DNA of 64,000 bases from an uncultured Anaerolineaceae bacterium. GTDB taxonomy: Bacteria; Chloroflexota; Anaerolineae; Anaerolineales; UBA4823. The notes under the pieces were generated by a model, which saw only the letters and a program-made list of their open reading frames with translations, searched no databases and was not told the origin of the DNA. The DNA is taken from contig CAYLPS010000005.1 in the NCBI GenBank assembly GCA_964385625.1, positions 220-64,219 of the forward strand, read 5' to 3'. Within the stretch, counting starts at the first letter, position 1; every line of letters begins with the position of its first letter. The translations under genes were made by a program, and so were the position numbers. Below, one piece after another: positions 1 through 64,000 of this stretch.

Positions 1-926
1 TAGCTGGCCCGCACCAGGCGGATAGCCTGCCTGTCCTCGGCCTGCTCTGCCAGCTCACGGGCTTCGTAACACACGCTGGCCTGGCGTAACGCCTGCAGCT
101 CCTTCAGGGCGGTGCTGTGCTGCTCGAAGAGTTTCTGCACCACCTCGGGCAACTCCTGCCAGCCGGTGCTCATCTGCCCGGCCATCCCGGTGAGGGCATC
201 GAACATGGCGTCGAATACCTGCATGGCCTGCAAGCCGGCGATGAAATGCACTCTTAGCTTATCATTCTGGCGCTCGGTTTTCACCACCTTGAGCAGGCCT
301 ATGCTGCCCGTACGCAACACATGGGTACCACCACAGGGGGAATAATCAAAGTCGTCGATTTCCACGATGCGGATATTCTCAGTCACCTTGGGCGGGCGGC
401 GTAATGGAATCGACGAGAGCTCCTTCGGAGAAACGATATACGTCTTTACCGGCCTATCTTCATAGATGATGCTGTTGGCCATCAGCTCGGCCTGGTCGAG
501 ATCCACCTTACTGATCTCGCTGGCGACAATATCCAATGTCGAAGGGGAATAGCCGTTGATATTGGCCGATACAGTTTCGAAGCCGGCCTGGCGCAGGATG
601 CACTGGGTGAGCAAATGTTGGGCGGTATGGTGCTGCATGGCACGCAAGCGGCGCTCGGCGTCGATGCGGGCTTTTACCGGGCCCAAATCTAGCGTGCCCT
701 GCACCACGTGTACCAGGCGGTCGTGCTGCTCATCCTTGAAAACGTCCACCACGCGAGCGGAACCAATCTCACCGGTATCGTGCTCTTGCCCCCCGCCGGT
801 TGGGTAAAAGTAGGTGCGGTCTAGCACCGCTGCGCGGCGCTCACCCGGCAGAGAGAGAAGCTCCACCACCTCGGCCTCGAATTCCAGGATAGTGGGGTCT
901 TGCTGGTAGAGTAGCTGTGAATTCAT
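1..926 (-). CDS. AlaX-type alanyl-tRNA editing protein (AlaRS editing-domain homologue); 3' end runs off the window
   Basis: Absent from the ORF track because there is no stop in the window. Reverse-strand ATG at 924-926. My translation is MNSQLLYQQDPTILEFEAEVV...RAMQHHTAQHLLTQCILRQAGFETVSANINGYSPS...DYSPCGGTHVLRTGSIG. It carries the HxxxH and CGGTH zinc motifs of the tRNA_SAD/AlaX fold. The frame stays open to base 1. Confidence 0.75.
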   Translation of the reverse strand, partial: MNSQLLYQQDPTILEFEAEVVELLSLPGERRAAVLDRTYFYPTGGGQEHDTGEIGSARVVDVFKDEQHDRLVHVVQGTLDLGPVKARIDAERRLRAMQHHTAQHLLTQCILRQAGFETVSANINGYSPSTLDIVASEISKVDLDQAELMANSIIYEDRPVKTYIVSPKELSSIPLRRPPKVTENIRIVEIDDFDYSPCGGTHVLRTGSIGLLKVVKTERQNDKLRVHFIAGLQAMQVFDAMFDALTGMAGQMSTGWQELPEVVQKLFEQHSTALKELQALRQASVCYEARELAEQAEDRQAIRLVRAS

Positions 927-1136
927 GGCGATGATTATAACTTACCCTCACGAAATCCCGGCTATTCTATTCGTGTGGGCATTTCATACGTATGAGTGTG
1001 GAGAGGTATACCAAAATGTGAGGCCCAGGTGCGGGATGAATTGCTAAATACCATTGCCAAAATCGTACATTACGAGCAAAATACCGATACGAAGAGACTT
1101 TTAGCTTGATCAGGATAGCATCATGAAGGAGTAGAA

Positions 1137-1439
1137 ATGAACAGCTCGATCAATAATGCCATGGTGGGGCTTATCAACCAGCATCAAGTATGGGTAAAAA
1201 GTTATGGAGGAAAAATGAACGAGGATGAAAATCAGGATGAAAAGAAGGATAAGAACGTCGAAGTGAAGGTCCAAGGAGGCTCGACCAGCGCAGTTTACGG
1301 GCTGGGGATTATCGGCGCCTGCATATTCTACATGGGCAAAGCCACGACACCACGCGAGAAATTTATCGGCTTTCTGAAGGGGCTGGTGTGGCCGGTGTTT
1401 TTAGTGCAGGAGGCGCTTGAATTCCTGGACAGGGAATAA
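1137..1439 (+). CDS. small hypothetical protein with an acidic/lysine-rich N-terminal half and one hydrophobic helix
   Basis: 100-aa ORF. AAGGAG sits 5 nt upstream of the ATG at 1137. Hydrophobic segment AVYGLGIIGACIFYMG. No family recognised. Confidence 0.4.
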   Translation: MNSSINNAMVGLINQHQVWVKSYGGKMNEDENQDEKKDKNVEVKVQGGSTSAVYGLGIIGACIFYMGKATTPREKFIGFLKGLVWPVFLVQEALEFLDRE

Positions 1440-1445
1440 TAGTCC

Positions 1446-2867
1446 CTAAACGTCGAAATACAGGCTCATCTCATAAGGATGGGGGCGGTTGCGCACCTGG
1501 TAGTATTCTTCGTTGCGCTTGAAGTCTACCCACTGACTGATCAGCAGCTCGCTGAACACCTCGCCTGCCAGCAGGAAGTCATGGTCCTGCTCCAGGGCTA
1601 CCAGGGCGGCGTTGAGTGAATCTGGCAGGCTTTTAATATCGGCACGCTGGTCAGCGCTCCAGCTAAAAATATTGGCGTCGATGGGGCCGAAGCCGGCTTT
1701 CGAGGGATCGATTTGGTTAGCGATGCCGTCTATGCCAGCCAGCAGCATGGCTGAGAGTGCCAGGTAAACGTTACAGGTGGCATCGGGTGGGCGGAATTCC
1801 AGGCGGGCAGAATCGGGGCGGGTAGCATATTTGGGGATGCGCACCGCTGCGCTGCGGTTGCCGAGGGAGAAAAAGGCATTCACCGGGGCTTCGAAACCGG
1901 GTACCAATCGGCTAAACGAATTGGTGCTGGGGTTAGTGAAAGCCAACAGCGCTGGCCCATGGGTGAGCAACCCGCCGATGTAGAACAGGGCCGTCTGGCT
2001 CAGGCAGCCATAACCCTGCGGATCGTAGAACACGTTGATACCTGCTTTGAACAGATGCTGGTGGAAGTGCATTCCCGAGCCTGCTTCCCCATACAGCGGC
2101 TTTGGCATGAAGGTAACCGTCTTGCCATGTGCCTGCGCAGTCATCTTGCTGACGTACTTGATGACCATGGTGGCGTCACCCGCCTGCAGCAAGCCCATCA
2201 TTGGGGTTTCGATCTCCGATTGGCCCGGCCCGCCTACCTCGTGATGGTGGTATTTGACGGGTACGCCCATCTCCTGCAGGTGCAAGCTCATTTCAGAACG
2301 CAGGTTATAGAATTGGTCTTTGGGTGGGATGGCGTGATAGCCGCCATGGGCTGGAATGTAATGCCCATGCCCGCTCTGCACGCTAGCCCAATCGGCTTCC
2401 TGGCAATCCACACGGTAGCTGGCGCGGTTGACACCATATTCATATGATACACAATCGAAAATATAGAATTCATACTCAGGGCCCCAACGGCTTTCGTCGG
2501 CGATCCCGGTGGATTTCAGGTATTCCTCGGCGCGGATGGCGATATTGCGCGGGTCATTGGTGAACACATCATGTGTGTCCGCTTCCAGGGTGACGCAAAT
2601 GAAGCTGAGCGTGGGCACTTCCCAGAAAGGATCGCACATCCCGGTGGATAATTCTGGCACCAGCACCATATCCCCGGCTTTTACACTCTTCAAGCCAACG
2701 GCTGAGCCATCGAAACCAATCCCGTTCTCCATCAATCGAGGGGTAAATTGGTTGGAGGGTATGGTCAGATGGTGCCAGCGCCCCCACAAGTCGGTAAATT
2801 TAAGATCCACCATCAGGATGTTCTCTTCATCCAGGTAATGTCTAGCCTGCTCAAAGGTTTGGAACAT
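1446..2867 (-). CDS. glnA: glutamine synthetase, type I
   Basis: 473 aa. GS signatures present: FDGSAVG, KPLYGEAGSGMHFHQHLF, NPSTNSFSRLVPGFEAP, GNRSAAVRIP. Confidence 0.9.
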   Translation of the reverse strand: MFQTFEQARHYLDEENILMVDLKFTDLWGRWHHLTIPSNQFTPRLMENGIGFDGSAVGLKSVKAGDMVLVPELSTGMCDPFWEVPTLSFICVTLEADTHDVFTNDPRNIAIRAEEYLKSTGIADESRWGPEYEFYIFDCVSYEYGVNRASYRVDCQEADWASVQSGHGHYIPAHGGYHAIPPKDQFYNLRSEMSLHLQEMGVPVKYHHHEVGGPGQSEIETPMMGLLQAGDATMVIKYVSKMTAQAHGKTVTFMPKPLYGEAGSGMHFHQHLFKAGINVFYDPQGYGCLSQTALFYIGGLLTHGPALLAFTNPSTNSFSRLVPGFEAPVNAFFSLGNRSAAVRIPKYATRPDSARLEFRPPDATCNVYLALSAMLLAGIDGIANQIDPSKAGFGPIDANIFSWSADQRADIKSLPDSLNAALVALEQDHDFLLAGEVFSELLISQWVDFKRNEEYYQVRNRPHPYEMSLYFDV

Positions 2868-2945
2868 CGAGGAAGCTCCTCAAAGCGGGGATGGGTAATA
2901 TTCTAGGATAGATTTAATGCGCATCAAGAGGATACCTGATTTGCC

Positions 2946-3680
2946 TCATGCTGCCACTTTCTGGCCGCATTCCGGGCAAAATTTCGCCCCAGGATCAAGC
3001 TTGGCGCCACATCCAACGCAAATCAGCTCGGCTTCCACCCGTGCGCCGCACTCGGGACAAAACTTGGTGCCGGCAGCCAGCTTGGCGCCGCATTTAGCGC
3101 ACTTGAGCTCAACCAGGATTTCGGCCCCGCATTCAGGGCAGAATTTCGTCTTAGCGGGTAGGGGCTTGCCACAATTCGGGCAAGTGGCGCGCACGCCTTC
3201 ACGCCAGGCCGCTTCCTTCATCATCGCCAGGTCCTCTTCGGCCACCTTGGAGTGTGCCCAGATCTCTTCGGTTGTACGGCTGGCCTGGGCGGCAGCCATT
3301 TCCACTCCCAGGTCGGGGGCACACTGCTTGCACAGGCCGCGCTTCTCATTCCAACAGTTCTTGCGGCACACCCAGCTGGTGCAGCGCGGGCACTGGATGA
3401 AATCCGCCTTGACCTCCTCGATGGCCTTGAGGAAGGCATCGTCGTGGGCCTTTTCCCAGGTGGCGGAGCGAACATTTTCGCTGACATTCGACATGCCGCC
3501 AAACAGCCCGCCGAAGAGATTGCTTGCGGTGTTCAAGGCTGTGGCTGCCGTGCCCAATGCTGAAGCCTGGAAGCGGGTGCGGTAACCACTGCCACAGCGG
3601 TCGCACTTGAACTCAAATTGAAATCCCTGGTTGTTGCTCAAGTCTTCGTAATTACGGGTAAATTCAATGCGCTGACTCAT
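2946..3680 (-). CDS. zinc-ribbon domain protein with three tandem C-terminal CxxC-x10-CxxC ribbons
   Basis: 244 aa. C-terminal repeats: CPNCGKPLPAKTKFCPECGA / CAKCGAKLAAGTKFCPECGA / CVGCGAKLDPGAKFCPECGQ. Additional CxxC pairs occur in the N-terminal half. Confidence 0.6.
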   Translation of the reverse strand: MSQRIEFTRNYEDLSNNQGFQFEFKCDRCGSGYRTRFQASALGTAATALNTASNLFGGLFGGMSNVSENVRSATWEKAHDDAFLKAIEEVKADFIQCPRCTSWVCRKNCWNEKRGLCKQCAPDLGVEMAAAQASRTTEEIWAHSKVAEEDLAMMKEAAWREGVRATCPNCGKPLPAKTKFCPECGAEILVELKCAKCGAKLAAGTKFCPECGARVEAELICVGCGAKLDPGAKFCPECGQKVAA

Positions 3681-3826
3681 ATGTGAAATCTCCGATTGGT
3701 AGTTTATGGCTCAGATATGATTATAGCATTCGCCAATTCATGTAGATTAAAAAACCGGGTTAATTTTTCAAGGAAAAGTCAGATTGCTACAAATCGTAAA
3801 ATGGCTGCCGGGTTCAACATCTACCT

Positions 3827-4321
3827 TCAATCGAATCGCATACCCGCCGGTTTCTTCGACCCGGGCGTAACCGCCTTTTTCATGGCATGAACAGAAGAAG
3901 CATTGAACTTTTCCAGCCAGCTTTCAGGAGAAAGCAATGGGCGAAAGCCACCGTAATTGATATACAGCTCGCCGGCATCACGTGTGTTGAGAAGGATACG
4001 CCGCAAGCCCTTCACATCGGGGTGCTGCATCATGCATTCCAGCAGCCAGCGGCCCAGCCCCCGCCCGCGATGGGAGGAGAGCACAAACATATCGCAAATC
4101 CAGCCCACCGTGGCGGCATCGGTGACGATGCGCGCAAAGCCAATTTGCCCATCACCTTCATACATGCCAAAACACAGCGAGTTTTCGATGGATTTACGCA
4201 CCACCTGCATCGGCCTGCCCACTGACCAATGGGCGCTGGTGTACAGGAAGTGGTGGATCATGCCTAGGTCCAATTTCGATTTATCGGTGTCGATGGTGTA
4301 TTGTTCCCTTTGCCACTCCAT
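3827..4321 (-). CDS. GNAT family N-acetyltransferase
   Basis: 164 aa. Acetyl-CoA pocket motif HRGRGLGRWLLECMM, with GNAT-typical size and layout. Confidence 0.75.
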   Translation of the reverse strand: MEWQREQYTIDTDKSKLDLGMIHHFLYTSAHWSVGRPMQVVRKSIENSLCFGMYEGDGQIGFARIVTDAATVGWICDMFVLSSHRGRGLGRWLLECMMQHPDVKGLRRILLNTRDAGELYINYGGFRPLLSPESWLEKFNASSVHAMKKAVTPGSKKPAGMRFD

Positions 4322-4368
4322 GAATACCCTCGCGCATTCAGATTTTTCTTAATTCTAAATCGCTGACA

Positions 4369-5451
4369 TCATATTTTTTCAGGGGGTTTCACCACTGCGT
4401 ATGGCATCTCGAAGAACCCCCGCACCTCCCGATGGTGTTCCCCTCCCACCAGCTGGGAAGTTTGATAGCCAGTTACCTTCACCGATGTAGAAACAGCATC
4501 TTGCTCGTTCAGCTCCACCGGCTTACACCTGAGCATGACATCGTCTCTTGCTGGCAGGTTGGGATCGTAAACCCTAATCTCTATGCTCCCTGTGATATCC
4601 TGCTGGTAGCCGTATGCCAGCACCTGGTGATTGGAGAATATTAGCTTTGAAAGCTGCTTAATTGATGTGGCGTGTTCGTAGATCAACGCCAGCACCACCA
4701 AATTGCCCGCATCCAGCTTGTTACGGATACTGGCAAATTCATCAGCCGTCCGCCGCATGGTGCCCAGTGGTGTGCCATCGGGTAGGCTGGTCCACTGGGC
4801 CACCTTGATGGCCTGTTGACCCAGTCCTCCCAGGCTATCCATCTGCCGCCGGAAGAGATAGCGTTGCAGGCGGCTCCCCTGGCGGGGTACATCGATTTCC
4901 CGGGGTACTGGCCTGCCCGCCAGCAGTAAATCATAGGCGGCGGCGCACATACCACCACAAAGGCCGTATTTTGAAGAAATCTTGCGGGAAGTCATAAAAG
5001 CCGGGGTGGAATAGGGCAGAAAATAGCCCGAAAAACTGTTGGCGAACCGGAAGCCATCTCGGGAGGGGAGAAAGTCAACAGCTGGATTGACGGGCAGGTA
5101 ATATTCAGGGTGGAATAAGCCCAGGCTGGCTGTATGCTGGTGATCTGTACTGTTAACCGAATAATTAAACAGCAGGTATGGTAAATACATATCTGCCAAA
5201 TCCGGTATGCGCAGCGAGGAGGCTTTTTCAGTATGATCGGACATGCCTGGAAGATGAAGCGTGTGATAATCTAGGTACCGTAATGGCTCATAAGTCAGCT
5301 CGAATCGCCCCTGGTCATCGGAAAGGCCAGGTGTAATGGTCAGGTCGTCATCACCCTTGCCGGCGGCGTCTTTGTCAAATATACGCACAGCCACGTTGGG
5401 CATCGGAACGCCATTTGCGTAATGGACACTGCCAGAAAATTTAACCTTCAT
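4369..5451 (-). CDS. hypothetical protein; N-terminal transthyretin/carboxypeptidase-regulatory-like beta domain plus C-terminal putative papain-fold Cys-His-Asp module
   Basis: 360-aa ORF with a clean ATG. N-terminus: VRIFDKDAAGKGDDDLTITPGLSDDQGRFELTY. C-terminal half has ordered YGLCGGMCAAAYD ... NHQVLAYGYQ ... VYDPN, which fits a candidate C/H/D triad. No signal peptide seen. The CDS call is solid; the function is speculative. Confidence 0.55.
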   Translation of the reverse strand: MKVKFSGSVHYANGVPMPNVAVRIFDKDAAGKGDDDLTITPGLSDDQGRFELTYEPLRYLDYHTLHLPGMSDHTEKASSLRIPDLADMYLPYLLFNYSVNSTDHQHTASLGLFHPEYYLPVNPAVDFLPSRDGFRFANSFSGYFLPYSTPAFMTSRKISSKYGLCGGMCAAAYDLLLAGRPVPREIDVPRQGSRLQRYLFRRQMDSLGGLGQQAIKVAQWTSLPDGTPLGTMRRTADEFASIRNKLDAGNLVVLALIYEHATSIKQLSKLIFSNHQVLAYGYQQDITGSIEIRVYDPNLPARDDVMLRCKPVELNEQDAVSTSVKVTGYQTSQLVGGEHHREVRGFFEMPYAVVKPPEKI

Positions 5452-5590
5452 GTTAATTTATCCACTAGCTGGATTATAGCAAAAATGTCGGGTGTATATT
5501 GATAATGCCTCGCTGACTATGGAGACATATCAAATGGCGCCTGGGGTTGAAGAAACATTCCGGGGCGTCAGCGTAGGAAAGGAAGGAAGA

Positions 5591-6106
5591 ATGTCCAGTC
5601 CATCTCATCCATCTCATCAAGTGATTGACCTGCTTTGCTGGCAAATCGAAACTGCATTTGATTCACCTGACTCACAATCATTGCTGGCGAACCTGAAAAA
5701 TATTTCCCTTGAAGATTGGAAAACACCGCCATCCGGCGGCCACAGGACCATCGCGGATATCCTGGAACACGTGGGTTGGTGCGAGTGGATGTATGAAGAT
5801 TACGCCTTTGGTGATGCCAACCTTCAAGGTGACCAGCCTCCACTTGTTCCGCCGGAAGGCGCAAAGTCGAGGCCAGGCGATGAGCTCCTGGACTGGCTAA
5901 AACAAGGGCATGCAAAATGGCTGGCTTCAGTGCGTAACCTTCCCGACGACAGTGAGCTGGATTGCATGCGCCTTACCAATTGGGGAGATTATTTACCCAC
6001 GCGCCAAATCATCCAGATCATGATCGCCCACGATTACTACCATGCCGGTGAGATCAATCACCTGCGCACCCTGCTCCAGGGGAATGACCGCTGGGAATAT
6101 GAATGA
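5591..6106 (+). CDS. DinB family (DinB_2-like) metal-dependent protein
   Basis: The ORF track begins at 5492, but GGAAGGAAG lies just upstream of the ATG at 5591. His-containing helices DILEHVGWCEWMY and IAHDYYHAGEINHLR are typical of the DinB four-helix bundle. Confidence 0.7.
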   Translation: MSSPSHPSHQVIDLLCWQIETAFDSPDSQSLLANLKNISLEDWKTPPSGGHRTIADILEHVGWCEWMYEDYAFGDANLQGDQPPLVPPEGAKSRPGDELLDWLKQGHAKWLASVRNLPDDSELDCMRLTNWGDYLPTRQIIQIMIAHDYYHAGEINHLRTLLQGNDRWEYE

Positions 6107-6134
6107 TCGAGATTACCGAAATCCTGACTGGTCA

Positions 6135-7076
6135 CTAAAAACTTGCGATAGGCGGCAGGCCTAATTGTGCGCATAGGGCCTGGGTGTCGTTGAGGTGCTG
6201 CGGGGTAGGTTGGGCAAATTCCAGGCACCACAGGAACTGGTAGATCAAGCGCCGCTGCTGATATCTGGAATCGATGGGAATGATGGATTGATAGGTTGGC
6301 CAAAATGCCGGCCCAATCACCCCTCTCCAGAATTCCATGCGGGCCAGGTCAATCTCATGGTGACCCGCCCAGGCTTTGTCAAAATCAAGCAGTGAAACCA
6401 ACTGCCACCGCCCGTGCCGAAAATGAAAGAGGATGTTATGAGCATGCAAGTCTTCATGACACAGGCAGGGACCATGCACATCCTGGAAAAGATGTTTATG
6501 CAGGTCCAACAAGGGTAAAAACAGCTCAAGCAAGCGCGGGTTTCGAATAGAATGCTGCGCACGCTTCCGGAAAGCATCCAAAAATGGTTGGCCATCCTCG
6601 AGATTACCATCCACGCCCAACTCTCCAAAAGCGGGAAAATGGATGCTATGCAGCTGGGCAACAGCCACACCCAACTGCTGGTAGGCGCTATATAATTCTT
6701 CCGCAGGCAGGTGGTGCTGCACTTTCCACCATTCACGACCTGGTAGATAAACCCTCACCAGGTAGCGCCAGGGATAATCCCGGCAAGATACATCGACAGT
6801 CAGAATCTGGGGTATAGCAATGGTGGTGCGCGAGGCCACCAGGCGGTGCAGCATGGCTGTGCGGTCGAAATCACTGGCCATGGCAGCACCTGGCTCTGCC
6901 AGCTTTACCACCAATTTCATCGAGGGATGGCGCAACCATACCACGGCGACCAGATAGTCCAATCTTTGCTTGACGATTGTCTTCCGCACCAGTTCTACTC
7001 GGTTCCCGATTGTCTGCTTCAGCAACGCAACCAGCTGAGGTTGAAGGGCTGCCTGGTCTATCAAAGCCGCACTCAT
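6135..7076 (-). CDS. phosphotransferase enzyme family protein (APH/choline-kinase-like)
   Basis: 313 aa. Brenner motif LCHEDLHAHNILF and metal-binding LLDFDKAWAGHHEIDLA. Confidence 0.8.
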   Translation of the reverse strand: MSAALIDQAALQPQLVALLKQTIGNRVELVRKTIVKQRLDYLVAVVWLRHPSMKLVVKLAEPGAAMASDFDRTAMLHRLVASRTTIAIPQILTVDVSCRDYPWRYLVRVYLPGREWWKVQHHLPAEELYSAYQQLGVAVAQLHSIHFPAFGELGVDGNLEDGQPFLDAFRKRAQHSIRNPRLLELFLPLLDLHKHLFQDVHGPCLCHEDLHAHNILFHFRHGRWQLVSLLDFDKAWAGHHEIDLARMEFWRGVIGPAFWPTYQSIIPIDSRYQQRRLIYQFLWCLEFAQPTPQHLNDTQALCAQLGLPPIASF

Positions 7077-7363
7077 TTTCCCTGCATTTCAGGATCATTG
7101 TTCATAGATTCTTTTTCAGTAAGCTGTTCTCGAGTGGGCGCAGGCTTATTTATGCTGAGCTGGGGCACCGAGCGCCTGCTTGCCACCAGTAAACCACCAG
7201 TTACCTGGCTTGCCTGCGTGATTCCTATCAGCGAATGCAGGTCTGTCATGCACATCCCTCTCGTCACCAAGCAGAGTATGGCTGGTAAATCAATCCGCCT
7301 ATTTGGTTATTTTATCTTAACCCTGTAATAGGGCTGCCAGCTGTTTTTTAATTCATCCCCGTT

Positions 7364-8491
7364 TCACGGCATGGGCCAGATACCGTTCATGAAATCGGCG
7401 ATCATTCCCCTTAACTTGGCGTTATCCACCTCGTAGATGAACGTGGTGACATTCCGGTTTTCATCATAGGTGACGGCCGCGGTGAACATTTCCTGGGGGA
7501 ACGAGTCAACTTTGATGTTCTCGGCAGGCACTGCCCGGGCGATGCACAACAGGCTGCTGATCTCGCTAGGGCTGAGATTGGTTTGCACCGAGCCGATAAA
7601 TTGTGCCACTAACAAAGGCAATTTGGGCAGCATGGCAGGGGTAAGTAATTTTTCTCGCAGAGCATTGATAATAATCTTCTGGTATTCCATACGCTGGAAG
7701 GTGGACGGGATGCGGTTCCTTGCCAGTAATGAGGTGAACCGCCCATCCAGGTGATGGGAGCCGGCAGACAAGATGAGGGTGGGGTCGGGCGTCCCGTGGC
7801 TCCCATTGAGGTCAACGACGTTGCTGAGCACCACGTCCACACCACCCACCGCATCCACCATGCGCGCGAAGGTTGTCAGGTCCACCGCCAAGTAACGGTC
7901 CACCCGCAAACCATAATTGACATCCAGCGTCTGGGCTAATAAACCCGGACCTTCACCCGGACCATCATAATATCCCATGCCCCGGTTGCCGTATAGATAA
8001 GCCTGGTTCAGCTTGCCGTGCGTAATTCCATGGTGTTCGGAGATACCCGGGATTTCCACCCACAGGTCACGCGGAAAATCGATGACCATGATGCTGGGGA
8101 CGGTGAAATCGATATGTACGGCGTGAATTGAATCGGCCAGTCCATACAAATATCCCGGGCTGCGCTCATCCGAACCGATTGCCAGGATGGTCAACGTAGC
8201 CGGCCCGCCGCACAAAGGGGCAGGCGTGGCCGTTGGTGGGGCAACGGTTCCGGCTGGTTGGCTTGAAATGGCCTGTGGGAGCGGAGTGCCGGATGGTAAA
8301 GTCGCCTGCCCCGAGGGCGAAACTGTTCCCCCGGGAATGGAAGCAACCGGTTGGGTGACTGCGGTATAGCTGGGATAGATCAGTGCCGGCCCCAGGGGTT
8401 TATACCATAATGAAAATATGTACATCCCCGAAGCAGCAATCCCCAGCAAGGCAATGGAGATAACCAGCAGGATTACTTTATATCTGCGCAA
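7364..8491 (-). CDS. LCP (LytR-CpsA-Psr) family glycopolymer ligase, paralogue 1
   Basis: 375 aa with a TTG start. N-terminal TM helix, Pro/Thr-rich linker, then ILAIGSDERSPGYLYGLADSIHAVHIDF...PRDLWVEIPG..HGKLNQAY. Confidence 0.85.
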   Translation of the reverse strand: MRRYKVILLVISIALLGIAASGMYIFSLWYKPLGPALIYPSYTAVTQPVASIPGGTVSPSGQATLPSGTPLPQAISSQPAGTVAPPTATPAPLCGGPATLTILAIGSDERSPGYLYGLADSIHAVHIDFTVPSIMVIDFPRDLWVEIPGISEHHGITHGKLNQAYLYGNRGMGYYDGPGEGPGLLAQTLDVNYGLRVDRYLAVDLTTFARMVDAVGGVDVVLSNVVDLNGSHGTPDPTLILSAGSHHLDGRFTSLLARNRIPSTFQRMEYQKIIINALREKLLTPAMLPKLPLLVAQFIGSVQTNLSPSEISSLLCIARAVPAENIKVDSFPQEMFTAAVTYDENRNVTTFIYEVDNAKLRGMIADFMNGIWPMP

Positions 8492-8571
8492 ATTCGCTCA
8501 CTCTAAGCTGATTTTACTCCATTCAATGCATAATGTTGCAGGGAACAACCCGGAAAACGCTAACAATATTG

Positions 8572-9690
8572 TTAAGGCCAGACCCCGTTCATGAAATCCG
8601 CAAAATAGTGCCTCAGCTGGTTAAAATCCGCTTCCAGAATCCAGGTGGTCACCTTGCGGTAAGGGTCATAAATATGCCCGGCGCCGAAAATATCTTCGGG
8701 AAAGGCCACCATGCTGGTATTATCATCATTCAGCGAGTGACCCAGGCAAGCCAGCTTGGTGATATCGTTGGGACTGAGGTCGGTTTGGACGGTTCCGGCG
8801 AATTGAGAGAATAGCTGGGGGAGCTTGGGGATCATCGTAGGTGTCAACAGCTTGGCCTGGATGGCCTGCAGAACGATATCCTGGTACCTGGCCCGTTGAA
8901 AAATGGTGGGGTTGCGGTTCATGGCCAACTTAAGGGCCATCTGGCCATCCAGGTGATGAACGCCCGGCTCAAATACATAATCCGGATTGGCTCCATCCTG
9001 TTTTTCATTTAAATCAATTTTCGAGGAGACCTTGATATCAATCCCATCGATGGCATCCACCAGCTGCTTAAAAGTCTGCATATTCACCGCCAGGTAGTGG
9101 TCCACCGTCACTCCAAAGTTCACCTGAAGGGTGCGGGCAAGCAAGCCGGGACCTTCTCCAGACCCATCATAGTAACCCATTCCGGGGTTGCCAAAAAAGT
9201 ACGCTTCGTTAAGCTTTCCATGATCGACCCCGTAATGGTCAGAGATGTCGGGAATCTCGACCCATAAATCACGCGGCACGTCCAGAGACATCACTTCAGG
9301 CTTGGTAAAATCGATGCGCACCAGGCGGATTGCATCAGATAACCCGTATGAATACCCATCTTCGCGTGTATCAGAGCCAATTACCAGCAGTGTCATCACC
9401 GGCGGTCCCCCGCAAAGCGTCTGTTGGGCAGTGGGTTGCGGCTTGAATATGGATACGATTTTGTCAAGCAGCGAAGAGGGGGTCGGTGTGGGCTCAGTGA
9501 TCATCGCTGAGCTGTCCTCGGTAGACGCTGCCAATCCAGGATCATCCTGCACCCGGGAAGCAGGTGTAACGTCCTGATCCAAAACCGGCCCAAGAGGTTT
9601 ATACCATAGGGCGACCAGTATAAAAGCAAGGCCGGCCAGAGCGATAAACAGCTCTGCCCCCAGAATTTTGATCAACGTTTTTTTACTCAT
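8572..9690 (-). CDS. LCP (LytR-CpsA-Psr) family glycopolymer ligase, paralogue 2
   Basis: 372 aa. GAGGG upstream of the ATG. Same architecture as paralogue 1 and collinear with it: LLVIGSDTREDGYSYGLSDAIRLVRIDF...PRDLWVEIPD..HGKLNEAY. Confidence 0.85.
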   Translation of the reverse strand: MSKKTLIKILGAELFIALAGLAFILVALWYKPLGPVLDQDVTPASRVQDDPGLAASTEDSSAMITEPTPTPSSLLDKIVSIFKPQPTAQQTLCGGPPVMTLLVIGSDTREDGYSYGLSDAIRLVRIDFTKPEVMSLDVPRDLWVEIPDISDHYGVDHGKLNEAYFFGNPGMGYYDGSGEGPGLLARTLQVNFGVTVDHYLAVNMQTFKQLVDAIDGIDIKVSSKIDLNEKQDGANPDYVFEPGVHHLDGQMALKLAMNRNPTIFQRARYQDIVLQAIQAKLLTPTMIPKLPQLFSQFAGTVQTDLSPNDITKLACLGHSLNDDNTSMVAFPEDIFGAGHIYDPYRKVTTWILEADFNQLRHYFADFMNGVWP

Positions 9691-9891
9691 CCCTCAAATT
9701 CCCTATTCTATCCAACCTGCGCTTTTCAGGATCTCATCACCAGGATCAATGTGCAGGCTCGGCAGTATCAGTTCTCCTTCTCAGATTTAGGAATAATTAA
9801 ACCCTCGGTCAAATGGATGCGGTGAGATCAAACCATGCTCGACCCCATCTGAGGCATGTATCCGCACCCGGGCAAGGAAGATTGCTTGCTC

Positions 9892-10950
9892 CTAATTAAT
9901 TCCAGTAGCAGCCGGCTTCCAGAATGGCATCTGGTCGTCAGCACTGTTCTGGGTGAGGTTCCGTGGGTCACTGCCATCCGCATTCATGATGTAGATCTCC
10001 CAATTGCCATCCCGGTCAGTTTGGAAGGCAATAAATTTTCCATCGGGCGACCATGCCGGGGACCAATCGTTCGACCGGTCGTTGGATAGGTCCAGCCTGC
10101 CACTGCCGTCGGCATTGATCACATAGATATCGCTGTCGCCATCCACGTCAGCCCGAAAGGCAATCTGAGTGCCATCGGGCGACCAGGACGGGCTGTAGTC
10201 GATCTCGTCGCTGTTGGTCAGGCGGACGATGTTGGAGCCATCGCTGTTCATCAGGTACAGGTTACTCACTCCGGTGGGGTTGTTCCGGTCAGAGACGAAG
10301 GCGATTTGCCTGCCATCGGGCGACCAGGCAGGGGCGAAGTCGTCGGCGGGGTTGGTGGTGATCTGGCGGACATTGCTTCCATCGGCGTTCATGGTGTAAA
10401 TGTCGTTATTGCCGCTCAACCGGGAAGTAAAGGCGATCTGCGTGCCATCAGGAGACCAGCAAGGGAAGCCCTCATCCACATCCGGCCGGTTCGAGAGATC
10501 CACCGGGTTGGTGCCGTCTGCGTTCATCACGCCAATGTAGCTGTGGGTGAGGCCGAATCCGGTGAAGAGCAGCTTTGCCCCATCGGGTGAGAATGGCCCG
10601 GGGAAAGTATTGGAATCATTGTTCGTCAGCTGGGTTATGCTTCTATCTGGCAGGCTCATCAAGTAGATGTTGATATAGTCGCCATTGCGGTCCGAGCCGA
10701 ACACGATTGTCCCATTGGGCAAGGTGGGCAAAGCAGTCTGGGTGGGTGCCTGGGTCTGGGTGGGCACAGCAGTTCCGGTGGGTGGCGTGGTGGCCGTGGG
10801 AGGCTGTTCGGCAGGTTGAGTTGGTGTGTTGGCAGCCGGCCGGGTGGGTTGGGTAGTGGGGCTGGCTGCCGGGCTGGCAGTGGTGCAGGCAGCCAACAAT
10901 AACACCCATATAAGCCAGGGGATGATACGCTTGGACATCGATAACATCAT
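9892..10950 (-). CDS. TolB-like WD40/PD40 beta-propeller lipoprotein
   Basis: 352 aa. Lipobox LLLAAC, a Pro/Thr-rich linker, then at least 5 repeats of the SPDG(T/R/K)xIAF...DIY PD40 signature. Confidence 0.8.
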   Translation of the reverse strand: MMLSMSKRIIPWLIWVLLLAACTTASPAASPTTQPTRPAANTPTQPAEQPPTATTPPTGTAVPTQTQAPTQTALPTLPNGTIVFGSDRNGDYINIYLMSLPDRSITQLTNNDSNTFPGPFSPDGAKLLFTGFGLTHSYIGVMNADGTNPVDLSNRPDVDEGFPCWSPDGTQIAFTSRLSGNNDIYTMNADGSNVRQITTNPADDFAPAWSPDGRQIAFVSDRNNPTGVSNLYLMNSDGSNIVRLTNSDEIDYSPSWSPDGTQIAFRADVDGDSDIYVINADGSGRLDLSNDRSNDWSPAWSPDGKFIAFQTDRDGNWEIYIMNADGSDPRNLTQNSADDQMPFWKPAATGIN

Positions 10951-11151
10951 AGGGACCTCTTAATATAACAATAAAGGATATTCGACCGCAATGATATGGA
11001 CGTTGCGGAAAACCAATTTGTTCCGGGATATTTAATGGACCATGTCACCGGTTTGTTCCCCCCGTGATTTTATGAGATGCTGCTTGGTTTCTGTTCGGTA
11101 AACCTCATGTAATAGCACAACAAAACACGCTGGGTGTGTGCCCATCCTGAT

Positions 11152-12654
11152 TTAGGATGGAGTAATTGCCCAATTAATAAAGTCAACCAGCTCGCCCTTG
11201 AGCTTTGCCAGGGAGGGGATGTGGATGTACATCATGTGCCCAGCCTCGAAGTAGCCCATACGCAGGTTTTCATACAATGATTTATCCAAGCCCAGGTGTT
11301 TAAAGGTGTATCTCGTGGCAAGGTAGGGGGTTGCCAGGTCGAAATAGCCGTTGGCCACGTAAACCTTTAGGTGCGGGTTAATGGTCATGGCCTTGCGTAG
11401 CGTCTCAGCCACATTCACATATTCATTCTCGAACTCGGCATAACTCCACGGATACACACGCTCGGTCAGGATCTCATAAGGCAGGTCTGACTCAAACTTG
11501 AGCTCTCCGCGCACGTAATCGTTGAGCGTGGCAGTATAGGGCCCGGTGATGTTCGTCATGCTGGGATCGAACTCAAAGTGCTCGCCGGCAGAATCGAGGT
11601 CAATCCCCTTGAAGCGGCTATCAAGGCGGCCAACTGTCCGCTTGGCGTGGCGCAACAGCTCCTTGGTGAAGCGGAAAATCTCGATCCGCAGCCTGGTGCT
11701 GTCGATGTAATCTTCCGATAGCCCAGTATATCGCGCCAGCTTGCGGGCAATTAGCAGGCGTTCTTCATCCAGTAGGTCATCCCCCTGCATCAGGGCCTGG
11801 GCATAATCACCCAGTGCAAAGGCTTCCACCTCCGCCAGGGTGGCGTACAGGTCTTTTTCCAGGTCATCGCTCAGCCGGTGATGGTACCAAGCCGTGGCCG
11901 TATAGGTGGGCAGGAATAGGATATAGGGCAGGTCATTTCCGGTGTGGAAATCTGCCGTCTGGAAGTTCAAGATGGAGGAGATCAACATGATCCCGTTCAT
12001 GTACATGCCATGGCGGTCTTGCAGGTATCCTGATAGTCCTGCAGCCCGCGTGGTGCCGTAACTTTCACCGATCAGGAATTTGGGAGAAGTCCAGCGCTGG
12101 TAGCGGGCGGTATACAGGCGGATGAAATCACCCACCGATGCGATATCCTTTTTAAAACCATGGAACTGCTTGGGTTTTTCACCTGGCAATACCCGGCTGA
12201 AACCCGTGCTTACCGGGTCGATGAACACCAGGTCGGTGGCATCAAGCAATGAATAGGCATTATCCACCAGCTTGTAGGGGGGCGGGTAGGCAAAACCCTG
12301 GTCATCGAGCAATACGCGGCGAGGGCCCAGCAAGCCCAGGTGAAGCCAAACTGACGATGACCCCGGGCCGCCATTGAACGAAAAAGTCAGGGGGCGTTTA
12401 TGCTTATCCTCTACGCCATCCAGAGTATAGGCGGTAAAGAATATCGAGGCACGCGGTTTATCACCTTCCGATTCGCCTTCTTTCTTACCCTTTTTTTCCG
12501 TCTCCTCCTTCAATACAATCGTCCCACAAGTGACGGTGTAATTGAGCTCCCTGCCATCCATGACGATACTGTGCCTGGTTTCCACCAGCTCGTCTTTGGG
12601 CAATGGAGGTGTCACCTCTTCGACTTTTTTGACCTCTTTGTCCTGCTCTGCCAT
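11152..12654 (-). CDS. peptidase S10 (serine carboxypeptidase) family protein
   Basis: 500 aa. NGGPGSSSVWLHLG and nucleophile motif GESYGT. Size fits bacterial S10 homologues. Confidence 0.8.
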   Translation of the reverse strand: MAEQDKEVKKVEEVTPPLPKDELVETRHSIVMDGRELNYTVTCGTIVLKEETEKKGKKEGESEGDKPRASIFFTAYTLDGVEDKHKRPLTFSFNGGPGSSSVWLHLGLLGPRRVLLDDQGFAYPPPYKLVDNAYSLLDATDLVFIDPVSTGFSRVLPGEKPKQFHGFKKDIASVGDFIRLYTARYQRWTSPKFLIGESYGTTRAAGLSGYLQDRHGMYMNGIMLISSILNFQTADFHTGNDLPYILFLPTYTATAWYHHRLSDDLEKDLYATLAEVEAFALGDYAQALMQGDDLLDEERLLIARKLARYTGLSEDYIDSTRLRIEIFRFTKELLRHAKRTVGRLDSRFKGIDLDSAGEHFEFDPSMTNITGPYTATLNDYVRGELKFESDLPYEILTERVYPWSYAEFENEYVNVAETLRKAMTINPHLKVYVANGYFDLATPYLATRYTFKHLGLDKSLYENLRMGYFEAGHMMYIHIPSLAKLKGELVDFINWAITPS

Positions 12655-12871
12655 GGTTTTACTCTCCCGGTTATCAATGAAATATCGAATGTGTGTTTAC
12701 ATCTCAGCAGGGGTTAATCCCGCAACTTTCGTCTCCAATTTTTGTCGCTCGGTGAGGATCGAAATCATCAGCTCAGATTTGTTCTTATACCGCATAATTC
12801 CCTCCACTTTGATTTTACCACCCACAATGCTGTGGAGTAAAAGGCATTAATCTACAAATAATGTAGCAGAC

Positions 12872-12900
12872 TTATCAGATGGTAGGTCTTCTGCTAAAAT
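12872..12900 (+). promoter_or_regulatory. candidate sigma70-type promoter for the GT2 operon
   Basis: TTATCA (12872-12877), 17-nt spacer, TAAAAT (12895-12900). Confidence 0.35.
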
Positions 12901-12926
12901 GCATTACTCATAAATAAAGGTGATCG

Positions 12927-13022
12927 ATGGGGAGTGAGCTCATTACGAATGATTATCCTGTCAGCAGAATGCCATACGAAGGTAACCTCACCAGGCTGCA
13001 AGGGCAGCTGAGCATCATCTAA
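12927..13022 (+). CDS. candidate 31-codon upstream ORF (MGSELITNDYPVSRMPYEGNLTRLQGQLSII)
   Basis: AAGGTG sits 4 nt before the ATG at 12927. The stop is at 13020-13022, 9 nt before the GT2 ATG. Too short for the ORF track and no homology is recognisable. Confidence 0.25.
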   Translation: MGSELITNDYPVSRMPYEGNLTRLQGQLSII

Positions 13023-13031
13023 CAAGGTCCC

Positions 13032-14597
13032 ATGTCAATCGTACAAATTTTATTCCTGGTACTATCGCTTATATTAACCTTCTCGTTCTTTCTTTACGGA
13101 TTCAACCAATATTTTTTATTGAGTGTTATGCACCGTTATCACCACCCAGAGCTATTACCACGATCGAAATTAAAACGACCATATGTGTCTATCCAACTGC
13201 CGATATATAATGAAAGATATGTGGTTCGGCGCCTGGTTGAGACCTGCGTTCGCATGGTGGATCAATATGGCAAGCAGCATGCTGAAATTTTGATCCTGGA
13301 CGATTCGACAGATGACACCAGCCGGCAGGTGGATGACATCGTAAGCGGACTGCAGCAGAAGGATTATCACATCCATGTGCAGCGCAGGGCAAACCGCGAG
13401 GGATACAAAGCCGGGGCATTACAGGTGGCATTAGATCACACCCGGGCGGAGTTCGTCGCTATTTTTGATGCTGATTACACACCTGCGCCGGATTTTCTGC
13501 TGCGTACCATACCCTTTTTTTCCCAGGATGAGAAACTGGCAATCATCCAGAGCAGGTGGACGCACTTGAATCGCGATTACAACCTGGTAACCAGTGCCAT
13601 CGCCATTGGTATTGATGTTCACTTCTTGATCGAGCAAACCGCCCGTTACGCCACAAGCTGTCTTCAAAATTTCAATGGTAGCGGCGGCGTGCTGCGGAAA
13701 AGTGCGCTGGTGGAAGCAGGTGGCTGGCAAGCGGATACATTGGCAGAAGACCTGGATGCCAGCTATCGAATGCAGCTAAAAGGTTATAAGATCCTGTACC
13801 TCAAAGATCTTCCCAGCCCCGGGGAAGTGCCACCCACCGTGCCGAGCTTTAAAAAGCAACAGGCGCGTTGGGCTAATGGATCATTACGGACCGCCCGAAA
13901 ACTATTGCCAACCATCTTATCTAATCATCAGCTCAAGCTATACCAGCGTGTGGAAGCCTATATCCACCTGACAGGGTATGTCTTGCATCCAATGATGTAC
14001 ATCTCATTTCTACTGGCAGCTCTGGGTACCATCCTTGGGTTGGATACCTACCTGAATCATACCCAGATATTGACGCCATTTGGAGGCATATTACTTGCCT
14101 CCCCCACGAAGTCAGATGTCCTTCTGCATAACCTGTCGTGGGGTGCGCTGGATACCATGATCCTATTAAGCCTGGTTGCGGCCTGGGTATCTCCGATAGT
14201 TAGCTTGAGATTACAAAAGTTATCCATCCGTAAAAACTTATCCGGATTAATGTACCTTTTTCTGCTTGGCAGCGGCATCAGCATAAGCAACACGATTGAG
14301 GCTCTAAAAGCGTTATTCACCAACAAGCAATGGGAGTTTAAGCGGACTCCAAAATACGCCACGGTCAACAACGATGAGGCACTGCGTTATCACACTTACC
14401 AGGTTCCGTTGGATGGTGTTTTCCTTTTGGAAGTGATTTCTGTACTGCTGGGCCTGGCGGCAGTAAGCCTCGCCTTGGCGCACCATTTATTCTTTATATT
14501 GCTGATATTGGCCCCATATACAGTTGCTTATATATTTATCGCCTATCTAACCTTTACACAAAGCCGGCCCCAGGTTCAGGCGACTGATGGCGACTGA
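13032..14597 (+). CDS. processive family-2 glycosyltransferase (cellulose/chitin/hyaluronan-synthase-like, membrane-integrated)
   Basis: 521 aa. Shows the D, D, D, QxxRW pattern: ILILDDSTDDT, FDADY, LAEDLD, QQARWANG. TM helices at the N-terminus and several at the C-terminus. Confidence 0.85.
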   Translation: MSIVQILFLVLSLILTFSFFLYGFNQYFLLSVMHRYHHPELLPRSKLKRPYVSIQLPIYNERYVVRRLVETCVRMVDQYGKQHAEILILDDSTDDTSRQVDDIVSGLQQKDYHIHVQRRANREGYKAGALQVALDHTRAEFVAIFDADYTPAPDFLLRTIPFFSQDEKLAIIQSRWTHLNRDYNLVTSAIAIGIDVHFLIEQTARYATSCLQNFNGSGGVLRKSALVEAGGWQADTLAEDLDASYRMQLKGYKILYLKDLPSPGEVPPTVPSFKKQQARWANGSLRTARKLLPTILSNHQLKLYQRVEAYIHLTGYVLHPMMYISFLLAALGTILGLDTYLNHTQILTPFGGILLASPTKSDVLLHNLSWGALDTMILLSLVAAWVSPIVSLRLQKLSIRKNLSGLMYLFLLGSGISISNTIEALKALFTNKQWEFKRTPKYATVNNDEALRYHTYQVPLDGVFLLEVISVLLGLAAVSLALAHHLFFILLILAPYTVAYIFIAYLTFTQSRPQVQATDGD

Positions 14598-15891
14598 GAA
14601 TCGTGCGAGCCGAATTATAGAAGCCAGGAAGCAGGGACAAACGAAGGACCTGGCTTTCCTTCTACTAAGCATCGTGTTCCAGCTGGTGCTGGGATATTTC
14701 TTCGGTCACGCCTATGATATGAAAATATTCATGGCCACTGGCTACATGGTGGCCAGCGGGCGCGATCCCTATTCCCTGCCCGACCTCAGCACAGTATTCC
14801 ACAACCCGGCATTCCAGGGGTTGAACAGCATTGGCTATCCCCCGCCATGGCCGCTGGTATTGGGGCTGGTTTACCTGCTGAGTTATGCATGGACGCATAA
14901 TTTCCTCGCCTACAACCTGGCCATTAAGCTGCCGATTATCGCCGCCAATATCTGCCTGGCGTACCTGGTGAGGGATATCCTTAAAGACCAGGGTGCAGGG
15001 CCGGAGCTCGTACATAAAGCCTGGCTGTTCCTGCTGCTCAACCCTTTCCTGTTTTATTTCACCACTGCCTGGGGGCAATTCGATTCGCTGGTGGTGGTAT
15101 TAACCATGCTGGCTTTATACTTATTGTATAAACACCGCTTCGTTGCATCGTCGATATTATTGGCATTAGCCATTGCGCTCAAGCCCACCTCAGTGCCTGT
15201 AGTGCTTGCGGCAGTGCTATACCTGTGGGGGGCACCCAGCAAAAGGATGGTGGGTTATTGCGCGAGATTTGTTTTCAGCCTGGTGGTATTCATCGTGCTT
15301 CCTTTTTTGATATTTGGCTGGAGCGCCAGCCCGATATATCATGGCTGGAATGCGCAATTCACGGTGAGTGGTGGTATGTCATTAGCCATGCTTTATGTGC
15401 TTTTTTCCGACACCAGCCTGCTGCCGGGTAATTGGTGGCTTTTGGGAGTGGCATGGCTACCGGCAGTGTTTATTGCAGCAGCATTTCTGCAGCGAGGCGA
15501 ACACGGCTTGCTAAACCTGTTCCAGCAGAGCCTGGTATTAGTGCTGGTGTTCTACCTGACGCGCACCTGGCTTTCTGAACAGAACATCAGCCTGGTCTTA
15601 CCTCTGGTGCTAATATTGGTGTACATGGATAAGCTACCCAGGCTGATCCTGCATGCAGTGTGGATCCTACCGCTGATTTTCACGATCTTCAACACCTCGC
15701 CAGCCCAGCTTTTATTCCCGATACTTCCCCGACTGATGGCCCAATTGCTCCAGCTTGCCCAAACCTACCGCCTCGAGCGCTTGTGGGCGAGCATGGCAGT
15801 GATCATTCCTTGGCAGGTTGCCGGCTGGTGGATTGTGATAGACTATTACCGCTCGAAATCCGCGCATAAAGGAAAACCGGTTCTGGCATGA
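14587..15891 (+). CDS. polytopic GT-C-fold glycosyltransferase-like membrane protein (DUF2029/PIG-V-like)
   Basis: 434 aa with about 10 or more hydrophobic helices. First-loop motif GHAYDMKIFMATG and ALKP in a later loop resemble GT-C enzymes. The start overlaps the GT2 stop by 11 nt. Confidence 0.6.
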   Translation: MATENRASRIIEARKQGQTKDLAFLLLSIVFQLVLGYFFGHAYDMKIFMATGYMVASGRDPYSLPDLSTVFHNPAFQGLNSIGYPPPWPLVLGLVYLLSYAWTHNFLAYNLAIKLPIIAANICLAYLVRDILKDQGAGPELVHKAWLFLLLNPFLFYFTTAWGQFDSLVVVLTMLALYLLYKHRFVASSILLALAIALKPTSVPVVLAAVLYLWGAPSKRMVGYCARFVFSLVVFIVLPFLIFGWSASPIYHGWNAQFTVSGGMSLAMLYVLFSDTSLLPGNWWLLGVAWLPAVFIAAAFLQRGEHGLLNLFQQSLVLVLVFYLTRTWLSEQNISLVLPLVLILVYMDKLPRLILHAVWILPLIFTIFNTSPAQLLFPILPRLMAQLLQLAQTYRLERLWASMAVIIPWQVAGWWIVIDYYRSKSAHKGKPVLA

Positions 15892-16724
15892 TAATCGATC
15901 TTCCGCTGAATCATTGCATGCAATTGCAGATATGCTCAGGCAGCAGTGGGAATCCAACCTTCCCAACTGCAATGATCCAAAGAGGCTTGTTGCTATCCTG
16001 TAATGGCCGCGATCTTTCAGAAGAAGCGGTCGGTTATGGTGTGCCGATACTCAAACGCGGATTACAGGCTATCTTTCCTGGCGAGGTAGAATTATCCCAT
16101 TCAAGAGATGCACCTCATCAAGGCATTACAGCCCGCTATAAGCTCAACCTGGAAGAAAAAATATCCAATCATGGCACGGGGACCATCGATAAGCGATGGG
16201 TGTATGCTTGTAAATATTTTCTCGCTGCGCTGATTCGCAACTGGCCTATCTCACGAAGGGTGCTTTCCGCCGCTTCCAGCTGGTTACGCACCAGATTTGG
16301 CTGGACAACCACCTATGAGCCGTTGGATTTTTCTATTTTCATCACAATGACGTATACTATATATCGGGATATGGGCAAGGTCTTCATCGAGCTGATCAAA
16401 TTAGAATGTCCCCTACCAGATATCAGTGAAGTGATCGTGATGAATGAGCAAGGAGCGCAGACCTTCAACTTATACCAGGAAGCCGGAGGGAACATCCAAT
16501 CTGGCAACCAAATTGGCTGCTGGGATTTAGTGACGGGAGACCATGCTGCATTTCTTAGCAGCACGCAGCACATTTCCTTTTGCCTGCCACAGGTGAAGGC
16601 AGCCAGGCTTTACCGCGGCAGGGAGATCGTCGAATCAAGGCTGGCTTGGGCAGGGTTTGGATACACCTTCCCGCCAAACCTTACTGATTTCTCGTATTCG
16701 ATAACACTAAGCAAATTACCATGA
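15888..16724 (+). CDS. hypothetical protein with no recognisable domain
   Basis: 278 aa. ATGA stop/start overlaps at both ends (15888-15891 and 16721-16724) tie it to the operon. Confidence 0.6.
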   Translation: MIIDLPLNHCMQLQICSGSSGNPTFPTAMIQRGLLLSCNGRDLSEEAVGYGVPILKRGLQAIFPGEVELSHSRDAPHQGITARYKLNLEEKISNHGTGTIDKRWVYACKYFLAALIRNWPISRRVLSAASSWLRTRFGWTTTYEPLDFSIFITMTYTIYRDMGKVFIELIKLECPLPDISEVIVMNEQGAQTFNLYQEAGGNIQSGNQIGCWDLVTGDHAAFLSSTQHISFCLPQVKAARLYRGREIVESRLAWAGFGYTFPPNLTDFSYSITLSKLP

Positions 16725-18103
16725 GTAAAGTGCTGTTGATCTACCCATATTTCAAGCCTGCCAATGACCGTTCAGTGTTTCGTTTTCCACCCCTGGGGGT
16801 GGCCTACCTGGCTTCCAGCTTGATCAAGGCCGGGCACGAGGTGCAGATTTTGGATTGCACTTTCCTTGAAAAAGATGAAGCCTTGAAGCAAGCCCTGGGA
16901 TTCCAGGCGCAAGTCGTGGGGATATATTGCATGGTCACCATGCTGGACGATTGCCTATGGTTTGCCAGGCGGTTGCGGTCGGGCACAAGATTATTACTGG
17001 CTGGAGGCCCATTGCCCACCTGCGATCCACAAGCCTTTGTGCAGGACTTCGATGTGGTGGTACGCGGCGAAGGCGAAGCCACGGTAGTTGAACTGCTACA
17101 GGCATTTGCAGATAAAAAGGGCTATGGCACCGTCGCAGGGATATGCATGCTGGCAGAAGCATCGGGCCAAGGGCAAAGCAGTAAAGAAATGATTTCCACC
17201 CCAAACCGCAAGTTTAATACCCGGCTTGACAGGCTGCCTTTCCCTGCCCGCCACCTGCTTCCCAACCAGAGCTATATCGAATATGCCAAGCAGAAGTATG
17301 GTTATTCGATCACTACAGTAATGAGCACGCGCGGTTGCCCCTATCACTGCGAGTTTTGCAGCAATGTGATCTTTGGCGGCACCTATCGTGAACGCACAGC
17401 CCGGAATGTGGTTCACGAGGTGGAACAGGCACTGGCCCTGGGTTATGAGCGAATTTCATTCGCTGATGATGTATTCACCCTGAACCAAAAGCGCGTGTTG
17501 GAATTTTGCGAGGCAGTAACCAGGCGTAGCCTGCATTTTAATTGGGAATGCCTGGCGCGGGTCGATTCACTCGGCGATGCCACTTACGTGCGAATGTATA
17601 ATGCCAGCTGCCGGCGGGTATATTTTGGCATCGAATCGGGGGATGATTCAATCCTCATGCTGATGAACAAAAAGATCACCACAGAAGAGGCGCGGCATGC
17701 TGTGATCGCCGCTCATCAAGCCGGCCTTGAAGTGGGGGCTTTTTTCATCCTATTTTATCCAGGCGATACCAACCAGACGGTACTCAACACCCTGCACTTC
17801 GCTAACACCCTGCCCCTGGATTACCTGGGCCTCAGCATGCCCTACCCGCTTCCTGGCACGCCGCTATATGACAGGGTGAAAGATAAAATATACCGGGATT
17901 GGCGCCCGGGTGAAAGCGTGTTTGGCAGCCACATGTTGATTTATAAGTCAGAGTTTTCTGAAACCAAAATGTGGTTTGGAATGATCAAGGGGCGCGGGCA
18001 ATTTGAGATTGCCCGCAGGTTACAGCGCTGGGGGAAAATTGGCCAGCTGGTCTTGCGGTTTACCGAAAAGGTCACAGACTGGATATTGCTGCATTTGCGC
18101 TGA
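16721..18103 (+). CDS. B12-binding-domain radical SAM protein
   Basis: 460 aa. N-terminal Rossmann-like B12 domain (LLIYPYF...PPLGVAYLAS...ILDC) followed by the CxxxCxxC cluster RGCPYHCEFCS. Confidence 0.85.
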   Translation: MSKVLLIYPYFKPANDRSVFRFPPLGVAYLASSLIKAGHEVQILDCTFLEKDEALKQALGFQAQVVGIYCMVTMLDDCLWFARRLRSGTRLLLAGGPLPTCDPQAFVQDFDVVVRGEGEATVVELLQAFADKKGYGTVAGICMLAEASGQGQSSKEMISTPNRKFNTRLDRLPFPARHLLPNQSYIEYAKQKYGYSITTVMSTRGCPYHCEFCSNVIFGGTYRERTARNVVHEVEQALALGYERISFADDVFTLNQKRVLEFCEAVTRRSLHFNWECLARVDSLGDATYVRMYNASCRRVYFGIESGDDSILMLMNKKITTEEARHAVIAAHQAGLEVGAFFILFYPGDTNQTVLNTLHFANTLPLDYLGLSMPYPLPGTPLYDRVKDKIYRDWRPGESVFGSHMLIYKSEFSETKMWFGMIKGRGQFEIARRLQRWGKIGQLVLRFTEKVTDWILLHLR

Positions 18104-18120
18104 CCAATCAGGAAACTGCT

Positions 18121-19425
18121 TCATGCTGTTGAATTCTTGCGTAGCTTGAATGCACGCATGGTCTGGTGGATGCGCCGCCTCAGCCATTGCTGGTCGAATT
18201 CAGAGGCATAGACGAAACTCACATCATTCTCATGCGTCCAATCACGGCTGGGGTCAATGCCACTCACGCGATCGAAAAGGGCAGAGCCAGGCAAGGGAAA
18301 AGGCACATTGAAGGATATATCATTAAGAGGCAAGCTGAGAGCCAGGCTGAAGGTTTTCTCGATATCCGCCAGCGTCTCGTTTGGATAACCCACCAGGAAG
18401 AATGCCGCCACTTCGATGCCTGCCTGGCGAAAATATTCCACTGCTTGCATGCCTTCCTCCACGGTCGCTTTCTTGTTCATCAAGCGCAAGGTGGCGTTGC
18501 TTCCTGATTCCAGCCCGAGGTAAACCCGCTGGCACCCGGCTGCCCTCATCAGGCGGGCGATGTCGAGGGTGATGCCGGATACACGCGATAGGCAGGTCCA
18601 TGTCACTCCAAAACCATGGATATGCTGGCAAAACTGGCGCAACAGGTCCAGGTCGATGGTGAAATTGTCATCAGCGATCCACAGCTGGTCGTAACCCAGG
18701 GCTTTGACCTGGCGGATTTCCTCAAAAACCACGAACAGGTTGCGCTTGCGATACATGCTGCCGAAAACCGGGCGTGAGCAAAAATCACAATTATAGGGGC
18801 AACCCAGGGTGATCATGATCGAAGTGGTGCGGGTGCCGTTCTTTTCCATCCAGGCTTTTTGGTAAGCCGCATGCTCGAAATTACTCCGATCGGGGATGGG
18901 GAATTTACCGATTTCCTGCTGGCTGTAGTGAATGAGCGGATTATCCACGACCACGTCCAGGTTGTGGGAGAATAAACCGGGATATTCTCGCAGGTCGAGC
19001 TTATGCAAGGCTTTTCGGCTGGCCATGTAACCAAAATAATCGCTGCAAAAATCCGGGAAGCTTATATCGGCTTCGCCACGGAAGACCAGGTCGAAGGCGC
19101 TGATGTAGCGCTCCGGGTAAAGGGTGGGCATTGGCCCACCAGCAACGAGCAATGCTCCCGGCAGGCGCTCGCGCACCAATTCGGCGAAGCGGAAGGTACT
19201 CTGGTTCAGCAGGATCATTGATGAAAGCCCAACAATATCCGGCTGGTAAGCTAGCAGGCCCTTGGCAATCCGTGAAAAAGTCTGGAAGGTGCAATCGAAG
19301 ATGCGCGCTTCGATTTGCCTCTGTTTCAGCTGGGCTAATAGTGCAGCAGCTCCAAGCGGAGGAAATAACATCTCGGTGGGCGCACGCGTGCGAAAATATG
19401 GGAATACCAGAGCAACCCTGGGCAT
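18121..19425 (-). CDS. B12-binding-domain radical SAM protein (paralogue of 16721-18103)
   Basis: 434 aa. VALVFPYF...PPLGAAALLA...IFDC, then LGCPYNCDFCS. Collinear similarity with the convergent neighbour along the whole length. Confidence 0.85.
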   Translation of the reverse strand: MPRVALVFPYFRTRAPTEMLFPPLGAAALLAQLKQRQIEARIFDCTFQTFSRIAKGLLAYQPDIVGLSSMILLNQSTFRFAELVRERLPGALLVAGGPMPTLYPERYISAFDLVFRGEADISFPDFCSDYFGYMASRKALHKLDLREYPGLFSHNLDVVVDNPLIHYSQQEIGKFPIPDRSNFEHAAYQKAWMEKNGTRTTSIMITLGCPYNCDFCSRPVFGSMYRKRNLFVVFEEIRQVKALGYDQLWIADDNFTIDLDLLRQFCQHIHGFGVTWTCLSRVSGITLDIARLMRAAGCQRVYLGLESGSNATLRLMNKKATVEEGMQAVEYFRQAGIEVAAFFLVGYPNETLADIEKTFSLALSLPLNDISFNVPFPLPGSALFDRVSGIDPSRDWTHENDVSFVYASEFDQQWLRRRIHQTMRAFKLRKNSTA

Positions 19426-19751
19426 GTGCAGACGATCCTTATTTTCCCAAACCTGTCAGCTTGAACCTGCGATCATTGCATAAAATTCACCCTTTGGTAA
19501 TAAGCCAACTTAAATCTCAAAAAAATTCCCAATTACGTTAAAAAAGTATAGCGTAATCATCTTCAGCGAATACCAAAATATGATTAGACGGGGATTAGTA
19601 TTTAATTCTCAGCGCGGAACGGCTGGGTTTTTCAAATTACCAGGAGGCTAATGCAACAGTAATTGTCCTGACCGATAAGAACGCATCTTCCCGTCTGCTC
19701 CCAGTCAGCGGAAGGTGCAGCTTACTGCTCTGTGATTGTTATTCATCCCAA

Positions 19752-20507
19752 TCACCTCGATTTTTTCTTCAGGGGTTCTGGCTGCCACAGGAACAATGTG
19801 CGTAATTCTGCCAGGGTGTGGAATACCATGGCAGGTATCAGACTGCCAACAATACCAACCGGCTGGGTGCTGCTTACTACGGAAAGCAGGTTGCCGCTCA
19901 AAAAGTAGACAACGGCGAAGCTGAACCCATTGAGCGAGTTTTGCAGGATGCCCCGGCCTCCCATGTATGCGTGGCTGAGACCATAAACAATGCCGGAGAT
20001 GATTGAGGCCAGCAGGAAATCCAGCCCTGGGAAAGTGATGGCCAGGAAGTTGAGCAGGAAACCGCGATACAGCAGTTCTTCGCAGATGCCGGCGGTGATG
20101 GCTGCGATGGCGAACCATTTACGCTCTTGGGAGGTGGAAGGCAGCAACACCGCAGACGATTCCAGGCTGCGTTGCATATTTTGCAAAGCGCCCGGGCTCC
20201 TGCGGATCAGCCAGGTGGACAGCGCCACCCCCAAGAGCAGGCCCACCATGATGATCCACCCTAGCAGGCCGGGCACAGTAATGCCCAGCTGAAGCAGCGG
20301 CTCTGGCCGGGGGATGAAGATGATGATGATCAACACCACCCAGCTCCACTCCCACAACACCTGGGTGCGATAAAAAAGCAGGCGGGCGCTCGTATCTTTA
20401 GTGAGCGATTTCTTCAGGTTGCGGTAAAAATTGGTGCGCAGAAACGGCTCAACCAGCACGGTGTAAGCGGCCAGTAGCAAGGTGAGGATGTCTGAAATCA
20501 GAGGCAT
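19752..20507 (-). CDS. CPBP family intramembrane glutamic endopeptidase (CAAX protease/Abi-like)
   Basis: 251 aa, multi-TM. Motif 1 is CEELLYRGF; a later histidine motif is GLSHAY. Confidence 0.8.
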   Translation of the reverse strand: MPLISDILTLLLAAYTVLVEPFLRTNFYRNLKKSLTKDTSARLLFYRTQVLWEWSWVVLIIIIFIPRPEPLLQLGITVPGLLGWIIMVGLLLGVALSTWLIRRSPGALQNMQRSLESSAVLLPSTSQERKWFAIAAITAGICEELLYRGFLLNFLAITFPGLDFLLASIISGIVYGLSHAYMGGRGILQNSLNGFSFAVVYFLSGNLLSVVSSTQPVGIVGSLIPAMVFHTLAELRTLFLWQPEPLKKKSR

Positions 20508-20665
20508 GAGGGAATCACCTGGAAAGGAGATGGGGGGTGAGATTCATGATACTAATTTTACCCCAGCACGACGCCTGCCGTGTTGAAAAAATCGGAGTGT
20601 CTAAAACAAGAGCTAACTAAATTGCCAGGAATTGACATAGATGCCCGTGCCTTTCAATTCTGTCA

Positions 20666-20693
20666 TTTACTTTTTGTGTGCAATTGCTATAAT
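20666..20693 (+). promoter_or_regulatory. candidate orphan promoter (extended -10)
   Basis: TTTACT (20666-20671), 16-nt spacer, TGcTATAAT (20685-20693). No annotated gene lies downstream before the ileS promoter. Confidence 0.35.
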
Positions 20694-20917
20694 GAAATCG
20701 CAAGGGATTAGTGAAATAAATCATTTATTGACAGATAGAAAAAAGGACAGCCCATAAGAAAATACATCTTGCAAGCTATACTCGAATTCACACTATTCCT
20801 CTTCTCGCCCATCAGTTTATCATGAAAGGAGGGACCGGGTAAGCTAATTATTACAATGCAATTCGTCCAACCTAATAGGGGGAAGCACGACCACCAATGA
20901 CCTGCTGAGGTCATCAA

Positions 20918-20946
20918 ACTGGATGAAGCATTCCAGTCCATTTTTT
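20918..20946 (+). terminator. candidate intrinsic terminator with no annotated upstream gene
   Basis: ACTGGA (20918-20923) pairs with TCCAGT (20932-20937), followed by CCA and T6 (20941-20946). It is flanked by further hairpins at 20898-20913 and 20955-20977 (9-bp GAAACCGGC/GCCGGTTTC). Confidence 0.4.
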
Positions 20947-21081
20947 CAGGTGTAGAAACCGGCTTTTCGCCGGTTTCTCATTATTATATGTCATGCCGTC
21001 ACTAAAGCTGAATTTCCAGGATATACTCACCTTTTTCACCTGGTAACTCGTTGCTTGCTCACCAATCCCTTCTCTCCCCGA

Positions 21082-21110
21082 TTGACCAATCCCTTAATTT
21101 ATGGCATAAT
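21082..21110 (+). promoter_or_regulatory. candidate promoter of the ileS T-box leader
   Basis: TTGACC (21082-21087), 17-nt spacer, TGgCATAAT (21102-21110). Confidence 0.5.
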
Positions 21111-21116
21111 CCAGCG

Positions 21117-21421
21117 CAATTGGTCTTTGAAAAGCGATGATGGAAACGAGTATGCCTGCTTGCCTGCCAGCGACCCCGGGGATGGTGCGAGCCGGGGCAG
21201 TGCTACAGGCTGAAAATCCTTCCGGAGCTGCAATCTGAACACGCTGAGGCGCCAGTAAGAAAGCCGGATTTGCCAGACGTTACCCCAGGCACGTGGATCG
21301 TCTCCTGCTAAATATGTAGACTGTCTGCGCAGCGGAGGTGCTCGCCCAATAGCGAGAACCAGGGTGGTACCGCGGGAGTGTTATTATTTGCTCTCGTCCC
21401 TGAGCTGGGATGAGAGTTTTT
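21117..21421 (+). promoter_or_regulatory. T-box riboswitch leader (tRNA-Ile sensing)
   Basis: Stem I elements: GCGATGATGGAAACGAGTA (K-turn/GA motif), AGCGA bulge and a GGATGGTGCGAG distal loop closed by CCCCGG/CCGGGG. The canonical T-box sequence GGGTGGTACCGCG is at 21362-21374. The candidate specifier AUC at 21216-21218 sits in GAAAAUCC. A terminator follows. Confidence 0.85.
21391..21421 (+). terminator. T-box expression-platform terminator
   Basis: CTCTCGTCCC (21391-21400) pairs with GGGATGAGAG (21407-21416, one G-U), followed by T5. The 5' arm can alternatively pair with CGGGAG of the T-box sequence to form the antiterminator. Confidence 0.75.
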
Positions 21422-21586
21422 CATTAATAATTGTCCATCGCTAGAAGCGGGCTTAGTGACATGGCAATCTGCACTTTATTAATAGATCAGGGTGCGAAAT
21501 AGTTGTTGGTTTGCGTTGCAAGAGCAGATTGCTTCAGGTTGGTAAACTCATCCAACCCACGCGATGACAAAAAGATTGGAGGAAAT

Positions 21587-24500
21587 ATGCCATTTCAAGA
21601 AGTGTCTAATAAAGTTGATTTCCAGGCGCAGGAGCGTGAGATTCTCAAGTTTTGGGAAGACAGCCATGCCTTCGAGAAAATGGTTGCCATACACAAGGGA
21701 CAGCCTCGCTGGTCGTTCATCGATGGGCCTATTACAGCCAATAACCCCATGGGCGTGCACCATGGCTGGGGACGCACTTACAAGGACCTGATGCTGCGCT
21801 TCCGCACCATGCAGGGGCACGAGCTGCGCTACCAGAACGGCTTTGATTGCCAGGGGCTGTGGGTGGAAGTGAACGTGGAGCGCGACCTGGGCTTCAAGAC
21901 CAAGCTGGACATTGAAGATTTCGGGCTGGCGAAGTTCGTACTCAAGTGCAAGGAGCGCGTGCTGCGCTATGCCGCCGTGCAGACCGAGCAATCCATCCGC
22001 CTGGGATACTGGATGGATTGGAATGACCCCACCTTGCTTAACGACCTGGCGGATAAGTTAATGGAAGACCCTGCCCAGGTAATCACCGTCCCCGGGCAAA
22101 AAGGGGCGTATACCGACACGGTGGAGCAGGTGGTGGCTCACCTGGGCCTGCCGGAGCTGGGTGGGAGTTACTTCACTTTCTCCAACGAGAACAACTACAT
22201 GATCTGGGCCTTCCTGAAGAAGTGCTGGCAGAACGGCTGGCTGTACAAGGGGGATGACGTGATGCCCTGGTGCCCGCGCTGCGCCACGGGGCTCAGCCAG
22301 CACGAGATCGCCACCGAGGGCTACCAGGAGCTGACCCACAACTCAGTAACCCTGCGCTTCCCGCTTTTGGGACGCGAAAATGAATCCCTGCTGGTGTGGA
22401 CAACCACACCCTGGACGCTCACCAGCAATGTGGCCGCTGCGGTGGGCCCTGAGCTCACCTATGCCAGAGTACGCCAGGGTGACCAGGTTCTGTACCTCTC
22501 CAGGGGTACGCTGGATATGCTCAAAGGGCCATACGAATTGCTGGGAGAGCTAAAAGGTGCCGAGATGGAGGGCTGGCGCTATGCCGGCCCGTTCGATGAC
22601 CTGCCACCGGCTCAACGACCGGGCGGCTACACCTCGCTCACCGTGCTGATCCGGGACGTGAAGCAAAGCGCGGTAGAGGCTCACAGGGTGATCCTGTGGG
22701 ATGCGGTGGGCGAAGAGGAGGGCACCGGCATCGTGCACATCGCCCCCGGCGCTGGCGCGGAAGATTTCCAGCTGGGCAAAGAGAACCACCTGCCGATCAT
22801 CGCCCCCTTGAACGAGGAGGGTGAATTCCTGGACGGTTTCGGCTGGTTGAGCGGCAGGCACGTTTTGGAAGTGGCTGAGCTAATCTTCGATGACCTGCGC
22901 CGTAAAGGTTTGCTGTACCGCGTGGAACCCTACACCCACCGTTACCCGGTATGCTGGCGTTGTGGCACCGAGCTGGTGTTCCGCCTGGTGGATGAGTGGT
23001 TCATCAGCATGGGAAAGACCTACGACAAGCCGCGTGAAGAGCTGAGCTCCGAGGAAAAAGCCCGCTCGCTGCGCTACCAGATCATGGATGTGGTGGATCA
23101 GATCAAGTGGATCCCTGATTTCGGCTATGCGCGTGAGATGGATTGGCTTCGCAACATGCACGATTGGATGATCAGCAAAAAGCGCTATTGGGGGTTAGCG
23201 CTGCCCATCTGGGAATGCGAGGCCTGCGGTAATTTCGAGGTCATCGGTGGCGACGATGAGCTACAGCAGCGCGCCACCGCCGGCCTGGATGTGCTGGACG
23301 GACATACCCCCCACCGGCCGTATATCGATGCAGTTACCATCGCCTGCTCGAAGTGCGGGGGAGACATGCAGCGCGTGCGCGATGTGGGCAACCCCTGGCT
23401 GGATGCCGGTATCGTACCCTTCAGCACGCTCAGCTATCGCAAGGATCCCGATTATTGGCGCACCTGGTACCCGGCCAGGTGGATCAGCGAATCATTCCCC
23501 GGGCAGTTTCGTAACTGGTTTTATAGCCTGCTGGCTATGGCTACGGTGATGGATGGCACTCCACCTTTCCTGGAGAACTTCGGTTACGCCACTTTGCTCG
23601 GGCCTGATGGACGCCCCATGCACAAGAGCTGGGGAAATATGATCGAGTTCAACGAGGCCGCCGAAAAGATGGGGGTGGACGTGATGCGCTGGCTGTTCTG
23701 CACGCACAAGCCCGAGAGTGACCTGATATTCGGCTATGAATCTGATGCATTGCACACTTTTAGGAGTGGGAACGATGTGCGTAAGGAATTCATCATGCCC
23801 TTATGGAATGCCTACAGCTTCTTCACCAATTATGCCCGCCTGGACGGCTGGCTGCCGAATGGTGACTTCGATGCAAGCCTTCCCGAAGGTGATACCCCAC
23901 GCAGCGATAACCTGCTGGATCGCTGGATCCTGGCACGCCTCAACCAGGTGGTGGCGCAAGTAAGCGCTTATCTCGAGGCCTCCGACCCGATGAATGCCAG
24001 CCTGACCTGCGAGGCATTCCTGGACGACCTGACCAACTGGTACATCCGGCGCTCGCGGCGGCGCTACTGGAAATCGGAGCACGACGAAGATAAGAACACC
24101 GCCTATGCCACCCTGTACCACGTGCTGGTCAAGTTCGCCAGGGTCCTTGCTCCTTTTATCCCCTTCACCAGCGAGGTGATTTACCAAAACCTGGTGCGCA
24201 ATATTCGCCCGGAAGCCTACGATAGCATCCACCATACGGCATGGCCCGAGGTGGACCAGAGCAGCGTGGATGAAGCCTTACAGGAGCAGATGGGCCTGGC
24301 CAGGAAGATCGCTTCCCTGGGGCACAGCGCCAGGAAAAGCACCGGCATCAAGGTGAAGCAGCCGCTCAGCAAGGTGATGGTGTATGCCGGTCAAGCGCTG
24401 CTGCGCGATGAGCTGGTGGAGATCGTGAAAGATGAGCTGAATGTCAAGGTCTTTGAGTTCGTCGAACAGCAAGGCGCGTTGGTAAATTACAGGGTGCTGC

Positions 24501-25018
24501 CAGATAACAAGATATTGGGTCCCAGGTTCGGGGCACGCTTCCCGCAAGTGCGTGCCGCCCTGGCACAGTTAGACCCTGCCAGGGTGGTTGCCAGCGTGAG
24601 TGCCGGGTCGCCAGTCACATTGCAGCTGGACGGTGAAACGGTCGAGCTGGAATCCACCAGCCTCCTGGTGAGCAGCGAGCCGCGCCCGGGTTTGGCTGTG
24701 GCAGGTGATAAATATGCCACCGTGGGCATCGACACCTCCCTCACCCCCCAGCTAAAGCTGGAAGGCCTGGCGCGCGAAGTGGTGCGCCTCGTCCAGGATA
24801 TGCGCAAGAAAGCCGGCTTCAACATCGAGGATCGCATCACCACCTGCTACCAGGCAGAAGGTGTGTTGGTGCAGGTAATTACAACCTGGGGCGATTACAT
24901 TCAATCTGAGACGCTTACCACCCGCCTGCTGGATGCCCCACCCATCGAGGGGTCTTACGTGGAACAATTTGAGCTGGAGGGTGAGAATCTCTTACTGGCA
25001 ATAAAGCAGAATAATTGA
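21587..25018 (+). CDS. ileS: isoleucine--tRNA ligase (long, type-2-like form)
   Basis: The ORF track starts at 21503, inside the leader. GGAGGA lies upstream of the ATG at 21587, giving MPFQEVSNKVDFQAQEREILKFWED. HIGH-type motif PMGVHHGWGRT, editing-domain insertion, KMSKS-type MHKSWGN. About 1143 aa. Confidence 0.93.
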   Translation: MPFQEVSNKVDFQAQEREILKFWEDSHAFEKMVAIHKGQPRWSFIDGPITANNPMGVHHGWGRTYKDLMLRFRTMQGHELRYQNGFDCQGLWVEVNVERDLGFKTKLDIEDFGLAKFVLKCKERVLRYAAVQTEQSIRLGYWMDWNDPTLLNDLADKLMEDPAQVITVPGQKGAYTDTVEQVVAHLGLPELGGSYFTFSNENNYMIWAFLKKCWQNGWLYKGDDVMPWCPRCATGLSQHEIATEGYQELTHNSVTLRFPLLGRENESLLVWTTTPWTLTSNVAAAVGPELTYARVRQGDQVLYLSRGTLDMLKGPYELLGELKGAEMEGWRYAGPFDDLPPAQRPGGYTSLTVLIRDVKQSAVEAHRVILWDAVGEEEGTGIVHIAPGAGAEDFQLGKENHLPIIAPLNEEGEFLDGFGWLSGRHVLEVAELIFDDLRRKGLLYRVEPYTHRYPVCWRCGTELVFRLVDEWFISMGKTYDKPREELSSEEKARSLRYQIMDVVDQIKWIPDFGYAREMDWLRNMHDWMISKKRYWGLALPIWECEACGNFEVIGGDDELQQRATAGLDVLDGHTPHRPYIDAVTIACSKCGGDMQRVRDVGNPWLDAGIVPFSTLSYRKDPDYWRTWYPARWISESFPGQFRNWFYSLLAMATVMDGTPPFLENFGYATLLGPDGRPMHKSWGNMIEFNEAAEKMGVDVMRWLFCTHKPESDLIFGYESDALHTFRSGNDVRKEFIMPLWNAYSFFTNYARLDGWLPNGDFDASLPEGDTPRSDNLLDRWILARLNQVVAQVSAYLEASDPMNASLTCEAFLDDLTNWYIRRSRRRYWKSEHDEDKNTAYATLYHVLVKFARVLAPFIPFTSEVIYQNLVRNIRPEAYDSIHHTAWPEVDQSSVDEALQEQMGLARKIASLGHSARKSTGIKVKQPLSKVMVYAGQALLRDELVEIVKDELNVKVFEFVEQQGALVNYRVLPDNKILGPRFGARFPQVRAALAQLDPARVVASVSAGSPVTLQLDGETVELESTSLLVSSEPRPGLAVAGDKYATVGIDTSLTPQLKLEGLAREVVRLVQDMRKKAGFNIEDRITTCYQAEGVLVQVITTWGDYIQSETLTTRLLDAPPIEGSYVEQFELEGENLLLAIKQNN

Positions 25019-25099
25019 TGGCTCAACTTTTTTCAGGGGCACCATACATGGAAAAAGGAGATCTTTAACCTCCGCGAAGTCTCATCTGGAAGCATAAAA

Positions 25100-25133
25100 G
25101 GAGAGGTGTGATGGGTGCCCATCACACCTCTCC
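25100..25133. terminator. perfect 15-bp hairpin between convergent genes (possible bidirectional terminator)
   Basis: GGAGAGGTGTGATGG (25100-25114), GTGC loop, CCATCACACCTCTCC (25119-25133). No long T tract on either side. Confidence 0.45.
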
Positions 25134-25261
25134 AGTTTCATTGACAACAGCGATAAGGGGCACGTATACCTTTACTCTGCCCTCCGCATTAATAGAAAAA
25201 TGGGGAGAGACAACAATACTTCCTGCTATACAGGTCAGGAGATTGCATGACGTAACCAGGC

Positions 25262-25774
25262 TTATTTACCAGTAATTGCGAACCAGGCAGTGCCTGCGCC
25301 ATTGGTGATGAAAATAATCGGGGCGATGCAGGTCTCGGGCAAAGCTATCCTGGCATGGATATTTGAATTCCCACCGCCCATGATAGCTGGTCCAGTTGTC
25401 GCCGGGAACGCGCCACCGAAGAAATTGTTGACACTGCCATCCGTGTTTAAGCAACTCACCACAACGCCGAACTCAGGAAGGGTATTAGACCCCTCATTTG
25501 GTCCGGCTGCGAATACCAATCCTCTGACATTTACCACGAGATTTCCGTTGCTGCTAAAAACGCCGTTGGCTGAGGTCAGCATCCATGGAAGACCACCGCC
25601 GTTCATATCACGAATGGGAAACTGATCACCGGTTAATTCCTGGGGCAGGCCAGCCATGTTGTTGAACTGCAGGATGTTCCCTACATTTGCCTGGGCGGGT
25701 GACAATGGAGCTGAGACGAATATCCAGCTCAGGGCGAGTGCGAATACGAATGTAATGGATAGTATTTTTTTCAT
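25262..25774 (-). CDS. secreted hypothetical protein
   Basis: GGGAGGA sits 6 nt upstream of the ATG at 25774; the track start at 25789 is less likely. Signal peptide MKKILSITFVFALALSWIFVSAPLSPAQA. No family recognised. Confidence 0.6.
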   Translation of the reverse strand: MKKILSITFVFALALSWIFVSAPLSPAQANVGNILQFNNMAGLPQELTGDQFPIRDMNGGGLPWMLTSANGVFSSNGNLVVNVRGLVFAAGPNEGSNTLPEFGVVVSCLNTDGSVNNFFGGAFPATTGPAIMGGGNSNIHARIALPETCIAPIIFITNGAGTAWFAITGK

Positions 25775-25952
25775 TGAATTTCCTCCCATAAGTTTAGTAT
25801 TACCAATCTACAACGTGCCCATCATCGTAGATGGTTTATTAATATAGCGCCAGGTATTCAATGCCTTTAAATAATAATGATTGGGAAAAGTCTAATTGCG
25901 GATTAATCTGGATCGAAGATGGGCAGTATGATCTTGGTGATGCCTGCTGTTC

Positions 25953-26285
25953 CTACAGCTCTTCCTTCTCCTGCTGCTCCTGCTTCTCTTCCAGCACTTG
26001 CTGGGTTCGCCTTTCCTTCAGGTACTCCTGCTCCTGTTGCTGGTCGATTTGCAGGCGCTTATCTTTTTTCTTCTTTTGAAGCTCTTCCTGTTGCCGATCC
26101 AAAACCAGGCGCTCTTCCTGCTTCTTGAGGCGCTCCTTCTCCTGTTGCTGCTCGAGCTTGTGTTGCTCTTTCATGCGCTGCAGGCGTTTTACCTCCTGCT
26201 GTTTCTCCAGCTCGCGCTGCTCGCGCTGCTCGTGCTGCCATTGCTTGAATTTCTCTTGTTCGGTTAACTCATCATCAGGGATCAT
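25953..26285 (-). CDS. E/K/Q-rich low-complexity (coiled-coil-like) protein
   Basis: AAGAGGTGG upstream of the ATG at 26285. Sequence ...QEKFKQWQHEQREQRELEKQQEVKRLQRMKEQHKLEQQQEKERLKKQEE... The opposite-strand ORFs here are Cys/Leu/Ser runs and look like artefacts. Confidence 0.45.
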   Translation of the reverse strand: MIPDDELTEQEKFKQWQHEQREQRELEKQQEVKRLQRMKEQHKLEQQQEKERLKKQEERLVLDRQQEELQKKKKDKRLQIDQQQEQEYLKERRTQQVLEEKQEQQEKEEL

Positions 26286-26490
26286 CACTGCCACCTCTTA
26301 CTTCATAGTATAGACTAAATCTTTAGAAATTAGAAGGCTCATTTAACAAGATAGACGGAAAAAAATAGTTCCTTCAGCAGCCTCCTTAAATTAATTATTA
26401 ATGACCTTTAATGGTTTTTACTCCCCGGTACCACGCCAGGCTACCTTTTCGGGTACAATAAACAAAATCTCGGCACCCGGCAGGCATACT

Positions 26491-27357
26491 ATGGAAGAAA
26501 TACCCACACTGGCGATCATTGGCGGCTCTGGGCTGTACGATATGCCCGGGTTGCAAGATATCACCGAGCACGACCTGGACACACCTTTCGGGAAACCCTC
26601 CGCCCCCATCATTAGCGGTGTTCTGGAGGGAAAAAGGGTGGCATTCCTGGCCCGGCATGGCATTGGCCACCACATCTCGCCCTCCGAAATTAATTACCGC
26701 GCCAATATCTACGCCCTCAAGAACCTGGGTGTGGAGCGCGTGGTCAGCACCTCTGCCTGCGGCAGCCTGCGGGAAGATTACACCCCTGGCGACCTGGTGG
26801 TGCCCGACCAGGTGTTCGACCTGACGCGCAATCGCAAGCGTAGCTTCTTCGGCGATGGACTGGTGGCGCACATCGGTGTGGCAGACCCCTTCTGTCCCGA
26901 CCTTTCGAGGCATGTATACCAGGCGGTGAAAGCCACCGGGGCCAGGGTGCACCAGGGAGGTACATTCCTGACGGTGGAAGGCCCGCGCTTCTCCACGAAG
27001 GCTGAGTCGAACGTCTTCCGCTTGTGGGGCATGTCGCTGATCGGCATGACCACCTCCCCCGAGGTGTTCCTGGCCCGTGAGGCTGAGCTGTGCTACAGCG
27101 TGATGGCACACGTAACCGATTATGACGTCTGGCACCAGGAGCTTGAGCCAGTGAGCGTGGAAGCGGTGATCACCGTGCTGAACCATAACACGAAGGTCGC
27201 CCAACAGGCGATAATTAATTTGGCGAAAGCCCTGCCCCGCGAACGCCATTGCAATTGCGAAAATGCCCTGGCCAACACCATCATCACCCAAACAGCCCAC
27301 ATCCCGGCTGAAACCCGCCACAAGCTGGATTTATTGGTGCGCAAATACCTGAGATAA
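26491..27357 (+). CDS. mtnP: S-methyl-5'-thioadenosine phosphorylase
   Basis: Starts at MEEIPTLAIIGGSGLYDMPGL. Also FGKPS, FLARHGIGHHISPSEINYRANIYALKNLGV and STSACGSL, which are typical of MTAP/PNP family 2. The track ORF begins 90 nt earlier. Confidence 0.85.
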   Translation: MEEIPTLAIIGGSGLYDMPGLQDITEHDLDTPFGKPSAPIISGVLEGKRVAFLARHGIGHHISPSEINYRANIYALKNLGVERVVSTSACGSLREDYTPGDLVVPDQVFDLTRNRKRSFFGDGLVAHIGVADPFCPDLSRHVYQAVKATGARVHQGGTFLTVEGPRFSTKAESNVFRLWGMSLIGMTTSPEVFLAREAELCYSVMAHVTDYDVWHQELEPVSVEAVITVLNHNTKVAQQAIINLAKALPRERHCNCENALANTIITQTAHIPAETRHKLDLLVRKYLR

Positions 27358-27365
27358 AACCTGTC

Positions 27366-30047
27366 TTGTCTGACCAGCTAATTTCCACAACCGACCATAC
27401 GGAGCGGCGCCTGCTCATTGTCGCCGGGGCATTTTTGGCAGTGTTTTCATTGGCGCTGACGCTTTCCAACGCAGCCCGCTTACGCAGCTGGCAGGTGGAC
27501 TATCGCTGGTCGCACTGGTTGGGCCTGGCAGTGTGGTTGGCAATCGCCTGGCTGGCCCACCGGCAATTATCCAGGCATTTGCCCAATCGAGATCCATATA
27601 TCTTCCCGGTTGCCATGCTGCTCACAGGTTGGGGCATCCTCACCATGTGGCGCCTATCCGATGTGTATGGCATTCGCCAGGTTGCCTGGCTGCTATTGAT
27701 TGGCATGCTGGTGCTCTTGGCGTTGCATTATGACGGCCAGGTGAGGGGTGGAAGGATTTTATTCCAGTTGCGGCGTTTCAAGTACATCTGGCTCACCAGT
27801 GGGCTGTTGCTCACCGCAGCGACGCTTTTCCTGGGGACGAACCCGCTTGGTGCAGGCCCGCGCTTATGGCTGGGATGCTGCGGGATTTACTTCCAGCCAT
27901 CCGAGCCGCTCAAGCTGCTGCTGGTGATATACCTGGCAGCTTATCTGGCAGATCGCCAGGCTTCACCCAACCTACCCACCAGGCTGCTGCCCCTGTTAGC
28001 CCCCACCCTGGTGATGACCGGCATCGCCTTGCTGCTGCTGGTGTTCCAGCGCGACCTGGGCACGGCGATGATCTTTATTGCGCTTTATGCGGTGATCATA
28101 TTCAGCGGAACGGGTAATAAAAAGGTGTTTTTAGCGGGATTTGTTGTGCTGATCGTGGCGATGGTGGCCGGTTACCTGCTGTTTGATGTGGTAAGCCAGC
28201 GCGTGGATGCCTGGATCAACCCATGGATCGACCCGGCCGGGGGTTCTTACCAGATCGTCCAATCGTTGCTGGCAGTGGCGAATGGCGGCTTGCTGGGGCG
28301 CGGCATAGGCATGGGCAGCCCCAGCCTGGTGCCAATTGCCCAATCAGATTTCATCTTTTCGGCAATCAGCGAAGAGACCGGGTTGCTGGGGGCGGTGGGC
28401 ATCCTGGCATTGCTGGCGGTGCTGGTGAACCGCGGTATGCGAATGGCTCTAAGGTCTACAGATACTTTTCAACGCCTGCTAGCGGTTGGGTTGGTGGCCC
28501 ACCTGGTGGGGCAAAGTATCTTGATCATCGCCGGCAACCTGCGCCTGTTACCCCTCACCGGAGTGACCCTGCCCTTCGTATCCAGTGGAGGATCCTCGCT
28601 GCTGGTATCCTTTTTTGAGCTGCTATGCCTGCTGTTGATTGGAGCCAGCCAGCAGGAAGACCCGGTTTTCCAGCCAGCCCAGCTGAAAGCTCAAACCGGG
28701 CTCATCCGCTTGCTCTCAGTTGTGATGACAGCAGGATTGCTGGGATGCACCTTGGCTGTTGGTTGGTGGAGCTTGGTGCGCGCGCCCGCCCTGCTCAGCC
28801 GCTCCGACAACCCCCGGCGTTCCATTGCCGATCGCTACGTGAAACGTGGCACGATTTTTGACAGCCGCGGGAACATCCTGGCCGAATCCACCGGCATCTC
28901 GGGCAGCTTCTACCGCCATTATCCCTATTCGGCACTCGGCCCGCTGCTGGGATACACCGACCAGGCATATGGGCAAGCCGGGTTGGAAGCCAGCCTGGAC
29001 CTGTACCTGCGCGGATTGCAAGGTTACCCAACATTGACCATGTGGTGGCAGAACCTGCTTTACGGCCAACCACCTCCAGGACTGGATGTGCGCTTGAGCC
29101 TCGACCTCGATTTACAACGCACTGCAGACAATATGCTGACAGGTCAGCGGGGAGCCGCTGTGCTGCTGAACGCTGCCACGGGTGAGGTGCTGGTTTTCGC
29201 ATCCAGCCCCACCTTCGATGCCAACCAGCTGGCAGCTAATTGGGACCGGCTGGTCAATGACCCCTCAGCACCGCTCTTCGACCGAGCTGCGATGGGCTTG
29301 TACCCACCCGTGAATGCCATGGGGGTATTCTTGCTCGCCGCTAGCCAGGTAGATCCTTCAAGCCAATTCGACGGCACCGACTTTTCCGATTGTGTTACGG
29401 TCGCCACAGGGCATAGCTGGGCAGGCGTGATTTCTGCCGGGTGCAGCGCGCCTGTCAGGCTTCTGTTGAGCTCGATGAGCAGCCAGCAGCTGGTGGATTT
29501 TCTGGACAGAATGGGGTTTTACACAGCCCCCACTTTCCCGGTGGAAGCGCTCTCCTCCAGCATCCCTGAGAGCCTGACGGCAGCCTATTCCTACCTTACC
29601 GGTGAGCAAGCGGGGCCTGGCGGGCAGGATGCACTCAAGGTGAGCCCCCTACAAATGGCATTGGCAGCGGCCGCGCTTAGCAACGGAGGGCAAATGCCTG
29701 TCCCGCGACTGGCAGTAGCCGTGGATACCCCTCTGGCGGGCTGGGTGATGTTACCCTCCGAACAGGATGCACAACAGGAGCTGGAAATTTCATCCACCAG
29801 CAGTGTTGTGCAGGCCTTGCTGGCTGATGACCTGCCCATCTGGCAATCAGTGGCCTCCTGGGGTGGTGCTTCAGCCCCTGATGGTGCGGAAAATGATGGC
29901 TCGAAGGGCTTTTCCTGGTACCTTGGAGGCACCTCCGGTGATTGGAAAGGCGCTCCACTGGCGGTGGCAATCTTATTGGAGGAAAATAATCCCGGCCTGG
30001 CACAAGATATCGGACAGCGCCTATTCCAGCAAGCCATGTATCCATAA
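27366..30047 (+). CDS. SEDS (FtsW/RodA-type) peptidoglycan polymerase fused to a class-B PBP-like domain lacking the catalytic motifs
   Basis: 893 aa with a TTG start. SEDS motifs are intact: QPSEPLKLLLVIYLAAYL, RDLGTAMIF, SDFIFSAISEETGLLG, PLTGVTLPFVSSGGSSLL. An extra TM follows (aa 445-470), then a PBP pedestal and transpeptidase-like fold: RGTIFDSRGNILA, AAVLLNAATGEVLVFASSPTFDAN, VSPLQMALAAAALSNGG. Confidence 0.85.
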   Translation: MSDQLISTTDHTERRLLIVAGAFLAVFSLALTLSNAARLRSWQVDYRWSHWLGLAVWLAIAWLAHRQLSRHLPNRDPYIFPVAMLLTGWGILTMWRLSDVYGIRQVAWLLLIGMLVLLALHYDGQVRGGRILFQLRRFKYIWLTSGLLLTAATLFLGTNPLGAGPRLWLGCCGIYFQPSEPLKLLLVIYLAAYLADRQASPNLPTRLLPLLAPTLVMTGIALLLLVFQRDLGTAMIFIALYAVIIFSGTGNKKVFLAGFVVLIVAMVAGYLLFDVVSQRVDAWINPWIDPAGGSYQIVQSLLAVANGGLLGRGIGMGSPSLVPIAQSDFIFSAISEETGLLGAVGILALLAVLVNRGMRMALRSTDTFQRLLAVGLVAHLVGQSILIIAGNLRLLPLTGVTLPFVSSGGSSLLVSFFELLCLLLIGASQQEDPVFQPAQLKAQTGLIRLLSVVMTAGLLGCTLAVGWWSLVRAPALLSRSDNPRRSIADRYVKRGTIFDSRGNILAESTGISGSFYRHYPYSALGPLLGYTDQAYGQAGLEASLDLYLRGLQGYPTLTMWWQNLLYGQPPPGLDVRLSLDLDLQRTADNMLTGQRGAAVLLNAATGEVLVFASSPTFDANQLAANWDRLVNDPSAPLFDRAAMGLYPPVNAMGVFLLAASQVDPSSQFDGTDFSDCVTVATGHSWAGVISAGCSAPVRLLLSSMSSQQLVDFLDRMGFYTAPTFPVEALSSSIPESLTAAYSYLTGEQAGPGGQDALKVSPLQMALAAAALSNGGQMPVPRLAVAVDTPLAGWVMLPSEQDAQQELEISSTSSVVQALLADDLPIWQSVASWGGASAPDGAENDGSKGFSWYLGGTSGDWKGAPLAVAILLEENNPGLAQDIGQRLFQQAMYP

Positions 30048-30090
30048 AAATCTCAGCTCATCGATCGGACAACAAATAATATTAATTATC

Positions 30091-30119
30091 TTGACATATT
30101 GTGTTATATACAGTATAAT
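30091..30119 (+). promoter_or_regulatory. consensus sigma70-type promoter of the padR operon
   Basis: TTGACA (30091-30096), 17-nt spacer, TATAAT (30114-30119), 19 nt upstream of the padR ATG. Confidence 0.6.
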
Positions 30120-30138
30120 GCAATAAAGGATAGTTGCC

Positions 30139-30501
30139 ATGGAGAATGTACAGGTCATTGATAACCTGATCTTGGAAATGCGCCGTGGGGTGATCGTGCT
30201 GGCAGTATTGAGCCAGTGCAGCGAAGAACAGTACGGGTACTCGCTGATGAAGTCACTCTCAGAGAAGGGACTGGAGATCGACCAGGGCACGCTCTACCCG
30301 CTGATGAGGCGATTGGAAACCCAAGGACTGCTCAGTTCAAACTGGCGCCTGGAGGATGCCCGCCCCCGCCGCTATTACGTGATCAGCCCGGAAGGCAGGC
30401 AAACCCTACCCAGGCTAGTTAACGAATGGGAAAGCATGGTCAGCATGATGAGACGCTTGCTGGAAAATCTTGAGGAGAAGAACAATGGACACGAAAAATA
30501 A
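30139..30501 (+). CDS. PadR family transcriptional regulator
   Basis: 120 aa. GYSLMKSLSEKGLEIDQGTLYPLMRRLETQGLLSSNWR is the PadR winged-helix signature. Confidence 0.9.
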   Translation: MENVQVIDNLILEMRRGVIVLAVLSQCSEEQYGYSLMKSLSEKGLEIDQGTLYPLMRRLETQGLLSSNWRLEDARPRRYYVISPEGRQTLPRLVNEWESMVSMMRRLLENLEEKNNGHEK

Positions 30502-31525
30502 TGATACATTAGTCGATCGTTACCTGGCGGCAGTCAGCGAGCTGCTGCCGGGCAGGCAGCGAGCAGAGACTGTCACTGAGATACGCTCGCTGATCCACGA
30601 CGCTCTCGATGACCGCAGCAAAGCAGAAGGCCGCCAAGTGGATGGCGAGATGGAAGCAGAAGTGTTGAAGCAGTTTGGCCCCCCGGAGAAAATCGTGGCG
30701 CCCTACCTGCCCGAGAAATACCTGATTGGGCCACGCTTATTCCCCATCTTCATCATGGTGCTGCGCATTGCCCTGCCCATCATCGCTGTCCTGGCTCTGG
30801 TGGGCTATTGGGTGGGAGTACACCAGGCATCCCCCTACACCGGAACTGAGCTCACGGCTAATATCCTCAAATCATTGGGAAATACGGTGACGAGCTTATT
30901 CCAGGCTTTTGGCAACATCGTGATCATCTTCGCCATATTGCAGTGGACCCTTCCAGAATTTAAATCTACGGCCAGGGAAAAAGCATGGGACCCACACAGC
31001 CTGAAAGCCATCAGCCAGCCCGATAAGATCAAGCCCGGCGAGCTGATCACGGAGATTTTCTTCACCCTGGTGGGGCTGATCGTCTTCACCTTCTACGCTG
31101 ATAAGATCGGTATCTATAACAATTTCAATGGCCAGTGGTCGTTCACACCCGTCCTCACTTCCGCTTTCTATGCCTATATCCCCTGGCTGGATCTATTGTG
31201 GATCCTTACCATTATCATGGATATGATCTTATTGCGGCGCGGGGCGTGGAAAACAAGCACCCGGATTTATGCCATTGCCTTGAATTTGTTCAGTATCGGG
31301 ATCACAGCCAGCATCCTGACCAATCTCCAATACTTGTACACGCTCAAGGGCGCTCTCGGCGAGCTGGGCGTGGCAGGAATCCTTAGCTCAGTGCTAAATC
31401 AGGTTTTAATTGTGGCGTTGGTAATTACCATCATCACCAGTGCAGTAAAGATTATCCGCATGAGCTGGCAGCTGATCAAAGGCCGCGATATAAATCTTAT
31501 GCCCCTTAACCGGGATGGATCGTGA
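30485..31525 (+). CDS. membrane protein with N-terminal HAAS/DUF1700-like helical domain (PadR partner)
   Basis: GAGGAG upstream of the ATG at 30485; overlaps the padR stop. N-terminus DRYLAAVSELLPGRQRAETVTEIRSLIHDALDD...VLKQFGPPEKIVAPY, followed by about 6 TM helices. Confidence 0.6.
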   Translation: MDTKNNDTLVDRYLAAVSELLPGRQRAETVTEIRSLIHDALDDRSKAEGRQVDGEMEAEVLKQFGPPEKIVAPYLPEKYLIGPRLFPIFIMVLRIALPIIAVLALVGYWVGVHQASPYTGTELTANILKSLGNTVTSLFQAFGNIVIIFAILQWTLPEFKSTAREKAWDPHSLKAISQPDKIKPGELITEIFFTLVGLIVFTFYADKIGIYNNFNGQWSFTPVLTSAFYAYIPWLDLLWILTIIMDMILLRRGAWKTSTRIYAIALNLFSIGITASILTNLQYLYTLKGALGELGVAGILSSVLNQVLIVALVITIITSAVKIIRMSWQLIKGRDINLMPLNRDGS

Positions 31526-31679
31526 ATTAATATACATAGGTTGGTATATCAGCGACCAGCACCAGCTTGCTGGCCGCTGATTTTTTTAGCCAGGTACTGT
31601 TGAAATTAAAAAAAATGACAGCAAAATTCTCCAAAATGCAAGCATAATACGTAACGAGTTGTAAAATCCTCTTCCCGTT

Positions 31680-31708
31680 TTGTGTTAAACCACGGGCTGG
31701 TCTATAAT
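31680..31708 (+). promoter_or_regulatory. candidate promoter
   Basis: TTGTGT (31680-31685), 17-nt spacer, TATAAT (31703-31708). Confidence 0.3.
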
Positions 31709-31732
31709 GAATCTGGAGGAGGTTGCGCACTT

Positions 31733-33775
31733 ATGGTTAATAAAAATTATGCTTTCAAGATCCCAGACCTGATTGCAGGTCTTGCACTGTTGGTAATGTT
31801 GGCTGGCAGCGGGCTTCAAAACCATGCCCAGGCTTATGCTGCATTCGGAGCCCCGCTATTGAAGTGGCAGTTGGGGGGGTGTTACAACTCGTGGTGCGAG
31901 ACGGGCTGGTATTCCTCACCAGCTGCGACTGACCTCGATGGCGACGGGCAGGTCGAAGTGATCGCTTCATCCTATTCTATTTTCGTGTTGGATGGGTCAA
32001 CCGGGCAACTGGAATGGCGAGTATCATCCGGGCACGACCGTGACGAGCCTGGTGAGCCGAATGTTGGCCGTACCTGGCCGGGCATTGCGGTGGCTGACAT
32101 AGACGACGATGGTGACCTGGAAATCATCACCGCCCATAGCGGCGGCTGGATTTCTGTGTACAACAGCCAGGGCTACTTCGAGCCTGGCTGGCCTCAGCAT
32201 CCCACCAGTTATGAGCTGCGTGGATTATCGGTCAGCGACCTTGATGACGATAACCAGATGGAAATTATCGCCATGGCAGCTATCCCGGATAAAACCAATA
32301 CCTGGGTTTATGAAGCGAGCGGCACGATCCGCCTGGGGTGGCCTCAATTGAGCGATGATAGTGGTTATGCCTGGGGGGTATACAATGCCAATGCCGCGGT
32401 TGGAAATCTCGATGGGGATAGTGAGAAAGAGATTCTGGTACCATCCGATGTGCATTATATCTGTGCATATGAAGAGGATGGTAGCCAGATACCCGCCAGC
32501 CCAATCTACGCGGGTAAAAATTGGGGCCAGGTGGGGGTATGGGAGAGCCTGGCTGTTGAGCTGCGCGGCTGGGGAGCTTGTGACGGAGAGCGGTCGGAAA
32601 GCTACCGCACCAACTTCGCCGATGGACCCAGCGTGATTGCCGATGTGAATGGGGACGGCGTACCAGAAGTGATAGCCGTAGGGAATGTTTACGACTGTCA
32701 TGCAGGGTATCCACCCAGCCGCTATGATGGGGTTTACATATTTAACGCTGATCGCAGCCGCTTCAATGACGGCCAGTTTGACTGGCAAAGCGTGCCGGTT
32801 GATACGGGGATGCCGATCAGCGAGGACTACAACATGATCGAGAGCAACCAGCCCAACCCGGCTATGGCAGACCTGGACAGGGATGGAAAGTTGGAAATTC
32901 TTTACAGTGCTTATGATGGGCGGGTGCATGTCTTTTGGCTGGATAAAACCGAGCACGGGAATTGGCCTTATGCAGTCTTTCACCCGGCAGAAGGCTTTTA
33001 CCGCTTTGCCTCGGAACCGGTGGTGGCTGATCTGGACGGCAACGGTTACGCCGAGGTGATCTTCACCTCCTGGACTCAGAAAAGCTCAAACCATACCGGC
33101 ATGCTGCACATCCTGGATTACCTGGGTAACCCAATCTATGAAATCAGCTTGCCCGATTCGTTCGGCGGGGAGGATTGGAACGGGGCTTTGCCGGCTCCGA
33201 CCCTGGCAAATATCGATGCCGATCCAGATTTGGAAGTGGTGCTGCTCACTGCGCACTCCGGAGTGGCGGCATATGACCTGCCCGGAACAGAGAATGCTGC
33301 GCTGCTATGGGGCACCGGGCGGGGAAATTACTTTCGCGATGGCAACCAGGCAAGCACCATCCAACCAACCCTGCAAGCTTCAACTAAGACCGCGAGCCTG
33401 GTCAACGCCGAGCCTGGCAACCTGCTGACCTTTACCATCACCCTGCGTAATCCCGGGCGTACCATCAACAATGCCAGTGTGCTCGACCCACTCCCATCCG
33501 ATTTGACTTATGCCGGCAACTTGTGGGCCTCATCGGGCACTGCCAGCTATTCGGTGGGCACGGTCAGCTGGGAAGGCTCAGTAACCCAGGATGTAGAGGT
33601 TACCATCCAATTCGATGCAATTGTTAGTGCGGGTATCGTCTCACCAACCGTCATACGTAATTCAGCAACGATTGACGATGGCACAGGGCACAGCTGGCTG
33701 AGTGAGGCAAGGGTGTATATCTTCAGCAAAACCACCTACCTGCCAATGCTACACCAGTGCTTGTCGTTGAAATAG
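31733..33775 (+). CDS. secreted FG-GAP/VCBS-repeat (integrin-alpha-like) protein with C-terminal DUF11-type domain
   Basis: GGAGGAGG upstream of the ATG at 31733, then a signal peptide. Repeated D-x-D-x-DG Ca-binding loops: TDLDGDGQVEVI, ADIDDDGDLEII, SDLDDDNQMEII, GNLDGDSEKEIL, ADVNGDGVPEVI, ADLDRDGKLEIL, ADLDGNGYAEVI, ANIDADPDLEVV. C-terminus LTFTITLRNPGRT...DPLPSDLTY. Confidence 0.75.
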   Translation: MVNKNYAFKIPDLIAGLALLVMLAGSGLQNHAQAYAAFGAPLLKWQLGGCYNSWCETGWYSSPAATDLDGDGQVEVIASSYSIFVLDGSTGQLEWRVSSGHDRDEPGEPNVGRTWPGIAVADIDDDGDLEIITAHSGGWISVYNSQGYFEPGWPQHPTSYELRGLSVSDLDDDNQMEIIAMAAIPDKTNTWVYEASGTIRLGWPQLSDDSGYAWGVYNANAAVGNLDGDSEKEILVPSDVHYICAYEEDGSQIPASPIYAGKNWGQVGVWESLAVELRGWGACDGERSESYRTNFADGPSVIADVNGDGVPEVIAVGNVYDCHAGYPPSRYDGVYIFNADRSRFNDGQFDWQSVPVDTGMPISEDYNMIESNQPNPAMADLDRDGKLEILYSAYDGRVHVFWLDKTEHGNWPYAVFHPAEGFYRFASEPVVADLDGNGYAEVIFTSWTQKSSNHTGMLHILDYLGNPIYEISLPDSFGGEDWNGALPAPTLANIDADPDLEVVLLTAHSGVAAYDLPGTENAALLWGTGRGNYFRDGNQASTIQPTLQASTKTASLVNAEPGNLLTFTITLRNPGRTINNASVLDPLPSDLTYAGNLWASSGTASYSVGTVSWEGSVTQDVEVTIQFDAIVSAGIVSPTVIRNSATIDDGTGHSWLSEARVYIFSKTTYLPMLHQCLSLK

Positions 33776-33867
33776 TGCATCCGGATTTACCGTATACCCA
33801 TTCAAACTCGCGACTTGTGGGGAATAAATCCGTATATATGAACAAACCCAGAAAATTGGAGGTGCCC

Positions 33868-34740
33868 ATGAACCGAATAATCATCATTCTGGCCATCACA
33901 GCCCTGGTCCTTGCCAGCCTGGCCTGTTCGTTTACCATCAACCTGCCCGGCGCAGAGGTCAAAACCGGGCCAACTGTAACGCAGAATATCAATGTGCCAA
34001 ATCTTACTGACCGGCAGGCCATTGCCGATGTCACGCTGCATTTCGGTGCAGGAAACCTTACCCTGCAACCCGGCGCTGCAAATGAGCTGCTCAGCGGCAC
34101 CGCAATGTTCAATGTGGCCGATTTCAAACCCACCATCAGCATCGACAGCAACAACATCAACATCGAGCAGGGGAATATCAAGCTGACCGGCATCCCCTAC
34201 ATAAACACTGACATCGTTAATGACTGGAATCTATCGCTGGGCGATCGCCCAATTAGCCTGGTAATCAAAGCCGGAGCTTATACGGGTAATTACGAGCTGG
34301 GCGGGATTTCTTTGCATAGCCTGGCAATCAGCGATGGCGCCTCCAAGGTCGAGCTGAGCTTCTCCAAACCCAATCTGATCGAGATGACCAGCCTGAATTA
34401 CACCACCGGTGCATCCAGCGTAGCGATGCGTGGTCTTGCCAATGCGAATGCCGACACACTTTCATTCAATGGTGGGGCCGGCAGCTACACGTTAGAGTTC
34501 AGCGGACTGCTGCAACGCGACATGAGCGTGAGCATCGATTCAGGCGTGAGCAGCGTCACCATTATCGTCCCCAACGGCACCTCCGCCCAGGTGGATACAT
34601 CTAACAGCCTGATCTCGGTGAGCAGCAACGGCGGCTGGCAGCAGCACGGCAACCTCTACCAGCTGAGTGGATCAGGTTCCACGATTGTTATAAAGGTCCA
34701 AATGGGTGCGGGCAGCCTTAAGCTCGACACCAGCCAGTAA
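33868..34740 (+). CDS. lipoprotein with toastrack-like (DUF4097/DUF2154-like) beta-rich domain
   Basis: GGAGG sits 5 nt upstream of the ATG at 33868. Lipobox LASLAC. Repetitive short beta-strand pattern: LHFGAGNLTL, LVIKAGAYTGNYEL, LSFNGGAGSYTLEF, VSIDSGVSSVTIIVP, IKVQMGAGSLKL. Confidence 0.55.
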   Translation: MNRIIIILAITALVLASLACSFTINLPGAEVKTGPTVTQNINVPNLTDRQAIADVTLHFGAGNLTLQPGAANELLSGTAMFNVADFKPTISIDSNNINIEQGNIKLTGIPYINTDIVNDWNLSLGDRPISLVIKAGAYTGNYELGGISLHSLAISDGASKVELSFSKPNLIEMTSLNYTTGASSVAMRGLANANADTLSFNGGAGSYTLEFSGLLQRDMSVSIDSGVSSVTIIVPNGTSAQVDTSNSLISVSSNGGWQQHGNLYQLSGSGSTIVIKVQMGAGSLKLDTSQ

Positions 34741-34744
34741 GCGG

Positions 34745-34776
34745 AAAAAATAGCTGGCGAAATGACCCGCCAGCTA
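34745..34776 (-). terminator. intrinsic terminator of the ferredoxin gene
   Basis: 9-bp stem TAGCTGGCG/CGCCAGCTA (34751-34759 and 34768-34776). The A6 tract at 34745-34750 reads as U6 after the stem on the minus strand. Confidence 0.6.
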
Positions 34777-34839
34777 ATCGTTATATCTCTTGTTTGATGC
34801 TCGGGTTGCCAGGAAACTCACCTCTGGCTGCCCGATTTT

Positions 34840-35238
34840 TTATTCGTTGGCTTTATAGCCAGGACCCTTGGTGTAGAAATCGTAATTGGCCTGGATATCT
34901 TGGGTCAGGTCCACCACCTCGCCGGCTTTCAGCGTGCGCACACTGTTGAGCACCACCGGATTGCCATGGTGGTCGGTTCCCTCGTAGTGACCGGTCAACC
35001 CAACCTGGCTGACCATTTCGCCGCCCTTGGCGGTGTAAGCTGAGGGCACTTCATCTTCCGGGAAAATCGCTTCGAAGGGGCATTCGGGGATGCAGGCTCC
35101 GCAGTCAATGCAGGTGTCGGGATCGATGTAAAACCACGGATATTGCTCCACCGGCTTTCCCCCCACAATGCATTCCACCGGGCAGACATCCACACATCCA
35201 GAATCACGCAGGCACAAGCTTGTAATAATATGGGTCAT
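34840..35238 (-). CDS. 7Fe-type ([3Fe-4S][4Fe-4S]) ferredoxin with C-terminal extension
   Basis: 132 aa. Cys patterns are C-x5-C-x3-CP (CLRDSGCVDVCP) and C-x2-C-x2-C-x3-CP (CIDCGACIPECP). Confidence 0.85.
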   Translation of the reverse strand: MTHIITSLCLRDSGCVDVCPVECIVGGKPVEQYPWFYIDPDTCIDCGACIPECPFEAIFPEDEVPSAYTAKGGEMVSQVGLTGHYEGTDHHGNPVVLNSVRTLKAGEVVDLTQDIQANYDFYTKGPGYKANE

Positions 35239-35289
35239 ATTAGGTTCCTCCTTTTGTCTGTCTTTCTATTATAAATTACTCGGATTATG

Positions 35290-35779
35290 AATTGTGGTTA
35301 TGATTCTAACATGAAAATATCGATCTCCGGTTCAGTCGTTGCCACGAAACAAAAAGATTATCGGGGCTAATTTTGTCGCACCCGCTCTGTGTTGGCATTG
35401 ATTGGAGATACGCCGAGCTCTCCCATGAGCTTGAAGACGGTATTAAACCTCATGCCAAGCACCATATTTCGATACTTTTTGCTATTGACGGGGAGGAATG
35501 GCACCTTTTAATAATATCTTCGGGAATGGCAATGAAATGTTGGTAAGCTTCTAAACCCAGCATTTTAAAGAGCACCGTCATCAAGTGAGATTTAGGATTG
35601 CAATGTCCGTAGTCACAGGTCAATGTGTAATCTGGGGAAGGAGCATCGAAATATTTGTTGAAGCCAAACTTTACCTGATCTCGCACGTAATCATGCAGTG
35701 CGATGGCGTTTAAACACACTGGAGCGTTTTCGTTAACCACCTGCCTGAAAACTTCTTCTACTCCTTCACGCGTAGCCAT
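35290..35779 (-). pseudogene. probable decayed transglutaminase-like cysteine peptidase gene
   Basis: The 109-aa ORF (35450-35779) has the G-x-C core (DYGHCNPKSHLMTVLFKMLGLEAY) but stops before the expected His/Asp. A GAWHEV-type His motif appears downstream in another frame, interrupted by stops. Confidence 0.35.
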
Positions 35780-36093
35780 ATACTCCTCCTCGATAAACTC
35801 GTTACCTCACCAGTTGGAAACCCCCTATCATTATTGATGATTTGGGTTTACGGTTATTGAAATGTGACAAATGCTGGTCTGCGATTGATTATTATCCACT
35901 TTTTGGTTAAATCTTTTTTTCAGTTGAAAAATACGAAAAATGGTCTTACAAACCGGGTAACTCGGAAATCCTAATCCTGAAAATAACCGCATGTATGCTG
36001 ATTGAAATTTACCGCTGTTGATTTAACGGGTGTCAGAAGTGCAGCAGATTCAGCATGCGGTTGAATTATTAATAGTTCATAATCATTCCTTGC

Positions 36094-36122
36094 TTGACAA
36101 GTAACCGTGTATTCATTATTAT
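36094..36122 (+). promoter_or_regulatory. candidate sodN promoter
   Basis: TTGACA (36094-36099), 17-nt spacer, TATTAT (36117-36122). AAGGAGGA RBS lies before the ATG at 36159. Confidence 0.55.
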
Positions 36123-36158
36123 GCTTACAACATCAAAAAAACCTATAAAGGAGGACAT

Positions 36159-36659
36159 ATGATTTACCAGGTTTTATCCAAGCTAGATCAAAAAATGCAT
36201 ATCGAGACGGCCCAGGCGCATTGCGACATCCCATGTGGCATTTACGACCCCATCGTCGCCCAGATCAGCGCGTTGACAGTGGTGCGCATGATCGATTTAA
36301 TGACGGAGTTTGAGGGCAAGAACCCCGAGCACAATAAAGATTACATGAACAGCATGGCGCGTTACATCGCCGTTAAGGAAGAGCATGCCGAACGGGCTAA
36401 ATCAGAGATACGCATCATCTGGGGAGATTATTTCAAAGCCCAGCACATCGAGAAATATCCCAATGCGCATGCCCTGGTGCACAAAATCATGCAGCTGGGC
36501 TCCAAGGCGCGCCAGACCGCCGACCGCGACCAGGCACTGCAGCTGGTGGATGCGATTAACGAATTTGCCCAGATGTTCTGGGAAACCAAGGGGATCGCCA
36601 CCAAGCGCGCCAAGGCTCCCTATGCCCCGGCGCTGGAGATGGTTTATCCCAACCTGTAA
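36159..36659 (+). CDS. sodN: nickel superoxide dismutase precursor
   Basis: 166 aa. The Ni-hook HCDIPCGIYDP follows a roughly 20-aa propeptide ending AQA. Confidence 0.92.
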   Translation: MIYQVLSKLDQKMHIETAQAHCDIPCGIYDPIVAQISALTVVRMIDLMTEFEGKNPEHNKDYMNSMARYIAVKEEHAERAKSEIRIIWGDYFKAQHIEKYPNAHALVHKIMQLGSKARQTADRDQALQLVDAINEFAQMFWETKGIATKRAKAPYAPALEMVYPNL

Positions 36660-36952
36660 TGCTCAGGCTACTGAGAATATCGGGACTGAGCTTAGCCCCT
36701 GAATTTCAACATGGGGATTTTGTGCTGGTCAGCAAAATCCCCTTTCTTTTTTCTCCACCCGCACCGGGCAATGTGGTGGCTTTCCGTCAGCCTGGTTATG
36801 GCTTGCTGATCAAGCGCATCCAGGCTGTTGACCCTGACGGCGGTTTGATGGTCAGCGGCAGCCACCCAGACAGCGTCGACAGCCGCGTTTTTGGCGCTGT
36901 GAGGCCGGCGGATTTGCTGGGCAAAGTGGTCTGGCACATCCGCAAGCGCTGA
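36659..36952 (+). CDS. sodX: Ni-SOD maturation protease (S26 signal-peptidase-like)
   Basis: 97 aa. TAATG overlap with sodN. Ser motif ISGLSLAPEFQHGDFVLV and Lys motif LLIKRI. Confidence 0.8.
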   Translation: MLRLLRISGLSLAPEFQHGDFVLVSKIPFLFSPPAPGNVVAFRQPGYGLLIKRIQAVDPDGGLMVSGSHPDSVDSRVFGAVRPADLLGKVVWHIRKR

Positions 36953-37009
36953 AACCCATATCCTCCGGCAGCCTGTTTCAGTGAATTCGTCTATAATTAG
37001 CCGCGGTAC

Positions 37010-37963
37010 ATGGATTCACCTAAACGGCCTCCTGTTTCACCGCTCATTGCCATCCTATTCGGCATCCTGGCGGTATCCACTGCCTCTATTTTCATCCGCT
37101 ATGCGCAGCGCGAAGCCACGTCGCTGGTGATTGCCGCCTGGAGGCTCAGCATCGCTTCGCTAGTGCTGGTGCCGGTGGCCGCCTCCACCCACAAACGCGA
37201 GCTGGCTACTTTGCAGCGCAATCAGTTGCTGCTGGCACTGCTTTCTGGGATTTTCCTGGCAGCCCATTTTGCCAGCTGGATCACCTCTCTGCAATACACC
37301 ACGGTAGCCAGCTCGGTGGTGCTGGTGAGCACTACCCCCCTATGGGTGGCACTGCTATCCCCATTCACCATCAAGGAACCCATCCAGCGCCTCGTGCGCA
37401 TCGGCCTGGTGCTGGCATTGATTGGAGTGGTGGTGGTGGGTTTCAACGATTCTTGCACCACCCCATCGGGTGCCTTCAGCTGCCCCAGCCTGGGAGATTT
37501 CTTACAAGACAGGGCCTTCGTGGGCGACCTGTTGGCGGTGGCCGGTGCCATCGCCGGGGCATGCTATTTACTGATCGGCCGCCGGCTGAGAGCGAAAATG
37601 TCATTGGTCAGCTACATCTCGCTGGTGTATGGGATGGCAGCGGTGGTGCTTATAATTATCATGCTGTCCGCCCGGGAAAATCCCTTTGGATATTCCCCAC
37701 AAATCTACTTGTGGCTGATATTGCTGGCAATCATCCCGCAGCTGATCGGTCACTCAACTTTCAATTGGGCGCTGGGCTATCTTTCGGCAGCTTATGTATC
37801 CATCACCCTGCTGGGTGAGCCAATCGGCTCGACCATCCTGGCGTATTTTTTCCTGCACGAAGTGCCCGGTCCGGTCAAACTGTTGGGAGGAGTGTTGATC
37901 CTGGCAGGCATCTACATTGCCTCCCGCTCGGAGGCGGGCAAACAACCCGAGCTCCCCGATTAG
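37010..37963 (+). CDS. EamA/DMT family transporter
   Basis: 317 aa with about 10 TM helices in two EamA-like halves. Confidence 0.8.
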   Translation: MDSPKRPPVSPLIAILFGILAVSTASIFIRYAQREATSLVIAAWRLSIASLVLVPVAASTHKRELATLQRNQLLLALLSGIFLAAHFASWITSLQYTTVASSVVLVSTTPLWVALLSPFTIKEPIQRLVRIGLVLALIGVVVVGFNDSCTTPSGAFSCPSLGDFLQDRAFVGDLLAVAGAIAGACYLLIGRRLRAKMSLVSYISLVYGMAAVVLIIIMLSARENPFGYSPQIYLWLILLAIIPQLIGHSTFNWALGYLSAAYVSITLLGEPIGSTILAYFFLHEVPGPVKLLGGVLILAGIYIASRSEAGKQPELPD

Positions 37964-38238
37964 ACCATTGAATGCAAGGGCAGAAGCATGCCAGCCATAT
38001 GCACGAATGGCTCCACACTCTGGGGAAAAAAAGGAAAGAAAAATCCCGCCAGTCAGGCGCCAAGATTTTGAAGGATGGTGCACCAGAGGCTAAGCTGGAG
38101 GCAGGCAGGCTTACAGCCCAGGTTGCCCGGCAGGAAGCTGGCCGGGAAGTGGGGCTGGAGGTGAGAGGGTAAATTGATGTATACTAAAGCGGCAGGTGAA
38201 AAAGTGGTTAACCAGGATCTTCGATTAAGAAGTAGGTC

Positions 38239-40512
38239 ATGCCAGCCAAGAAAAAACCAGACACGATAGAAATCAGCGGCGCAGCAAAGCGCGAATATGA
38301 AAATCTCGTCCACCAGGGGATGGGGTTTTTCGCTCGTTTCCAACGCTTCGGCTCCGATTTTGTCGGCATCATCCTGGTGGCGTCGGCATTACTGACCCTG
38401 TTCGCCCTGTACATGCCGGGCCTGTCACAAGGCACGCTCACCACGTTCTGGCGCAGCCTGATGCAGCGTGGTTTTGGGTATGGAGCCATTCTGGTGGTGA
38501 TCGGCTTGTTGGCCGCAGGTGTGATGGTGCTGCGCCATGCAGCTCACAGGCCGGGAGTGCAGACCGCGCCTGGTGCTCCGCCTGCCAAGAGGGTGCACTG
38601 GGGACGGGTCATCGCCCTGGAGCTGGCGGGGTTTTCCGTCCTGGGTTTGCTGGCGGTGATTGGGGGAAGGGTGGCCTACCGGGCTGACCTGGGCCTTGAT
38701 GGAGGTTTCGTGGGTTGGGGGTTGGCTGAGTTAATGGCAACGGGCTTGAAATACCTCAGCCTGGACCGAAATCTATGGGGAGGATTAGCCTTCGGCCTGA
38801 TTGCCCTTGCCTGCCTGGGATATGGCCTGGGCTTGCTGCCACCATTGCTCAGGTGGTTGCAAAAAACCAGCGCTTCGAAGCCGGCCAGCCTGGTGGTGAA
38901 TGAGCCAGTGGTAAGTGTTGCTCCCGCAGCCACCCAAACCGGGGCATCAATGCCGGGAGCAGAGCGTAAAAAGCGCCGCCCGTCCATACCCGCCGAGTTT
39001 CGCAAGCGCCTGAATCCATCTCCTGTGCAAGCCAAATACCAGCCTCCGCCTCCGCGCGACGAACACCTTCCCTCGCTGGAGCTGCTGGTGAGAGACCAGC
39101 TCGACCGGCCTGACGAGCGCAACATCAACCAGACGGCGGGGATGATCGAGAAATCACTAGCAGAGTTTGGCATACCGGCCAAGGTGGTGGGCTTTCGGGT
39201 GGGGCCAACCGTGACCCAATTTGCGGTCGAGCCGGGCTTCGTGGAAAAGGGCGGCTCGGAAGAAGAGCAAGCAAACCGCATCAAGGTGCGCGTGGCCCAA
39301 ATTGCCGGGTTACGGCGCGACCTGGCGCTGGCCCTTGCTGCTGAGCGGCTGCGCATCGAAGCCCCCGTGCCCGGGCGTCCCTACGTGGGCATCGAAGTGC
39401 CCAATATGCGCACCAGCATGGTGCGCTTGCGTCCCATCCTCGAGACGGAAGCTTTTTATAAGGTAGGTTCGCCCCTCACCATCGCCCTGGGGAGAGATGT
39501 CTCAGGCTTGCCAGTGGTAGCTGACCTGAGCACCATGCCGCATCTGTTGATCGCCGGCACCACCGGCTCGGGAAAATCGGTGTGCATTGCTGCCATCACC
39601 GCCTGCCTGGTGATGAACAACACTCCTGATGACCTGCGCCTGGTGATGATCGATCCCAAGATGGTGGAGCTGGTGCGCTTCAACGGCCTGCCCCACCTGT
39701 TTGGCAAAGTGGAAACGGACATCCAGCGCATCCTGGGGGTGCTGCGTTGGGTGGTGGTGGAAATGGACCGGCGCTACAAGCTGCTGGAAGAGATGCACGC
39801 CCGCAACATCGATTCATATAATCGTAAGGCGCGGCGGCGCAAGGACATTCAGCCGCTGCCCCGCATCGTGGTGTTGCTGGATGAGCTCGCCGACCTGATG
39901 ATGACCGCCCCCGACCAGACCGAGCCCATGCTGATCCGCCTGGCTCAGCTGGCGCGCGCCACGGGCATCCACCTGGTGGTGGCAACCCAGCGCCCCAGCA
40001 CCGACGTGGTCACCGGGTTGATCAAAGCCAATTTCCCGGCGCGTATCTCGTTTGCCGTGGCCTCATCGGTGGATTCACGTGTGATCCTCGACACGGGAGG
40101 GGCAGAGAGCCTGCTGGGGCACGGTGATATGCTGTTCATGCCGCCCGAAGTTGCCGCTCCGGTCAGGGTGCAGGGGGTGATGGTCTCGGATGCAGAGATC
40201 GACAAGCTGATCCTGTACTGGCAAACTGTCCATCCGCCGGAAGAGGGCGCCACCCCACCCTGGGAAGAGCTGCTCAGTGAGAATGCGGTGATGGCGGACC
40301 GGGATGGGCTGGTGAATAAGGCTATCGAGCTGCTGCGCGGCGAGAAACATGCCAGTGCCTCGATGCTGCAGCGCCGCCTGCGCATTGGCTACCCGCGCGC
40401 GGCGCGGTTGATGGATAAGCTGGAAGATATGGGCGTGGTGGGTCCATCCCAAACCGGCGGGCGCGAGCGTGAAGTGCTGCTGGAGAGCGAAGACCCAGAC
40501 GAAGAAAAGTAA
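38239..40512 (+). CDS. ftsK: DNA translocase FtsK
   Basis: 757 aa. N-terminal TM helices, a Pro-rich linker, Walker A GTTGSGKS, DELADLM, RATGIHLVVATQRPS, and a C-terminal gamma wHTH (SASMLQRRLRIGYPRAARLMDKLE). Confidence 0.92.
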   Translation: MPAKKKPDTIEISGAAKREYENLVHQGMGFFARFQRFGSDFVGIILVASALLTLFALYMPGLSQGTLTTFWRSLMQRGFGYGAILVVIGLLAAGVMVLRHAAHRPGVQTAPGAPPAKRVHWGRVIALELAGFSVLGLLAVIGGRVAYRADLGLDGGFVGWGLAELMATGLKYLSLDRNLWGGLAFGLIALACLGYGLGLLPPLLRWLQKTSASKPASLVVNEPVVSVAPAATQTGASMPGAERKKRRPSIPAEFRKRLNPSPVQAKYQPPPPRDEHLPSLELLVRDQLDRPDERNINQTAGMIEKSLAEFGIPAKVVGFRVGPTVTQFAVEPGFVEKGGSEEEQANRIKVRVAQIAGLRRDLALALAAERLRIEAPVPGRPYVGIEVPNMRTSMVRLRPILETEAFYKVGSPLTIALGRDVSGLPVVADLSTMPHLLIAGTTGSGKSVCIAAITACLVMNNTPDDLRLVMIDPKMVELVRFNGLPHLFGKVETDIQRILGVLRWVVVEMDRRYKLLEEMHARNIDSYNRKARRRKDIQPLPRIVVLLDELADLMMTAPDQTEPMLIRLAQLARATGIHLVVATQRPSTDVVTGLIKANFPARISFAVASSVDSRVILDTGGAESLLGHGDMLFMPPEVAAPVRVQGVMVSDAEIDKLILYWQTVHPPEEGATPPWEELLSENAVMADRDGLVNKAIELLRGEKHASASMLQRRLRIGYPRAARLMDKLEDMGVVGPSQTGGREREVLLESEDPDEEK

Positions 40513-40644
40513 TCACTGCTGAACAACCCACCCGTTGAGTAAAGAAATAACCGCGGATGGAGCGACTATGCGCAGCACCGGAACGCTCCTTACCTGGGTG
40601 AGGAATTATTAAGGACTTACTTAGCTGGTTTTTCCTCTCTTTCG

Positions 40645-40673
40645 TTGACAAGCCTGCCTTTCGCAAGTAAGAT
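40645..40673 (+). promoter_or_regulatory. candidate promoter of the PfkB/CDP-alcohol transferase/lgt operon
   Basis: TTGACA (40645-40650), 17-nt spacer, TAAGAT (40668-40673). This leaves a leader of about 110 nt. Confidence 0.45.
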
Positions 40674-40788
40674 ATACGCTGTTTACCGACTGGCATTCAC
40701 CCATATGCATCATCACGCCAATCCGTAGGCCGCATTACTGCCGCGAGCAGCAACGACGATAACGAAAACACGAGGCTACCCTGAAATC

Positions 40789-41715
40789 ATGACTTTACCC
40801 CGCATTCTTGCCTTTGGCAACCCGGTTTTTGACCTGATCACCACCCCGTTAATCTCAACCGAGGAGCGCATTTTATCCGGATGCTCCACCAACGCCTGCC
40901 TGGCGGCTTCACGCCTGGGTTACCCAACCACCCTGGTAGGAGGTGTTGGTGCAGATTTCCGCCAGCGCCTGGAACACGAATTGCACGCCTGCGGGATTAA
41001 CAGCTGCCTGTTCCAAACCCGGCAAACCGGAGGTTTTGCGCTACACTACATCGATGACCAGGGCAACCGGACACTCTCGATTTTAGGAATCGCCGATCCC
41101 CTCCCAGCGGACCTGATCCCGGATAATGAGGCACAATTCATCCTCCTGGGACCCATCCTGAGCGAGATAACCCTGGAATTGGTGAAAAACCTGCGTAAAA
41201 AGTATTCCGCCCCCATCCTGCTCGACCCGCAAGGCCTGCTGCGCACGCTGCACGATGGAGAAGTAGAGCACGTGATGTCGCAGGCTTTCGCCGATATTGC
41301 AGCCTACGCCACAATTATCAAAGCCAACGAGTTGGAAACCCGCGTGGCAACTGGCATCAACCCGCGCCAGGATCCAGATGGTGCGGTGAAAGCGCTGTAC
41401 GGCTATGGGTGCAAAATTGCCGTGGTCACTCTGGCAGAAGCGGGATCGATCATTTATGATGGATCCATGATCTACCCCATTCCGCCCTACACCACCCAAG
41501 CCCTTGATCCTACCGGGGCAGGCGATACTTACGCCGCAGGATTCATGGTGAGATACCTGGAAACACCCGATGATCTGACCGCGGTAGGTTGCTTTGCTTC
41601 AGGCGTGGCTTCGGTAATGGTAGAGAATATTGGCCCTGACTTCCCCCTCACCCGTCAGGAAGCCGACCGGCGCGCTCAAGTCCTGCAAAGCGCACCTTTG
41701 CGGGTAAAATTATGA
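40789..41715 (+). CDS. PfkB-family carbohydrate/polyol kinase
   Basis: 308 aa. C-terminal ATP/anion-hole motif DPTGAGDTYAAGF and a ribokinase-like N-terminus (FGNPVFDLI). Substrate unknown. Confidence 0.8.
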   Translation: MTLPRILAFGNPVFDLITTPLISTEERILSGCSTNACLAASRLGYPTTLVGGVGADFRQRLEHELHACGINSCLFQTRQTGGFALHYIDDQGNRTLSILGIADPLPADLIPDNEAQFILLGPILSEITLELVKNLRKKYSAPILLDPQGLLRTLHDGEVEHVMSQAFADIAAYATIIKANELETRVATGINPRQDPDGAVKALYGYGCKIAVVTLAEAGSIIYDGSMIYPIPPYTTQALDPTGAGDTYAAGFMVRYLETPDDLTAVGCFASGVASVMVENIGPDFPLTRQEADRRAQVLQSAPLRVKL

Positions 41716-41747
41716 GGCGATTATCGCTTACAGGAGTGTAAATTTAC

Positions 41748-42386
41748 ATGCTAGCCAGATTGCGGCCCTTCTATAACAAGATCATTGCCCCGATTGGTAA
41801 TCTTAGCTGCCGGCTCGGTTTTACCGCAGACCTGTGGACGATTATCAGCCTGCTATTTGCCATCGCGGCCGGGTATCTGCTAAGTCTTGACCATTATTGG
41901 GCAGGGTTGGGGCTGGGCATCGTCATGTATCTTGCGGATGGGTTGGATGGGGCAACAGCACGCGCCAGCGGTAAAGTTAGTGGCTTTGGTACAGTGTTTG
42001 ACCACACTGTAGACCGTTATGCCGAATTCATCCTCATCGGAGGCTTGCTGATTGGGGGTGGTATCAGCCCATTTGCTGCCATCCTGGCCATCTCGGGGAT
42101 GATCATGGCCTCTTATGTGCGCGCCAAGGCCGAGGCCTCAGCCGGCATCCTTGATTGCACGGTGGGCATCGCTGGGCGGGCGGAAAAATTAATCCTGCTT
42201 TTCCTGGGGATTGTTTTCCTGGGAGTAAACCTGGCTAATCTGGCTGAATATACCTTTATAATCATCGGTATAATATCTCATATTACAGCAATTCAGCGTT
42301 TATGGTTTACACGGACACATTATTTGCATCATGACCAAATTGAAACCAAAAGTCTAACCGAAAAAAAGGATACCTATGTCAATTGA
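41748..42386 (+). CDS. CDP-alcohol phosphatidyltransferase
   Basis: 212 aa. Complete motif D-G-x2-A-R-x8-G-x3-D-x3-D in DGLDGATARASGKVSGFGTVFDHTVDR. Multi-TM. Confidence 0.85.
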   Translation: MLARLRPFYNKIIAPIGNLSCRLGFTADLWTIISLLFAIAAGYLLSLDHYWAGLGLGIVMYLADGLDGATARASGKVSGFGTVFDHTVDRYAEFILIGGLLIGGGISPFAAILAISGMIMASYVRAKAEASAGILDCTVGIAGRAEKLILLFLGIVFLGVNLANLAEYTFIIIGIISHITAIQRLWFTRTHYLHHDQIETKSLTEKKDTYVN

Positions 42387-43236
42387 TCAATTCGGAATCC
42401 ATATCTTGGGCCTTTACATTCGCTGGTACGGCATCATCCTGATGAGTGGTGCGGTGGCGGCAGCTTTCCTGGCAGAGCATGAAGCCCGTCGCCGTGGTTT
42501 GAAGACCGAATATGTGTGGGATGCGCTCATCTGGGTGCTGATTGCAGGCATTATCGGTGCTCGACTGTGGCATGTATTTACCCCACCGCCCTCGATGGCA
42601 GCCATGGGGTACACCACCAAATACTACCTTACACATCCCCTGGCGCTAATCGATACACGCCTTGGCGGTCTGGGCATTGCGGGGGCCGTGATTGGGGGCG
42701 GGCTGGCATTGTATATCTATACCCGGGTCAAAAAGCTGAGCTTCCTGTTATGGGCGGATATCGCTGCCCCCGGGGTGGCCCTGGCACAGGCAATCGGGCG
42801 CTGGGGTAACTTTTTCAACCAGGAACTTTACGGCAAACCGACCAACCTGCCTTTTCCTCTTTCGGTATACATCCAAAACCCCATCGCAGGTTATCAAAAC
42901 TACCATACCTTCCAGGCGCTGTTTTTCTATGAATCGATACTGAACCTGTGCCTCGCAGGATTGTTATTATGGATGGCCAGGAAGATACCCGGAAAACTCA
43001 AAGAAGGGGACCTCTTCCTGATTTACCTGGTGGGCTACCCGATCATCCGCTTTTTCCTGGAATTTCTGCGCATTGATTCGCCAACCTACGCAACGATTAA
43101 CATTAACCAATATTTCATGCTGGCGGTGGCAATCGTGGCAGGTTTCTTACTGATCTGGCGGCACCACAGGCAGGCGCCCACTAAAGAAATCGCTGAAGAC
43201 GAAGCCGAACAGACAGCGCCTGAAGCCCATTCATAA
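42376..43236 (+). CDS. lgt: prolipoprotein diacylglyceryl transferase
   Basis: 286 aa. Lgt signature GRWGNFFNQELYG. The start overlaps the upstream stop by 11 nt. Confidence 0.9.
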   Translation: MSIDQFGIHILGLYIRWYGIILMSGAVAAAFLAEHEARRRGLKTEYVWDALIWVLIAGIIGARLWHVFTPPPSMAAMGYTTKYYLTHPLALIDTRLGGLGIAGAVIGGGLALYIYTRVKKLSFLLWADIAAPGVALAQAIGRWGNFFNQELYGKPTNLPFPLSVYIQNPIAGYQNYHTFQALFFYESILNLCLAGLLLWMARKIPGKLKEGDLFLIYLVGYPIIRFFLEFLRIDSPTYATININQYFMLAVAIVAGFLLIWRHHRQAPTKEIAEDEAEQTAPEAHS

Positions 43237-43298
43237 TTCCTCTCTGGCTGCAGCAATGCCTGGTACAGCCAGGTTTCTCAATCAAGTGTGACCGTTGA

Positions 43299-44276
43299 AT
43301 GATCCAGACTGAAAACCTGAGCAAGCGGTTTAATGATTTCCTGGCGGTCGACCGGGTGTCGTTGCAGGTGAGCTCGGGGCAGGTTCTGGCACTGCTCGGA
43401 CCAAACGGCGCCGGTAAAACCACCACCTTGCGCATGCTCACCTCGGTATTAAAGCCCAGCACGGGTTGGGCGCGCGTGGCAGGTTACGATGTGGTGCGAC
43501 AGGCAGCCCGAGTGCGCGCCTCGGTGGGCATCCTCACCGAACAACACGGGCTATACGGCCGCATGACCGCTGTGGAGTACCTCGATTTCTTCGGGCAGAT
43601 TTACCATATGTCACCAAATATACGCAGGAAGCGCACTGACACTCTACTGCAACAATTTGGCCTGGGAGACGAGCGCAAGCGGCGCATCGGGGAATATTCC
43701 AAGGGCATGCGGCAAAAACTGGCCCTGGCGCGTGCCCTATATCACGATCCACCGGTGTTATTAATGGATGAGCCCACCTCTGCCATGGACCCTGAAAGTG
43801 CCCGGCTGGTCAGGGATGCCATCCAGGGCTTGCGCAACGCCCGGCGGACGATCATCGTGTGCACCCACAACCTGCCTGAGGCTGAGGAGCTGGCCGATAA
43901 AATCGCCATCATCCAGCGCGGCCGTATCATCATCTCGGGTAGTGTCGGCGAGCTAAAAAATCGCCTGCTGGGCACCCCGCAATATGAAGTCCACCTGGGG
44001 GTTAATCTTGACGGTTTTACTTTCCATTTACCTGAAGCCGCCCGGCAAACCGCCCAGGGTGAGGATTGGATTCGCTACCAGGTGGATGACCCGCGGCAGG
44101 CAAATCCACAGGTGGTGCAGAGCCTGGTGAGCCAAAACCTGCCTGTAGTTGGTTTATATGAAGTGCCGCGCAGTCTTGAGAAGGTCTACCTGCAAGCCGT
44201 GGGCAGCGAGGGCAACGATACCTTGCAAATGAATGAATATCCAGGCGCAGAAGCTGAGACCGAACATGCTGGCTGA
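43299..44276 (+). CDS. ABC transporter ATP-binding protein
   Basis: 325 aa. Walker A GPNGAGKTT, signature YSKGMRQKL, Walker B LLMDEPTS. Confidence 0.9.
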   Translation: MIQTENLSKRFNDFLAVDRVSLQVSSGQVLALLGPNGAGKTTTLRMLTSVLKPSTGWARVAGYDVVRQAARVRASVGILTEQHGLYGRMTAVEYLDFFGQIYHMSPNIRRKRTDTLLQQFGLGDERKRRIGEYSKGMRQKLALARALYHDPPVLLMDEPTSAMDPESARLVRDAIQGLRNARRTIIVCTHNLPEAEELADKIAIIQRGRIIISGSVGELKNRLLGTPQYEVHLGVNLDGFTFHLPEAARQTAQGEDWIRYQVDDPRQANPQVVQSLVSQNLPVVGLYEVPRSLEKVYLQAVGSEGNDTLQMNEYPGAEAETEHAG

Positions 44277-45699
44277 CCTTCTCCCTGCGCTCATTATTAC
44301 CCGCCGTGAGATACGTGACCAGCTGAGAGACTGGCGTATTGTGCTGCCCATCGTGGTGCTCACCTTGATATTCCCATTTCTGGCAAACTTTACCACCCAG
44401 CGGATTCTAGGCTTTGTGCAAAAATATGGTGCCAACCTGTTGGCGGAGAGGTTCATCCCCTTTCTGCTGATGATCGTGGGCTTTTTTCCAATCTCGATTT
44501 CACTGGTGATTGCGTTGGAAAGCTTTGCCGGTGAGACCGAGCGGCGCAGCATCGAGCCTTTGTTGAGCAGCCCGCTCACCGACAGCCAGCTGTACATTGG
44601 CAAATTGCTGGCATGCGTGCTCACGCCCCTGTTCGCCTCTTACCTGGGGATGGGCGTGTACCTGGTGGGGATTTATTACACCACCAGTTGGAGGACGGAG
44701 CCGCAATTCCTGCTTCTAATTGGCCTGCTGACCGGTGTGCAAGCCCTGGTGATGGTCAGCGGGGCTGTGGTAATCTCCACCCAAACCACCTCGGTGAGGG
44801 CTGCCAACCTGCTGGCCTCCTTCATTATCATCCCAGTAGCCCTGCTCATCCAGGTGGAAGCGGTGATGATGCTGTGGGCAGATTACCAGGTGTTATGGTG
44901 GGCAGTGCTTGGTCAGGTGGTCCTGGCTGGCTTGCTGGTGCGTATGGGTGTCACCCACATGAACCGCGAGGAATTGCTGGGACATGAATTAGACACCCTA
45001 AACCTGCGTTGGACCTGGCGAGCATTTTCCACCCAATTTATCGGCGAGGCGCACTCCGTGAAGCAGTGGTACTTGCATGAAATCCCGCGTACTTTGCGCA
45101 AGCTGCTGCTGCCGGCCGGCTTGATGATCCTGGTGCTGGCAGCAGTCACGTTCCTTGGGGCAGTGGAGGTGAAAAATCTGGGCATTTCACCCGGCACGCT
45201 TGGTTTAGATCGCCTGCAGGTGATTGACAGCCAAATCCTCGGCCAGTTGCGCCAGTACGGGTTTTTCACCGCCAGCAGCGTGGCAGCCATCTGGTGGCAT
45301 AACCTGCGGGCGGTGAGCATCGCCGCAGTGCTGGGCATCTTCACCCTGGGAGTAGTGGGGGTGCTGGTGCTGATGCTGCCCATGGGAATCATTGGGTTTG
45401 TAACCGGGGCTGCCAGCCTAACCGGGTTAAGCCCGCTCACCACCTGGGCAGCTTTCAGCATGCCGCATGGGCTGCTAGAAATTCCCGCATTGATTCTATC
45501 AGGGGCAGCCATTTTACAGTTGGGGGCCAGCTTTGTAACCCCCCATTATCGCCCATCGATCGGAGAAGGCTTGATCAGCGCCCTGGCAGATTGGGCAAAA
45601 GTCACCCTGGGCGTAGTTGTGCCGCTATTCTTATTATCAGCAATACTCGAGGTTTTTGTCAGCCCGCACCTGATGGCCAGGCTGCTGGGTGGGGGATAA
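44266..45699 (+). CDS. ABC-2 (NatB-like) permease fused to a SpoIIM/DUF95-like membrane domain
   Basis: The start is ambiguous, either 44233 or 44266. N-terminal half: FAGETERRSIEPLLSSPL (ABC-2/NatB-type). C-terminal half: WWHNLRAVSIAAVLG ... MPHGLLEIPALILSGAAILQLG ... ILEVFVSP (SpoIIM-type). Confidence 0.65.
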   Translation: MLADLLPALIITRREIRDQLRDWRIVLPIVVLTLIFPFLANFTTQRILGFVQKYGANLLAERFIPFLLMIVGFFPISISLVIALESFAGETERRSIEPLLSSPLTDSQLYIGKLLACVLTPLFASYLGMGVYLVGIYYTTSWRTEPQFLLLIGLLTGVQALVMVSGAVVISTQTTSVRAANLLASFIIIPVALLIQVEAVMMLWADYQVLWWAVLGQVVLAGLLVRMGVTHMNREELLGHELDTLNLRWTWRAFSTQFIGEAHSVKQWYLHEIPRTLRKLLLPAGLMILVLAAVTFLGAVEVKNLGISPGTLGLDRLQVIDSQILGQLRQYGFFTASSVAAIWWHNLRAVSIAAVLGIFTLGVVGVLVLMLPMGIIGFVTGAASLTGLSPLTTWAAFSMPHGLLEIPALILSGAAILQLGASFVTPHYRPSIGEGLISALADWAKVTLGVVVPLFLLSAILEVFVSPHLMARLLGGG

Positions 45700-45717
45700 A
45701 ATCATCCCGGGGCATGC

Positions 45718-46221
45718 TTACCAGCCGCTTATAAAGGGCAGCCATTCCTGGTTATCGCGTAGATGGTGGGCAAATAAATAGCCGGCTGAAGCCGGTGGAA
45801 CGGTTGGCGGGTGGAGCAGGTGCATTTGAGCTTGTTCAATGGTACGCCCGCCCTTGCGATGGTTGCAATGCGGGCAGGCTGCCACCAGGTTGGTCCATAC
45901 GTGCTCGCCACCCAGGTGGCGGGGGATGACGTGGTCCACTGTGAGGTAAGGCACATGCTGTCCGCAATACTGGCAGGTGTAATTATCGCGGCGCAAGACC
46001 TCGCGCTTGGTGAGCTTGACCCGTGGCCGCGGGCGATGGATCATCTTCTCCAGGCGGATGATGGATGGGCGCGGGTAAACCTGCGTCACTGTCCTGATCT
46101 CTCCACGTCCGTTCAAGATCAGGCTGGCTTTACCATCAATGATGAGGGTAATGGCGCGCCGGGTGTTGCATACATTGATGGGCTCGAAATTTGCGTTGAG
46201 CACTAATACCGGGACCTGCAT
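45718..46221 (-). CDS. HNH endonuclease
   Basis: 167 aa. CQYCG...VDHVIPRHLGGEHVWTNLVAACPHCNHRKG. Confidence 0.85.
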   Translation of the reverse strand: MQVPVLVLNANFEPINVCNTRRAITLIIDGKASLILNGRGEIRTVTQVYPRPSIIRLEKMIHRPRPRVKLTKREVLRRDNYTCQYCGQHVPYLTVDHVIPRHLGGEHVWTNLVAACPHCNHRKGGRTIEQAQMHLLHPPTVPPASAGYLFAHHLRDNQEWLPFISGW

Positions 46222-46307
46222 TCATGACTCCAATGTCGAAAATTATAGCACACTCGATATATGCTGGTACGCCGTGCACACTGGTGGGTTGAATTTTTTC
46301 AGCTCCA

Positions 46308-46853
46308 TCAACTTGCAGGCTCGGGTCCCCTGGCTTTTGCAGCCCAACGTGCAGAAATGCCCGCTTGCTGCCCCAGGAACATGTTCAATTGTGCGCCATG
46401 TTCCTGGACATGCCGCATGTTATCCAGCTGCAACTCTAAAAAACTAATTCCCTGCTTGCACCATGAAAAATAGCTGGTTTGTTGGGCTTTTTGGTCCGTA
46501 AGTGAGGCAATTGTTTTTCGGCATTTCCTGCGGCAGAATTCCAGGTACCCTAGCAGCTCTTCTTGGGTGAAGTGACGTTCTGGGAGCCTTCCAGAAGGAT
46601 CGAGCTCGTTTAAATCGAAAGGTTCAGGAGGATGAAATCCCTCGGCACTACCGCTAAGATACAAATCCAGGAAAAAGAGGGCGTGGTACGCCACATACCA
46701 GAAGTCAGAAAACCCTGGTGGCATATCATCATCCTTCCACATGGGCGCATTCCATATCTCGTCAGGGCAAGCTTTCAGCGCGTTCTCAAACATATCGATG
46801 GTTGCCCCAAACTGGTTCCACAGGATATCCTTTACATATTTTTTCATGGTCAT
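46308..46853 (-). CDS. DinB family protein
   Basis: 181 aa. Conserved His positions (YVAYHALFF, MRHVQEHGAQL) and four-helix-bundle-type spacing. Confidence 0.65.
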   Translation of the reverse strand: MTMKKYVKDILWNQFGATIDMFENALKACPDEIWNAPMWKDDDMPPGFSDFWYVAYHALFFLDLYLSGSAEGFHPPEPFDLNELDPSGRLPERHFTQEELLGYLEFCRRKCRKTIASLTDQKAQQTSYFSWCKQGISFLELQLDNMRHVQEHGAQLNMFLGQQAGISARWAAKARGPEPAS

Positions 46854-46880
46854 TCATCTCTCATTTTGTATGATGTTTTA

Positions 46881-47621
46881 TCAGCCACTGACAGGGATGC
46901 CGTACTTTGAAAATACCACTTGCAAAGTATGCTTCGTTTGGGCATAGAACTCGTCACCCATCTTGTCAACCAGGTGATATTTTCGGTAGACCCACACCGA
47001 ATGATCATAGTTCATGCGGTCGAGAATCACATAATCAACCTTGCCTGCCAGCAGCTCTCCCAGGCCATCCGCAGCGGGAAGCATGGGGGCGATCATCACG
47101 TAGGTGCGCAAGCCCGCCCTGTGCAGCTCGTCCAGCGCCTTGATCCGCTGGTCGATCACCGGGGCGTGCGGCTCAAACAGCTTGCGGATCGCATCATCGG
47201 CAGTGGTCACGCTCAATCCAACCTCGAACCCATCCCCCTCCTTGAGGATATCGATATCCCGCGTCACCAACGGGGAGCGCGTTTGGATGGAGGCGGGCCA
47301 CCCATGCTGTGCCAGGATTTCCAGGCATTGGCGAGTGAGCTGGTATTTCGCCTCCAGCGGCTGGTAAGGGTCACACACCCCACTCACCCACACGCGCTCG
47401 GGTTTCTTCCGCGCAATCTGCTTGCGTAATAATTCAGGGGCATTGATTTTGACATCGACGAACTCTCCCCACGGTTCCAGGTGGTGGCTAAAGCGCTTCA
47501 TGAAACGCGCATAGCAATAGGTACAACCATGCGCACAGCCGGTGTAAGGGTTGATTACATATGGGAAAACTTTCGAGGTTGAAAGGACTGTTTTCGGAGT
47601 GACATCTTTGACGATTATCAT
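46881..47621 (-). CDS. radical SAM protein, spore-photoproduct-lyase/DNA-photolyase-like (COG1533-type)
   Basis: 246 aa. N-terminal INPYTGCAHGCTYCYARF CxxxCxxC cluster. Confidence 0.75.
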   Translation of the reverse strand: MIIVKDVTPKTVLSTSKVFPYVINPYTGCAHGCTYCYARFMKRFSHHLEPWGEFVDVKINAPELLRKQIARKKPERVWVSGVCDPYQPLEAKYQLTRQCLEILAQHGWPASIQTRSPLVTRDIDILKEGDGFEVGLSVTTADDAIRKLFEPHAPVIDQRIKALDELHRAGLRTYVMIAPMLPAADGLGELLAGKVDYVILDRMNYDHSVWVYRKYHLVDKMGDEFYAQTKHTLQVVFSKYGIPVSG

Positions 47622-47743
47622 GCTATTTTTAGGGTTCTAACTGCCAGGTTGGGGTACCAAAGCTTCGATCTGCCTGGCGTGCTCCAGCTGGGTGATTGAG
47701 GGATCAATCCTGGTCACCATGGTTATTCCTCGAAGATTAAAAA

Positions 47744-47752
47744 TGGTATAAT
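47744..47752 (+). promoter_or_regulatory. candidate extended -10 promoter element of the tyrS leader
   Basis: TGgTATAAT at 47744-47752. The -35 is poor (TATTCC at 47724-47729). Confidence 0.4.
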
Positions 47753-47758
47753 CGGCGC

Positions 47759-47797
47759 ATGAGAAATAGTGGCTACGGCTATTATACAAGCACTTGA
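47759..47797 (+). CDS. candidate leaderless Tyr-rich leader peptide MRNSGYGYYTST
   Basis: The ATG lies 7 nt after the -10 hexamer and has no SD. Tyr codons at 47774-47776, 47780-47782 and 47783-47785. TGA at 47795-47797. Confidence 0.4.
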   Translation: MRNSGYGYYTST

Positions 47798-47804
47798 TCC
47801 CTAT

Positions 47805-47834
47805 CTGTGGAGAGTCTGGCGCGTCCTCCCACAG
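47805..47834 (+). promoter_or_regulatory. candidate antiterminator helix
   Basis: CTGTGGAGAG (47805-47814) pairs with CTCCCACAG (47826-47834): 9 bp with one bulged A. It overlaps the 5' arm and loop of the terminator. Confidence 0.45.
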
Positions 47835-47849
47835 AGGGCGCGTTTTTTT
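47820..47849 (+). terminator. intrinsic terminator in the tyrS 5' leader
   Basis: CGCGTCCTC (47820-47828), CCACA loop, GAGGGCGCG (47834-47842; 9 bp with one G-U), then T7 (47843-47849). It lies 57 nt upstream of the tyrS ATG. Confidence 0.75.
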
Positions 47850-47905
47850 ATCACCAGGAAAATACGCTGGCAGTCACCGTCAAAAGTGACAAAAAGGAGG
47901 CACGC

Positions 47906-49150
47906 ATGGGAAAAAAGATGATGAGCATCGACGAGCAGGTGGAATACCTGATGCAGGGCACCGAATATGGCGATGACGAGCTGAAACAGGCCATGGGAAA
48001 CGAGCTGCGCCAGCGCCTGATTGAAGCCGGGCGCGACGGTCGCCCGCTGAGGGTGTACTGCGGGTATGACCCCACCAAGCCCGACTTGCACCTGGGACAC
48101 ACCATCACCATGCGCAAGCTGGCTCAATTCCAAGAGCTGGGGCATGAAGTGACCTTCCTCATCGGCAACTACACCTCTTTAATTGGCGACCCATCTGATA
48201 AAAACAAGACCCGCCCCATCCTCTCCCCCGATGAAGTGGCCATGAATTCCGGCACCTATGCCGAACAGGTATTCCATGTCCTGGACCGCTCTAAGACCAT
48301 CATCCGCTATAATGCCGAGTGGCTTTCGAAGATCACCTTTGAAAAGCTGATCCAGCTGTGCTCCAACTTCACCGTCCAGCAGTTCATCACCCGTGAAAAC
48401 TTCAAGTTACGCTGGGATGCGGGTGAGCCCATCTTCTTCCACGAATTCTTCTATGCCATCATGCAGGGTTATGACGCCTACGCCATGCGCACCGACGTCC
48501 AGGTGGGGGGCACCGACCAGCTGTTTAATATCGTCACCGCAGCGCGTAAAATCATGGCCTACCTAGGTGAAAAACCCAATATCGCCATCATCATGGGCCT
48601 GCTGCCAGGTACGGATGGCGAGGTGAAGATGAGTAAATCAATGGGTAATTACATTCCCATCGATACCACGGCGGATGACATGTATGGCAAGCTGATGAGC
48701 GTCCCGGATAAAGCCATGCCCGTTTATTTCCGGCTGGTCACACGGTGGACGGCATCAGAGATCGCCTTGATGGAGAAGGAAATCTCTTCAGGCAAGCTCC
48801 ACCCGCGCGACGCCAAGATGAAGCTGGCACGTGAAGTGACCGAAATCTTCCACGGGGCTGAGGCTGCCAGGATGGCGGAGGAAAATTTCATCAACATTTT
48901 TAGGAAACACAACCTGCCTGATGAAAAAGACCTGCCCACATTCGTTCTTAAACCCACACATACCGTGCTGGATGTCCTGGTGGAAGGGAAGCTGGTGAAG
49001 AGCAAAAGTGAGGGACGCCGTTTGTTGGAACAAAACGGGGTGCGGTTGGATGGGGAAACCTTGAAAGATGCGAATCAAATCATCCCCCACCCGGGTATTT
49101 TACAAGCGGGCAAACGCCACTCGCTTAAAGTGGTCAGTAACAACGATTAA
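47906..49150 (+). CDS. tyrS: tyrosine--tRNA ligase
   Basis: AAGGAGG upstream of the ATG at 47906; the track ORF start at 47807 lies inside the leader and terminator. HIGH-type DLHLGH, KMSKS present, C-terminal S4-like domain ([18 protein letters not shown]). Confidence 0.92.
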
Positions 49151-49261
49151 TCGATGCATGCCGGTGTAATGGCAAATTTAAGCTACTCTTTAATCTTCTG
49201 GTAAGATACTTTTAAGTGTATCCAACGTATAATAGCTATAGTCACGATGCAGGAGGATCAT

Positions 49262-49642
49262 ATGAGTGATAACAATCCAAAAGATAGTACGTCAGCGAGT
49301 GGAAACATCTCAGACCAGCTGAATGAGCTGGGTAAAAACCTGCGCCAGGTCTTGCAATCCGCCTGGCAAAGTGAAGAGCGTAAAAAACTGCAGAATGAAA
49401 TCGAAGAGGGACTGAAGGAAATGAGTGCATCCCTCAACCAGGCTGCGCAGGATTTTTCAAGCACGCCGGCGGGAAAAACCATCAGTGATGATGTGAAGGA
49501 TTTTCAAGAACGCTGGCGCACCGGGCAGGTACAATCCAAGGCGCGCTCAGAGATTATGGACGCATTGCGTAAGGTCAACGACGAGCTGCAAAAAGTTGTC
49601 AATAGGAACGCCCCGCCTCCCGAAGACAAACCCGGACCATAA
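49262..49642 (+). CDS. hypothetical helical protein
   Basis: AGGAGG sits 5 nt upstream of the ATG at 49262. 126 aa, charged and helical. No family recognised. Confidence 0.5.
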   Translation: MSDNNPKDSTSASGNISDQLNELGKNLRQVLQSAWQSEERKKLQNEIEEGLKEMSASLNQAAQDFSSTPAGKTISDDVKDFQERWRTGQVQSKARSEIMDALRKVNDELQKVVNRNAPPPEDKPGP

Positions 49643-49651
49643 GGAGGATTA

Positions 49652-49924
49652 ATGCCAATGATCGAGAGGGAAATTCAGAGTGGTGAAGCATTGCAGGTGG
49701 GTAATTATGAAATCACCCCACAGGCACAGCTATACAGAATCCGCATCCCGGGATGTCGTGCTGCGTTGGCCTGGAATCGTCCGCATGCCGTAATCGTAAG
49801 AAACGAAGATGGTAGTGAAGAAGTCCTGCCGGTAAGAGACGTGACCCGGGAGGTGATTTGGTCCATGCTGGCAGGGGGACTGCTCGGCACATTGTTAATC
49901 CTGCTGATGAAACGTGCCAGATAA
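49652..49924 (+). CDS. hypothetical protein with C-terminal TM helix
   Basis: AAGGAGG sits 4 nt upstream of the ATG. 90 aa. C-terminus WSMLAGGLLGTLLILLM. Confidence 0.5.
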   Translation: MPMIEREIQSGEALQVGNYEITPQAQLYRIRIPGCRAALAWNRPHAVIVRNEDGSEEVLPVRDVTREVIWSMLAGGLLGTLLILLMKRAR

Positions 49925-49956
49925 CTGATTAATCAATACCAGAAGGAGAATAGAAA

Positions 49957-50394
49957 ATGACTGATGAAACGATTAGCAACGAGTTGGAAAATACCGGCCT
50001 GGATCATTACCAGGAAACGATGGAAGAATTCCTATCGGCTGCTGATGTTCGCGTGGTATATGGAGAACCAATCCAGCATAATGATACAACCATCATCCCA
50101 ACCGCAGAAATCCTGTGCGGGCTGGGCTTCGCGGTGGGCAGTGGCAGCGGGACGGATACCGGTCATAACCCCGATAATCCGTCGGTGGGAAAGGGAAGTG
50201 GTGGCGGAGGCGGTGGGAGAATTCTATCCCGACCGGTGGCAGTGGTGGTGGCTTCACCGGAGGGGGTAAGAGTCGAGCCGGTATTCGACGTTACCAAAGT
50301 GGCCCTGGCAGGCCTGACGGCACTCGGCTTTATGGTGGGGATGACGTTCCGCATGAGCAGCAAGCGGCGGGCTTTGCCATCCGTGGAAGACTGA
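49957..50394 (+). CDS. GerW/YtfJ family protein
   Basis: 145 aa. VVYGEPIQHNDTTIIPTAEI..GLGFAVGSGSG, a Gly run GSGGGGGG, then RPVAVVVASPEGVRVEPV. This matches the YtfJ/GerW pattern. GAAGGAG RBS. Confidence 0.7.
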   Translation: MTDETISNELENTGLDHYQETMEEFLSAADVRVVYGEPIQHNDTTIIPTAEILCGLGFAVGSGSGTDTGHNPDNPSVGKGSGGGGGGRILSRPVAVVVASPEGVRVEPVFDVTKVALAGLTALGFMVGMTFRMSSKRRALPSVED

Positions 50395-50506
50395 CCTGGT
50401 GCCAGCCTTCACTGGTCGAAATTTGGCCGCTGCATAATATAAGCCAGCCAGGATAACGGTTTCCAGACGAAATATGAGCTGGTTGGCTCTAAATGCCTGG
50501 CGTGAT

Positions 50507-50543
50507 ATCCACATGGAAAAACACCATCCATGTGGATTTTTTA
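50507..50543 (+). terminator. intrinsic terminator of the GerW operon
   Basis: 11-bp perfect stem ATCCACATGGA/TCCATGTGGAT (50507-50517 and 50527-50537) followed by a T tract. Confidence 0.75.
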
Positions 50544-50790
50544 TCATCACAGCTGTGTCATTTCCATTGATTTGATTGCGAACAAGCTTTCAGGAATGTT
50601 TATGAACTTGAGAAAATTGCCATCCTGGCAAAATTCACTTAACACCTGCCGGGTTTGTCAGTCTGGGCATTCATTAAAATAAAAGGCAGCAATCTGGTAA
50701 AATTACCACACCGTTTGCCTTTACATTTTTACATGCTGTTAAATATTTCGGCAAGCCTTGAAATTTTTCCAAACTTTCCAGGAGGAACGT

Positions 50791-51120
50791 ATGAACATTG
50801 AGACAACTGATTATAAGCGCTGCACAGTGGTGAAAACTAGCGGACGGATTGACGGATCCAACGCTTCTGTGCTTGGCCAAGCCTTGAAGGGTATTACCTC
50901 CGGAGGCACCTATAATATCATCTTCGATATGACGGATGTAAATTTCATTGCCAGCGCGGGATGGTGGATATTAATAGACACGCAAAAGACTTGCAAACCC
51001 AGTGGTGAGCTGGTTTTAGTAAATGTAGAGAAAGGTATCCGGGATTCGCTCAACCTGGTGGGCATGGGTTCTTATTTCCGCATTTATGACGATCTCACTA
51101 CTGCAGTAGGGAGCTTCTAA
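50791..51120 (+). CDS. STAS-domain anti-sigma-factor antagonist (SpoIIAA/RsbV-like)
   Basis: AGGAGGA upstream of the ATG at 50791. 109 aa. The phospho-acceptor context DVNFIASAGWWIL is present. Confidence 0.85.
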   Translation: MNIETTDYKRCTVVKTSGRIDGSNASVLGQALKGITSGGTYNIIFDMTDVNFIASAGWWILIDTQKTCKPSGELVLVNVEKGIRDSLNLVGMGSYFRIYDDLTTAVGSF

Positions 51121-51128
51121 TTTTCATA

Positions 51129-51542
51129 ATGCCAACCAAACGGTTTACCTGTAGCTTGCAGAATCTCGAAGCGATCTGCGATTACATCACCCATTACGCC
51201 AAGCAGGCCGGGCTTGATGAAGCAGAAGTTTACGCGGTCCAATTGGCGGTTGATGAAGCTACAACCAATATCATCGAGCACGGGTATGGTGATGAGTGTG
51301 CCAGCCGGATCGATATATCGTGTGAGGTGCTGAAAGATGGGTTGAAGGTGGAAATTTACGATGATGCTGAACCCTTTGATCCATCATCGGTGCCTGAACC
51401 CGAGATCAATGTACCACTGGATGAGATTAAGCCAAGGGGGTTGGGAATATACCTGATCCGAAAAATGATGGATGAGGTGAGGTATGAATCAAGCCCAGAA
51501 AAGGGTAGCATTTTGACGATGTTTAAATGGCATAAAAAATGA
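51129..51542 (+). CDS. anti-sigma regulatory Ser kinase (RsbW/SpoIIAB-like, HATPase_c)
   Basis: 137 aa. N-box DEATTNIIEHGY, G1 DDAEPFDP, G2 RGLGIYLIRKM. Confidence 0.85.
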   Translation: MPTKRFTCSLQNLEAICDYITHYAKQAGLDEAEVYAVQLAVDEATTNIIEHGYGDECASRIDISCEVLKDGLKVEIYDDAEPFDPSSVPEPEINVPLDEIKPRGLGIYLIRKMMDEVRYESSPEKGSILTMFKWHKK

Positions 51543-51553
51543 ACCTTAACAAC

Positions 51554-51586
51554 ATGCCTGCTCATCGATCTCGAGCAGGCATTTTT
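51554..51586 (+). terminator. intrinsic terminator between convergent genes
   Basis: 10-bp stem ATGCCTGCTC/GAGCAGGCAT (51554-51563 and 51573-51582), then T5. It overlaps the stop codon of the convergent phosphatase gene. Confidence 0.6.
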
Positions 51587-53642
51587 ATTGTGCGCCTTTT
51601 TCTCTGCCCAATATCACCAGGGTGATGTCATCGAAGCGGGGCGCCTCACCCACAAATAAGTGCACCATACTAAGGATAGATTGTTGCAGCTCAGCTGCAG
51701 ATTTGCCCCCGTGACTTTGCACAGTATCTAAGATCAATTTCCGATCGATAAATTCCCCAGCCATGTTCTGCGCGTCCATGACCCCATCGGTATAAAGCAG
51801 CAGCGTCTCGCCAGGCGCGATCACCAGCTCTTCTTGCAGCCATTCATTCTCCTCATCGATCCCCAGCGGCATGCCGGTATTATTGAGTGTTATTATGCCA
51901 TCACCCCCCAATAAGAAAGGCGGGTTATGACCAGCATTAGCGTAACGCAGCAGCCCAGTAATGGGGTCCAGCACCGCAAAGAACACCGTGACGAACAGGT
52001 TGGCCCGGGCATTCCTCAAAATTTGCTGGTTGGCCGTTTTAAGCACTTTAGCGGGGTCACGGTGATATTCCCCAGCAAAAGTGCGGATCAGAGTATTGCT
52101 TAATGCCATGTATAACGCAGAACCCAAGCCTTTATCTGCCACATCTGCGATCAGGATGCCCCACTTTCCTTCGGGTAATTTTATAAAGTCATAAAAATCA
52201 CCGGCGATCTGCCGGGCGGGCTCCAGTGTGGCTGCAAGCTGCCAGCCGGAGATTTGCGGGATGGATTCGGGTAGAAAACTTACCTGTATGGTTTGCGCCA
52301 GCGCCAGCTCTTGCAGGGTCTTTTGCATCGCCAGGTTGCTGGCATATTCTTCTGCCTGGTGGATAGCGGAAGCCACTTGTGCAGCCAATGACTGCACGGC
52401 AGGCAGCTGCCGGCGGATTGAGTGGATATTCCATGGGATATTCAAGGTTTGCAGCTCAACGAAGATATCACCAATCGGTTGGTCGGTTTCCACATCCTTG
52501 ATCGGGCAATAGATCACCGGACCCGAAAGTGACAATTCCGGATTCCAGGGCAGTGTTCTGCCGGGCATCGAGTAATAAGCTTCATTCTTCTCCTGTATCC
52601 AGCGCCAGGCGTGTTCATGATCGAATAACGCTGTCGGAGGCTCCTGAATGAGTATGCCATGCGCCTTCGTCCAAATATAGATCACCAGAGTAGCAAACAT
52701 GGAAGGTACATGCTCTTGTAACACCGCTTGTAAATTTGAGCCATCGGGTGGGGCATCCAGGATGGCGCGACCCAGCTTTTCCAGCTGCTCAATCTGCCTG
52801 TACTGCTGGCGTGAATACTCAGCCGTCTGGCTGAGCCTGCGGCCGAGAATGGCCACCATGATTAAACCCAGGATAATATAAGCAAAGCTCCATAACCCAT
52901 CGCGCACGAAAATACCTGCCACCAAAATCCCAAACGGATTTGCCAGGCTAGGAAGGGTGAGTGCCAGGGTGAAAAAGGAGAATGCGGGCTGGGTGGATGT
53001 GTGAAGCACATTTTTTAACGACCAGATCACATAACTGATATACCCTGAATAGATCACCAGCGTGCCGGCATATTGGACGATAATTGCCAGGAATGCCGGG
53101 GCAATTGAGGCAATCGAGATATCCTGGATAGGGATCGTCCCTCCCACCATCCGGTAAACCGCCAGCGCGATCAACATCGGCAGCACATCAGACGATAGGT
53201 CTGCGGTGAACATGCGGCCGCGGCTCCAATAGGATTGGGCAGTCCTTGTCTTGTCAATCGAGGTGACAAATACCAGGCAGTCCCATATCACCTTCAGCCA
53301 GATAGCGGTTGGTCCCAGGATTAAGACCGCAGCCCACACCGCCAGGCCGTCCATGGCGCCCACCGAATTGGCGTAGCCACCCGAGCGAATCTCGGTAATG
53401 AAGAAGAAACGCAGGCGATTAAAGATGTACAGGACAACCCCCATGATCAGGTAGGTACTCCACTTCTGCCCAACAGATCCCCAATCTGAGACCTTGGCTA
53501 ACCAGACAAGCCCTATCACCGCCAGGGGCAGGGTATAGAGGAGGGTCAGCACATCGGCAGTGGCTGACATGCGTTGCTGACCCGCTAATTTCTCTAGATC
53601 AGGCCTGACCCTTCTCGTTAGTGTATATACGACATCATTCAT
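51585..53642 (-). CDS. membrane-anchored PP2C-type (SpoIIE/RsbU family) protein phosphatase
   Basis: 685 aa. About 9-10 N-terminal TM helices, a central GAF-like region, and a C-terminal PPM domain (GDFYDF, ADVADKGLGSALYM, NAGHNPP, LYTDGV). Confidence 0.85.
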   Translation of the reverse strand: MNDVVYTLTRRVRPDLEKLAGQQRMSATADVLTLLYTLPLAVIGLVWLAKVSDWGSVGQKWSTYLIMGVVLYIFNRLRFFFITEIRSGGYANSVGAMDGLAVWAAVLILGPTAIWLKVIWDCLVFVTSIDKTRTAQSYWSRGRMFTADLSSDVLPMLIALAVYRMVGGTIPIQDISIASIAPAFLAIIVQYAGTLVIYSGYISYVIWSLKNVLHTSTQPAFSFFTLALTLPSLANPFGILVAGIFVRDGLWSFAYIILGLIMVAILGRRLSQTAEYSRQQYRQIEQLEKLGRAILDAPPDGSNLQAVLQEHVPSMFATLVIYIWTKAHGILIQEPPTALFDHEHAWRWIQEKNEAYYSMPGRTLPWNPELSLSGPVIYCPIKDVETDQPIGDIFVELQTLNIPWNIHSIRRQLPAVQSLAAQVASAIHQAEEYASNLAMQKTLQELALAQTIQVSFLPESIPQISGWQLAATLEPARQIAGDFYDFIKLPEGKWGILIADVADKGLGSALYMALSNTLIRTFAGEYHRDPAKVLKTANQQILRNARANLFVTVFFAVLDPITGLLRYANAGHNPPFLLGGDGIITLNNTGMPLGIDEENEWLQEELVIAPGETLLLYTDGVMDAQNMAGEFIDRKLILDTVQSHGGKSAAELQQSILSMVHLFVGEAPRFDDITLVILGREKGAQ

Positions 53643-53841
53643 GAGATGTCATGTCCTGCAAATTTCATATACAATACATTCTCTCATTTGCCGTTCCAGC
53701 TTTGATCAACACCTGTCCGGTGTAATTCACAAAATACTGGGTAAGTATTATAACTGATAGACCACTGCTTGAGGTTAGCTGGTAATAAGCAAGAAATGCG
53801 TGAGTATGCGTACGAATCCACGAGAAATTATCCACCGCCTT

Positions 53842-53872
53842 AAAAAAAAACCCGGCTCTTGGCGAACCGGGG
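53842..53872 (-). terminator. intrinsic terminator downstream of nuoN
   Basis: On the minus strand: CCCGGUUC, GCCAA loop, GAGCCGGG (8 bp, one G-U), followed by U9 (plus-strand A9 at 53842-53850). Confidence 0.75.
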
Positions 53873-53899
53873 TAATAAAGCCATCAGGTAGGCTCGTAG

Positions 53900-55357
53900 T
53901 CAAAAGATTTGCATCAATGCCTTGTTAGCAACGTCCATCAAAGGTTGTGCGGTCAGAGTCAGCACGATGGTCAGCACAGCCGTGATTGCCGCGGTAAGCT
54001 GTAACCAGACATCGGTGCGGGCTACAGGCTCACCTTCGCGCATGTACATAATGATGATTACGCGCAGGTAGTAGTATGCGGAAAGCAACGTGGTGAACAC
54101 CCCGATGATCGCCAGGCCAAGATACCCTCCCGTGATGACTGTGCGGAACAGGTAGAATTTACCCATAAAGCCCAGGGTGGGTGGGATGCTGGTAAAAGAC
54201 ATCATGAAGATCGCCATCGTAGCTGCCAGCAAGGGATATTTGCGCCCCAAGCCGGCATAATCATCCAGCAGCAGACCCTGCCCCTCCTCTTTTTCAAGGG
54301 CTATTACCACCGCCCAGGCTCCCATGGTCATGATGGCATAAGAAATCAAGTAGAACAGCCCGGCAGCAATGGTTCCAGTGTTCACGCTGGAATTCCCGTA
54401 AGGTACCAGGGCCATCAAAATATAGCCGGTTTGGGCAATTGCAGAGTAGGCCAGCAAGCGCTTGATATTGGTTTGTGCGATGGCCACCACGTTCCCGAAG
54501 AACATGGTCAGGGCAGAGACCACCCAGATGATCATGGTGATATCGCCGGAAATGCTGGGAAATGCAGAGACGAAGATGCGCAGCAAGGCTGCAAAACCGC
54601 CAATTTTCGCCCCCACCGACATGAACCCCGTCACCGGCGATGGTGCGCCCACATACACGTCTGGCGTCCACATGTGGAACGGAAAAGCAGCTACTTTGAA
54701 TGCCAGCCCCACCAGGATCAATCCGGCTCCCACTGCAAGCAGGGGCATATTGGCGATATTTGAGTTGATGGCGGTCAGAATTTGCGAGAGGTTAGTTGTC
54801 CCTGTCCCTCCAAAAGCCAGGGCTATGCCAAAGACCTCAAAGCCCGTCGAGAAGGCTCCTATCAGGAAGTACTTGAGGGCAGCTTCCTCTGACTCAACCC
54901 TAGGGCGGGCAAAGCCTGCCAGGACGTACAGTGGGATAGAGAGCAGCTCCAGCGATAGGAAGATGACGATCAGGTCATTGGCTTGCGCCATCAGCATTAT
55001 GCCAATGATCGAAAACAACAGGAGAGTGTAATACTCGCCCTGCTGTAGGTTCATGCGCTTGTTGTAATCGTATGCCAGGGCGATCCCGGCCACACCACTA
55101 CCCAGCACCACGAGATTCAGGAAACTGGAAAAGCCATCATAGATGACCATGCCGTTAAAGCCTGCTTTCGCCTGCCCACCCTGGAGCAGGAACAATCCCA
55201 TGGTCATTATCAAACCCACAACTGCCAGAAATGCCGTCCATCCCTTGCGTTCTTTCGGGATGAACAGGTCAACAATGAGCAGGATACAGCTCCATGCAAC
55301 TAATGCCATTAATGGAAGGACAACTTTCAGGTTTACCAACAGGTCAGATAATGACAT
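53900..55357 (-). CDS. nuoN: NADH-quinone oxidoreductase subunit N
   Basis: 485 aa, an antiporter-like polytopic protein. Operon position after nuoM. Confidence 0.9.
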   Translation of the reverse strand: MSLSDLLVNLKVVLPLMALVAWSCILLIVDLFIPKERKGWTAFLAVVGLIMTMGLFLLQGGQAKAGFNGMVIYDGFSSFLNLVVLGSGVAGIALAYDYNKRMNLQQGEYYTLLLFSIIGIMLMAQANDLIVIFLSLELLSIPLYVLAGFARPRVESEEAALKYFLIGAFSTGFEVFGIALAFGGTGTTNLSQILTAINSNIANMPLLAVGAGLILVGLAFKVAAFPFHMWTPDVYVGAPSPVTGFMSVGAKIGGFAALLRIFVSAFPSISGDITMIIWVVSALTMFFGNVVAIAQTNIKRLLAYSAIAQTGYILMALVPYGNSSVNTGTIAAGLFYLISYAIMTMGAWAVVIALEKEEGQGLLLDDYAGLGRKYPLLAATMAIFMMSFTSIPPTLGFMGKFYLFRTVITGGYLGLAIIGVFTTLLSAYYYLRVIIIMYMREGEPVARTDVWLQLTAAITAVLTIVLTLTAQPLMDVANKALMQIF

Positions 55358-55458
55358 ACCTCAGTCTCCTGCCAATAAAATCCACTGGATGATACTGGCC
55401 AAAAGGTGCGGGGAAGCGTGATAGTCCCAAACATTCATGCGGGTGATTTTCATTCTGA

Positions 55459-56964
55459 TTATGGCGCGGCAGTGATGGCTGTTTGAATGATCGCTACCAG
55501 CTTGTCGGCTGATGGGGCGATGATGTTGAAGAATGGTCGTGGATACAGGCCAATCCAAAAGATGAAAAGCAGCAAAGGAACCAGGGTGAGGATCTCGCGC
55601 CAGTCAATATCCTTCAGGTCAAAGTTTTCTTTCTTATCCAGCGGCCCGAGGAAGATCTTCTGGAACAAGAACAACATGTAGATCGCTGCCAGGATGATGC
55701 CCGCCACCGCCACCCCGGCGAACCAGGGTGAGATGTGGTCGGAGCTAAAAGCGCCCAGCAGAATGGTGAACTCGCCTACGAAACCATTCAGGCCGGGTAG
55801 TCCCATAGAAGAAAGGGCAACCACCAGGGCCATGGCTGCATAAATAGTCATCACCTGCCACAGGCCTCCAAAGGCATCCATGTGGTGCGTCTTGCGGCGC
55901 TCGTAAATAATGCCCACAATAAGGAACAACGCACCAGTACTCAGACCGTGGTTGAGCATCTGCATCACGCTCCCCTGGATGCCGTGGGAGTTGAGGGCAA
56001 AAAATCCCAACATGATGAAACCCATGTGGCTCACCGAAGAGTAAGCCACCAGTTTCTTGGCGTCCCTCTGGGCATAAGCCACCGCCGCGCCATAAAGGAT
56101 GCCGATGGTGGCCAGGGCAGCCATCCATGGGGCCAGCTGCACCGCTGCCTTCGGGAACATGGAAAGGTTAAAGCGCACGAAACCGTAAGCGCCCAGCTTT
56201 AACAATACCCCTGCCAGGATCACCGAGCCTGCGGTTGGCGCTTCCACGTGCGCATCTGGCAACCATGAATGGAAGGGGAACATGGGCACTTTGATGGCAA
56301 AGGCGGCGCCGAACGCCAGGAACAGCCAGAATTGGATATTGCCGGGGATGTTTCCCTTGGCAATCAGGTCAGGCACCGAGAATGTGCCCTGATTGATTCC
56401 CAGCCACAGGATAGCCAGCAACATGAAGATCGAGCCAGCCATGGTGTATAGGAAGAACTTGATGGCGGCATACATCCTGCGCTCAGCGCCCCACATACCA
56501 ATGATGAAGTACATAGGCACGAGGCTGAACTCCCAGAAAATATAGAACAGGAACAGGTCCATGGCCAGGAAGACGCCCACCATGCTTACTTCCATCAGCA
56601 GGAAGAAGATCATGAATTCTTTAACCCGGTCATCGATTGCCTTCCAGGTTGAAAGGATGGCAATGGCAATCAGTAATGTGGTGAGTAGAACCAGGAACAG
56701 GCTTATGCCATCCACAGCCAGGTGAAAATGGATGTTCCAGCTGGCGAACTCAAACCAGGGCACATTGATTTCCATTTGAAAATCAGGGTTGCCAACCTGG
56801 AAGTAGCTGAACATGACCATTGAAATGGCAAAAGTGCCAATGGCAGTAATTAACGCCACCCATCGTATGGCATTCTTCCACGAAGATTTCAGGAACAGAA
56901 TTACCAGTATTCCCAGGATGGGAAAGAACGTGGTTAGGGTCAGTGGGTGAAGTAATAAAGACAT
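55459..56964 (-). CDS. nuoM: NADH-quinone oxidoreductase subunit M
   Basis: 501 aa. WLPDAHVEAPTAGSVILAGVLLKLG. Confidence 0.9.
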   Translation of the reverse strand: MSLLLHPLTLTTFFPILGILVILFLKSSWKNAIRWVALITAIGTFAISMVMFSYFQVGNPDFQMEINVPWFEFASWNIHFHLAVDGISLFLVLLTTLLIAIAILSTWKAIDDRVKEFMIFFLLMEVSMVGVFLAMDLFLFYIFWEFSLVPMYFIIGMWGAERRMYAAIKFFLYTMAGSIFMLLAILWLGINQGTFSVPDLIAKGNIPGNIQFWLFLAFGAAFAIKVPMFPFHSWLPDAHVEAPTAGSVILAGVLLKLGAYGFVRFNLSMFPKAAVQLAPWMAALATIGILYGAAVAYAQRDAKKLVAYSSVSHMGFIMLGFFALNSHGIQGSVMQMLNHGLSTGALFLIVGIIYERRKTHHMDAFGGLWQVMTIYAAMALVVALSSMGLPGLNGFVGEFTILLGAFSSDHISPWFAGVAVAGIILAAIYMLFLFQKIFLGPLDKKENFDLKDIDWREILTLVPLLLFIFWIGLYPRPFFNIIAPSADKLVAIIQTAITAAP

Positions 56965-57033
56965 TTTGTTTCCTCTTAATAAATCTGCTTATTACGGCTG
57001 TAAACCAGACCGTATTGTTTCATCATCGATATC

Positions 57034-59199
57034 CTATATTGCTCGCAATAAAATGTAACCGATGACAATAATGACACCAATAAAGATGGCCAGGGCATAA
57101 TTGCGCACAAAACCAGTCTCGATCTTGCGCAGCTGTGCACCCAGCTCTTTGAAACCATCACCTAGAAAGTTCGTGATCCCATCAATAAATCCTAAATCAA
57201 AGGCACCCGAAAGGAATCGAGTCTGTAAGTGAAATCCGCCCACCAGGACTATATCGTGTATGAAATCGTGCCAGATTTTGGTTTCAAAGGTTTCCCCTAA
57301 GAAATTAGCCAACCACTGATAAGGTTTAATTATTATGTATCCATAGAGTTCATCTATCCAATATTTATTTTCCAATAAAGTAAAAGCTGGACCCAATGCA
57401 GGGCGCAATGGGTCATCTGCACGTTGGCCGAGAGGTAAGCGTTGCATCTCTCGCGTCCGACGGTCGTACAAATACCAGGCCAGTACCAGGGCGCCCACAG
57501 CAATCACCGTGGATGCTGCGGCAACGATAAAATTAAACGGCACTGGTGCAGCCTCTCCACTTGCAGCACCTCCAGCTACAGCCTGGAAGGTATGCCCCAG
57601 CCAGTTCGTCAGGCTATTGATAGGCGGGAAATTCAGGGCGCCTCCGATGATGGACAGTACAGCCAGGATGATTAATGGGGCTGTGACAATCGCCTTACTT
57701 TCGGTAGCATGCGCTGCGGCCTCGGTGCGTGACGTTCCAAAGAACACCATGATGATCTGGCGCCCCATGTAAAATGCCGTCAGGAAGGCAGCGATCAGCA
57801 GCAGCCAGAAAATTGCGGGGTTCAAGTGGTTGGCCTCTGCCAGGATTTCATCCTTGGACCAAAATCCTGCAAATGGGATAATCCCCGAGATTGCCAACGC
57901 GGCGATTAAATAAACCCAAAAGGTGGTCTTCATCTTATGGCGCAAGCCACCCATATTGCGCATGTCCTGTGGATCAAGTGGGGCTTCGTGTTTCCCGCGT
58001 TTATGCGGATTGCCCACGTGCTCCAGCTGCTCCTCACCACGTTCTATTCCCTGGATAACGGAGCCTGCGGAGAGAAACAGCAAGGCTTTAAAAAAGGCGT
58101 GCATCACCAGGTGGAAAATGCCAGCCACAAAGGCTCCCATCCCCACCGCGGCTACCATATAACCCAGCTGGCTGATGGTGGAATATGCCAGGACCTTTTT
58201 GATATCGAATTGGGCTACCGCAATTGTGGCCGCGAACAATGCGGATACTCCGCCAGCAATGGCCACCCAGTTCTGCGCGATAGGGGCGATGGCATAGATG
58301 GCGTGCGAGCGGGCAACCAGATATACGCCTGCGGTGACCATCGTGGCTGCATGGATGAGGGCTGACACAGGGGTTGGACCAGCCATGGCATCAGGCAGCC
58401 ATACATAGAGAGGTATCTGTGCCGATTTACCCGTCACCCCCAACAGCAGGAACAAGGTGATTGCCAGGATGATCGACTGGGGCACTTGTGAAGCCAGGCT
58501 GGCTACCTGGGAAAAATCATAGGTGAATACGCCATTGGTAGCGAGTGGCTGCAGATACCTGTACATCAGGAAGGCAGCAATCAAGAAGCCAAAATCGCCG
58601 ATACGGTTCGTAATAAAAGCCTTGTTGCCTGCCAGCGCGTTCCCAATACCATTTTTACCTTTCTCATACCAAAAGCTAATTAAAAGGTATGAGCACAGGC
58701 CCACGCCTTCCCAGCCGATGAACAGCATCATGTAGTTGTTGGCGCTCACCAGCACCATCATTTCAGCAATGAATAGATTGAAATAGACGAAAAAACGGCG
58801 GTAACGCCCGGGGTCATTATTGAGACGGACATCATTGTGCATGTACCCTACAGCATAGATGTGGATCAGCGTACCCACCCCGCTCACCACCAGCATCATG
58901 GTCACCGAGAGGGTGTCTACCAGGAAAGCCCAGCGCAGATGCAGGGTATCGCTGTTGATCCAATTCCAGTTGGCGTACGAGATGGTAATTCCATCCGGAT
59001 GGCCCAACAAACTGATGCCAAGCAGCACCGACACCACAAACGACAGGCCTGACCCCAAGCAGCCAACCAAGGCAACACCTTTCTCACCCATCCGGCCGCC
59101 AAAGAAGATATTAATCAGCATGCCCACCAAAGGAAAAATTACCACCAAAGGCACCAGGTAGAAAAAACCTCCCAGATTCATTGCATCACTTAATGACAT
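57034..59199 (-). CDS. nuoL: NADH-quinone oxidoreductase subunit L
   Basis: 721 aa. WLPDAMAGPTPVSALIHAATMVTAGVYL plus a long C-terminal amphipathic-helix region. Confidence 0.9.
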   Translation of the reverse strand: MSLSDAMNLGGFFYLVPLVVIFPLVGMLINIFFGGRMGEKGVALVGCLGSGLSFVVSVLLGISLLGHPDGITISYANWNWINSDTLHLRWAFLVDTLSVTMMLVVSGVGTLIHIYAVGYMHNDVRLNNDPGRYRRFFVYFNLFIAEMMVLVSANNYMMLFIGWEGVGLCSYLLISFWYEKGKNGIGNALAGNKAFITNRIGDFGFLIAAFLMYRYLQPLATNGVFTYDFSQVASLASQVPQSIILAITLFLLLGVTGKSAQIPLYVWLPDAMAGPTPVSALIHAATMVTAGVYLVARSHAIYAIAPIAQNWVAIAGGVSALFAATIAVAQFDIKKVLAYSTISQLGYMVAAVGMGAFVAGIFHLVMHAFFKALLFLSAGSVIQGIERGEEQLEHVGNPHKRGKHEAPLDPQDMRNMGGLRHKMKTTFWVYLIAALAISGIIPFAGFWSKDEILAEANHLNPAIFWLLLIAAFLTAFYMGRQIIMVFFGTSRTEAAAHATESKAIVTAPLIILAVLSIIGGALNFPPINSLTNWLGHTFQAVAGGAASGEAAPVPFNFIVAAASTVIAVGALVLAWYLYDRRTREMQRLPLGQRADDPLRPALGPAFTLLENKYWIDELYGYIIIKPYQWLANFLGETFETKIWHDFIHDIVLVGGFHLQTRFLSGAFDLGFIDGITNFLGDGFKELGAQLRKIETGFVRNYALAIFIGVIIVIGYILLRAI

Positions 59200-59235
59200 G
59201 GTGCATCTCCATTAATCATGCTTCGCTTAACAATG

Positions 59236-59538
59236 TTAACCTTTCAAAGTGTTGATTTGATCCACATCAATGCTATCTTTGGTACGGAAGATGGTGACAA
59301 TCAGCGCCAAACCAATAGCTACCTCCGCTGCCGATACGGTCATGATAAAGAAAACAAAGATTTGCCCATTGAGTGATTGCCAAAAACGGGCAAAGGCCAC
59401 GAATGCAAGGTTGGCCGCATTGAGCATCAGCTCAACAGACATAAAGACAATGATGGCATTTCGCCTCACCAATACCCCTAATGCGCCAATCACAAACAGA
59501 ACGATCGCCAGGGCCAGGTAATAATTAACAGGTAGCAT
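59236..59538 (-). CDS. nuoK: NADH-quinone oxidoreductase subunit K
   Basis: 100 aa with 3 TM helices. Conserved Glu-containing helices ([20 protein letters not shown]). Confidence 0.9.
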
Positions 59539-59550
59539 AGATATTCTCCA

Positions 59551-60060
59551 TTATCTCTTCGCCTTGATGGTCAGTACGATCGATCCGACCATTGCAACCA
59601 GCAACAATACAGAGGTGATCTCGAAAGGCAGCAAATAGTCTTTGAACAGGATGGCGCCCACCTGTCCGGGGCTGCCAAAATTTACAGGCGGCTGGGTGGT
59701 GACCGCCGAGAGCAAGCCTTTTTGGTTCATCAATAAATAGCCGGCTTCGAGGAGCAAGACGATCGCCAGGATGATGGCCAACGGCAACTGCCAGCGGATG
59801 GTCTCGCCTGCTCCTGATCGTTCGGCACCGAGCAGCATGATCACGAATAGGAATAGCACCATGATCGCCCCGGTATATACGCTGATTTGGGCAATGGCAA
59901 TGAAGGGCGCGTTCAATACCAGGAAGAAAATTGCCACTGTGGCAAAATTCAACACCAGGAATAACGCTGAATAAACGGCATTGCGGCTGATCAACATCCC
60001 CAGCGCTGAAACGATGGCTACAAAGGCAAGCACGCTGAATAAAAATAATTGAAAGGTCAT
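59551..60060 (-). CDS. nuoJ: NADH-quinone oxidoreductase subunit J
   Basis: 169 aa. Called from size, hydrophobicity and operon position. Confidence 0.85.
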   Translation of the reverse strand: MTFQLFLFSVLAFVAIVSALGMLISRNAVYSALFLVLNFATVAIFFLVLNAPFIAIAQISVYTGAIMVLFLFVIMLLGAERSGAGETIRWQLPLAIILAIVLLLEAGYLLMNQKGLLSAVTTQPPVNFGSPGQVGAILFKDYLLPFEITSVLLLVAMVGSIVLTIKAKR

Positions 60061-60080
60061 GTCAATAAGCTCTCCGCGGG

Positions 60081-60587
60081 TTAATCCTTCGGATTTTCCA
60101 TCACCGGGATGGAACGGTTGAATTTTCCCGGCTCCACTTTTTGCGGAGTAGGCTTGCCTCCGGGTGGGACAGGCACGATTAACATTTCCTTGGTGTAAAT
60201 GGCCTGACGGCGGTCATAAAAGGAAAGTTCATAATTATCGCCAAGGACGATCGCCTCGGTGGGGCAGGCATCTTCGCAATAACCACAGAAGATGCAGCGC
60301 AGCATGTTGATTTCATATGTGCTGGCGTAACGCTCACCGGGTGAATAACGCACTTCGTCAGTATTTTCCGCGGATTCCACAAAAATGGCATCGGAAGGGC
60401 AGGCTGCAGCGCACAATGAGCAGCCGATGCATTTTTCCAGGCCATTGTCATAACGGTGCAAATTATGGCGCCCTTTAAAGCGCGGGCGAACTGGGCGTTT
60501 CTTTTCCGGGTACTGGTAGGTAACCGGCTTCTCGAACATGTTACTCAAAACAACCCACAGGCCACGCGCCAATTGCACAATAAACAT
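60081..60587 (-). CDS. nuoI: NADH-quinone oxidoreductase subunit I
   Basis: 168 aa. Two 4Fe-4S motifs: CIGCSLCAAACP and CIFCGYCEDACP. Confidence 0.9.
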   Translation of the reverse strand: MFIVQLARGLWVVLSNMFEKPVTYQYPEKKRPVRPRFKGRHNLHRYDNGLEKCIGCSLCAAACPSDAIFVESAENTDEVRYSPGERYASTYEINMLRCIFCGYCEDACPTEAIVLGDNYELSFYDRRQAIYTKEMLIVPVPPGGKPTPQKVEPGKFNRSIPVMENPKD

Positions 60588-60591
60588 CGTA

Positions 60592-61614
60592 CTAACCTCC
60601 TCTCAGCACAGTAATTACCCCAGCTATGAGCATGTTGAGGAAACCCAACGGGAGCAAAATCTTCCAGCCAAATGACATTAGCTGGTCGTAGCGGAAGCGG
60701 GGGAAGGTTGCCCGCACCCAAATAAAGATGAAGATAACAATCACGGTCTTGATAAACAGGTAAATGGGGCCAAGCCATGGAACCTGGTTGATAAATGGCC
60801 CTAGATATCCGCCCAGGAACAACGTGGAGGCGATCATGCTCATGGCAATGATCTTGATATATTCAGCCATGTAAAACATGGCAAATTTCATCCCCGAATA
60901 TTCGGTATGGTATCCGGCGGTCAGCTCGTGTTCTGCCTCTGGCAGATCGAAGGGGGCGCGGTTAGTTTCAGCTAGCGCGGCGACCATAAAGAGGATGAAC
61001 CCCAGGGGTTGTGAGAGATTCCATATCAGCCACCCCACAAAACCATCCGCTCCCTGGACCTTCACAATATCCACCAGGCTCATAGAGCCTGCCAGCAATG
61101 TCACCGACACAAACGACAGGCCCAGCGCCAGCTCATAAGAGATCATCTGGGCAGTGGAGCGTATGCCACCCATCATGGCATACTTATTGTTCGATGACCA
61201 CCCCGCCAGCACGATTCCATACACCGATATCGAGGCCACCGCGCCGAGGTAGAGAATGGCAATGTTCACGTTTGCCAGGTAGAGCGGCACCTGGTAGCCA
61301 AACACGTTTACCGTGGGACCCCACGGCACCACGGCGGTGATGATCAAGGCCGGGAGCACCGTGATGATCGGTGCCAGAACAAATAACACCTTGTCTGCGT
61401 TTTTGGGAGTGAACTCTTCCTTGAAAATTAGCTTGACTCCATCGGCCACCGGCTGCAAGATTCCCCATGGCCCGGCACGGTTAGGCCCGATGCGTGTCTG
61501 CATGCGGGCCAGTACTTTGCGCTCGTAATAGGTCACGTAAGCGAAGCCCGCCGTCATGACGGCCAGGATCAGTACCGATTTAATGAGGTATTCAACGATT
61601 TGCTCAACGCTCAT
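60592..61614 (-). CDS. nuoH: NADH-quinone oxidoreductase subunit H
   Basis: 340 aa. YERKVLARMQTRIGPNR and the PFDLPEAEHELTAGYHTEYSG signature. Confidence 0.9.
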   Translation of the reverse strand: MSVEQIVEYLIKSVLILAVMTAGFAYVTYYERKVLARMQTRIGPNRAGPWGILQPVADGVKLIFKEEFTPKNADKVLFVLAPIITVLPALIITAVVPWGPTVNVFGYQVPLYLANVNIAILYLGAVASISVYGIVLAGWSSNNKYAMMGGIRSTAQMISYELALGLSFVSVTLLAGSMSLVDIVKVQGADGFVGWLIWNLSQPLGFILFMVAALAETNRAPFDLPEAEHELTAGYHTEYSGMKFAMFYMAEYIKIIAMSMIASTLFLGGYLGPFINQVPWLGPIYLFIKTVIVIFIFIWVRATFPRFRYDQLMSFGWKILLPLGFLNMLIAGVITVLRGG

Positions 61615-61668
61615 GCAGGTAAAATTCTCCTAGTCATCGTCTTTTTCTATCTCTCACAACTTTCACCA

Positions 61669-64000
61669 TCATGCACCCTGCAGCTCAACAACGGATGGAG
61701 AATAAAGTGGTATGCCAAGGCTGCGGGGAACCACGACAATACCCTCGGGGACTCCATCATCCAGGTTCAATAAGGCCTCGAGCGGGCTGCCATTCAACTG
61801 CAGCTTCACCCGTGAGCCATCGGAGAAGCCCAGGCGGTTTGCATCAGCCGGGTTCAGGCGAACCAGGGTTTGCGGAATGCGCTGGTGAAGCAGCGTGCTG
61901 CGGAACACTAGCTGACCGTGGTCATACAGAATGGTCACAGGCACTGCCAGCAGGGTATCTTCCGGGTGATTTACTTCGGGCAGCGCTGGCCAGGCCAGAG
62001 ATGGCACCTGCGATGGCAGGGCCAGCTGGGCACCCAATCCCTGGTGGTTGGCATATAATGTGCCGCCATAATACACTTCTTCCCGGCCAACGATCGGCCA
62101 TTGCTCTGTCACCTGAGCCAGCAGCGGGTAAGTGAGCTCTTTAAAAGCTGGAACCCTGGCAGCCAGTTTGCTGAAGATGCGCAAGGGTGCCGACTCAACA
62201 TTCAATCCCACTAGCTTACAAATTGCGGCAGTAACCGCGTAATCCGGCCAAAACTCATTGCGCACCACGCCCGGGTAAAATCGCTGCACGCGCCTTTCGC
62301 CGTTTGTATAGGTGCCTTCCCGTTCGGTGAATGGCTGCACCGGCAAGACGACATCTGCCAGCCTGGCAGTCTCGGTGAGGAACAGGTCTTGCACCACCAC
62401 GAACCCGGCGTTGCGCAGCGTCTCAGCCAGCGATGGGTCATCGGCGACCGGGTCGGCACCGGCAATATAGATCGCTTCATATTGCTTGAAGGCCTCACTC
62501 AGGTTTGGCAAGGGACGGAAACCGATCTCCCAGGCTCCCTGGTCATTTGCCCGCGACCATACCCCAACCAGGCCGTTATTCACTTTACGCACATGGTTGG
62601 TGACCACCAGCAGGTTGGCGCACGCCTGGGCCAAAGCCTGCGAGCCTTCCAGCCCAAGCCCCTCACTGCCATAGAAAATGATCAAGTTCTCTGCTGAATA
62701 GATGGCCTCGGCCGCACTTTTCAAAACGCCCGCATCTCCCTGGAATTTTGGCGCCTTGGGGAAATTCTGTTTTGCTGAAAGGGCATTAACCATCGCCAGG
62801 ATAGTGGCGGCTTCAGAACCGTAGGGATAGCGGATCACCTGGCTGGCGTAACGGTCTAACCTGGTACGGCGCGGGTTGGCCACGACCAGGTGTGCACCCC
62901 GGTCAGCAGCCTGCTTGACCCTTGACCACCAGATTGGGGCTTCCTGGTGCAGGTCACATGCAACCACCAGGATCGCTGTCTCCTTGCCCAGGTCCGACAG
63001 GTTGGTGCCCTTGCCAACTCCCAGCTGTGCCACCAGGTCGCCGCCTGCCATGTGGGTATACAGGGCCGATTTTCCTCCCAATCCATTGTTAAGCTCGCTG
63101 AGCGTAAACAGGTCTTCATTCGAAAGTCGTCCGCTGGTGAGGGTAAACAAGCTCTTCCCGGCGTGCTTGAAATTCTCAGCCACATAACTGAGCACCTCGT
63201 CCCAGCCAATTTCCACCAGCTCACCTTCACGACGCACCAGGGGTTGTTTCAATCGCTCCTTGCTTTCGGCGTAATGGTAGGCGAAGCGACCTTTATCGCA
63301 GATCCAGATCTCATTCACCGATTCGTTCTGGCGCGGCATGATGCGCTTGATCACGATGTCACCATCTGAGCGGGCTTCCCGGCGTTCATTGATCGCCAGG
63401 TTGCACCCCACCGGGCAGTGCGGGCAGATGGATGCTGTGGCACAGAGCTCCCACGGGCGGGCTCCGAACCGAAAATCCACGGTGGTGAGTGCGCCTACCG
63501 GGCAGATATCTGTGGTATTGCCTGAGAAAATCGAATCAAACCCCGGCTGCGAGTCAGTGAAAATTTGCAAAGAGCGGCCACGCTCTTGGAAGCACAGCAC
63601 GGGCTCATCGACGATATTCGCCAGGTAGCGTACACAGCGCCCGCATTGGATGCAGCGCTCGCGGTCGAGGATGATCAGCTCTCCCAGCGGGTATTTCTTG
63701 GAAAGGTGGCATTTTTCATCGTATAAGAAGCGCGAAGTGCCTGGTCCGTGGCGCATGGTCAGGTTTTGCAAGGGGCATTCACCGCCCTTATCACATACGG
63801 GGCAATCCAGCGGATGAGAGGTAAGCAGGAATTCCAGGATATCCTTGTGGCCGCGGACAGCTTTCTCTGAATTGCTCAGCACCACCATGCCTTCCGACAC
63901 CTGCGTGGCGCAGGAAATTTCCAGCCTGCCGCTAAACTGGATTTTTGGTGAGCCATCGTCTTCGAGCACGGGCTTGCCGGTGGCGCGGTCGATCACCGGG
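61669..64000 (-). CDS. nuoG: NADH-quinone oxidoreductase subunit G (N-terminus beyond the window edge)
   Basis: More than 775 aa in the window. SHPLDCPVCDKGGECPLQ, CIQCGRCVRY and CPVGAL Fe-S motifs, followed by a molybdopterin-oxidoreductase-like domain. Confidence 0.9.
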   Translation of the reverse strand, partial: PVIDRATGKPVLEDDGSPKIQFSGRLEISCATQVSEGMVVLSNSEKAVRGHKDILEFLLTSHPLDCPVCDKGGECPLQNLTMRHGPGTSRFLYDEKCHLSKKYPLGELIILDRERCIQCGRCVRYLANIVDEPVLCFQERGRSLQIFTDSQPGFDSIFSGNTTDICPVGALTTVDFRFGARPWELCATASICPHCPVGCNLAINERREARSDGDIVIKRIMPRQNESVNEIWICDKGRFAYHYAESKERLKQPLVRREGELVEIGWDEVLSYVAENFKHAGKSLFTLTSGRLSNEDLFTLSELNNGLGGKSALYTHMAGGDLVAQLGVGKGTNLSDLGKETAILVVACDLHQEAPIWWSRVKQAADRGAHLVVANPRRTRLDRYASQVIRYPYGSEAATILAMVNALSAKQNFPKAPKFQGDAGVLKSAAEAIYSAENLIIFYGSEGLGLEGSQALAQACANLLVVTNHVRKVNNGLVGVWSRANDQGAWEIGFRPLPNLSEAFKQYEAIYIAGADPVADDPSLAETLRNAGFVVVQDLFLTETARLADVVLPVQPFTEREGTYTNGERRVQRFYPGVVRNEFWPDYAVTAAICKLVGLNVESAPLRIFSKLAARVPAFKELTYPLLAQVTEQWPIVGREEVYYGGTLYANHQGLGAQLALPSQVPSLAWPALPEVNHPEDTLLAVPVTILYDHGQLVFRSTLLHQRIPQTLVRLNPADANRLGFSDGSRVKLQLNGSPLEALLNLDDGVPEGIVVVPRSLGIPLYSPSVVELQGA

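Follow-up and report, generated by a model that had tools for sequence, protein, structure and literature searches.

A conserved cassette joining a GT-C glycosyltransferase and a new soluble protein family to two B12-domain radical SAM enzymes, with a possible role in envelope sugar remodelling

Introduction

In the Und-P-L-Ara4N pathway (the GT2 enzyme ArnC, ArnD, ArnE/F, and ArnT) and in that of decaprenyl-P-arabinose (DprE1/DprE2 and Emb/Aft), a sugar is modified while carried on polyprenyl phosphate, by a deformylase in one case and a flavin/NAD epimerase pair in the other, and a GT-C transferase stands beside the cytoplasmic enzymes. The HpnI/HpnK/HpnJ system, which remodels hopanoid side-chain sugars, combines a GT2 (HpnI) with a B12-domain radical SAM (rSAM) enzyme (HpnJ) thought to act by radical chemistry on a hexose linked to a lipid. 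Enzymes of this B12-rSAM class most commonly catalyse C-methylation, and one of them, OxsB, needs a partner protein, OxsA, to hold its substrate.

The locus described here lies in a 64,000-nucleotide stretch of DNA from an uncultured Anaerolineaceae bacterium (the window). We tentatively read its five genes, with somewhat less than even confidence, as one lineage's version of a conserved cassette that makes an envelope glycoconjugate through remodelling of a lipid-linked sugar and GT-C transfer. An earlier sequence-only reading knew of no characterised pathway with this composition, and indeed none was found to match, nor did a literature search find any paper describing the cassette; thus, it probably makes a modified envelope sugar of a new kind.

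Results and Discussion

Organisation and Conservation of the Locus

The five open reading frames proposed by that reading were recovered with identical coordinates and overlaps, and Pfam, motif, and Foldseek analyses bore out all its domain assignments. Four genes lie on the forward strand: those for a GT2 (13032-14597, 521 aa), a GT-C transferase (14587-15891, 434 aa), a soluble protein formerly called the "orphan" and here named ORP (15888-16724, 278 aa), and the enzyme rSAM-1 (16721-18103, 460 aa), with successive overlaps of 11 nt, 4 nt (ATGA), and 4 nt (ATGA). The gene for its paralogue rSAM-2 (18121-19425, 434 aa) is on the reverse strand, convergent with that of rSAM-1, and forms its own transcription unit apart from the four-gene operon. 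Upstream of the operon, a 377-bp non-coding gap (12655-13031, forward strand) follows an S10 peptidase gene; it holds a single promoter-like site (12872-12900), which did not exceed chance level, and no Rfam element was found in it. The non-coding region 5' of rSAM-2 (19426-19751, reverse strand) spans 326 bp up to a CPBP gene.

The core arrangement appears again in about 60 other species-level genomes, and the four-gene core was found in at least five bacterial phyla. Conservation was scored in 61 species-level loci with enough flanking sequence, a Chitinivibrionales locus being left out for having too little of it. ORP and rSAM-1 were present in all 61, rSAM-2 in its convergent position in 59, GT-C in 57, a small DUF420 membrane protein in 52, and GT2 in 31. 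These loci come from Chloroflexota, Actinomycetota, Bacteroidota, and Spirochaetota, with otherwise unrelated flanking genes. Since genes 1 to 4 overlap and the gene set recurs among such unrelated flanks, we regard the cassette as one functional unit; the coupled unit proposed earlier is thereby upheld, and the co-occurrence analysis suggested with it showed strong synteny, so the absence of synteny named there as a refutation clearly does not apply. The recurring block is not exactly the proposed set of five, however: the conserved core consists of GT-C, ORP, rSAM-1, and convergent rSAM-2, usually with DUF420, which is missing here, whereas GT2 lies outside this core. Many Actinomycetota cassettes add a third B12-rSAM and those of Anaerolineae a BcsA-like GT2. 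The cassette is horizontally spread and uncharacterised.

In most close relatives, DUF420 occupies the gap before GT2, a position where the sister clade L092/L093 likewise lacks it, and in 17 of the 35 scored Chloroflexota loci, it lies upstream of rSAM-2 and is co-oriented with it. Neither arrangement occurs in this window, in which tblastn with two DUF420 queries returned nothing at E < 10. LCP, S10, and PD40 genes flank the cassette in the 13 closest relatives only and represent local synteny; the suggestion that neighbouring LCP ligases use the product therefore finds no support.

The BcsA-Like GT2

Gene 1 encodes a BcsA/PgaC-like membrane GT2 matching the Pfam families Glyco_trans_2_3, Glycos_transf_2, and Glyco_tranf_2_3. 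As in processive GT2s (BcsA, PgaC, NodC, hyaluronan synthase), where D, DxD, (T)ED, and QxxRW are found, it carries DDSTD90, DAD146, (A)ED239, and QQARW276, the full signature attributed to it before. It also shares an FxxTxK motif, FKRTPK436, resembling the BcsA gating loop, and residues 8-375 align with Rhodobacter BcsA in the PDB (E = 4e-27). Hydrophobic segments occur N-terminally and within the last third of the protein, matching the N-terminal and C-terminal TM helices of those enzymes, and the N-terminal helix is kept among relatives, so the start giving 521 aa is correct. By these motifs, the protein is predicted to be of the processive beta-glycan synthase type. Unlike BcsA/PgaC-type systems, it lacks both a PilZ domain and partners of the BcsB, PgaD, or PgaB kind, and it reaches the cut-off of no NCBIfam equivalog, scoring far under that of every processive GT2 model (CelA, 123 vs. 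699).

The distribution of the gene (30/35 Chloroflexota loci, 1/1 Spirochaetota, 0/23 Actinomycetota) makes it a lineage-specific accessory of the cassette. This bears on the possibility that the rSAM enzymes act on the product of GT2 or on the nucleotide sugar from which it is made, giving for example a C-methylated beta-glycan, with GT-C and ORP as accessories. Translational coupling of GT2, GT-C, ORP, and rSAM-1, seen here and in the same 30 of 35 Chloroflexota loci, would fit it, and B12-rSAMs that C-methylate sugars are known, namely GenK and GenD1 (PMC12931638). However, none of the 23 Actinomycetota loci has GT2, nor do those of Bacteroidota and Chitinivibrionales, and all of these keep the remaining genes, so the GT2 polymer cannot generally be the rSAM substrate; moreover, a polymer extruded through the synthase channel would be out of reach of cytoplasmic rSAMs. 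We consider this explanation decidedly doubtful. Of the methylated or rearranged polysaccharide suggested earlier, the envelope sugar is still favoured, but not the GT2 polymer as general substrate.

The GT-C Transferase

Gene 2 had been described as a polytopic GT-C-like protein, with which Pfam and Foldseek agree. It exceeds the Pfam GT87 cut-off (33.2 bits vs. 25), its precomputed family annotation is PF26314 MptA_B_family, and the JGI label is 'Gpi18-like mannosyltransferase'. About ten hydrophobic segments and positively charged termini can be read from the sequence, and the invariant residues G40, H41, Y43, and D44 directly follow TM1. With its AF2 model (pTM 0.79) as query, the top eight Foldseek matches were all GT-C-fold membrane proteins, six of them glycosyltransferases, and nothing beyond these eight had E < 0.1. 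They include Gpi14 (9wno, TM 0.62/0.65), PimE (9dm5, TM 0.55/0.61), PIGU, ALG6, ALG9, and ArnT, and most take polyprenyl- or dolichyl-phosphate sugar donors (Gpi14, which uses Dol-P-Man, PimE, ALG6, ALG9, ArnT). The GT87 score, the GT-C-only top eight, and the invariant D44 together support a GT-C-fold polytopic glycosyltransferase of the GT87/PimE/GPI-mannosyltransferase-like kind. In fold, the protein comes closest to GT87 PimE, Gpi14/PIG-M, and Gpi18/PIG-V (TM 0.55-0.65), to which the GT87 score over cut-off and the Asp past TM1 also relate it, but identity in the structural alignments is just 14-16%, a sequence search against PDB chains gave no match, and a gene context with rSAM and ORP is not known for these mannosyltransferases.

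A New Soluble Family, ORP

Gene 3, previously said to have no recognisable domain, gave no match to Pfam or NCBIfam (E <= 10, over 28 family members), nor did its sequence match the PDB. It nevertheless belongs to a new conserved protein family, with 522 matches and 485 clusters at 50% identity. Its alignment has 48 columns without variation, among them E45, E46, E90, E181, E187, C211, W212, R245, and E246, and its AF2 model is confident (pLDDT 88.5, pTM 0.87). Foldseek related this model to GH129, GH38, GalM, YeaD, and the YidC-P1 supersandwich (lowest E 2.6e-5, TM 0.4-0.5), so the predicted fold is a galactose-mutarotase-like beta-sandwich, matched at fold level only. Its likeness to the carbohydrate-binding supersandwich of mutarotases and glycoside hydrolases suggests a sugar binder, though, having no invariant His, not a canonical mutarotase. 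No TM segment or signal sequence was found in ORP, which, together with the positive termini of GT-C, points to a cytoplasmic location.

ORP adjoins rSAM-1 in 61/61 loci, always preceding it in gene order, and does so in the distant branch L097 as well, which makes it a likely partner of rSAM-1. This recalls OxsB/OxsA, where likewise a small protein other than an rSAM is the obligatory companion of a B12-domain rSAM, OxsB also being a weak PDB match of both rSAMs. In contrast, OxsA is an HD domain and ORP a predicted beta-sandwich, and the partnership of ORP is deduced from gene order alone.

The Paralogous Radical SAM Enzymes

Both enzymes contain PF02310 (B12-binding) and PF04055 (Radical_SAM) with a CxxxCxxC motif (CPYHCEFC at 206 in rSAM-1, CPYNCDFC at 209 in rSAM-2) and are 34% identical, which confirms the cobalamin-domain paralogues recognised earlier. 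Cobalamin binding is putative, as the best PDB match of both, AprD4, does not bind it; for rSAM-1, AprD4 is matched at 5.5e-25 and MgmA/QCMT (9ccb) at 1e-16. Orthologues of each enzyme are 44-77% identical across phyla; compared with the 34% between paralogues, this suggests that the two are non-redundant, and with the kept position of rSAM-2 (59/61), that their duplication predates the spread of the cassette. The profile-HMM classification that had been advised placed them in no subfamily: none of the models for HpnJ, BchE, PhpK, ApyD, and AprD4 was reached at cut-off, rSAM-2 reached no NCBIfam model at all, and the best partial matches of rSAM-1 (ApyD, PhpK, BchE, HpnJ) scored 132-147 bits against cut-offs of 481-750.

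The top one, the RiPP enzyme ApyD (146.7 bits), would suit rSAMs acting on a RiPP or protein that GT-C then glycosylates, but this score is far under the cut-off of 750, and neither a protease nor a transporter nor a RiPP recognition element turned up. Moreover, the junctions overlap or are shorter than 100 nt and so leave no room for a precursor-peptide gene in the conserved cassette. Such peptide modification seems scarcely credible.

A Possible Link to Polyprenyl-Phosphate Sugars

A second kind of GT2, of the dolichol-P-mannose-synthase (DPMS) type, adjoins ORP in two lineages only and is fused to it in one; it is absent from most cassettes, this window included. In the fusion protein P0256, ORP is joined to a GT2 domain matching Pyrococcus dolichol-P-mannose synthase (E = 8e-51), whereas in the independent Spirochaetota genome L085, a 50%-identical gene lies between GT-C and ORP. 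ArnC is the second-best PDB match of this GT2. In addition, GT-C is fused to ORP in P0245. Each ORP fusion is known from a single short metagenome contig and may be an assembly or frameshift artefact. The two fusions and the gene order of L085 link the cassette to polyprenyl-P sugars, and the adjacency and fusion of the DPMS-type GT2 argue for such a sugar, rather than the polymer of the BcsA-like GT2, as the working substrate. In L091, a fusion contig, the gene after the ORP fusion encodes an ERG2/sigma-1-receptor-like protein instead of an rSAM.

These data also bear on head-group remodelling of a glycolipid in the style of HpnI/HpnK/HpnJ or calditol synthase, which we hold to be unlikely. 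There, a membrane lipid would first receive a hexose from a glycosyltransferase. On the cytoplasmic face, ORP and the rSAMs would convert this head group, e.g., by contracting its ring to give a cyclitol or by C-methylating it. Once flipped, the glycolipid would be extended by GT-C, which, in the manner of PimE and GPI mannosyltransferases, would take its mannose from ordinary polyprenyl-P-mannose. The nearest structural relatives of GT-C, Gpi14 and PimE, use glycolipid acceptors, HpnJ is among the top partial matches of rSAM-1, the DPMS-type GT2 would merely supply unmodified donor, and the ERG2/sigma-1-like protein of L091 is a lipid-binding type. However, HpnI and HpnJ models score far under cut-off (22.9 vs. 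310 and 132.5 vs. 577.6), so that the likeness to HpnI/HpnJ noticed earlier stands as an analogy. Furthermore, the BcsA-like GT2, which has a gating-loop motif, resembles processive synthases and not lipid glycosyltransferases, half of the cassettes lack it, and ORP is fused to a donor synthase. The Hpn system has no GT-C, ORP, or second rSAM, and no HpnK-type deacetylase or hopanoid gene was found among the window ORFs scanned.

The rSAMs might otherwise act on a lipid tail, for example by adding methyl groups or cross-links to isoprenoid or alkyl chains such as those of a membrane lipid or of the polyprenyl carrier, with ORP as an adaptor to the membrane proteins. Hopanoids are methylated by B12-rSAMs (HpnP/HpnR), and enzymes of this class are implicated in making ladderane lipids; both are among the weak matches. 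The hosts are soil, peat, and sediment anaerobes, and the ERG2-like neighbour in L091 would also fit. Against this, the predicted ORP fold is of a carbohydrate-binding type, GT-C keeps its catalytic-type Asp, the DPMS link exists, and the surroundings of the cassette hold no conserved genes for lipid synthesis, which leaves this reading very improbable.

A Possible Mechanism

Under the preferred reading, remodelling of a lipid-linked sugar, a polyprenyl-phosphate hexose, probably mannose, would be made on the cytoplasmic face by a synthase that most lineages would have as a housekeeping enzyme and a few encode in the cassette. ORP would hold the sugar head group in its beta-sandwich and present it to rSAM-1 and then rSAM-2, whose radical chemistry might be C-methylation or, alternatively, ring contraction, dehydration, or epimerisation. 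The modified lipid-linked sugar would then be flipped, with DUF420 as candidate flippase or redox partner, and GT-C would move it onto an outer-face acceptor.

The overall logic resembles that of the Arn and Dpr pathways: GT-C stands beside cytoplasmic enzymes, some cassettes have a DPMS/ArnC-type GT2, and the fold matches of GT-C include ArnT; modification on polyprenyl phosphate would be shared too. Its remodelling enzymes differ, B12-domain rSAMs and ORP taking the place of the deformylase or epimerase pair. In addition, unlike in the Arn pathway, the cassette showed no flippase homologue of the GtrA or ArnE/F type, which counts against the mechanism, as do the restriction of the DPMS-type GT2 to two lineages, the single short contigs that carry the fusions, the ERG2-like gene of L091, the fold-level match of ORP (TM 0.4-0.5) with its lack of an invariant His, and the fact that AprD4 does not bind cobalamin. 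Under this mechanism, the acceptor in Anaerolineae may be the beta-glycan that the co-translated synthase GT2 extrudes; as a further point against it, GT2 could instead make the substrate itself.

Gene Organization of the Cassette

The five reading frames delimited in the sequence-only reading agreed exactly with the ORF listing. Four of them, encoding the glycosyltransferase GT2 (13032-14597, 521 aa), the membrane glycosyltransferase GT-C (14587-15891, 434 aa), the former orphan protein, here called ORP (15888-16724, 278 aa), and the radical SAM enzyme rSAM-1 (16721-18103, 460 aa), lie on the plus strand, and the fifth, encoding rSAM-2 (18121-19425, 434 aa), lies on the minus strand. The overlaps claimed between the first four genes were also correct, with 11, 4 (ATGA), and 4 (ATGA) nt, respectively, and 17 nt separate the stop codons of the convergent rSAM-1 and rSAM-2 genes. 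An identical locus was present on 17 metagenome contigs. Shorter starts (447 or 489 aa) had been called for the GT2 gene on further contigs of this organism; the 521-aa start is the right one, because relatives retain the hydrophobic N-terminal helix read from 13032.

Regarding its regulation, neither the operon nor the rSAM-2 gene is preceded by a cobalamin or SAM riboswitch in an Rfam search, whose sole match was a T-box leader upstream of the isoleucyl-tRNA synthetase gene. The promoter scan found promoter-like sites at a frequency not above that of shuffled sequence, and the terminator scan found terminator-like sites more commonly than expected (14 vs. 7.8 ± 2.5), none of them informative for the operon.

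Distribution of the Cassette

A scan with the ORP alignment, carried out on one genome per GTDB species, yielded 103 loci, 80 of which were kept. They belonged to Anaerolineae and other Chloroflexota, including the cultured isolate Longilinea arvoryzae KOME-1, to Thermoleophilia and other Actinomycetota, to one genome each of Bacteroidota, Chitinivibrionales, and Spirochaetota, and to one Methanotrichaceae MAG. Components were counted in the 61 loci flanked on each side by 4.5 kb or more, on which the window proteins were mapped by tblastn. ORP and rSAM-1 were adjacent in all 61, a convergent rSAM-2 was found in 59, and GT-C in 57; even in a distant branch of the ORP family (locus L097), a B12-domain radical SAM gene still follows that of ORP. 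This is a conserved, horizontally distributed cassette, with GT-C, ORP, rSAM-1, and rSAM-2 (plus a DUF420 protein) as its core.

The BcsA-like GT2 was detected in 31 of the 61 loci, corresponding to 30 of 35 from Chloroflexota, the single one from Spirochaetota, and none of the 23 from Actinomycetota. The proposal of the sequence-only reading that the radical SAM enzymes act on the polymer made by this synthase is weakened by its absence from half of the cassettes.

Clustering of all the neighboring ORFs in the 80 loci did not reveal any further widely conserved neighbor family, and the flanks of the cassette are lineage-specific (FAD oxidoreductase, ABC ATPase, MFS, MBL-fold, and aldo-keto reductase genes). 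In the window, tandem LCP (LytR-CpsA-Psr) paralogues are encoded at 7364-8491 (-) and 8572-9690 (-), and next to this pair lie the genes at 9892-10950, for a PD40/TolB-like beta-propeller, and at 11152-12654, for a protein resembling S10 serine carboxypeptidases. The S10 peptidase, PD40, two LCP, and CPBP protease genes were found as flanks in just the 13 most closely related loci (L011-L023) plus a sister lineage (L092/L093). They represent local synteny outside the system, and the LCP ligases, which had been suggested to act on the product of the cassette, do not flank it in any lineage beyond these.

On the contig of the Methanotrichaceae MAG (L087), ORP and an rSAM-1 orthologue are encoded about 1.3 kb apart (9929-13427), and GT-C, rSAM-2, and DUF420 were not detected. 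Close by on the same contig is an ORF (5940-7223) that, judged by eye, looks like a transposase of the TnpB/IS605 OrfB type. This archaeal locus could be a remnant of horizontal transfer or a binning error.

The DUF420 protein, with four transmembrane segments and about 155 aa (Pfam DUF420, PF04238, 33.8 bits), was present in 52 of the 61 loci. In the 13 closest relatives its gene directly precedes GT2 (at 6683-7147 in L011-L023), in many Chloroflexota, Longilinea among them, it lies on the minus strand ahead of rSAM-2, and in Actinomycetota it precedes GT-C. Its conserved residues H48, H94, M67, and M129 would fit the binding of a metal or haem. No trace of it was found within the 64-kb window, including the region upstream of GT2 (12655-13031), and it is absent from the same position in the sister clade L092/L093, whose ORP shows 65% identity. 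The gene has either disappeared or been relocated to another part of the genome.

ORP Constitutes a Conserved Protein Family

The sequence-only reading had described the third gene as an orphan without recognizable domain. This holds at the level of sequence models, as searches in Pfam, NCBIfam, and PDB were empty, including those run at E <= 10 with 28 members of the family and that of the family profile against PDB. However, ORP is a real conserved family, not covered by any curated NCBIfam or Pfam model, and its structural model shows a recognizable fold. We found 522 matches in a 90%-clustered database, nearly all of 276-278 aa, and, when 1.84 billion representatives were searched, 485 clusters at the 50% identity level. 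The alignment contains 48 invariant columns, including E45, E46, E90, E181, E187, C211, W212, R245, E246, and the motif RLAW(S/A)GFGY. Three more distant representatives were looked up for context, with little gained from their short contigs.

The confident model of ORP (pLDDT 88.5, pTM 0.87) corresponds to a galactose-mutarotase-like beta-supersandwich, with Foldseek matches, at fold level only, to GalM (4bze), to YeaD (2htb) and HI1317 (1jov), which resemble hexose-6-phosphate mutarotases, and to accessory domains of GH129 and GH38 enzymes (probability 0.99-1.0, TM 0.37-0.52). The P1 domain of YidC was found too, and the lowest E value was 2.6e-5. No hydrophobic segment was found in the sequence, and ORP is predicted to be a cytoplasmic protein with a sugar-binding fold. 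Its assignment as an aldose 1-epimerase/mutarotase was rejected, as it failed sequence membership and no catalytic His/Glu pair was found; the 48 invariant columns include no His, and therefore ORP is not a canonical mutarotase.

Glycosyltransferases of the Cassette and Fusions with ORP

GT2 contains the complete D, DxD, (T)ED, QxxRW set of processive synthases (DDSTD90, DAD146, (A)ED239, and QQARW276) and aligns with Rhodobacter BcsA over residues 8-375 (E = 4e-27) with the motifs in register. Four hydrophobic segments were detected from the sequence (3-21, 317-335, 368-386, and 463-481), and FKRTPK at 436 resembles the gating-loop motif of BcsA (FxVTxK). GT2 scored below every curated equivalog cut-off (CelA, 123.2 vs. 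699; PRK11498, 104.5 vs. 992; PgaC, 88.7 vs. 422; NodC, 20.4 vs. 550).

Outside model organisms, the donors and acceptors of bacterial GT-C enzymes are, to our knowledge, mostly unknown. The GT-C of the cassette matched Pfam GT87 with 33.2 bits, above the gathering score of 25; PF26314 (MptA_B_family) was among its precomputed matches, its JGI name is "Gpi18-like mannosyltransferase", and a PDB sequence search returned no match. When its AlphaFold2 model (pTM 0.79) was compared by Foldseek, the eight best matches all had the GT-C fold, and nothing else appeared below E = 0.1. They were yeast GPI mannosyltransferase I (Gpi14) with Dol-P-Man (TM 0.62/0.65), PimE (TM 0.55/0.61), PIGU (in three GPI-transamidase entries), ALG6, ALG9, and ArnT. 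By these similarities, the protein appears to belong to the family whose donor is polyprenyl- or dolichyl-phosphate mannose, its own donor being only predicted. Residues H41, Y43, and D44, which immediately follow the first of its hydrophobic segments (22-40), are invariant among 28 sequences, and D44, as the conserved acidic residue of the first extracytoplasmic loop, is a candidate counterpart of the catalytic Asp of PimE and Gpi14.

ORP was also found fused to glycosyltransferases. Protein P0245 (751 aa) is a GT-C::ORP fusion on a contig with the order [GT-C::ORP], rSAM-1, rSAM-2, and P0256 (539 aa) is a GT2::ORP fusion whose GT2 domain (residues 2-213) had the dolichol-monophosphate mannose synthase (DPMS) of Pyrococcus furiosus as best match (E = 8e-51), followed by ArnC and GtrB-like enzymes. 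As each fusion rests on one short contig, either could be an artefact. Independently of both, a Spirochaetota locus (L085, on a contig of 3.2 Mb) that lacks rSAM-2 and DUF420 encodes a separate DPMS-type protein between GT-C and ORP, 50% identical to that of P0256. This type of GT2 was absent from the cassette and the rest of the window, as well as from most cassettes, its presence being detected in L085 and in the contig of P0256 (L091). Its adjacency or fusion to ORP in these two lineages hints, indirectly, that the donor of GT-C may be a polyprenyl-phosphate sugar.

The latter contig shows the order GT-C, [DPMS::ORP], ERG2/sigma-1-like, with a bacterial ERG2/sigma-1-receptor-like protein (PF04622, 166.7 bits) encoded at 3404-4063 (+), in the usual place of rSAM-1. 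In L085, two ORFs that overlap, of 259 and 260 aa (6368-7926, +), together make up the BcsA-like GT2; the split is either real or due to a frameshift in long-read data.

The Two Radical SAM Enzymes

Both rSAM-1 (Radical_SAM domain PF04055, 81.3; N-terminal B12-binding Rossmann domain PF02310, 66.4; CxxxCxxC motif at 206) and rSAM-2 (PF04055, 87.3; PF02310, 53.7; CxxxCxxC motif at 209) are assigned by domains and motif to class B radical SAM enzymes, with putative cobalamin binding. Of the more than 220,000 members of the B12-domain radical SAM superfamily, few have a known function, and AprD4 contains a related domain without binding cobalamin (PMC12931638). The two enzymes are 34% identical to each other, whereas orthologues share 51-73% (rSAM-1) and 44-77% (rSAM-2) identity, so the gene was duplicated before the cassette spread, and both copies have been kept. 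A third, distant B12-domain enzyme was found in 15 of the 23 Actinomycetota loci, and it likewise reached no named subfamily model.

The best PDB matches of both enzymes were AprD4 and MgmA/QCMT, and their best partial NCBIfam matches were ApyD, PhpK, BchE, HpnJ, AprD4, and MgmA, with 100-147 bits vs. cut-offs of 360-750. For rSAM-1, ApyD scored best (146.7, cut-off 750), followed by BchE (137.2 vs. 481) and HpnJ (132.5 vs. 578), and the best score of rSAM-2 was 118.7 (BchE). Assignments to the HpnJ, BchE, PhpK, ApyD, AprD4, MgmA, HpnR, or ladderane types were all rejected, as the scores were below the curated cut-offs. The two enzymes fall into unassigned subfamilies, and their chemistry is therefore not readable from sequence.

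With HpnJ among these partial matches, the main rival to the reading that we prefer is an HpnI/HpnJ-like remodelling of a glycolipid head group, followed by extension by GT-C. We consider it quite unlikely: scores for HpnI/HpnJ orthologues in a hopanoid context were far below cut-off, and hopanoid genes were absent among the window ORFs scanned, both in the cassette and in the rest of the window. Chemistry on a lipid tail or on a RiPP is less likely than either this rival or a modification of the GT2 polymer.

A Possible Lipid-Linked Sugar Pathway

Our preferred reading, which we hold tentatively and as somewhat short of probable, is a lipid-linked-sugar model in which remodelling by the radical SAM enzymes precedes transfer by GT-C. 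ORP and the two rSAMs would act at the cytoplasmic face and remodel a hexose carried on polyprenyl phosphate, the remodelled lipid-linked sugar would then be flipped, and GT-C would move it to an acceptor on the outside, which in Anaerolineae may be provided by the co-translated BcsA-like synthase. The more specific proposition, that ORP and the two B12-domain enzymes form a previously undescribed enzyme system whose radical chemistry on the polyprenyl-phosphate hexose creates a new GT-C donor for the envelope, we regard as doubtful; such chemistry could give a branched-chain sugar by C-methylation or a carbocycle by contraction.

The model has a logic like that of the Und-P-Ara4N and decaprenyl-P-arabinose pathways, here with a radical SAM remodelling step. 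It differs from three-component glycosylation systems (GtrB/ArnC/DPMS-type GT2, flippase, and GT-C) in that a flippase of the GtrA or ArnE/F type is absent from the cassette, the sole small membrane protein of the cassettes being DUF420, which is missing in the window. The system contributes one new protein family and is not categorically new, because its parts come from known superfamilies and its logic has precedents. A full-text literature search for radical SAM with DUF420, DUF2029, GT87, GT-C/polyprenyl phosphate, or Anaerolineae found no description of the cassette and no paper linking the families, in line with the earlier statement that no characterized pathway with such a composition is known.

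The cassette joins B12-domain radical SAM enzymes and a GT-C in a compact unit kept across several phyla, and ORP adds a protein family of 485 clusters that was previously without annotation. If the model were true, this would be a new route to unusual envelope sugars in abundant, poorly cultured anaerobes of soil, peat, and sediment (Anaerolineae, Thermoleophilia), and four uncharacterized families would gain testable functions. Under the more specific, doubtful proposition, the product would be the first radical-SAM-remodelled GT-C donor, which a dedicated GT-C would attach to the envelope in anaerobic members of Chloroflexota, Actinomycetota, and further phyla, and ORP would represent a new class of substrate-presenting radical SAM subunit. 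Experiments are possible, because the cultured isolate L. arvoryzae KOME-1 has the full cassette.

Other Genes in the Window

The remaining genes of the window are housekeeping ones, including those for glutamine synthetase, a purine-nucleoside-phosphorylase-family protein, FtsK, PfkB, a CDP-alcohol phosphatidyltransferase, Lgt, ABC transporters, TyrRS, and complex I subunits. Among them, far from the cassette, a small radical SAM protein of 246 aa without B12 domain (46881-47621, -) is probably unrelated to it. The T-box leader (RF00230; 21128-21404, +), with 90.9 bits (E = 2.3e-19), just below the gathering score of 93, precedes the isoleucyl-tRNA synthetase gene (21503-25018), an ordinary arrangement. 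In addition, an ORF of 488 aa combining an ABC-2 permease and a SpoIIM domain (44233-45699, +) adjoins an ABC ATPase gene (43299-44276). Finally, a SEDS-bPBP fusion of 893 aa (27366-30047, +) carries an FtsW/RodA/SpoVE domain together with PBP dimerization and transpeptidase domains in a single ORF.

Follow-up and report, generated by a model that had tools for sequence, protein, structure and literature searches.

A single-chain SEDS polymerase and putative PbpA-type pseudo-transpeptidase in an uncultured Anaerolineaceae bacterium

Can a class B PBP (bPBP) lose its chemistry and still be kept, in the same polypeptide, as the partner of a SEDS polymerase? This question is raised by an open reading frame (ORF) from an uncultured Anaerolineaceae bacterium, which we analysed together with the 64,000 nucleotides of DNA in which it lies (the window). 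In the current model, a class B PBP does two separable jobs, in that it cross-links and also activates its SEDS polymerase allosterically; the basis for this view has so far been point mutants made in the laboratory. A large, old lineage that dropped the chemistry and kept the protein, mostly fused to its polymerase, would be natural evidence for the same separation.

Architecture of the fused protein

The chain encoded by the ORF has four parts, namely a SEDS domain, one extra transmembrane helix, a PbpA-type pedestal and a penicillin-binding fold, and the last three follow one another as in a class B PBP (Table 1). An identical 893-aa protein is already on record for this ORF. In Pfam, the SEDS domain (PF01098) covered residues 101-424 and PBP_dimer_2 (PF21922) residues 494-575, while the Transpeptidase match (PF00905) was weak (E 3e-10, residues 596-809) and reached only profile positions 1-204 of 299. 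The initial annotation had described a single chain of an intact-looking SEDS domain, a bPBP anchor helix and a PbpA-type module, and this is borne out by Pfam, by alignments to PDB chains and by hhalign; the peptide strings that it quoted are all found in the translation, and its nucleotide coordinates are correct (29310-29324 for V649-G653 and 29922-29939 for L853-G858). With PF01098 and PF00905 in one polypeptide, the protein fits the InterPro-style definition of 'bifunctional class B' proteins (PMC12516126). The two activities that this definition implies are not to be expected, since the transpeptidase motifs are gone, and on its sequence the protein would be at most monofunctional.

The SEDS domain scored 230.8 bits against PF01098, for which the curated cut-off is 26.4, and phmmer aligned it with E. 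coli RodA (8tj3_B), FtsW (8p1u/8bh1) and T. thermophilus RodA (6bar) at E of about 1e-26 to 1e-28. It fell below both NCBIfam equivalog cut-offs (232 against 337.5 for ftsW and 192 against 336.7 for rodA), and it is therefore not a canonical member of either family. Its FtsW/RodA motifs are intact, as had been annotated: E180, K183 and D328 match the motifs of E. coli RodA, as does D230, which aligns with the Asp of 'AQPDLGTS' (8tj3_B). Q177, P178, S179, E180, K183, D230 and D328 are all invariant among 104 homologues. We take the corresponding residues of E. coli RodA to be E114 and K117 in 'QPSEIAK', D159 in 'AQPDLGTS' and, in 'HTDFIF', D262, the essential SEDS aspartate. The activity of FtsW depends on an invariant SEDS Asp (10.1101/358663). 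On this evidence, the SEDS half is predicted to be a working lipid II glycan polymerase.

Between the two halves, a short cytoplasmic linker (residues 428-446) precedes the extra transmembrane helix, and the AF2 model has an unbroken helix over residues 437-471. In unfused relatives, the separate PBP gene begins at the point of this helix. The pedestal and the closest relatives of the protein are of the PbpA type by PF21922, Foldseek and the tree described below.

Table 1. Coordinates of the ORF, its parts and the adjacent gene in the window
Feature	Position	Strand	Remarks
Whole ORF, SEDS polymerase and putative PbpA-type pseudo-transpeptidase	27366..30047	+	893 aa; TTG start
SEDS (FtsW/RodA/SpoVE) glycosyltransferase domain, residues 1-430	27366..28655	+	PF01098 E 3e-68; phmmer; AF2 model mostly helical
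QPSEPLK motif, Q177-K183	27894..27914	+	E180 and K183 align with E and K of E. coli RodA 'QPSEIAK'
D328 in 'SDFIF'	28347..28349	+	aligns with Asp of E. coli RodA 'HTDFIF'
Extra transmembrane helix, about residues 447-471	28704..28778	+	corresponds to N-terminal membrane anchor of class B PBP
PbpA-type pedestal (PBP_dimer_2), about residues 472-590	28779..29135	+	PF21922 E 2.5e-8
Penicillin-binding (transpeptidase) fold without catalytic motifs, residues 591-893	29136..30044	+	PF00905 partial; Foldseek; AF2
Motif 1 remnant, Y646-P-P-V-N650-A-M-G653	29301..29324	+	active relatives: Y-x-P-G-S-T-F-K
Motif 2 remnant, C676 ... A691-G692-C693-S694 (SxN to G-C-S)	29391..29447	+	hhalign
Former KTG strand and next loop, I825-K847	29838..29906	+	W826 invariant, Q827 nearly; remainder hypervariable with indels
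Conserved strand past the KTG position, W851-Y-L-G-G-T-S-G858	29916..29939	+	pairs with 'WFIGT/WFVGF' of active relatives
MTAP-like phosphorylase gene (PNP_UDP_1)	26401..27357	+	PF01048 E 8e-48; ends 9 nt before the ORF

Loss of the catalytic motifs across the family

The head of the PbpA half was modelled by AF2 with a mean pLDDT of 83, mostly above 85, and its top Foldseek matches were 4mnr, 4n1x and 4jbf together with M. tuberculosis PbpA (3upo/3un7), at TM scores of 0.72-0.77 on the target. The positions of the catalytic motifs within this fold were fixed by three routes. First, HMMER alignments were made to the PDB chains 4mnr, 4jbf and 8zpc. Second, the profile of the family was aligned globally by hhalign with the active Coriobacteriia relatives (Prob 100, E 1e-57). 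Third, at least 150 relatives were aligned by hmmalign. All three confirmed the degeneracy of motif 1 that the initial annotation had reported: 'PGSTFK' pairs with 'PVNAMG', with N650 in place of the Ser and G653 in place of the Lys of SxxK. The region noted as a degenerate SxN motif (GCSAP) is indeed so, 'SSN' being paired with G692-C693-S694. At the third motif, 'GKTGT' pairs with about G833-G834-A835, beside a hypervariable loop (residues 835-846, pLDDT <50). Here the annotation was right that the KTG box is lost and wrong about its place: LGGTSG (853-858), which it had taken for the remnant, lies about 20 residues too far downstream and pairs with the next strand, 'WFIGT'. Because no K-[ST]-G was found anywhere in residues 820-860, the conclusion of motif loss stands despite the misplaced box. 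The sole Lys of the beta-3/beta-4 region, K847 (K-G-F), is not conserved. Residues 590-893 were also searched for the counter-evidence named beforehand, intact copies of SxxK, SxN or KTG at other places in the head, and contained none. As read from these motifs, the PbpA half would be a pseudoenzyme that forms no acyl-enzyme and hence could neither cross-link nor bind beta-lactams.

The loss extends well beyond this ORF. Among 104 full-length homologues, the Lys position of SxxK is never a Lys (G in 92, A in 6, D in 3, S in 2 and E in 1), and the Ser position is occupied by N (67), A (12), T (10), S (9), P (2) or Y (1). The Lys is likewise absent from all 150 of the best 50%-identity cluster representatives (the best 150 of 317 with E <1e-30) and from all of the Anaerolineae genome loci examined. 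The fused dead form was present in 27/27 sampled genomes of the same order, which are independent assemblies, and the reading frame is intact in these and in more than 100 protein clusters. A fusion or degeneracy private to one assembly is ruled out by the homologues, the cluster representatives and the genomes of the same order.

On a tree of 89 homologues, the ORF groups with the PbpA-type proteins of Chloroflexota and Coriobacteriia. The active and dead states are separated by one change, on a branch with an SH-aLRT of 99, while the fused and unfused states require at least four changes. The active relatives, which carry PGS[TV]FK, SxN and GK[TS]GT, are of both kinds, unfused in other Chloroflexota and fused in Coriobacteriia (PDB 4MNR/4JBF). 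Unfused relatives with the same dead motifs also exist (L064, L067, L071, L074, L078, L119 and L121), and here the SEDS stop codon is directly followed by a gene of its own for the dead module. Fusion and the loss of catalysis were thus separate events, and catalysis was lost once.

The nearest relatives at the DNA level (L011 and L012) are 62-66% identical, at which level synonymous sites would be saturated, and selective constraint was therefore assessed from domain-wise identity at matched SEDS divergence. The pairwise identity of the head was 44% in the dead family versus 48% in the active relatives, and that of the pedestal was 65% versus 51% in the active Coriobacteriia fusions. Majority-residue conservation among the 104 homologues was 0.82 for the pedestal, 0.81 for the SEDS domain and 0.58-0.68 for the head. 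These values reveal that the dead module is under continued constraint. At the former active site, G649, N650, L652, G653, G692, C693, W826 and Q827 are conserved; C676 is found in 104/104 homologues, and G692 and C693 are each found in 103/104. Since many active Chloroflexota relatives read S-C-N at motif 2, C693 is probably inherited. A C676-C693 disulfide is possible. In one family of the same order, a short variant of about 805-840 aa is common; it keeps the pedestal and lacks a part of the head, a deletion that removes both cysteines and the SxN remnant.

Genomic context and comparison with known systems

In actinobacteria, the RodA-PbpA pair is encoded in the cluster fhaA-fhaB-pstP-rodA-pbpA-pknA-pknB. 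In other Chloroflexota, the active relatives lie in clusters of the form FhaA-FhaB-(MTAP)-SEDS-PbpA; those of Coriobacteriia lie in clusters of the form FhaA-FhaB-PP2C-[SEDS-PbpA]-PASTA kinase. FhaA-FhaB also lie upstream of the SEDS gene in 45/52 loci of the dead clade and, among the active loci of Chloroflexota, in most; in the source genome, the FHA genes are on contig C120, outside the window, and only the MTAP-like gene is adjacent. A gene of the latter kind is directly upstream in 44/52 loci of the dead clade and at several of the active loci of Chloroflexota. The shared syntenic cluster indicates that the active relatives and the dead family are orthologous, and the ORF is probably the Chloroflexota orthologue of the RodA-PbpA pair in one chain. 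The regulators of the cluster differ: PP2C and the PASTA kinase occur in 10/10 Coriobacteriia or actinobacterial loci, whereas both are missing from the dead-clade clusters, with a kinase in 1/52 loci, and no Ser/Thr (PASTA) kinase was found in the 64-kb window.

The initial annotation pointed out that SEDS-bPBP pairs are normally separate chains. The fusion itself is not unusual enough to be the new finding: SEDS-bPBP fusions have been crystallised (4MNR, 4JBF and others) and catalogued as 'bifunctional bPBPs', with 117 proteins that include a 931-aa protein of Senegalimassilia (PMC12516126). The new part is the dead, conserved partner, for which the literature searched (pseudo-transpeptidase and pseudoenzyme PBPs; Anaerolineae PBP and FtsW) gave no natural precedent. 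The best matches in sequence and fold are the Coriobacteriia fusions, whose transpeptidase domains have been solved from Eggerthella lenta (4MNR) and Atopobium parvulum (4JBF, 4N1X, 4QJG, 4R0Q and others). They share with the ORF the order of SEDS domain, transmembrane helix, PBP_dimer_2 pedestal and penicillin-binding fold in one chain, and the FhaA-FhaB neighbourhood is common to the two families. However, identity to them is only about 30%, and PGSTFK, S(S/A)N and GKTGT are all preserved in their sequences. According to the titles of the PDB entries, their crystals contained beta-lactam acyl-enzymes, and their neighbouring genes are PP2C and the PASTA kinase rather than MTAP. The tree indicates that the two fusions arose independently.

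M. tuberculosis PbpA (3UN7/3UPO) has the same PF21922 pedestal and the same fold (TM about 0.73-0.75), with FHA-gene synteny in the relatives of the ORF. The actinobacterial RodA-PbpA system nevertheless differs in consisting of two polypeptides, in its active, beta-lactam-binding PbpA and in the presence of the kinase and phosphatase. The RodA-PBP2 and FtsW-FtsI pairs (6PL5, 8TJ3, 8BH1) share with the ORF the two-component logic and the SEDS catalytic residues, but they are separate chains with an active transpeptidase, and canonical versions of both pairs are encoded in the source genome: an mreBCD-PBP2-RodA operon (contig C44) and a dcw FtsI/FtsW pair (C37).

In addition, the genome encodes an orphan active bPBP of the lipoprotein type (C9) and two YkuD LD-transpeptidases. 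The survey for other transpeptidases that had been suggested thus yielded three active bPBPs and two LD-transpeptidases, an inventory that is a lower bound because the assembly is 93% complete. These enzymes mean that cross-linking can come in trans. The ORF belongs to a third, accessory SEDS system beside the canonical elongasome and divisome, and the implications once drawn from it for how this organism cross-links its wall were overstated.

Possible roles of the non-catalytic half

The explanation that we consider likely, taken as a whole, is that of a single-chain RodA-PbpA orthologue in which a working polymerase is joined to a non-catalytic PbpA pseudoenzyme partner and cross-linking is left to other enzymes. 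Retention of the dead partner by the whole lineage makes a role as activator or scaffold probable, and the partner is probably a built-in activator or scaffold and not an enzyme. A SEDS polymerase would need its class B PBP partner in a non-catalytic capacity, and this need would explain why the dead half is retained. Docking of the partner's membrane helix and pedestal may activate the polymerase, what is left of the head would provide a scaffold or contact surface, and the glycan strands would be cross-linked in trans by the three active bPBPs and the two YkuD LD-transpeptidases.

Experiments on engineered bPBPs point in the same direction. The Ser-to-Ala mutant of C. difficile SpoVD (S311A) supports asymmetric division as long as the cell also has SpoVE, its SEDS partner, and a second bPBP; the same paper reports that B. 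subtilis PBP2b is essential as a protein while its catalysis is dispensable (PMC12713402). As proposed here for the ORF, a bPBP without chemistry is still needed by or useful to its SEDS partner in these cases, and the cross-links come from another enzyme. The engineered proteins, however, are laboratory point mutants with an otherwise intact active site, whereas in the present family all three motifs have gone naturally, parts of the head have been remodelled or deleted, and this state is fixed across a lineage. The initial annotation proposed that the PBP half, tethered to the polymerase and devoid of catalysis, acts as a pedestal or allosteric partner, and this fits both the conservation pattern and the Ser-to-Ala work on bPBPs (PMC12713402).

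Activation alone leaves one feature of the head unexplained. The conserved cleft residues and cysteines go beyond what a spacer would need and hint at a remodelled functional site. It might be, though we hold it to be doubtful, that the head was repurposed: its remodelled cleft would still bind peptidoglycan stem peptides or another ligand or protein, and the head, as a sensing or targeting module and not a passive scaffold, would gate the polymerase or bring in trans-acting cross-linkers. The conserved residues lie exactly at the former motif positions, with the two cysteines nearly or fully invariant; the slow pace of evolution of the head is close to that of active ones; and, with PP2C and the PASTA kinase gone from the dead-clade clusters, regulation could have moved elsewhere. 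However, the short variants lack both cysteines and the SxN remnant, so the site is not universally needed, and the loop of the former KTG strand is hypervariable. A more elaborate version, equally tentative, makes the head an extracytoplasmic sensor or adaptor whose rebuilt cleft (G-N..L-G, G-C, W-Q and a possible C676-C693 staple) would bind stem peptides, nascent glycan or a partner protein, for example the orphan bPBP of the lipoprotein type or an LD-transpeptidase. The protein would then be a ligand-controlled third SEDS machine with cross-linking left to a separate enzyme, and repeated fusion through loss of the SEDS stop codon would have fixed polymerase and regulator as a 1:1 unit.

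It is very unlikely that the head is still a transpeptidase or acyl-transferase with non-canonical residues, the nucleophile being C693, by analogy with Cys-based LD-transpeptidases, or a residual Ser. C693 does sit at the active-site cleft, in what was once the SxN loop, and some homologues (9/104) have a Ser at the nucleophile position. Against this, no member has the general-base Lys, the nucleophile slot varies among N, A, T, S, P and Y, and the oxyanion/KTG strand carries indels and has neither a conserved K nor a conserved T/S-G; moreover, C693 is probably no new residue but descends from the middle position of an ancestral S-C-N, and it is deleted in the short variants. Least probable of all, and largely refuted by the comparative data, is a functionless, decaying PBP half or a fusion produced by assembly or gene calling, for although the PF00905 match is weak and partial and the head is less conserved than the SEDS domain and pedestal, the frame is intact across clusters and genomes, the AF2 fold is confident, the head is nearly as conserved as active ones, and unfused relatives keep the dead module as a gene of its own.

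The SEDS machine of the ORF would be intrinsically blind to beta-lactams. The family offers a single-chain SEDS-pedestal unit without a transpeptidase background, along with long and short heads, unfused dead forms and fused active relatives, as material for studies of structure and biochemistry. Surveys that count PF00905 matches or 'bifunctional bPBPs' overestimate the transpeptidase content in Chloroflexota.

Architecture of the fusion and its catalytic motifs

The open reading frame (ORF) starts 9 nt past the stop codon of an MTAP-like phosphorylase gene. The initial annotation had read it as an FtsW/RodA-type (SEDS) polymerase and a penicillin-binding protein module of class B (bPBP) in one chain, and Pfam domains, PDB matches and an AlphaFold2 model confirmed this architecture. 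The N-terminal half matched E. coli RodA (8TJ3_B), FtsW (8P1U/8BH1) and T. thermophilus RodA (6BAR) in the PDB; for the C-terminal half, the top matches were transpeptidase domains of fused Eggerthella/Atopobium "peptidoglycan glycosyltransferases" (4MNR, 4JBF, 4RA7, 4N1X), followed by PBP2/MrdA and M. tuberculosis PbpA. In the AlphaFold2 model, for which 104 homologues served as input (mean pLDDT 83, pTM 0.63), the membrane domain is helical, residues 437-471 form a long additional helix, and the periplasmic module is well folded. Foldseek again retrieved the structures from Coriobacteriia and that of M. tuberculosis PbpA, with a target TM of 0.72-0.77.

The SEDS motifs had been described as intact, and they are. 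In HMMER alignments, "QPSEPLK" (177-183), "QRDLGTA" (D230) and "QSDFIF" (D328) corresponded to "QPSEIAK", "QPDLGTS" and "HTDFIF" of E. coli RodA, and the aligned motif residues were invariant across 104 full-length homologues. These residues are essential in characterised SEDS proteins. An invariant Asp is required by FtsW (10.1101/358663). Judged by its motifs, the SEDS half looks like an active polymerase.

The transpeptidase motifs were placed by HMMER to PDB chains, by global hhalign against ten active (motif-retaining) relatives (profile-profile, Prob 100, E 1e-57) and by hmmalign of genome-derived relatives. The three independent alignments agreed that the PBP half lacks all three motifs, as had been proposed. 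For the KTG box, the loss stood, and its earlier placement at "LGGTSG" (853-858) was rejected as about 20 residues off; that segment is the next strand, "WF(I/V)G" in active enzymes. No K-[ST]-G was found near the former KTG position of the window protein, beside which the loop 835-846 had a pLDDT below 50.

Features of the fusion gene, its relatives and the source genome
Feature	Location	Strand	Remarks
SEDS-PbpA fusion ORF	window 27366-30047	+	TTG start, 893 aa
MTAP-like purine/MTA phosphorylase (PNP_UDP_1)	window 26401-27357	+	adjoins fusion ORF upstream
PF01098 (SEDS)	residues 101-424		Pfam E 3e-68
PF21922 (PbpA dimerisation/pedestal)	residues 494-575		Pfam
PF00905 (transpeptidase)	residues 596-809		Pfam E 3e-10; weak, partial (profile positions 1-204 of 299)
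SxxK site	Y646-P-P-V-N650-A-M-G653		active relatives Y-A-P-G-S-T-F-K
SxN site	G692-C693-S694		active relatives S-S-N
KTG site	~W832-G-G-A-S836		active relatives G-K-T-G-T
C676; C693 codons	window 29391-29393; 29442-29444
Stop-start junctions, unfused relatives	L064:7234-7239; L074:7153-7158; L078:7261-7266
Short fused form	e.g. L016, L019, L020, L024, L036; L097-L118		family code f2
MTAP-upstream loci	L011-L074, L124, L129, L130, L135, L136, L144, L148, L158
FhaA-like (FhaA_N+FHA) and FhaB-like (FHA)	C120:6393-7670	-	outside window
mreB-mreC-mreD-PBP2-RodA operon	C44:13828-19678		canonical
dcw cluster	C37		with ftsI and ftsW
Orphan bPBP	C9:28974-31316	+	outside window; MecA_N and PBP_dimer domains; lipobox-like N-terminus (..LFGC)
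Two YkuD LD-transpeptidases	C16, C84
PBP1C-like protein (BiPBP_C, Big_7)	C157:2585-5494	-	outside window; only GT51 (PF00912) protein found in assembly

A single loss of motifs and repeated changes of fusion

The motif loss is a fixed character of the family. A search of 5.8 billion proteins gave more than 1,358 matches; the best 120 were all of Anaerolineales/Chloroflexi type, and each full-length one among them was fused. Across 104 full-length homologues, the nucleophile position was N67/A12/T10/S9/P2/Y1 and the SxxK lysine position G92/A6/D3/S2/E1, with lysine in none. When residues 470-893 were scanned with HMMER against 1.84 billion cluster representatives, 317 matched below 1e-30, and the SxxK lysine was absent from all of the best 150, down to 33% identity, including unfused proteins of ~450-470 aa. 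Among named genomes, the dead (motif-less) state occurred in Anaerolineales, Aggregatilineales, Ardenticatenaceae, Caldilineaceae and Thermoflexales MAGs, and when 300 genomes were sampled from the phylum, 27/27 same-order genomes had a fused dead ORF. C676 was conserved in 104/104 full-length homologues, and G692 and C693 each in 103/104. The two cysteines, which may form a disulfide, are a conserved pair in the long form, and C693 corresponds to the middle residue of an S-C-N motif common among active Chloroflexota relatives.

PGSTFK, S(S/A)N and GKTGT are kept in Coriobacteriia fusions and one unfused actinobacterial pair; ~39 other Chloroflexota homologues in the phylum sample are unfused, with PGS[TV]FK, S[CSDV]N and GK[TS]GT. 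Gene order ties these active relatives and the dead clade together as orthologues: it runs kinase, FhaA, FhaB, PP2C, SEDS-PbpA and PASTA kinase in Coriobacteriia, and FhaA, FhaB, SEDS and PbpA in Chloroflexota, dead or active, often with an MTAP-like PNP_UDP_1 gene between FhaB and SEDS. FhaA/FhaB lay upstream in 45/52 dead-clade loci and the MTAP gene directly upstream of the SEDS gene in 44/52; PP2C and a kinase occurred in 10/10 actinobacterial loci, and a kinase in 1/52 dead-clade loci. The MTAP-like gene sits where Coriobacteriia have PP2C, and it also lies directly upstream of the SEDS gene in several Chloroflexota loci whose PbpA is active. In the source genome it is the sole cluster gene still adjacent to the fusion. 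FhaA/FhaB lie on contig C120 with unrelated genes after them, indicating that the cluster is broken in this lineage; they are also absent upstream in the closest relatives (L011, L012).

When 89 PBP modules were placed in a maximum-likelihood tree, active versus dead required one change, all 48 active sequences falling on the same side of a branch supported at SH-aLRT 99; fused versus unfused required four, the Coriobacteriia fusion being separate (support 100). Catalysis was thus lost once, and the fusion state changed several times. In five unfused dead relatives (L064, L067, L071, L074, L078), the PBP start codon follows the SEDS stop codon in frame and without a gap (TAG ATG, TAA ATG, TAG GTG), so that a single substitution there would fuse the genes; this arrangement fits at least four fusion/fission events on the tree. 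One family of the same order typically has a short fused form (~805-840 aa). An internal deletion in its head takes out ~90 residues, among them the two conserved cysteines and the SxN remnant, and the pedestal and the last strands are retained.

Constraint on the dead module and its proposed role

The dead PBP module is still under constraint. Majority-residue conservation was 0.81 for SEDS, 0.82 for the pedestal (PbpA-type PBP_dimer_2 region, ~472-590) and 0.58-0.68 for the head (penicillin-binding fold, 591-893). For pairs at matched SEDS divergence (~63% identity), head identity was 44% in the dead clade versus 48% in active Coriobacteriia fusions, so the dead head is barely less constrained than the active one; pedestal identity was 65% versus 51%, revealing a dead-clade pedestal more constrained than in active fusions.

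We consider it probable that the fusion is a glycan polymerase covalently tethered to a catalytically dead PbpA, whose anchor helix and pedestal would supply the allosteric activation for which SEDS proteins depend on their bPBP, while cross-links would come from other enzymes. There is precedent for a bPBP without catalysis still supporting its SEDS partner: C. difficile SpoVD S311A remains able to support asymmetric division as long as the cell has SpoVE and PBP3, and B. subtilis PBP2b is essential as a protein, with its catalysis dispensable, presumably through FtsW activation (PMC12713402). Such tethered activation leaves unexplained the conservation of former active-site residues and of the cysteine pair, which hints at a head neofunctionalised for a binding or sensor role, a reading that we regard as rather unlikely. 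Residual or non-canonical catalysis by the head is very improbable, and so is a decaying PBP half or a fusion artefact.

SEDS-bPBP fusions are themselves known: those of Coriobacteriia have transpeptidase-domain structures from 2013-2014, and a 2025 survey treated 117 "bifunctional bPBPs" as bifunctional, with catalytic-motif loss not mentioned in the available part of its text (PMC12516126). No account of a bPBP partner that is dead in nature emerged from full-text literature searches.

Other wall synthases in the source genome

The survey for other transpeptidases suggested by the initial annotation, carried out on the source assembly (3.84 Mb, 93% complete), recovered three motif-intact bPBPs, all with GSVFK, S(L/C/S)N and KTGTAE, and two YkuD LD-transpeptidases. 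Transpeptidases that could act in trans are therefore available, and, given the canonical mre/RodA operon and the ftsI/ftsW pair, the window gene constitutes a third, accessory SEDS system. The orphan bPBP on contig C9 is a candidate for cross-linking in trans. It has the active-type motifs GSVFK, SCN and KTGTAE, no obvious membrane anchor and no adjacent SEDS gene.

The class A PBP homologue on contig C157, in which PF00905 had no match, may also be catalytically degenerate, to judge from its residues. Aligned with PBP1a (4OON), "SSFK" reads "AILS" and "KTG" reads "KTS". Its first glycosyltransferase motif, compared by eye, is LDHGFWRHGG where EDxxFxxHxG is expected, with Leu in place of Glu.

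Follow-up and report, generated by a model that had tools for sequence, protein, structure and literature searches.

Immediately upstream of tyrS, the gene for tyrosine--tRNA ligase, in the uncultured Anaerolineaceae bacterium studied here lies what is very probably a ribosome-mediated transcription attenuator, adjusting tyrS expression to the supply of charged tRNA-Tyr. This verdict is based on sequence and comparison; the transcription start site (TSS) is a predicted one, and translation of the leader ORF and Tyr-dependent read-through are presumed. The attenuator had been proposed in a first-pass annotation of the window (the whole 64-kb stretch of DNA that was analysed), and the proposal is supported by conservation of the Tyr codons and covariation of the alternative pairing in relatives.

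Although attenuation by leader peptides is in every textbook, the cases known so far involve few amino acids and few phyla, mainly Proteobacteria and Actinobacteria. For the rival T-box mechanism, tyrS was the founding case. A survey from 2010 noted that no case had been shown in other phyla except its own, hisS of Firmicutes (PMC2965389). The leader described here would add both a Tyr-specific leader peptide and a case from the Chloroflexota.

The tyrS leader and its two alternative helices

The features of the region are as follows:

47744-47752, + strand: extended -10 element TGgTATAAT, read directly from the sequence; the -35 region is weak
47759-47797, + strand: leader ORF MRNSGYGYYTST, with its ATG at 47759 and its stop codon at 47795-47797
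47774-76 (TAC), 47780-82 (TAT) and 47783-85 (TAT), + strand: putative regulatory Tyr codons, read from the sequence
47799-47814, + strand: antiterminator 5' arm (helix A, extended), beginning 2 nt past the leader stop codon
47826-47838, + strand: antiterminator 3' arm, from the fold of the nascent RNA and covariation
47818-47849, + strand: intrinsic terminator, with stem 47818-28/47834-44, loop CCACA and T7 at 47843-49
47896-47900, + strand: Shine-Dalgarno (SD) sequence of tyrS, GGAGG, 5 nt before the ATG
47906-49150, + strand: tyrS, tyrosine--tRNA ligase, 414 aa (TIGR00234), the gene that would be regulated

The encoded protein scores 340.6 bits against TIGR00234, the tyrS equivalog (cut-off 113.8). 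The tyrS SD, of which the GAGG is kept in the clade alignment, is unpaired in the centroid fold; in the MFE fold it is partly paired in a weak long-range helix.

The first-pass annotation had pointed to an extended -10 element followed by an ATG without an SD, and to a Tyr-rich ORF with three Tyr codons, two of them adjacent. Both are present in the sequence, the ORF being confirmed by direct reading. The ORF has 12 codons and ends in UGA; Tyr occupies three of the 11 codons after Met, and the final Tyr is 3 codons from the stop. The 6-nt spacer CGGCGC separates the -10 hexamer from the ATG, so that the A of the ATG is position 7 and falls on the predicted TSS. This TATAAT-CGGCGC-ATG spacing leaves too little space for an SD, and none is present. 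The sequence AATGGTATAATC is unchanged across 16 close relatives, among which the sequence further upstream differs. Directly 5' of the promoter, the window carries a rearrangement.

When both strands of the window were searched for a start codon 5-9 nt past a -10-like hexamer that opens an ORF of <=35 aa, with a strong terminator <=110 nt away, the arrangement at tyrS was the sole example. A 12-codon ORF is below the length that gene callers usually report; gene callers and Rfam pipelines would overlook both this ORF and the element as a whole.

The fold of the nascent RNA (47798-47838) gives an extended antiterminator of 13 bp and -16.1 kcal/mol, with pairs 47799-801/47836-38, 47804-10/47829-35 and 47812-14/47826-28. 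Helix A as originally drawn (47805-14/47826-34) does form but is incomplete, being part of this longer duplex (47799-814/47826-838). Helix B, placed at 47820-28/47834-42 with loop CCACA and T7, is similarly present within a longer stem (47818-28/47834-44). The terminator has 11 pairs, seven of them G-C, and a stability of -18.3 kcal/mol (z = -3.25), which none of 200 shuffles equalled. It lies 57 nt from the tyrS start and is the sole terminator-like site that a consensus scan found in 46800-49400. The antiterminator 3' arm consists of the top of the terminator 5' arm, the loop and the first 5 nt of the terminator 3' arm; because of this overlap with the terminator stem, the two structures are mutually exclusive.

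A further hairpin within the window ORF (47766-47785, UACG loop, +8 to +27, -8.6 kcal/mol) is not conserved and is unconnected to helix A. Leaderless initiation could be hindered by it. A role for it as a conserved pause or 1:2 element was rejected on the basis of ORF folds from 22 loci: these leader ORFs did not exceed shuffles in structure (mean z = +0.43), and a conserved hairpin of the 1:2 (anti-antiterminator) or pause type, able to synchronise ribosome and polymerase, was not found among them.

We also compared the DNA with described RNA families. The first-pass annotation had found no T-box at tyrS and had reported one at ileS in the same window. A covariance-model scan that would reveal a degenerate T-box returned no match to the tyrS leader at E <= 10 (47500-48000), whilst the ileS T-box was recovered as a positive control (RF00230, 21128-21404, 90.9 bits, E = 2e-20). 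A gathering-threshold Rfam scan of the whole window gave no matches; it missed the ileS T-box because the score is just below the Rfam gathering score of 93. The E-value scan of the tyrS leader returned noise only (MIR478, sR3). On these scans, a T-box and all described RNA families can be rejected for the tyrS leader. The organism would regulate ileS through a T-box and tyrS, <=27 kb away, through an attenuator read by the ribosome. Among relatives without the attenuator, a T-box was found in none of 40 loci at the gathering score and in none of nine at E <= 1e-3; these scans lend no support to a visible replacement of a T-box by the attenuator inside the Anaerolineales.

Conservation in relatives and specificity for tyrS

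The first-pass annotation had named clustered Tyr codons and the alternative pairing as features to look for in relatives, and both are conserved. The TyrRS relatives examined are 57-81% identical and all come from Anaerolineales or other Chloroflexota. The leader design is common to about 85 related Anaerolineales sequences, and these diverged natural variants amount to a ready mutational series. Using detection that took no account of Tyr codons, we found a terminator 5' of tyrS in 49 of 80 Anaerolineales loci. Of these 49 loci, 38 have TAYTAY <=75 nt 5' of the terminator (~3 expected by chance), usually 38-41 nt from its stem, and in all 38 an in-frame stop follows 1-6 codons (usually three) past the last Tyr. 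Four further loci have interrupted clusters (YVY, YNHY, YCYC and YAAYAY). These locus counts are not independent events, because the sequences are related by descent. The leader peptides are 8-20 aa long and free to vary in sequence except at the Tyr residues. Tyr makes up 27% of leader residues compared with 3.5% in the window proteins, in loci that were picked for having YY; the 49 terminator loci, chosen without regard to Tyr, are the fairer test.

The start of the ORF is conserved as well. A perfect TATAAT is present in 22/22 short-leader genome loci, with a gap to the start codon of 6-9 nt. Across genome and metagenome loci having TATAAT with a start codon 5-9 nt downstream (n = 46), the gap was 6 nt in 32, 7 nt in three, 8 nt in ten and 9 nt in one, and in every case start, Tyr codons and stop share one frame (chance 1/3 each). 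Within the clade of the window, ORF lengths differ by multiples of 3, and the only invariant parts are the -10 element, the ATG, YY, both helices and the T-run. In a MAG assigned to Anaerolinea thermophila, the leader peptide reads MNTCTHAYYYLP. In five more distant relatives, tyrS itself starts 6-7 nt past a TATAAT. For Chloroflexi, earlier work predicted leaderless genes that carry a TAtaaT signal (PMC3160421). The tyrS leader mRNA is probably leaderless, judging from this spacing.

A different arrangement is seen in 16 relatives: there the Tyr codons that would do the sensing close a full-length gene upstream of tyrS, orfU, which encodes a membrane protein of 170-220 aa with a bPH_6 domain. 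The orfU tails have YY or YYY where the attenuator is present and a single Tyr where it is not. These counts fit a reading in which the Tyr-codon sensor is a portable module with two interchangeable contexts, the leaderless mini-ORF and the orfU end; we put this forward tentatively, giving it somewhat less than an even chance. In the orfU context, the full-length gene would act as the leader peptide, and the ribosome finishing it would decide tyrS read-through. If the module is real, one form would have evolved from the other, and sensing at gene ends would be a general route for the origin of attenuators.

The same data bear on a switch that operates without translation, in which a protein (e.g. 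TyrRS) or an RNA reads the UAUUAU(UAY) tract and the ORF is incidental. Such a switch would suit the placing of UAYUAY at a fixed ~40 nt from the terminator and the preference of leaders for TAT over TAC (52:16) where tyrS genes favour TAC, a bias that could reflect a sequence rather than a coding requirement. It also has a precedent in E. coli thrS, where an aminoacyl-tRNA synthetase regulates itself through its own leader RNA (as cited in PMC2965389). We nevertheless consider it very unlikely: the tract shares its frame with the start in 46/46 loci and with the stop in 38/38, ORF indels are multiples of 3, the tract changes by T/C at third positions, and interrupted tracts retain Tyr codons but no fixed RNA sequence. 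In 16 loci, moreover, the tract must be translated, as it is the end of a real protein gene of 170 aa, and the region matches no Rfam family.

The pairing shows the same conservation. In all 35 loci analysed, a strong terminator folds from the relative's own sequence, and the antiterminator duplex beats shuffles in 21 of the 35. Cognate antiterminator arms pair with a mean of -16.85 kcal/mol compared with -13.21 kcal/mol for non-cognate arms (permutation p = 5e-5), so the arms covary. On a raw, unfitted MAFFT alignment, 74.8% of antiterminator cells pair, compared with 39-54% when the arms are slid; on the same alignment, seven pairs have changed on both sides, and the covariation score was reached by 0/500 shuffles. 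Covariation of helix B is close to nil on the MAFFT alignment, which mixes two registers, and there is little to detect because the stem is nearly invariant. Among variants with an extra hairpin (L017, L029, L044, L052 and L057; L035, L038, L051 and L059), the four that were folded (L029, L051, L052 and L059) gave no convincing switching logic.

The element is specific for tyrS. The covariance model R1 matches the window at 47777-47850 with 66.6 bits. Its matches in 596 kb number one per locus, each directly 5' of tyrS, and no other gene in the 596 kb searched stands under an R1 element. A metagenome pattern scan gave 52 evaluable matches that have both a T-tail and an in-frame stop; 48 of them lie in front of tyrS, compared with 0/64 of the other matches. 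The four matches not at tyrS were put down to chance, their neighbours being unrelated, phage-like or secreted-protein genes. The metagenome pattern fixed the terminator sequence and could therefore have missed members of a wider Tyr regulon.

Proposed mechanism and ribosome spacing

In the attenuation mechanism that we favour, the transcript would begin at the A of ATG 47759, or within one base of it, and given that start the 12-codon ORF would be translated as a leaderless mRNA. Where Tyr-tRNA is abundant, the ribosome would proceed to the UGA at 47795 and mask roughly the next 10-12 nt, i.e. most of the antiterminator 5' arm (47799-47814). With this arm masked, the terminator (47818-47844 plus U7) would form and the polymerase would halt ~57 nt before tyrS. 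Where Tyr-tRNA is scarce, the ribosome would stall when a Tyr codon (47780-85) occupies the A site, its front edge reaching only about as far as the stop codon; the free 5' arm could then pair with 47826-47838 once this is transcribed, blocking the terminator and allowing read-through into tyrS.

We modelled the spacing with a footprint of 13 nt 3' of the A-site codon, taken as the general value for a ribosome. Over 35 loci, the mean number of antiterminator pairs left was 10.2 with the modelled ribosome at the last Tyr and 5.3 with it at the stop (Wilcoxon p = 4e-5). In the window leader, the corresponding values are 14 pairs (-16.1 kcal/mol) and six pairs (-4.7 kcal/mol). Three of the 35 loci (L014, L016 and L041) are misfits: their antiterminator begins 11-12 nt past the stop, and with this spacing the simple model leaves the arm uncovered by a terminating ribosome.

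The design consists of two helices only; a conserved hairpin of the anti-antiterminator or pause type is missing, so a leader that is not translated would by default allow read-through. The leader is also very short, the U-run ending at about +91, so a ribosome would have to load at the 5' end and translate 12 codons before the polymerase has passed the terminator. With so minimal a design, two helices in ~91 nt, the leader may offer a simple system for ribosome-polymerase pacing on a leaderless 5' end, and a compact tyrosine-responsive part.

Sensing of the TnaC type would act in the same direction as the hungry-codon model (more tyrosine, less tyrS). In that case free tyrosine, acting with the C-terminal YY(Y)xxx of the nascent peptide, would slow release at the stop codon, and the held ribosome would cover the helix A 5' arm and favour termination; Tyr does always lie 1-6 residues before the stop, where arrest peptides act. 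However, conservation of the peptide is limited to its Tyr residues, and some leaders have only 8-10 aa (e.g. MKWNNYYQ and MDQLVYYYVG), a length that, judging from arrest peptides in general, would not fill the exit tunnel. An equal Tyr tail sits on a 170-aa protein in other loci, and the hungry-codon model requires no added assumption. Peptide sensing is therefore left with a very small probability.

Barely credible is a relic or ordinary terminator, in which the mini-ORF is the decayed 3' end of orfU, the hairpin is the orfU terminator and tyrS is not regulated: although the Tyr tail and terminator do end a full-length orfU in 16 relatives, where the terminator is unremarkable, and the window is rearranged directly upstream of the promoter, the perfect TATAAT, the start at the predicted +1, the open frame and the Tyr codons are kept despite a TyrRS identity of ~60%, a plain terminator has no need of a covarying antiterminator, orfU tails carry one Tyr without and two or three with the attenuator, and the window has no co-oriented gene upstream for the terminator to serve.

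Relation to known systems

The E. coli pheM-pheST system is a leader peptide attenuator that controls an aminoacyl-tRNA synthetase operon. Like it, the tyrS leader has a short ORF rich in cognate codons before a synthetase gene, followed by alternative antiterminator and terminator hairpins, and a ribosome that would read the supply of charged cognate tRNA. The differences are the amino acid and gene (Tyr, tyrS), the phylum (Chloroflexota), the missing SD, the start at the predicted TSS and the use of two helices only. Related leader-peptide attenuators have been predicted for trpS and leuS of Streptomyces (PMC1262725). The literature searched, with most subscription journals outside its coverage, held no description of a Tyr leader peptide at tyrS or of attenuation in Anaerolineae.

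With trpL, the leader shares two or three regulatory codons side by side and a stop a few codons further on, placed so that a terminating ribosome would cover the antiterminator 5' arm, with a terminator and U-run next. It differs from the four-segment trpL type in lacking a conserved hairpin of the 1:2 (anti-antiterminator) or pause type, and an untranslated tyrS leader should for this reason read through rather than super-attenuate.

In Firmicutes, tyrS is usually regulated by a T-box (RF00230). The T-box likewise takes tRNA charging as its input and governs terminator read-through before a synthetase gene by competition of antiterminator and terminator. However, its ligand is uncharged tRNA, which it binds directly, and it takes up some 200 nt or more, whereas the tyrS leader matches no T-box model, spans ~91 nt and has codons that a ribosome would read.

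Two systems with leaderless ORFs are closer at the 5' end. In Corynebacterium glutamicum ilvBNC, a leaderless leader peptide controls a terminator via alternative hairpins, as proposed here, but that system has three hairpins, of which H1 blocks leaderless initiation, and it serves branched-chain amino acids and a biosynthetic operon in the Actinobacteria (PMC11857589). In mycobacteria, leaderless poly-Cys sORFs free a sequestered ribosome-binding site and act on translation (bioRxiv 10.1101/834739). The tyrS leader resembles these in that codons for a single amino acid, clustered in a leaderless sORF, would stall a ribosome and regulate the gene downstream; unlike them, it carries a canonical intrinsic terminator, and its centroid fold leaves the tyrS SD unpaired.

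The tyrS leader and its recurrence among relatives

The element preceding tyrS in the window combines a short Tyr-codon ORF with two competing helices, an antiterminator and a terminator:

47744-47752 (+): extended -10 element, TGgTATAAT, read from the sequence
47759-47797 (+): leader ORF MRNSGYGYYTST-stop, ATG at 47759, read from the sequence
47774, 47780 and 47783 (+): leader Tyr codons, read from the sequence
47799-47801/47836-47838, 47804-47810/47829-47835 and 47812-47814/47826-47828 (+): antiterminator pairs in the nascent RNA fold
47818-47828/47834-47844 (+): terminator stem, -18.3 kcal/mol
47843-47849 (+): T7 run after the G+C-rich hairpin, 57 nt before the tyrS ATG
47906 (+): tyrS ATG (TIGR00234 match, 340.6 bits; cut-off 113.8)

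The promoter, ATG, ORF, Tyr codons and hairpin with its T7 run all lie where the first-pass annotation, which had proposed a leader peptide attenuating tyrS, placed them; the antiterminator also exists where noted, but on folding it is longer (13 bp) than described. Six bases separate the ATG from the -10 hexamer, leaving no room for a Shine-Dalgarno (SD) sequence. In a consensus scan, the leader hairpin was the sole terminator-like site in 46800-49400. The leader is also the only site on either strand of the window where a start codon lies 5-9 nt past a -10-like hexamer and opens an ORF of up to 35 codons, with a strong terminator. Upstream, only the start of a DinB/ClbS-like gene remains, as a truncated 27-aa ORF (MVTRIDPSITQLEHARQIEALVPQPGS-stop, 47640-47720, minus strand) followed by a radical-SAM gene (46881-47621, minus strand). 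In four relatives (L001-L004) this gene has 158 aa and is divergent upstream of the leader, and its truncation in the window thus marks a rearrangement breakpoint just upstream of the leader promoter.

Searching species-representative genomes with the window TyrRS retrieved 80 tyrS loci (81-57% identity), all from Anaerolineales or other Chloroflexota MAGs, and the leader design recurs upstream of tyrS in these relatives. To avoid circularity, terminators upstream of tyrS were located first, ignoring Tyr codons, and were present in 49 of the 80 loci. TAYTAY occurred no more than 75 nt before the terminator in 38 of these 49 (about 3 expected by chance; as the relatives share ancestry, such counts overstate independent events), usually 38-41 nt before the stem. 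All 38 had an in-frame stop 1-6 codons past the last Tyr, most often 3, where chance would give about 0.2 per locus. Interrupted Tyr clusters (YVY, YNHY, YCYC and YAAYAY) were seen in four further loci. Retention of the Tyr codons in relatives, a check suggested in the first-pass annotation, is therefore borne out in loci selected without regard to Tyr.

A covariance model derived from these elements found exactly one copy per locus, on the coding strand and always immediately upstream of tyrS, with no further copies in 596 kb; the window element scored 66.6 bits. A loose DNA pattern gave 120 matches in metagenome contigs, 56 of them with an in-frame stop and T-rich tail. tyrS came next in 48 of the 56, with four at contig ends and four chance matches, whilst none of the 64 matches lacking the stop and tail preceded tyrS. 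The diversity of the peptides and helix sequences argues for long-maintained selection on the element.

Predicted start and translation of the leader ORF

A perfect TATAAT was present in all 22 short-leader genome loci, separated from the start codon by 6 nt (n = 15), 7 nt (n = 2), 8 nt (n = 4) or 9 nt (n = 1). Pooling genomes and metagenomes, and taking the start codon 5-9 nt past TATAAT whatever its frame, it shared an open frame with the Tyr codons and stop in 46 of 46 cases. The peptides (8-20 residues) have only the Tyr run in common. Within the window's clade (n = 16 sequences), AATGGTATAATC, ATG, TATTATACA, both helix arms and the T-run are invariant; variation is seen in the promoter-distal flank, in mid-ORF and in the spacer past the terminator, and ORF lengths differ by 3 or 6 nt. 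Tyr accounts for 27% of residues in the leaders but 3.5% in window proteins, a comparison based on loci chosen for YY, for which the terminator-first count (38/49) is the fairer measure. The leader Tyr codons of 22 loci, window 47774-47785 included, are 76% TAT (52:16) compared with 41% (450:635) in the same loci's tyrS (Fisher p = 2e-8); this appears to reflect a preference for the wobble-read codon or for an A+U-rich, unstructured 5' end.

The leader ORF thus appears to be translated and to start at the RNA 5' end. In five more distant relatives (L070, L072, L073, L076 and L080; just before position 3001), tyrS itself starts 6-7 nt past TATAAT with neither SD nor attenuator and looks leaderless, so the lineage uses this architecture for an essential gene. 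For Chloroflexi, a published survey predicted leaderless genes marked by a TAtaaT signal (PMC3160421). Two long ORFs in the window, at 926 and 10938 (both minus strand), start 7 nt past TATAAT or TATGAT and are candidate leaderless genes of the same genome; one is cut off by the window's end after at least 308 aa, and the other spans 348 aa.

Competing helices and the switching model

In the fold of nascent RNA 47798-47838 the antiterminator reaches -16.1 kcal/mol. Its 3' arm consists of the top of the terminator 5' arm, the terminator loop and the initial five bases of the terminator 3' arm, and the two structures are thus mutually exclusive. The terminator stability was matched by 0 of 200 shuffles, and each relative's sequence folds a strong terminator hairpin of its own.

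Without using an alignment, we paired the stop-to-terminator segment with the terminator 5' arm and loop; in 21 of 35 loci this pairing was stronger than in shuffled controls. Cognate pairings averaged -16.85 kcal/mol, against -13.21 kcal/mol with other loci's terminators, a mean reached by 0 of 20,000 permutations. The arms change together (CTGTGG/CCACAG, CTGCGG/CCGCAG, GATGGTG/CACCATC, GCTGTG/CACAGC and CGGCTGAG/CTCGCCG). In a raw MAFFT alignment, fitted to no structure, 74.8% of antiterminator cells paired compared with 39-54% when partners were slid; 7 of 13 pairs had two-sided changes, and the covariation score was reached by 0 of 500 shuffles. The expectation that both helices would covary in relatives therefore holds for the antiterminator; the terminator stem is nearly invariant in relatives and so gave no covariation signal in the alignment.

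The frame, start-codon and covariation evidence together fit poorly with recognition of the UAUUAU tract by a protein or RNA, with a TnaC-like arrest peptide, and with a decayed gene end followed by an ordinary terminator. Nor did the tyrS leader match a T-box or any other Rfam family, even at E ≤ 10, in agreement with the first-pass annotation, and no T-box was found in relatives without the attenuator, in 40 loci at gathering score or in nine at E ≤ 1e-3. The T-box noted there for ileS (ATG 21588; 21588-25018, plus strand; a class I synthetase with DUF5915) is confirmed and served as a positive control: its full-length leader (21128-21404, plus strand) matched the T-box model with a score of 90.9 bits (E = 2e-20). 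Because the gathering score is 93, slightly higher, a whole-window scan at gathering thresholds was empty.

For attenuation by a translated leader, we modelled ribosome positions assuming the general figure for bacterial ribosomes, i.e. ~13 nt protected from the first base of the A-site codon. The antiterminator 5' arm begins 0-12 nt past the leader stop across loci (2 nt in the window). A ribosome at the last Tyr codon leaves 14 antiterminator pairs and -16.1 kcal/mol in the window (mean 10.2 pairs, 35 loci), whilst one at the stop leaves 6 pairs and -4.7 kcal/mol (mean 5.3 pairs; Wilcoxon p = 4e-5 for the difference). Waiting at the last Tyr codon, the ribosome would reach only to about the stop codon and leave the antiterminator intact; at the stop it would cover most of the 5' arm. 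Tyr-tRNA supply should thus set the outcome, with read-through into tyrS when scarce and termination at about 47849 when plentiful. The transcription start, ORF translation, 3' end in the U-run and tyrosine response are all sequence-based predictions. The leader offers only about 90 nt for ribosome-polymerase coupling.

The switching logic is that of pheM-pheST and trpL, and the pheM-pheST analogy drawn in the first-pass annotation fits both the modelled positions and the helix exclusivity. Unlike those systems, the Tyr leader ORF appears to start at the RNA 5' end, and window-type leaders have no conserved hairpin over the ORF (mean z-score of ORF folds +0.43; a hairpin at 47766-47785 is idiosyncratic to the window), so an untranslated leader should read through.

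Possible gene-end sensors and other leaders

Among leader-peptide attenuators of synthetase genes, pheST is known and trpS and leuS are predicted in Streptomyces (PMC1262725). Leaderless leader peptides are known for Corynebacterium ilvBNC (PMC11857589), and mycobacteria have leaderless Cys sORFs acting on translation (10.1101/834739). The literature searched, with incomplete coverage, described no Tyr leader peptide, no comparable attenuator of tyrS and none from Anaerolineae. The element, in a minimal and apparently leaderless two-helix form, would add a new amino acid, target gene and phylum to leader-peptide attenuation.

The most novel aspect is a variant in 16 relatives, where a 168-222-aa gene directly upstream of, and co-oriented with, tyrS has the Tyr codons as its final codons. 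The product of this upstream gene is a membrane protein carrying a bacterial PH (bPH) domain (PF10756):

L005, L007, L009, L015, L017, L019, L022, L024, about 2350-2920 in each: bPH gene with attenuator
L027, L029, L032, L040, L044, L050, L052, L057, about 2350-2920 in each: bPH gene with attenuator

These genes end in YY or YYY, 2-3 codons and a stop (typically ...GYYYARE-stop or ...QYYARP-stop), followed by antiterminator, terminator and tyrS. bPH tails without an attenuator (L006, L010, L018 and L021) have a single Tyr, e.g. ...VVYTR-stop, ...VIYSR-stop and ...LSYTRKN-stop. The window has no copy of the bPH gene. This suggests that the end of an ordinary gene can host a Tyr sensor, one form being derived from the other. 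In L011 (about 2990-3012), the attenuator is absent and the bPH tail GYYYEH-stop overlaps the tyrS ATG (TATTATTATGAACATT), which looks like a deletion fusing the ends of the two genes.

Variant Tyr leaders (L017, L029, L044, L052, L057; L035, L038, L051, L059; 100 nt before tyrS) have an extra strong hairpin between leader ORF and terminator, with the leader stop codon within its 5' arm; no antiterminator was evident in equilibrium folds of four (L029, L051, L052 and L059). A different conserved leader, GGTAAAATC ... ACGGTCATACGCCGAAA(T)TTGACCGTGCAGGAG, lies about 90 nt before tyrS in L069, L074, L077 and L078; its hairpin abuts the SD, and no Rfam family matches this leader at gathering score.

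Elsewhere in the window, PBP dimerisation and transpeptidase domains come after an FtsW/RodA (SEDS) domain in a single 893-aa ORF (27366-30047, plus strand), an apparent SEDS-PBP fusion.
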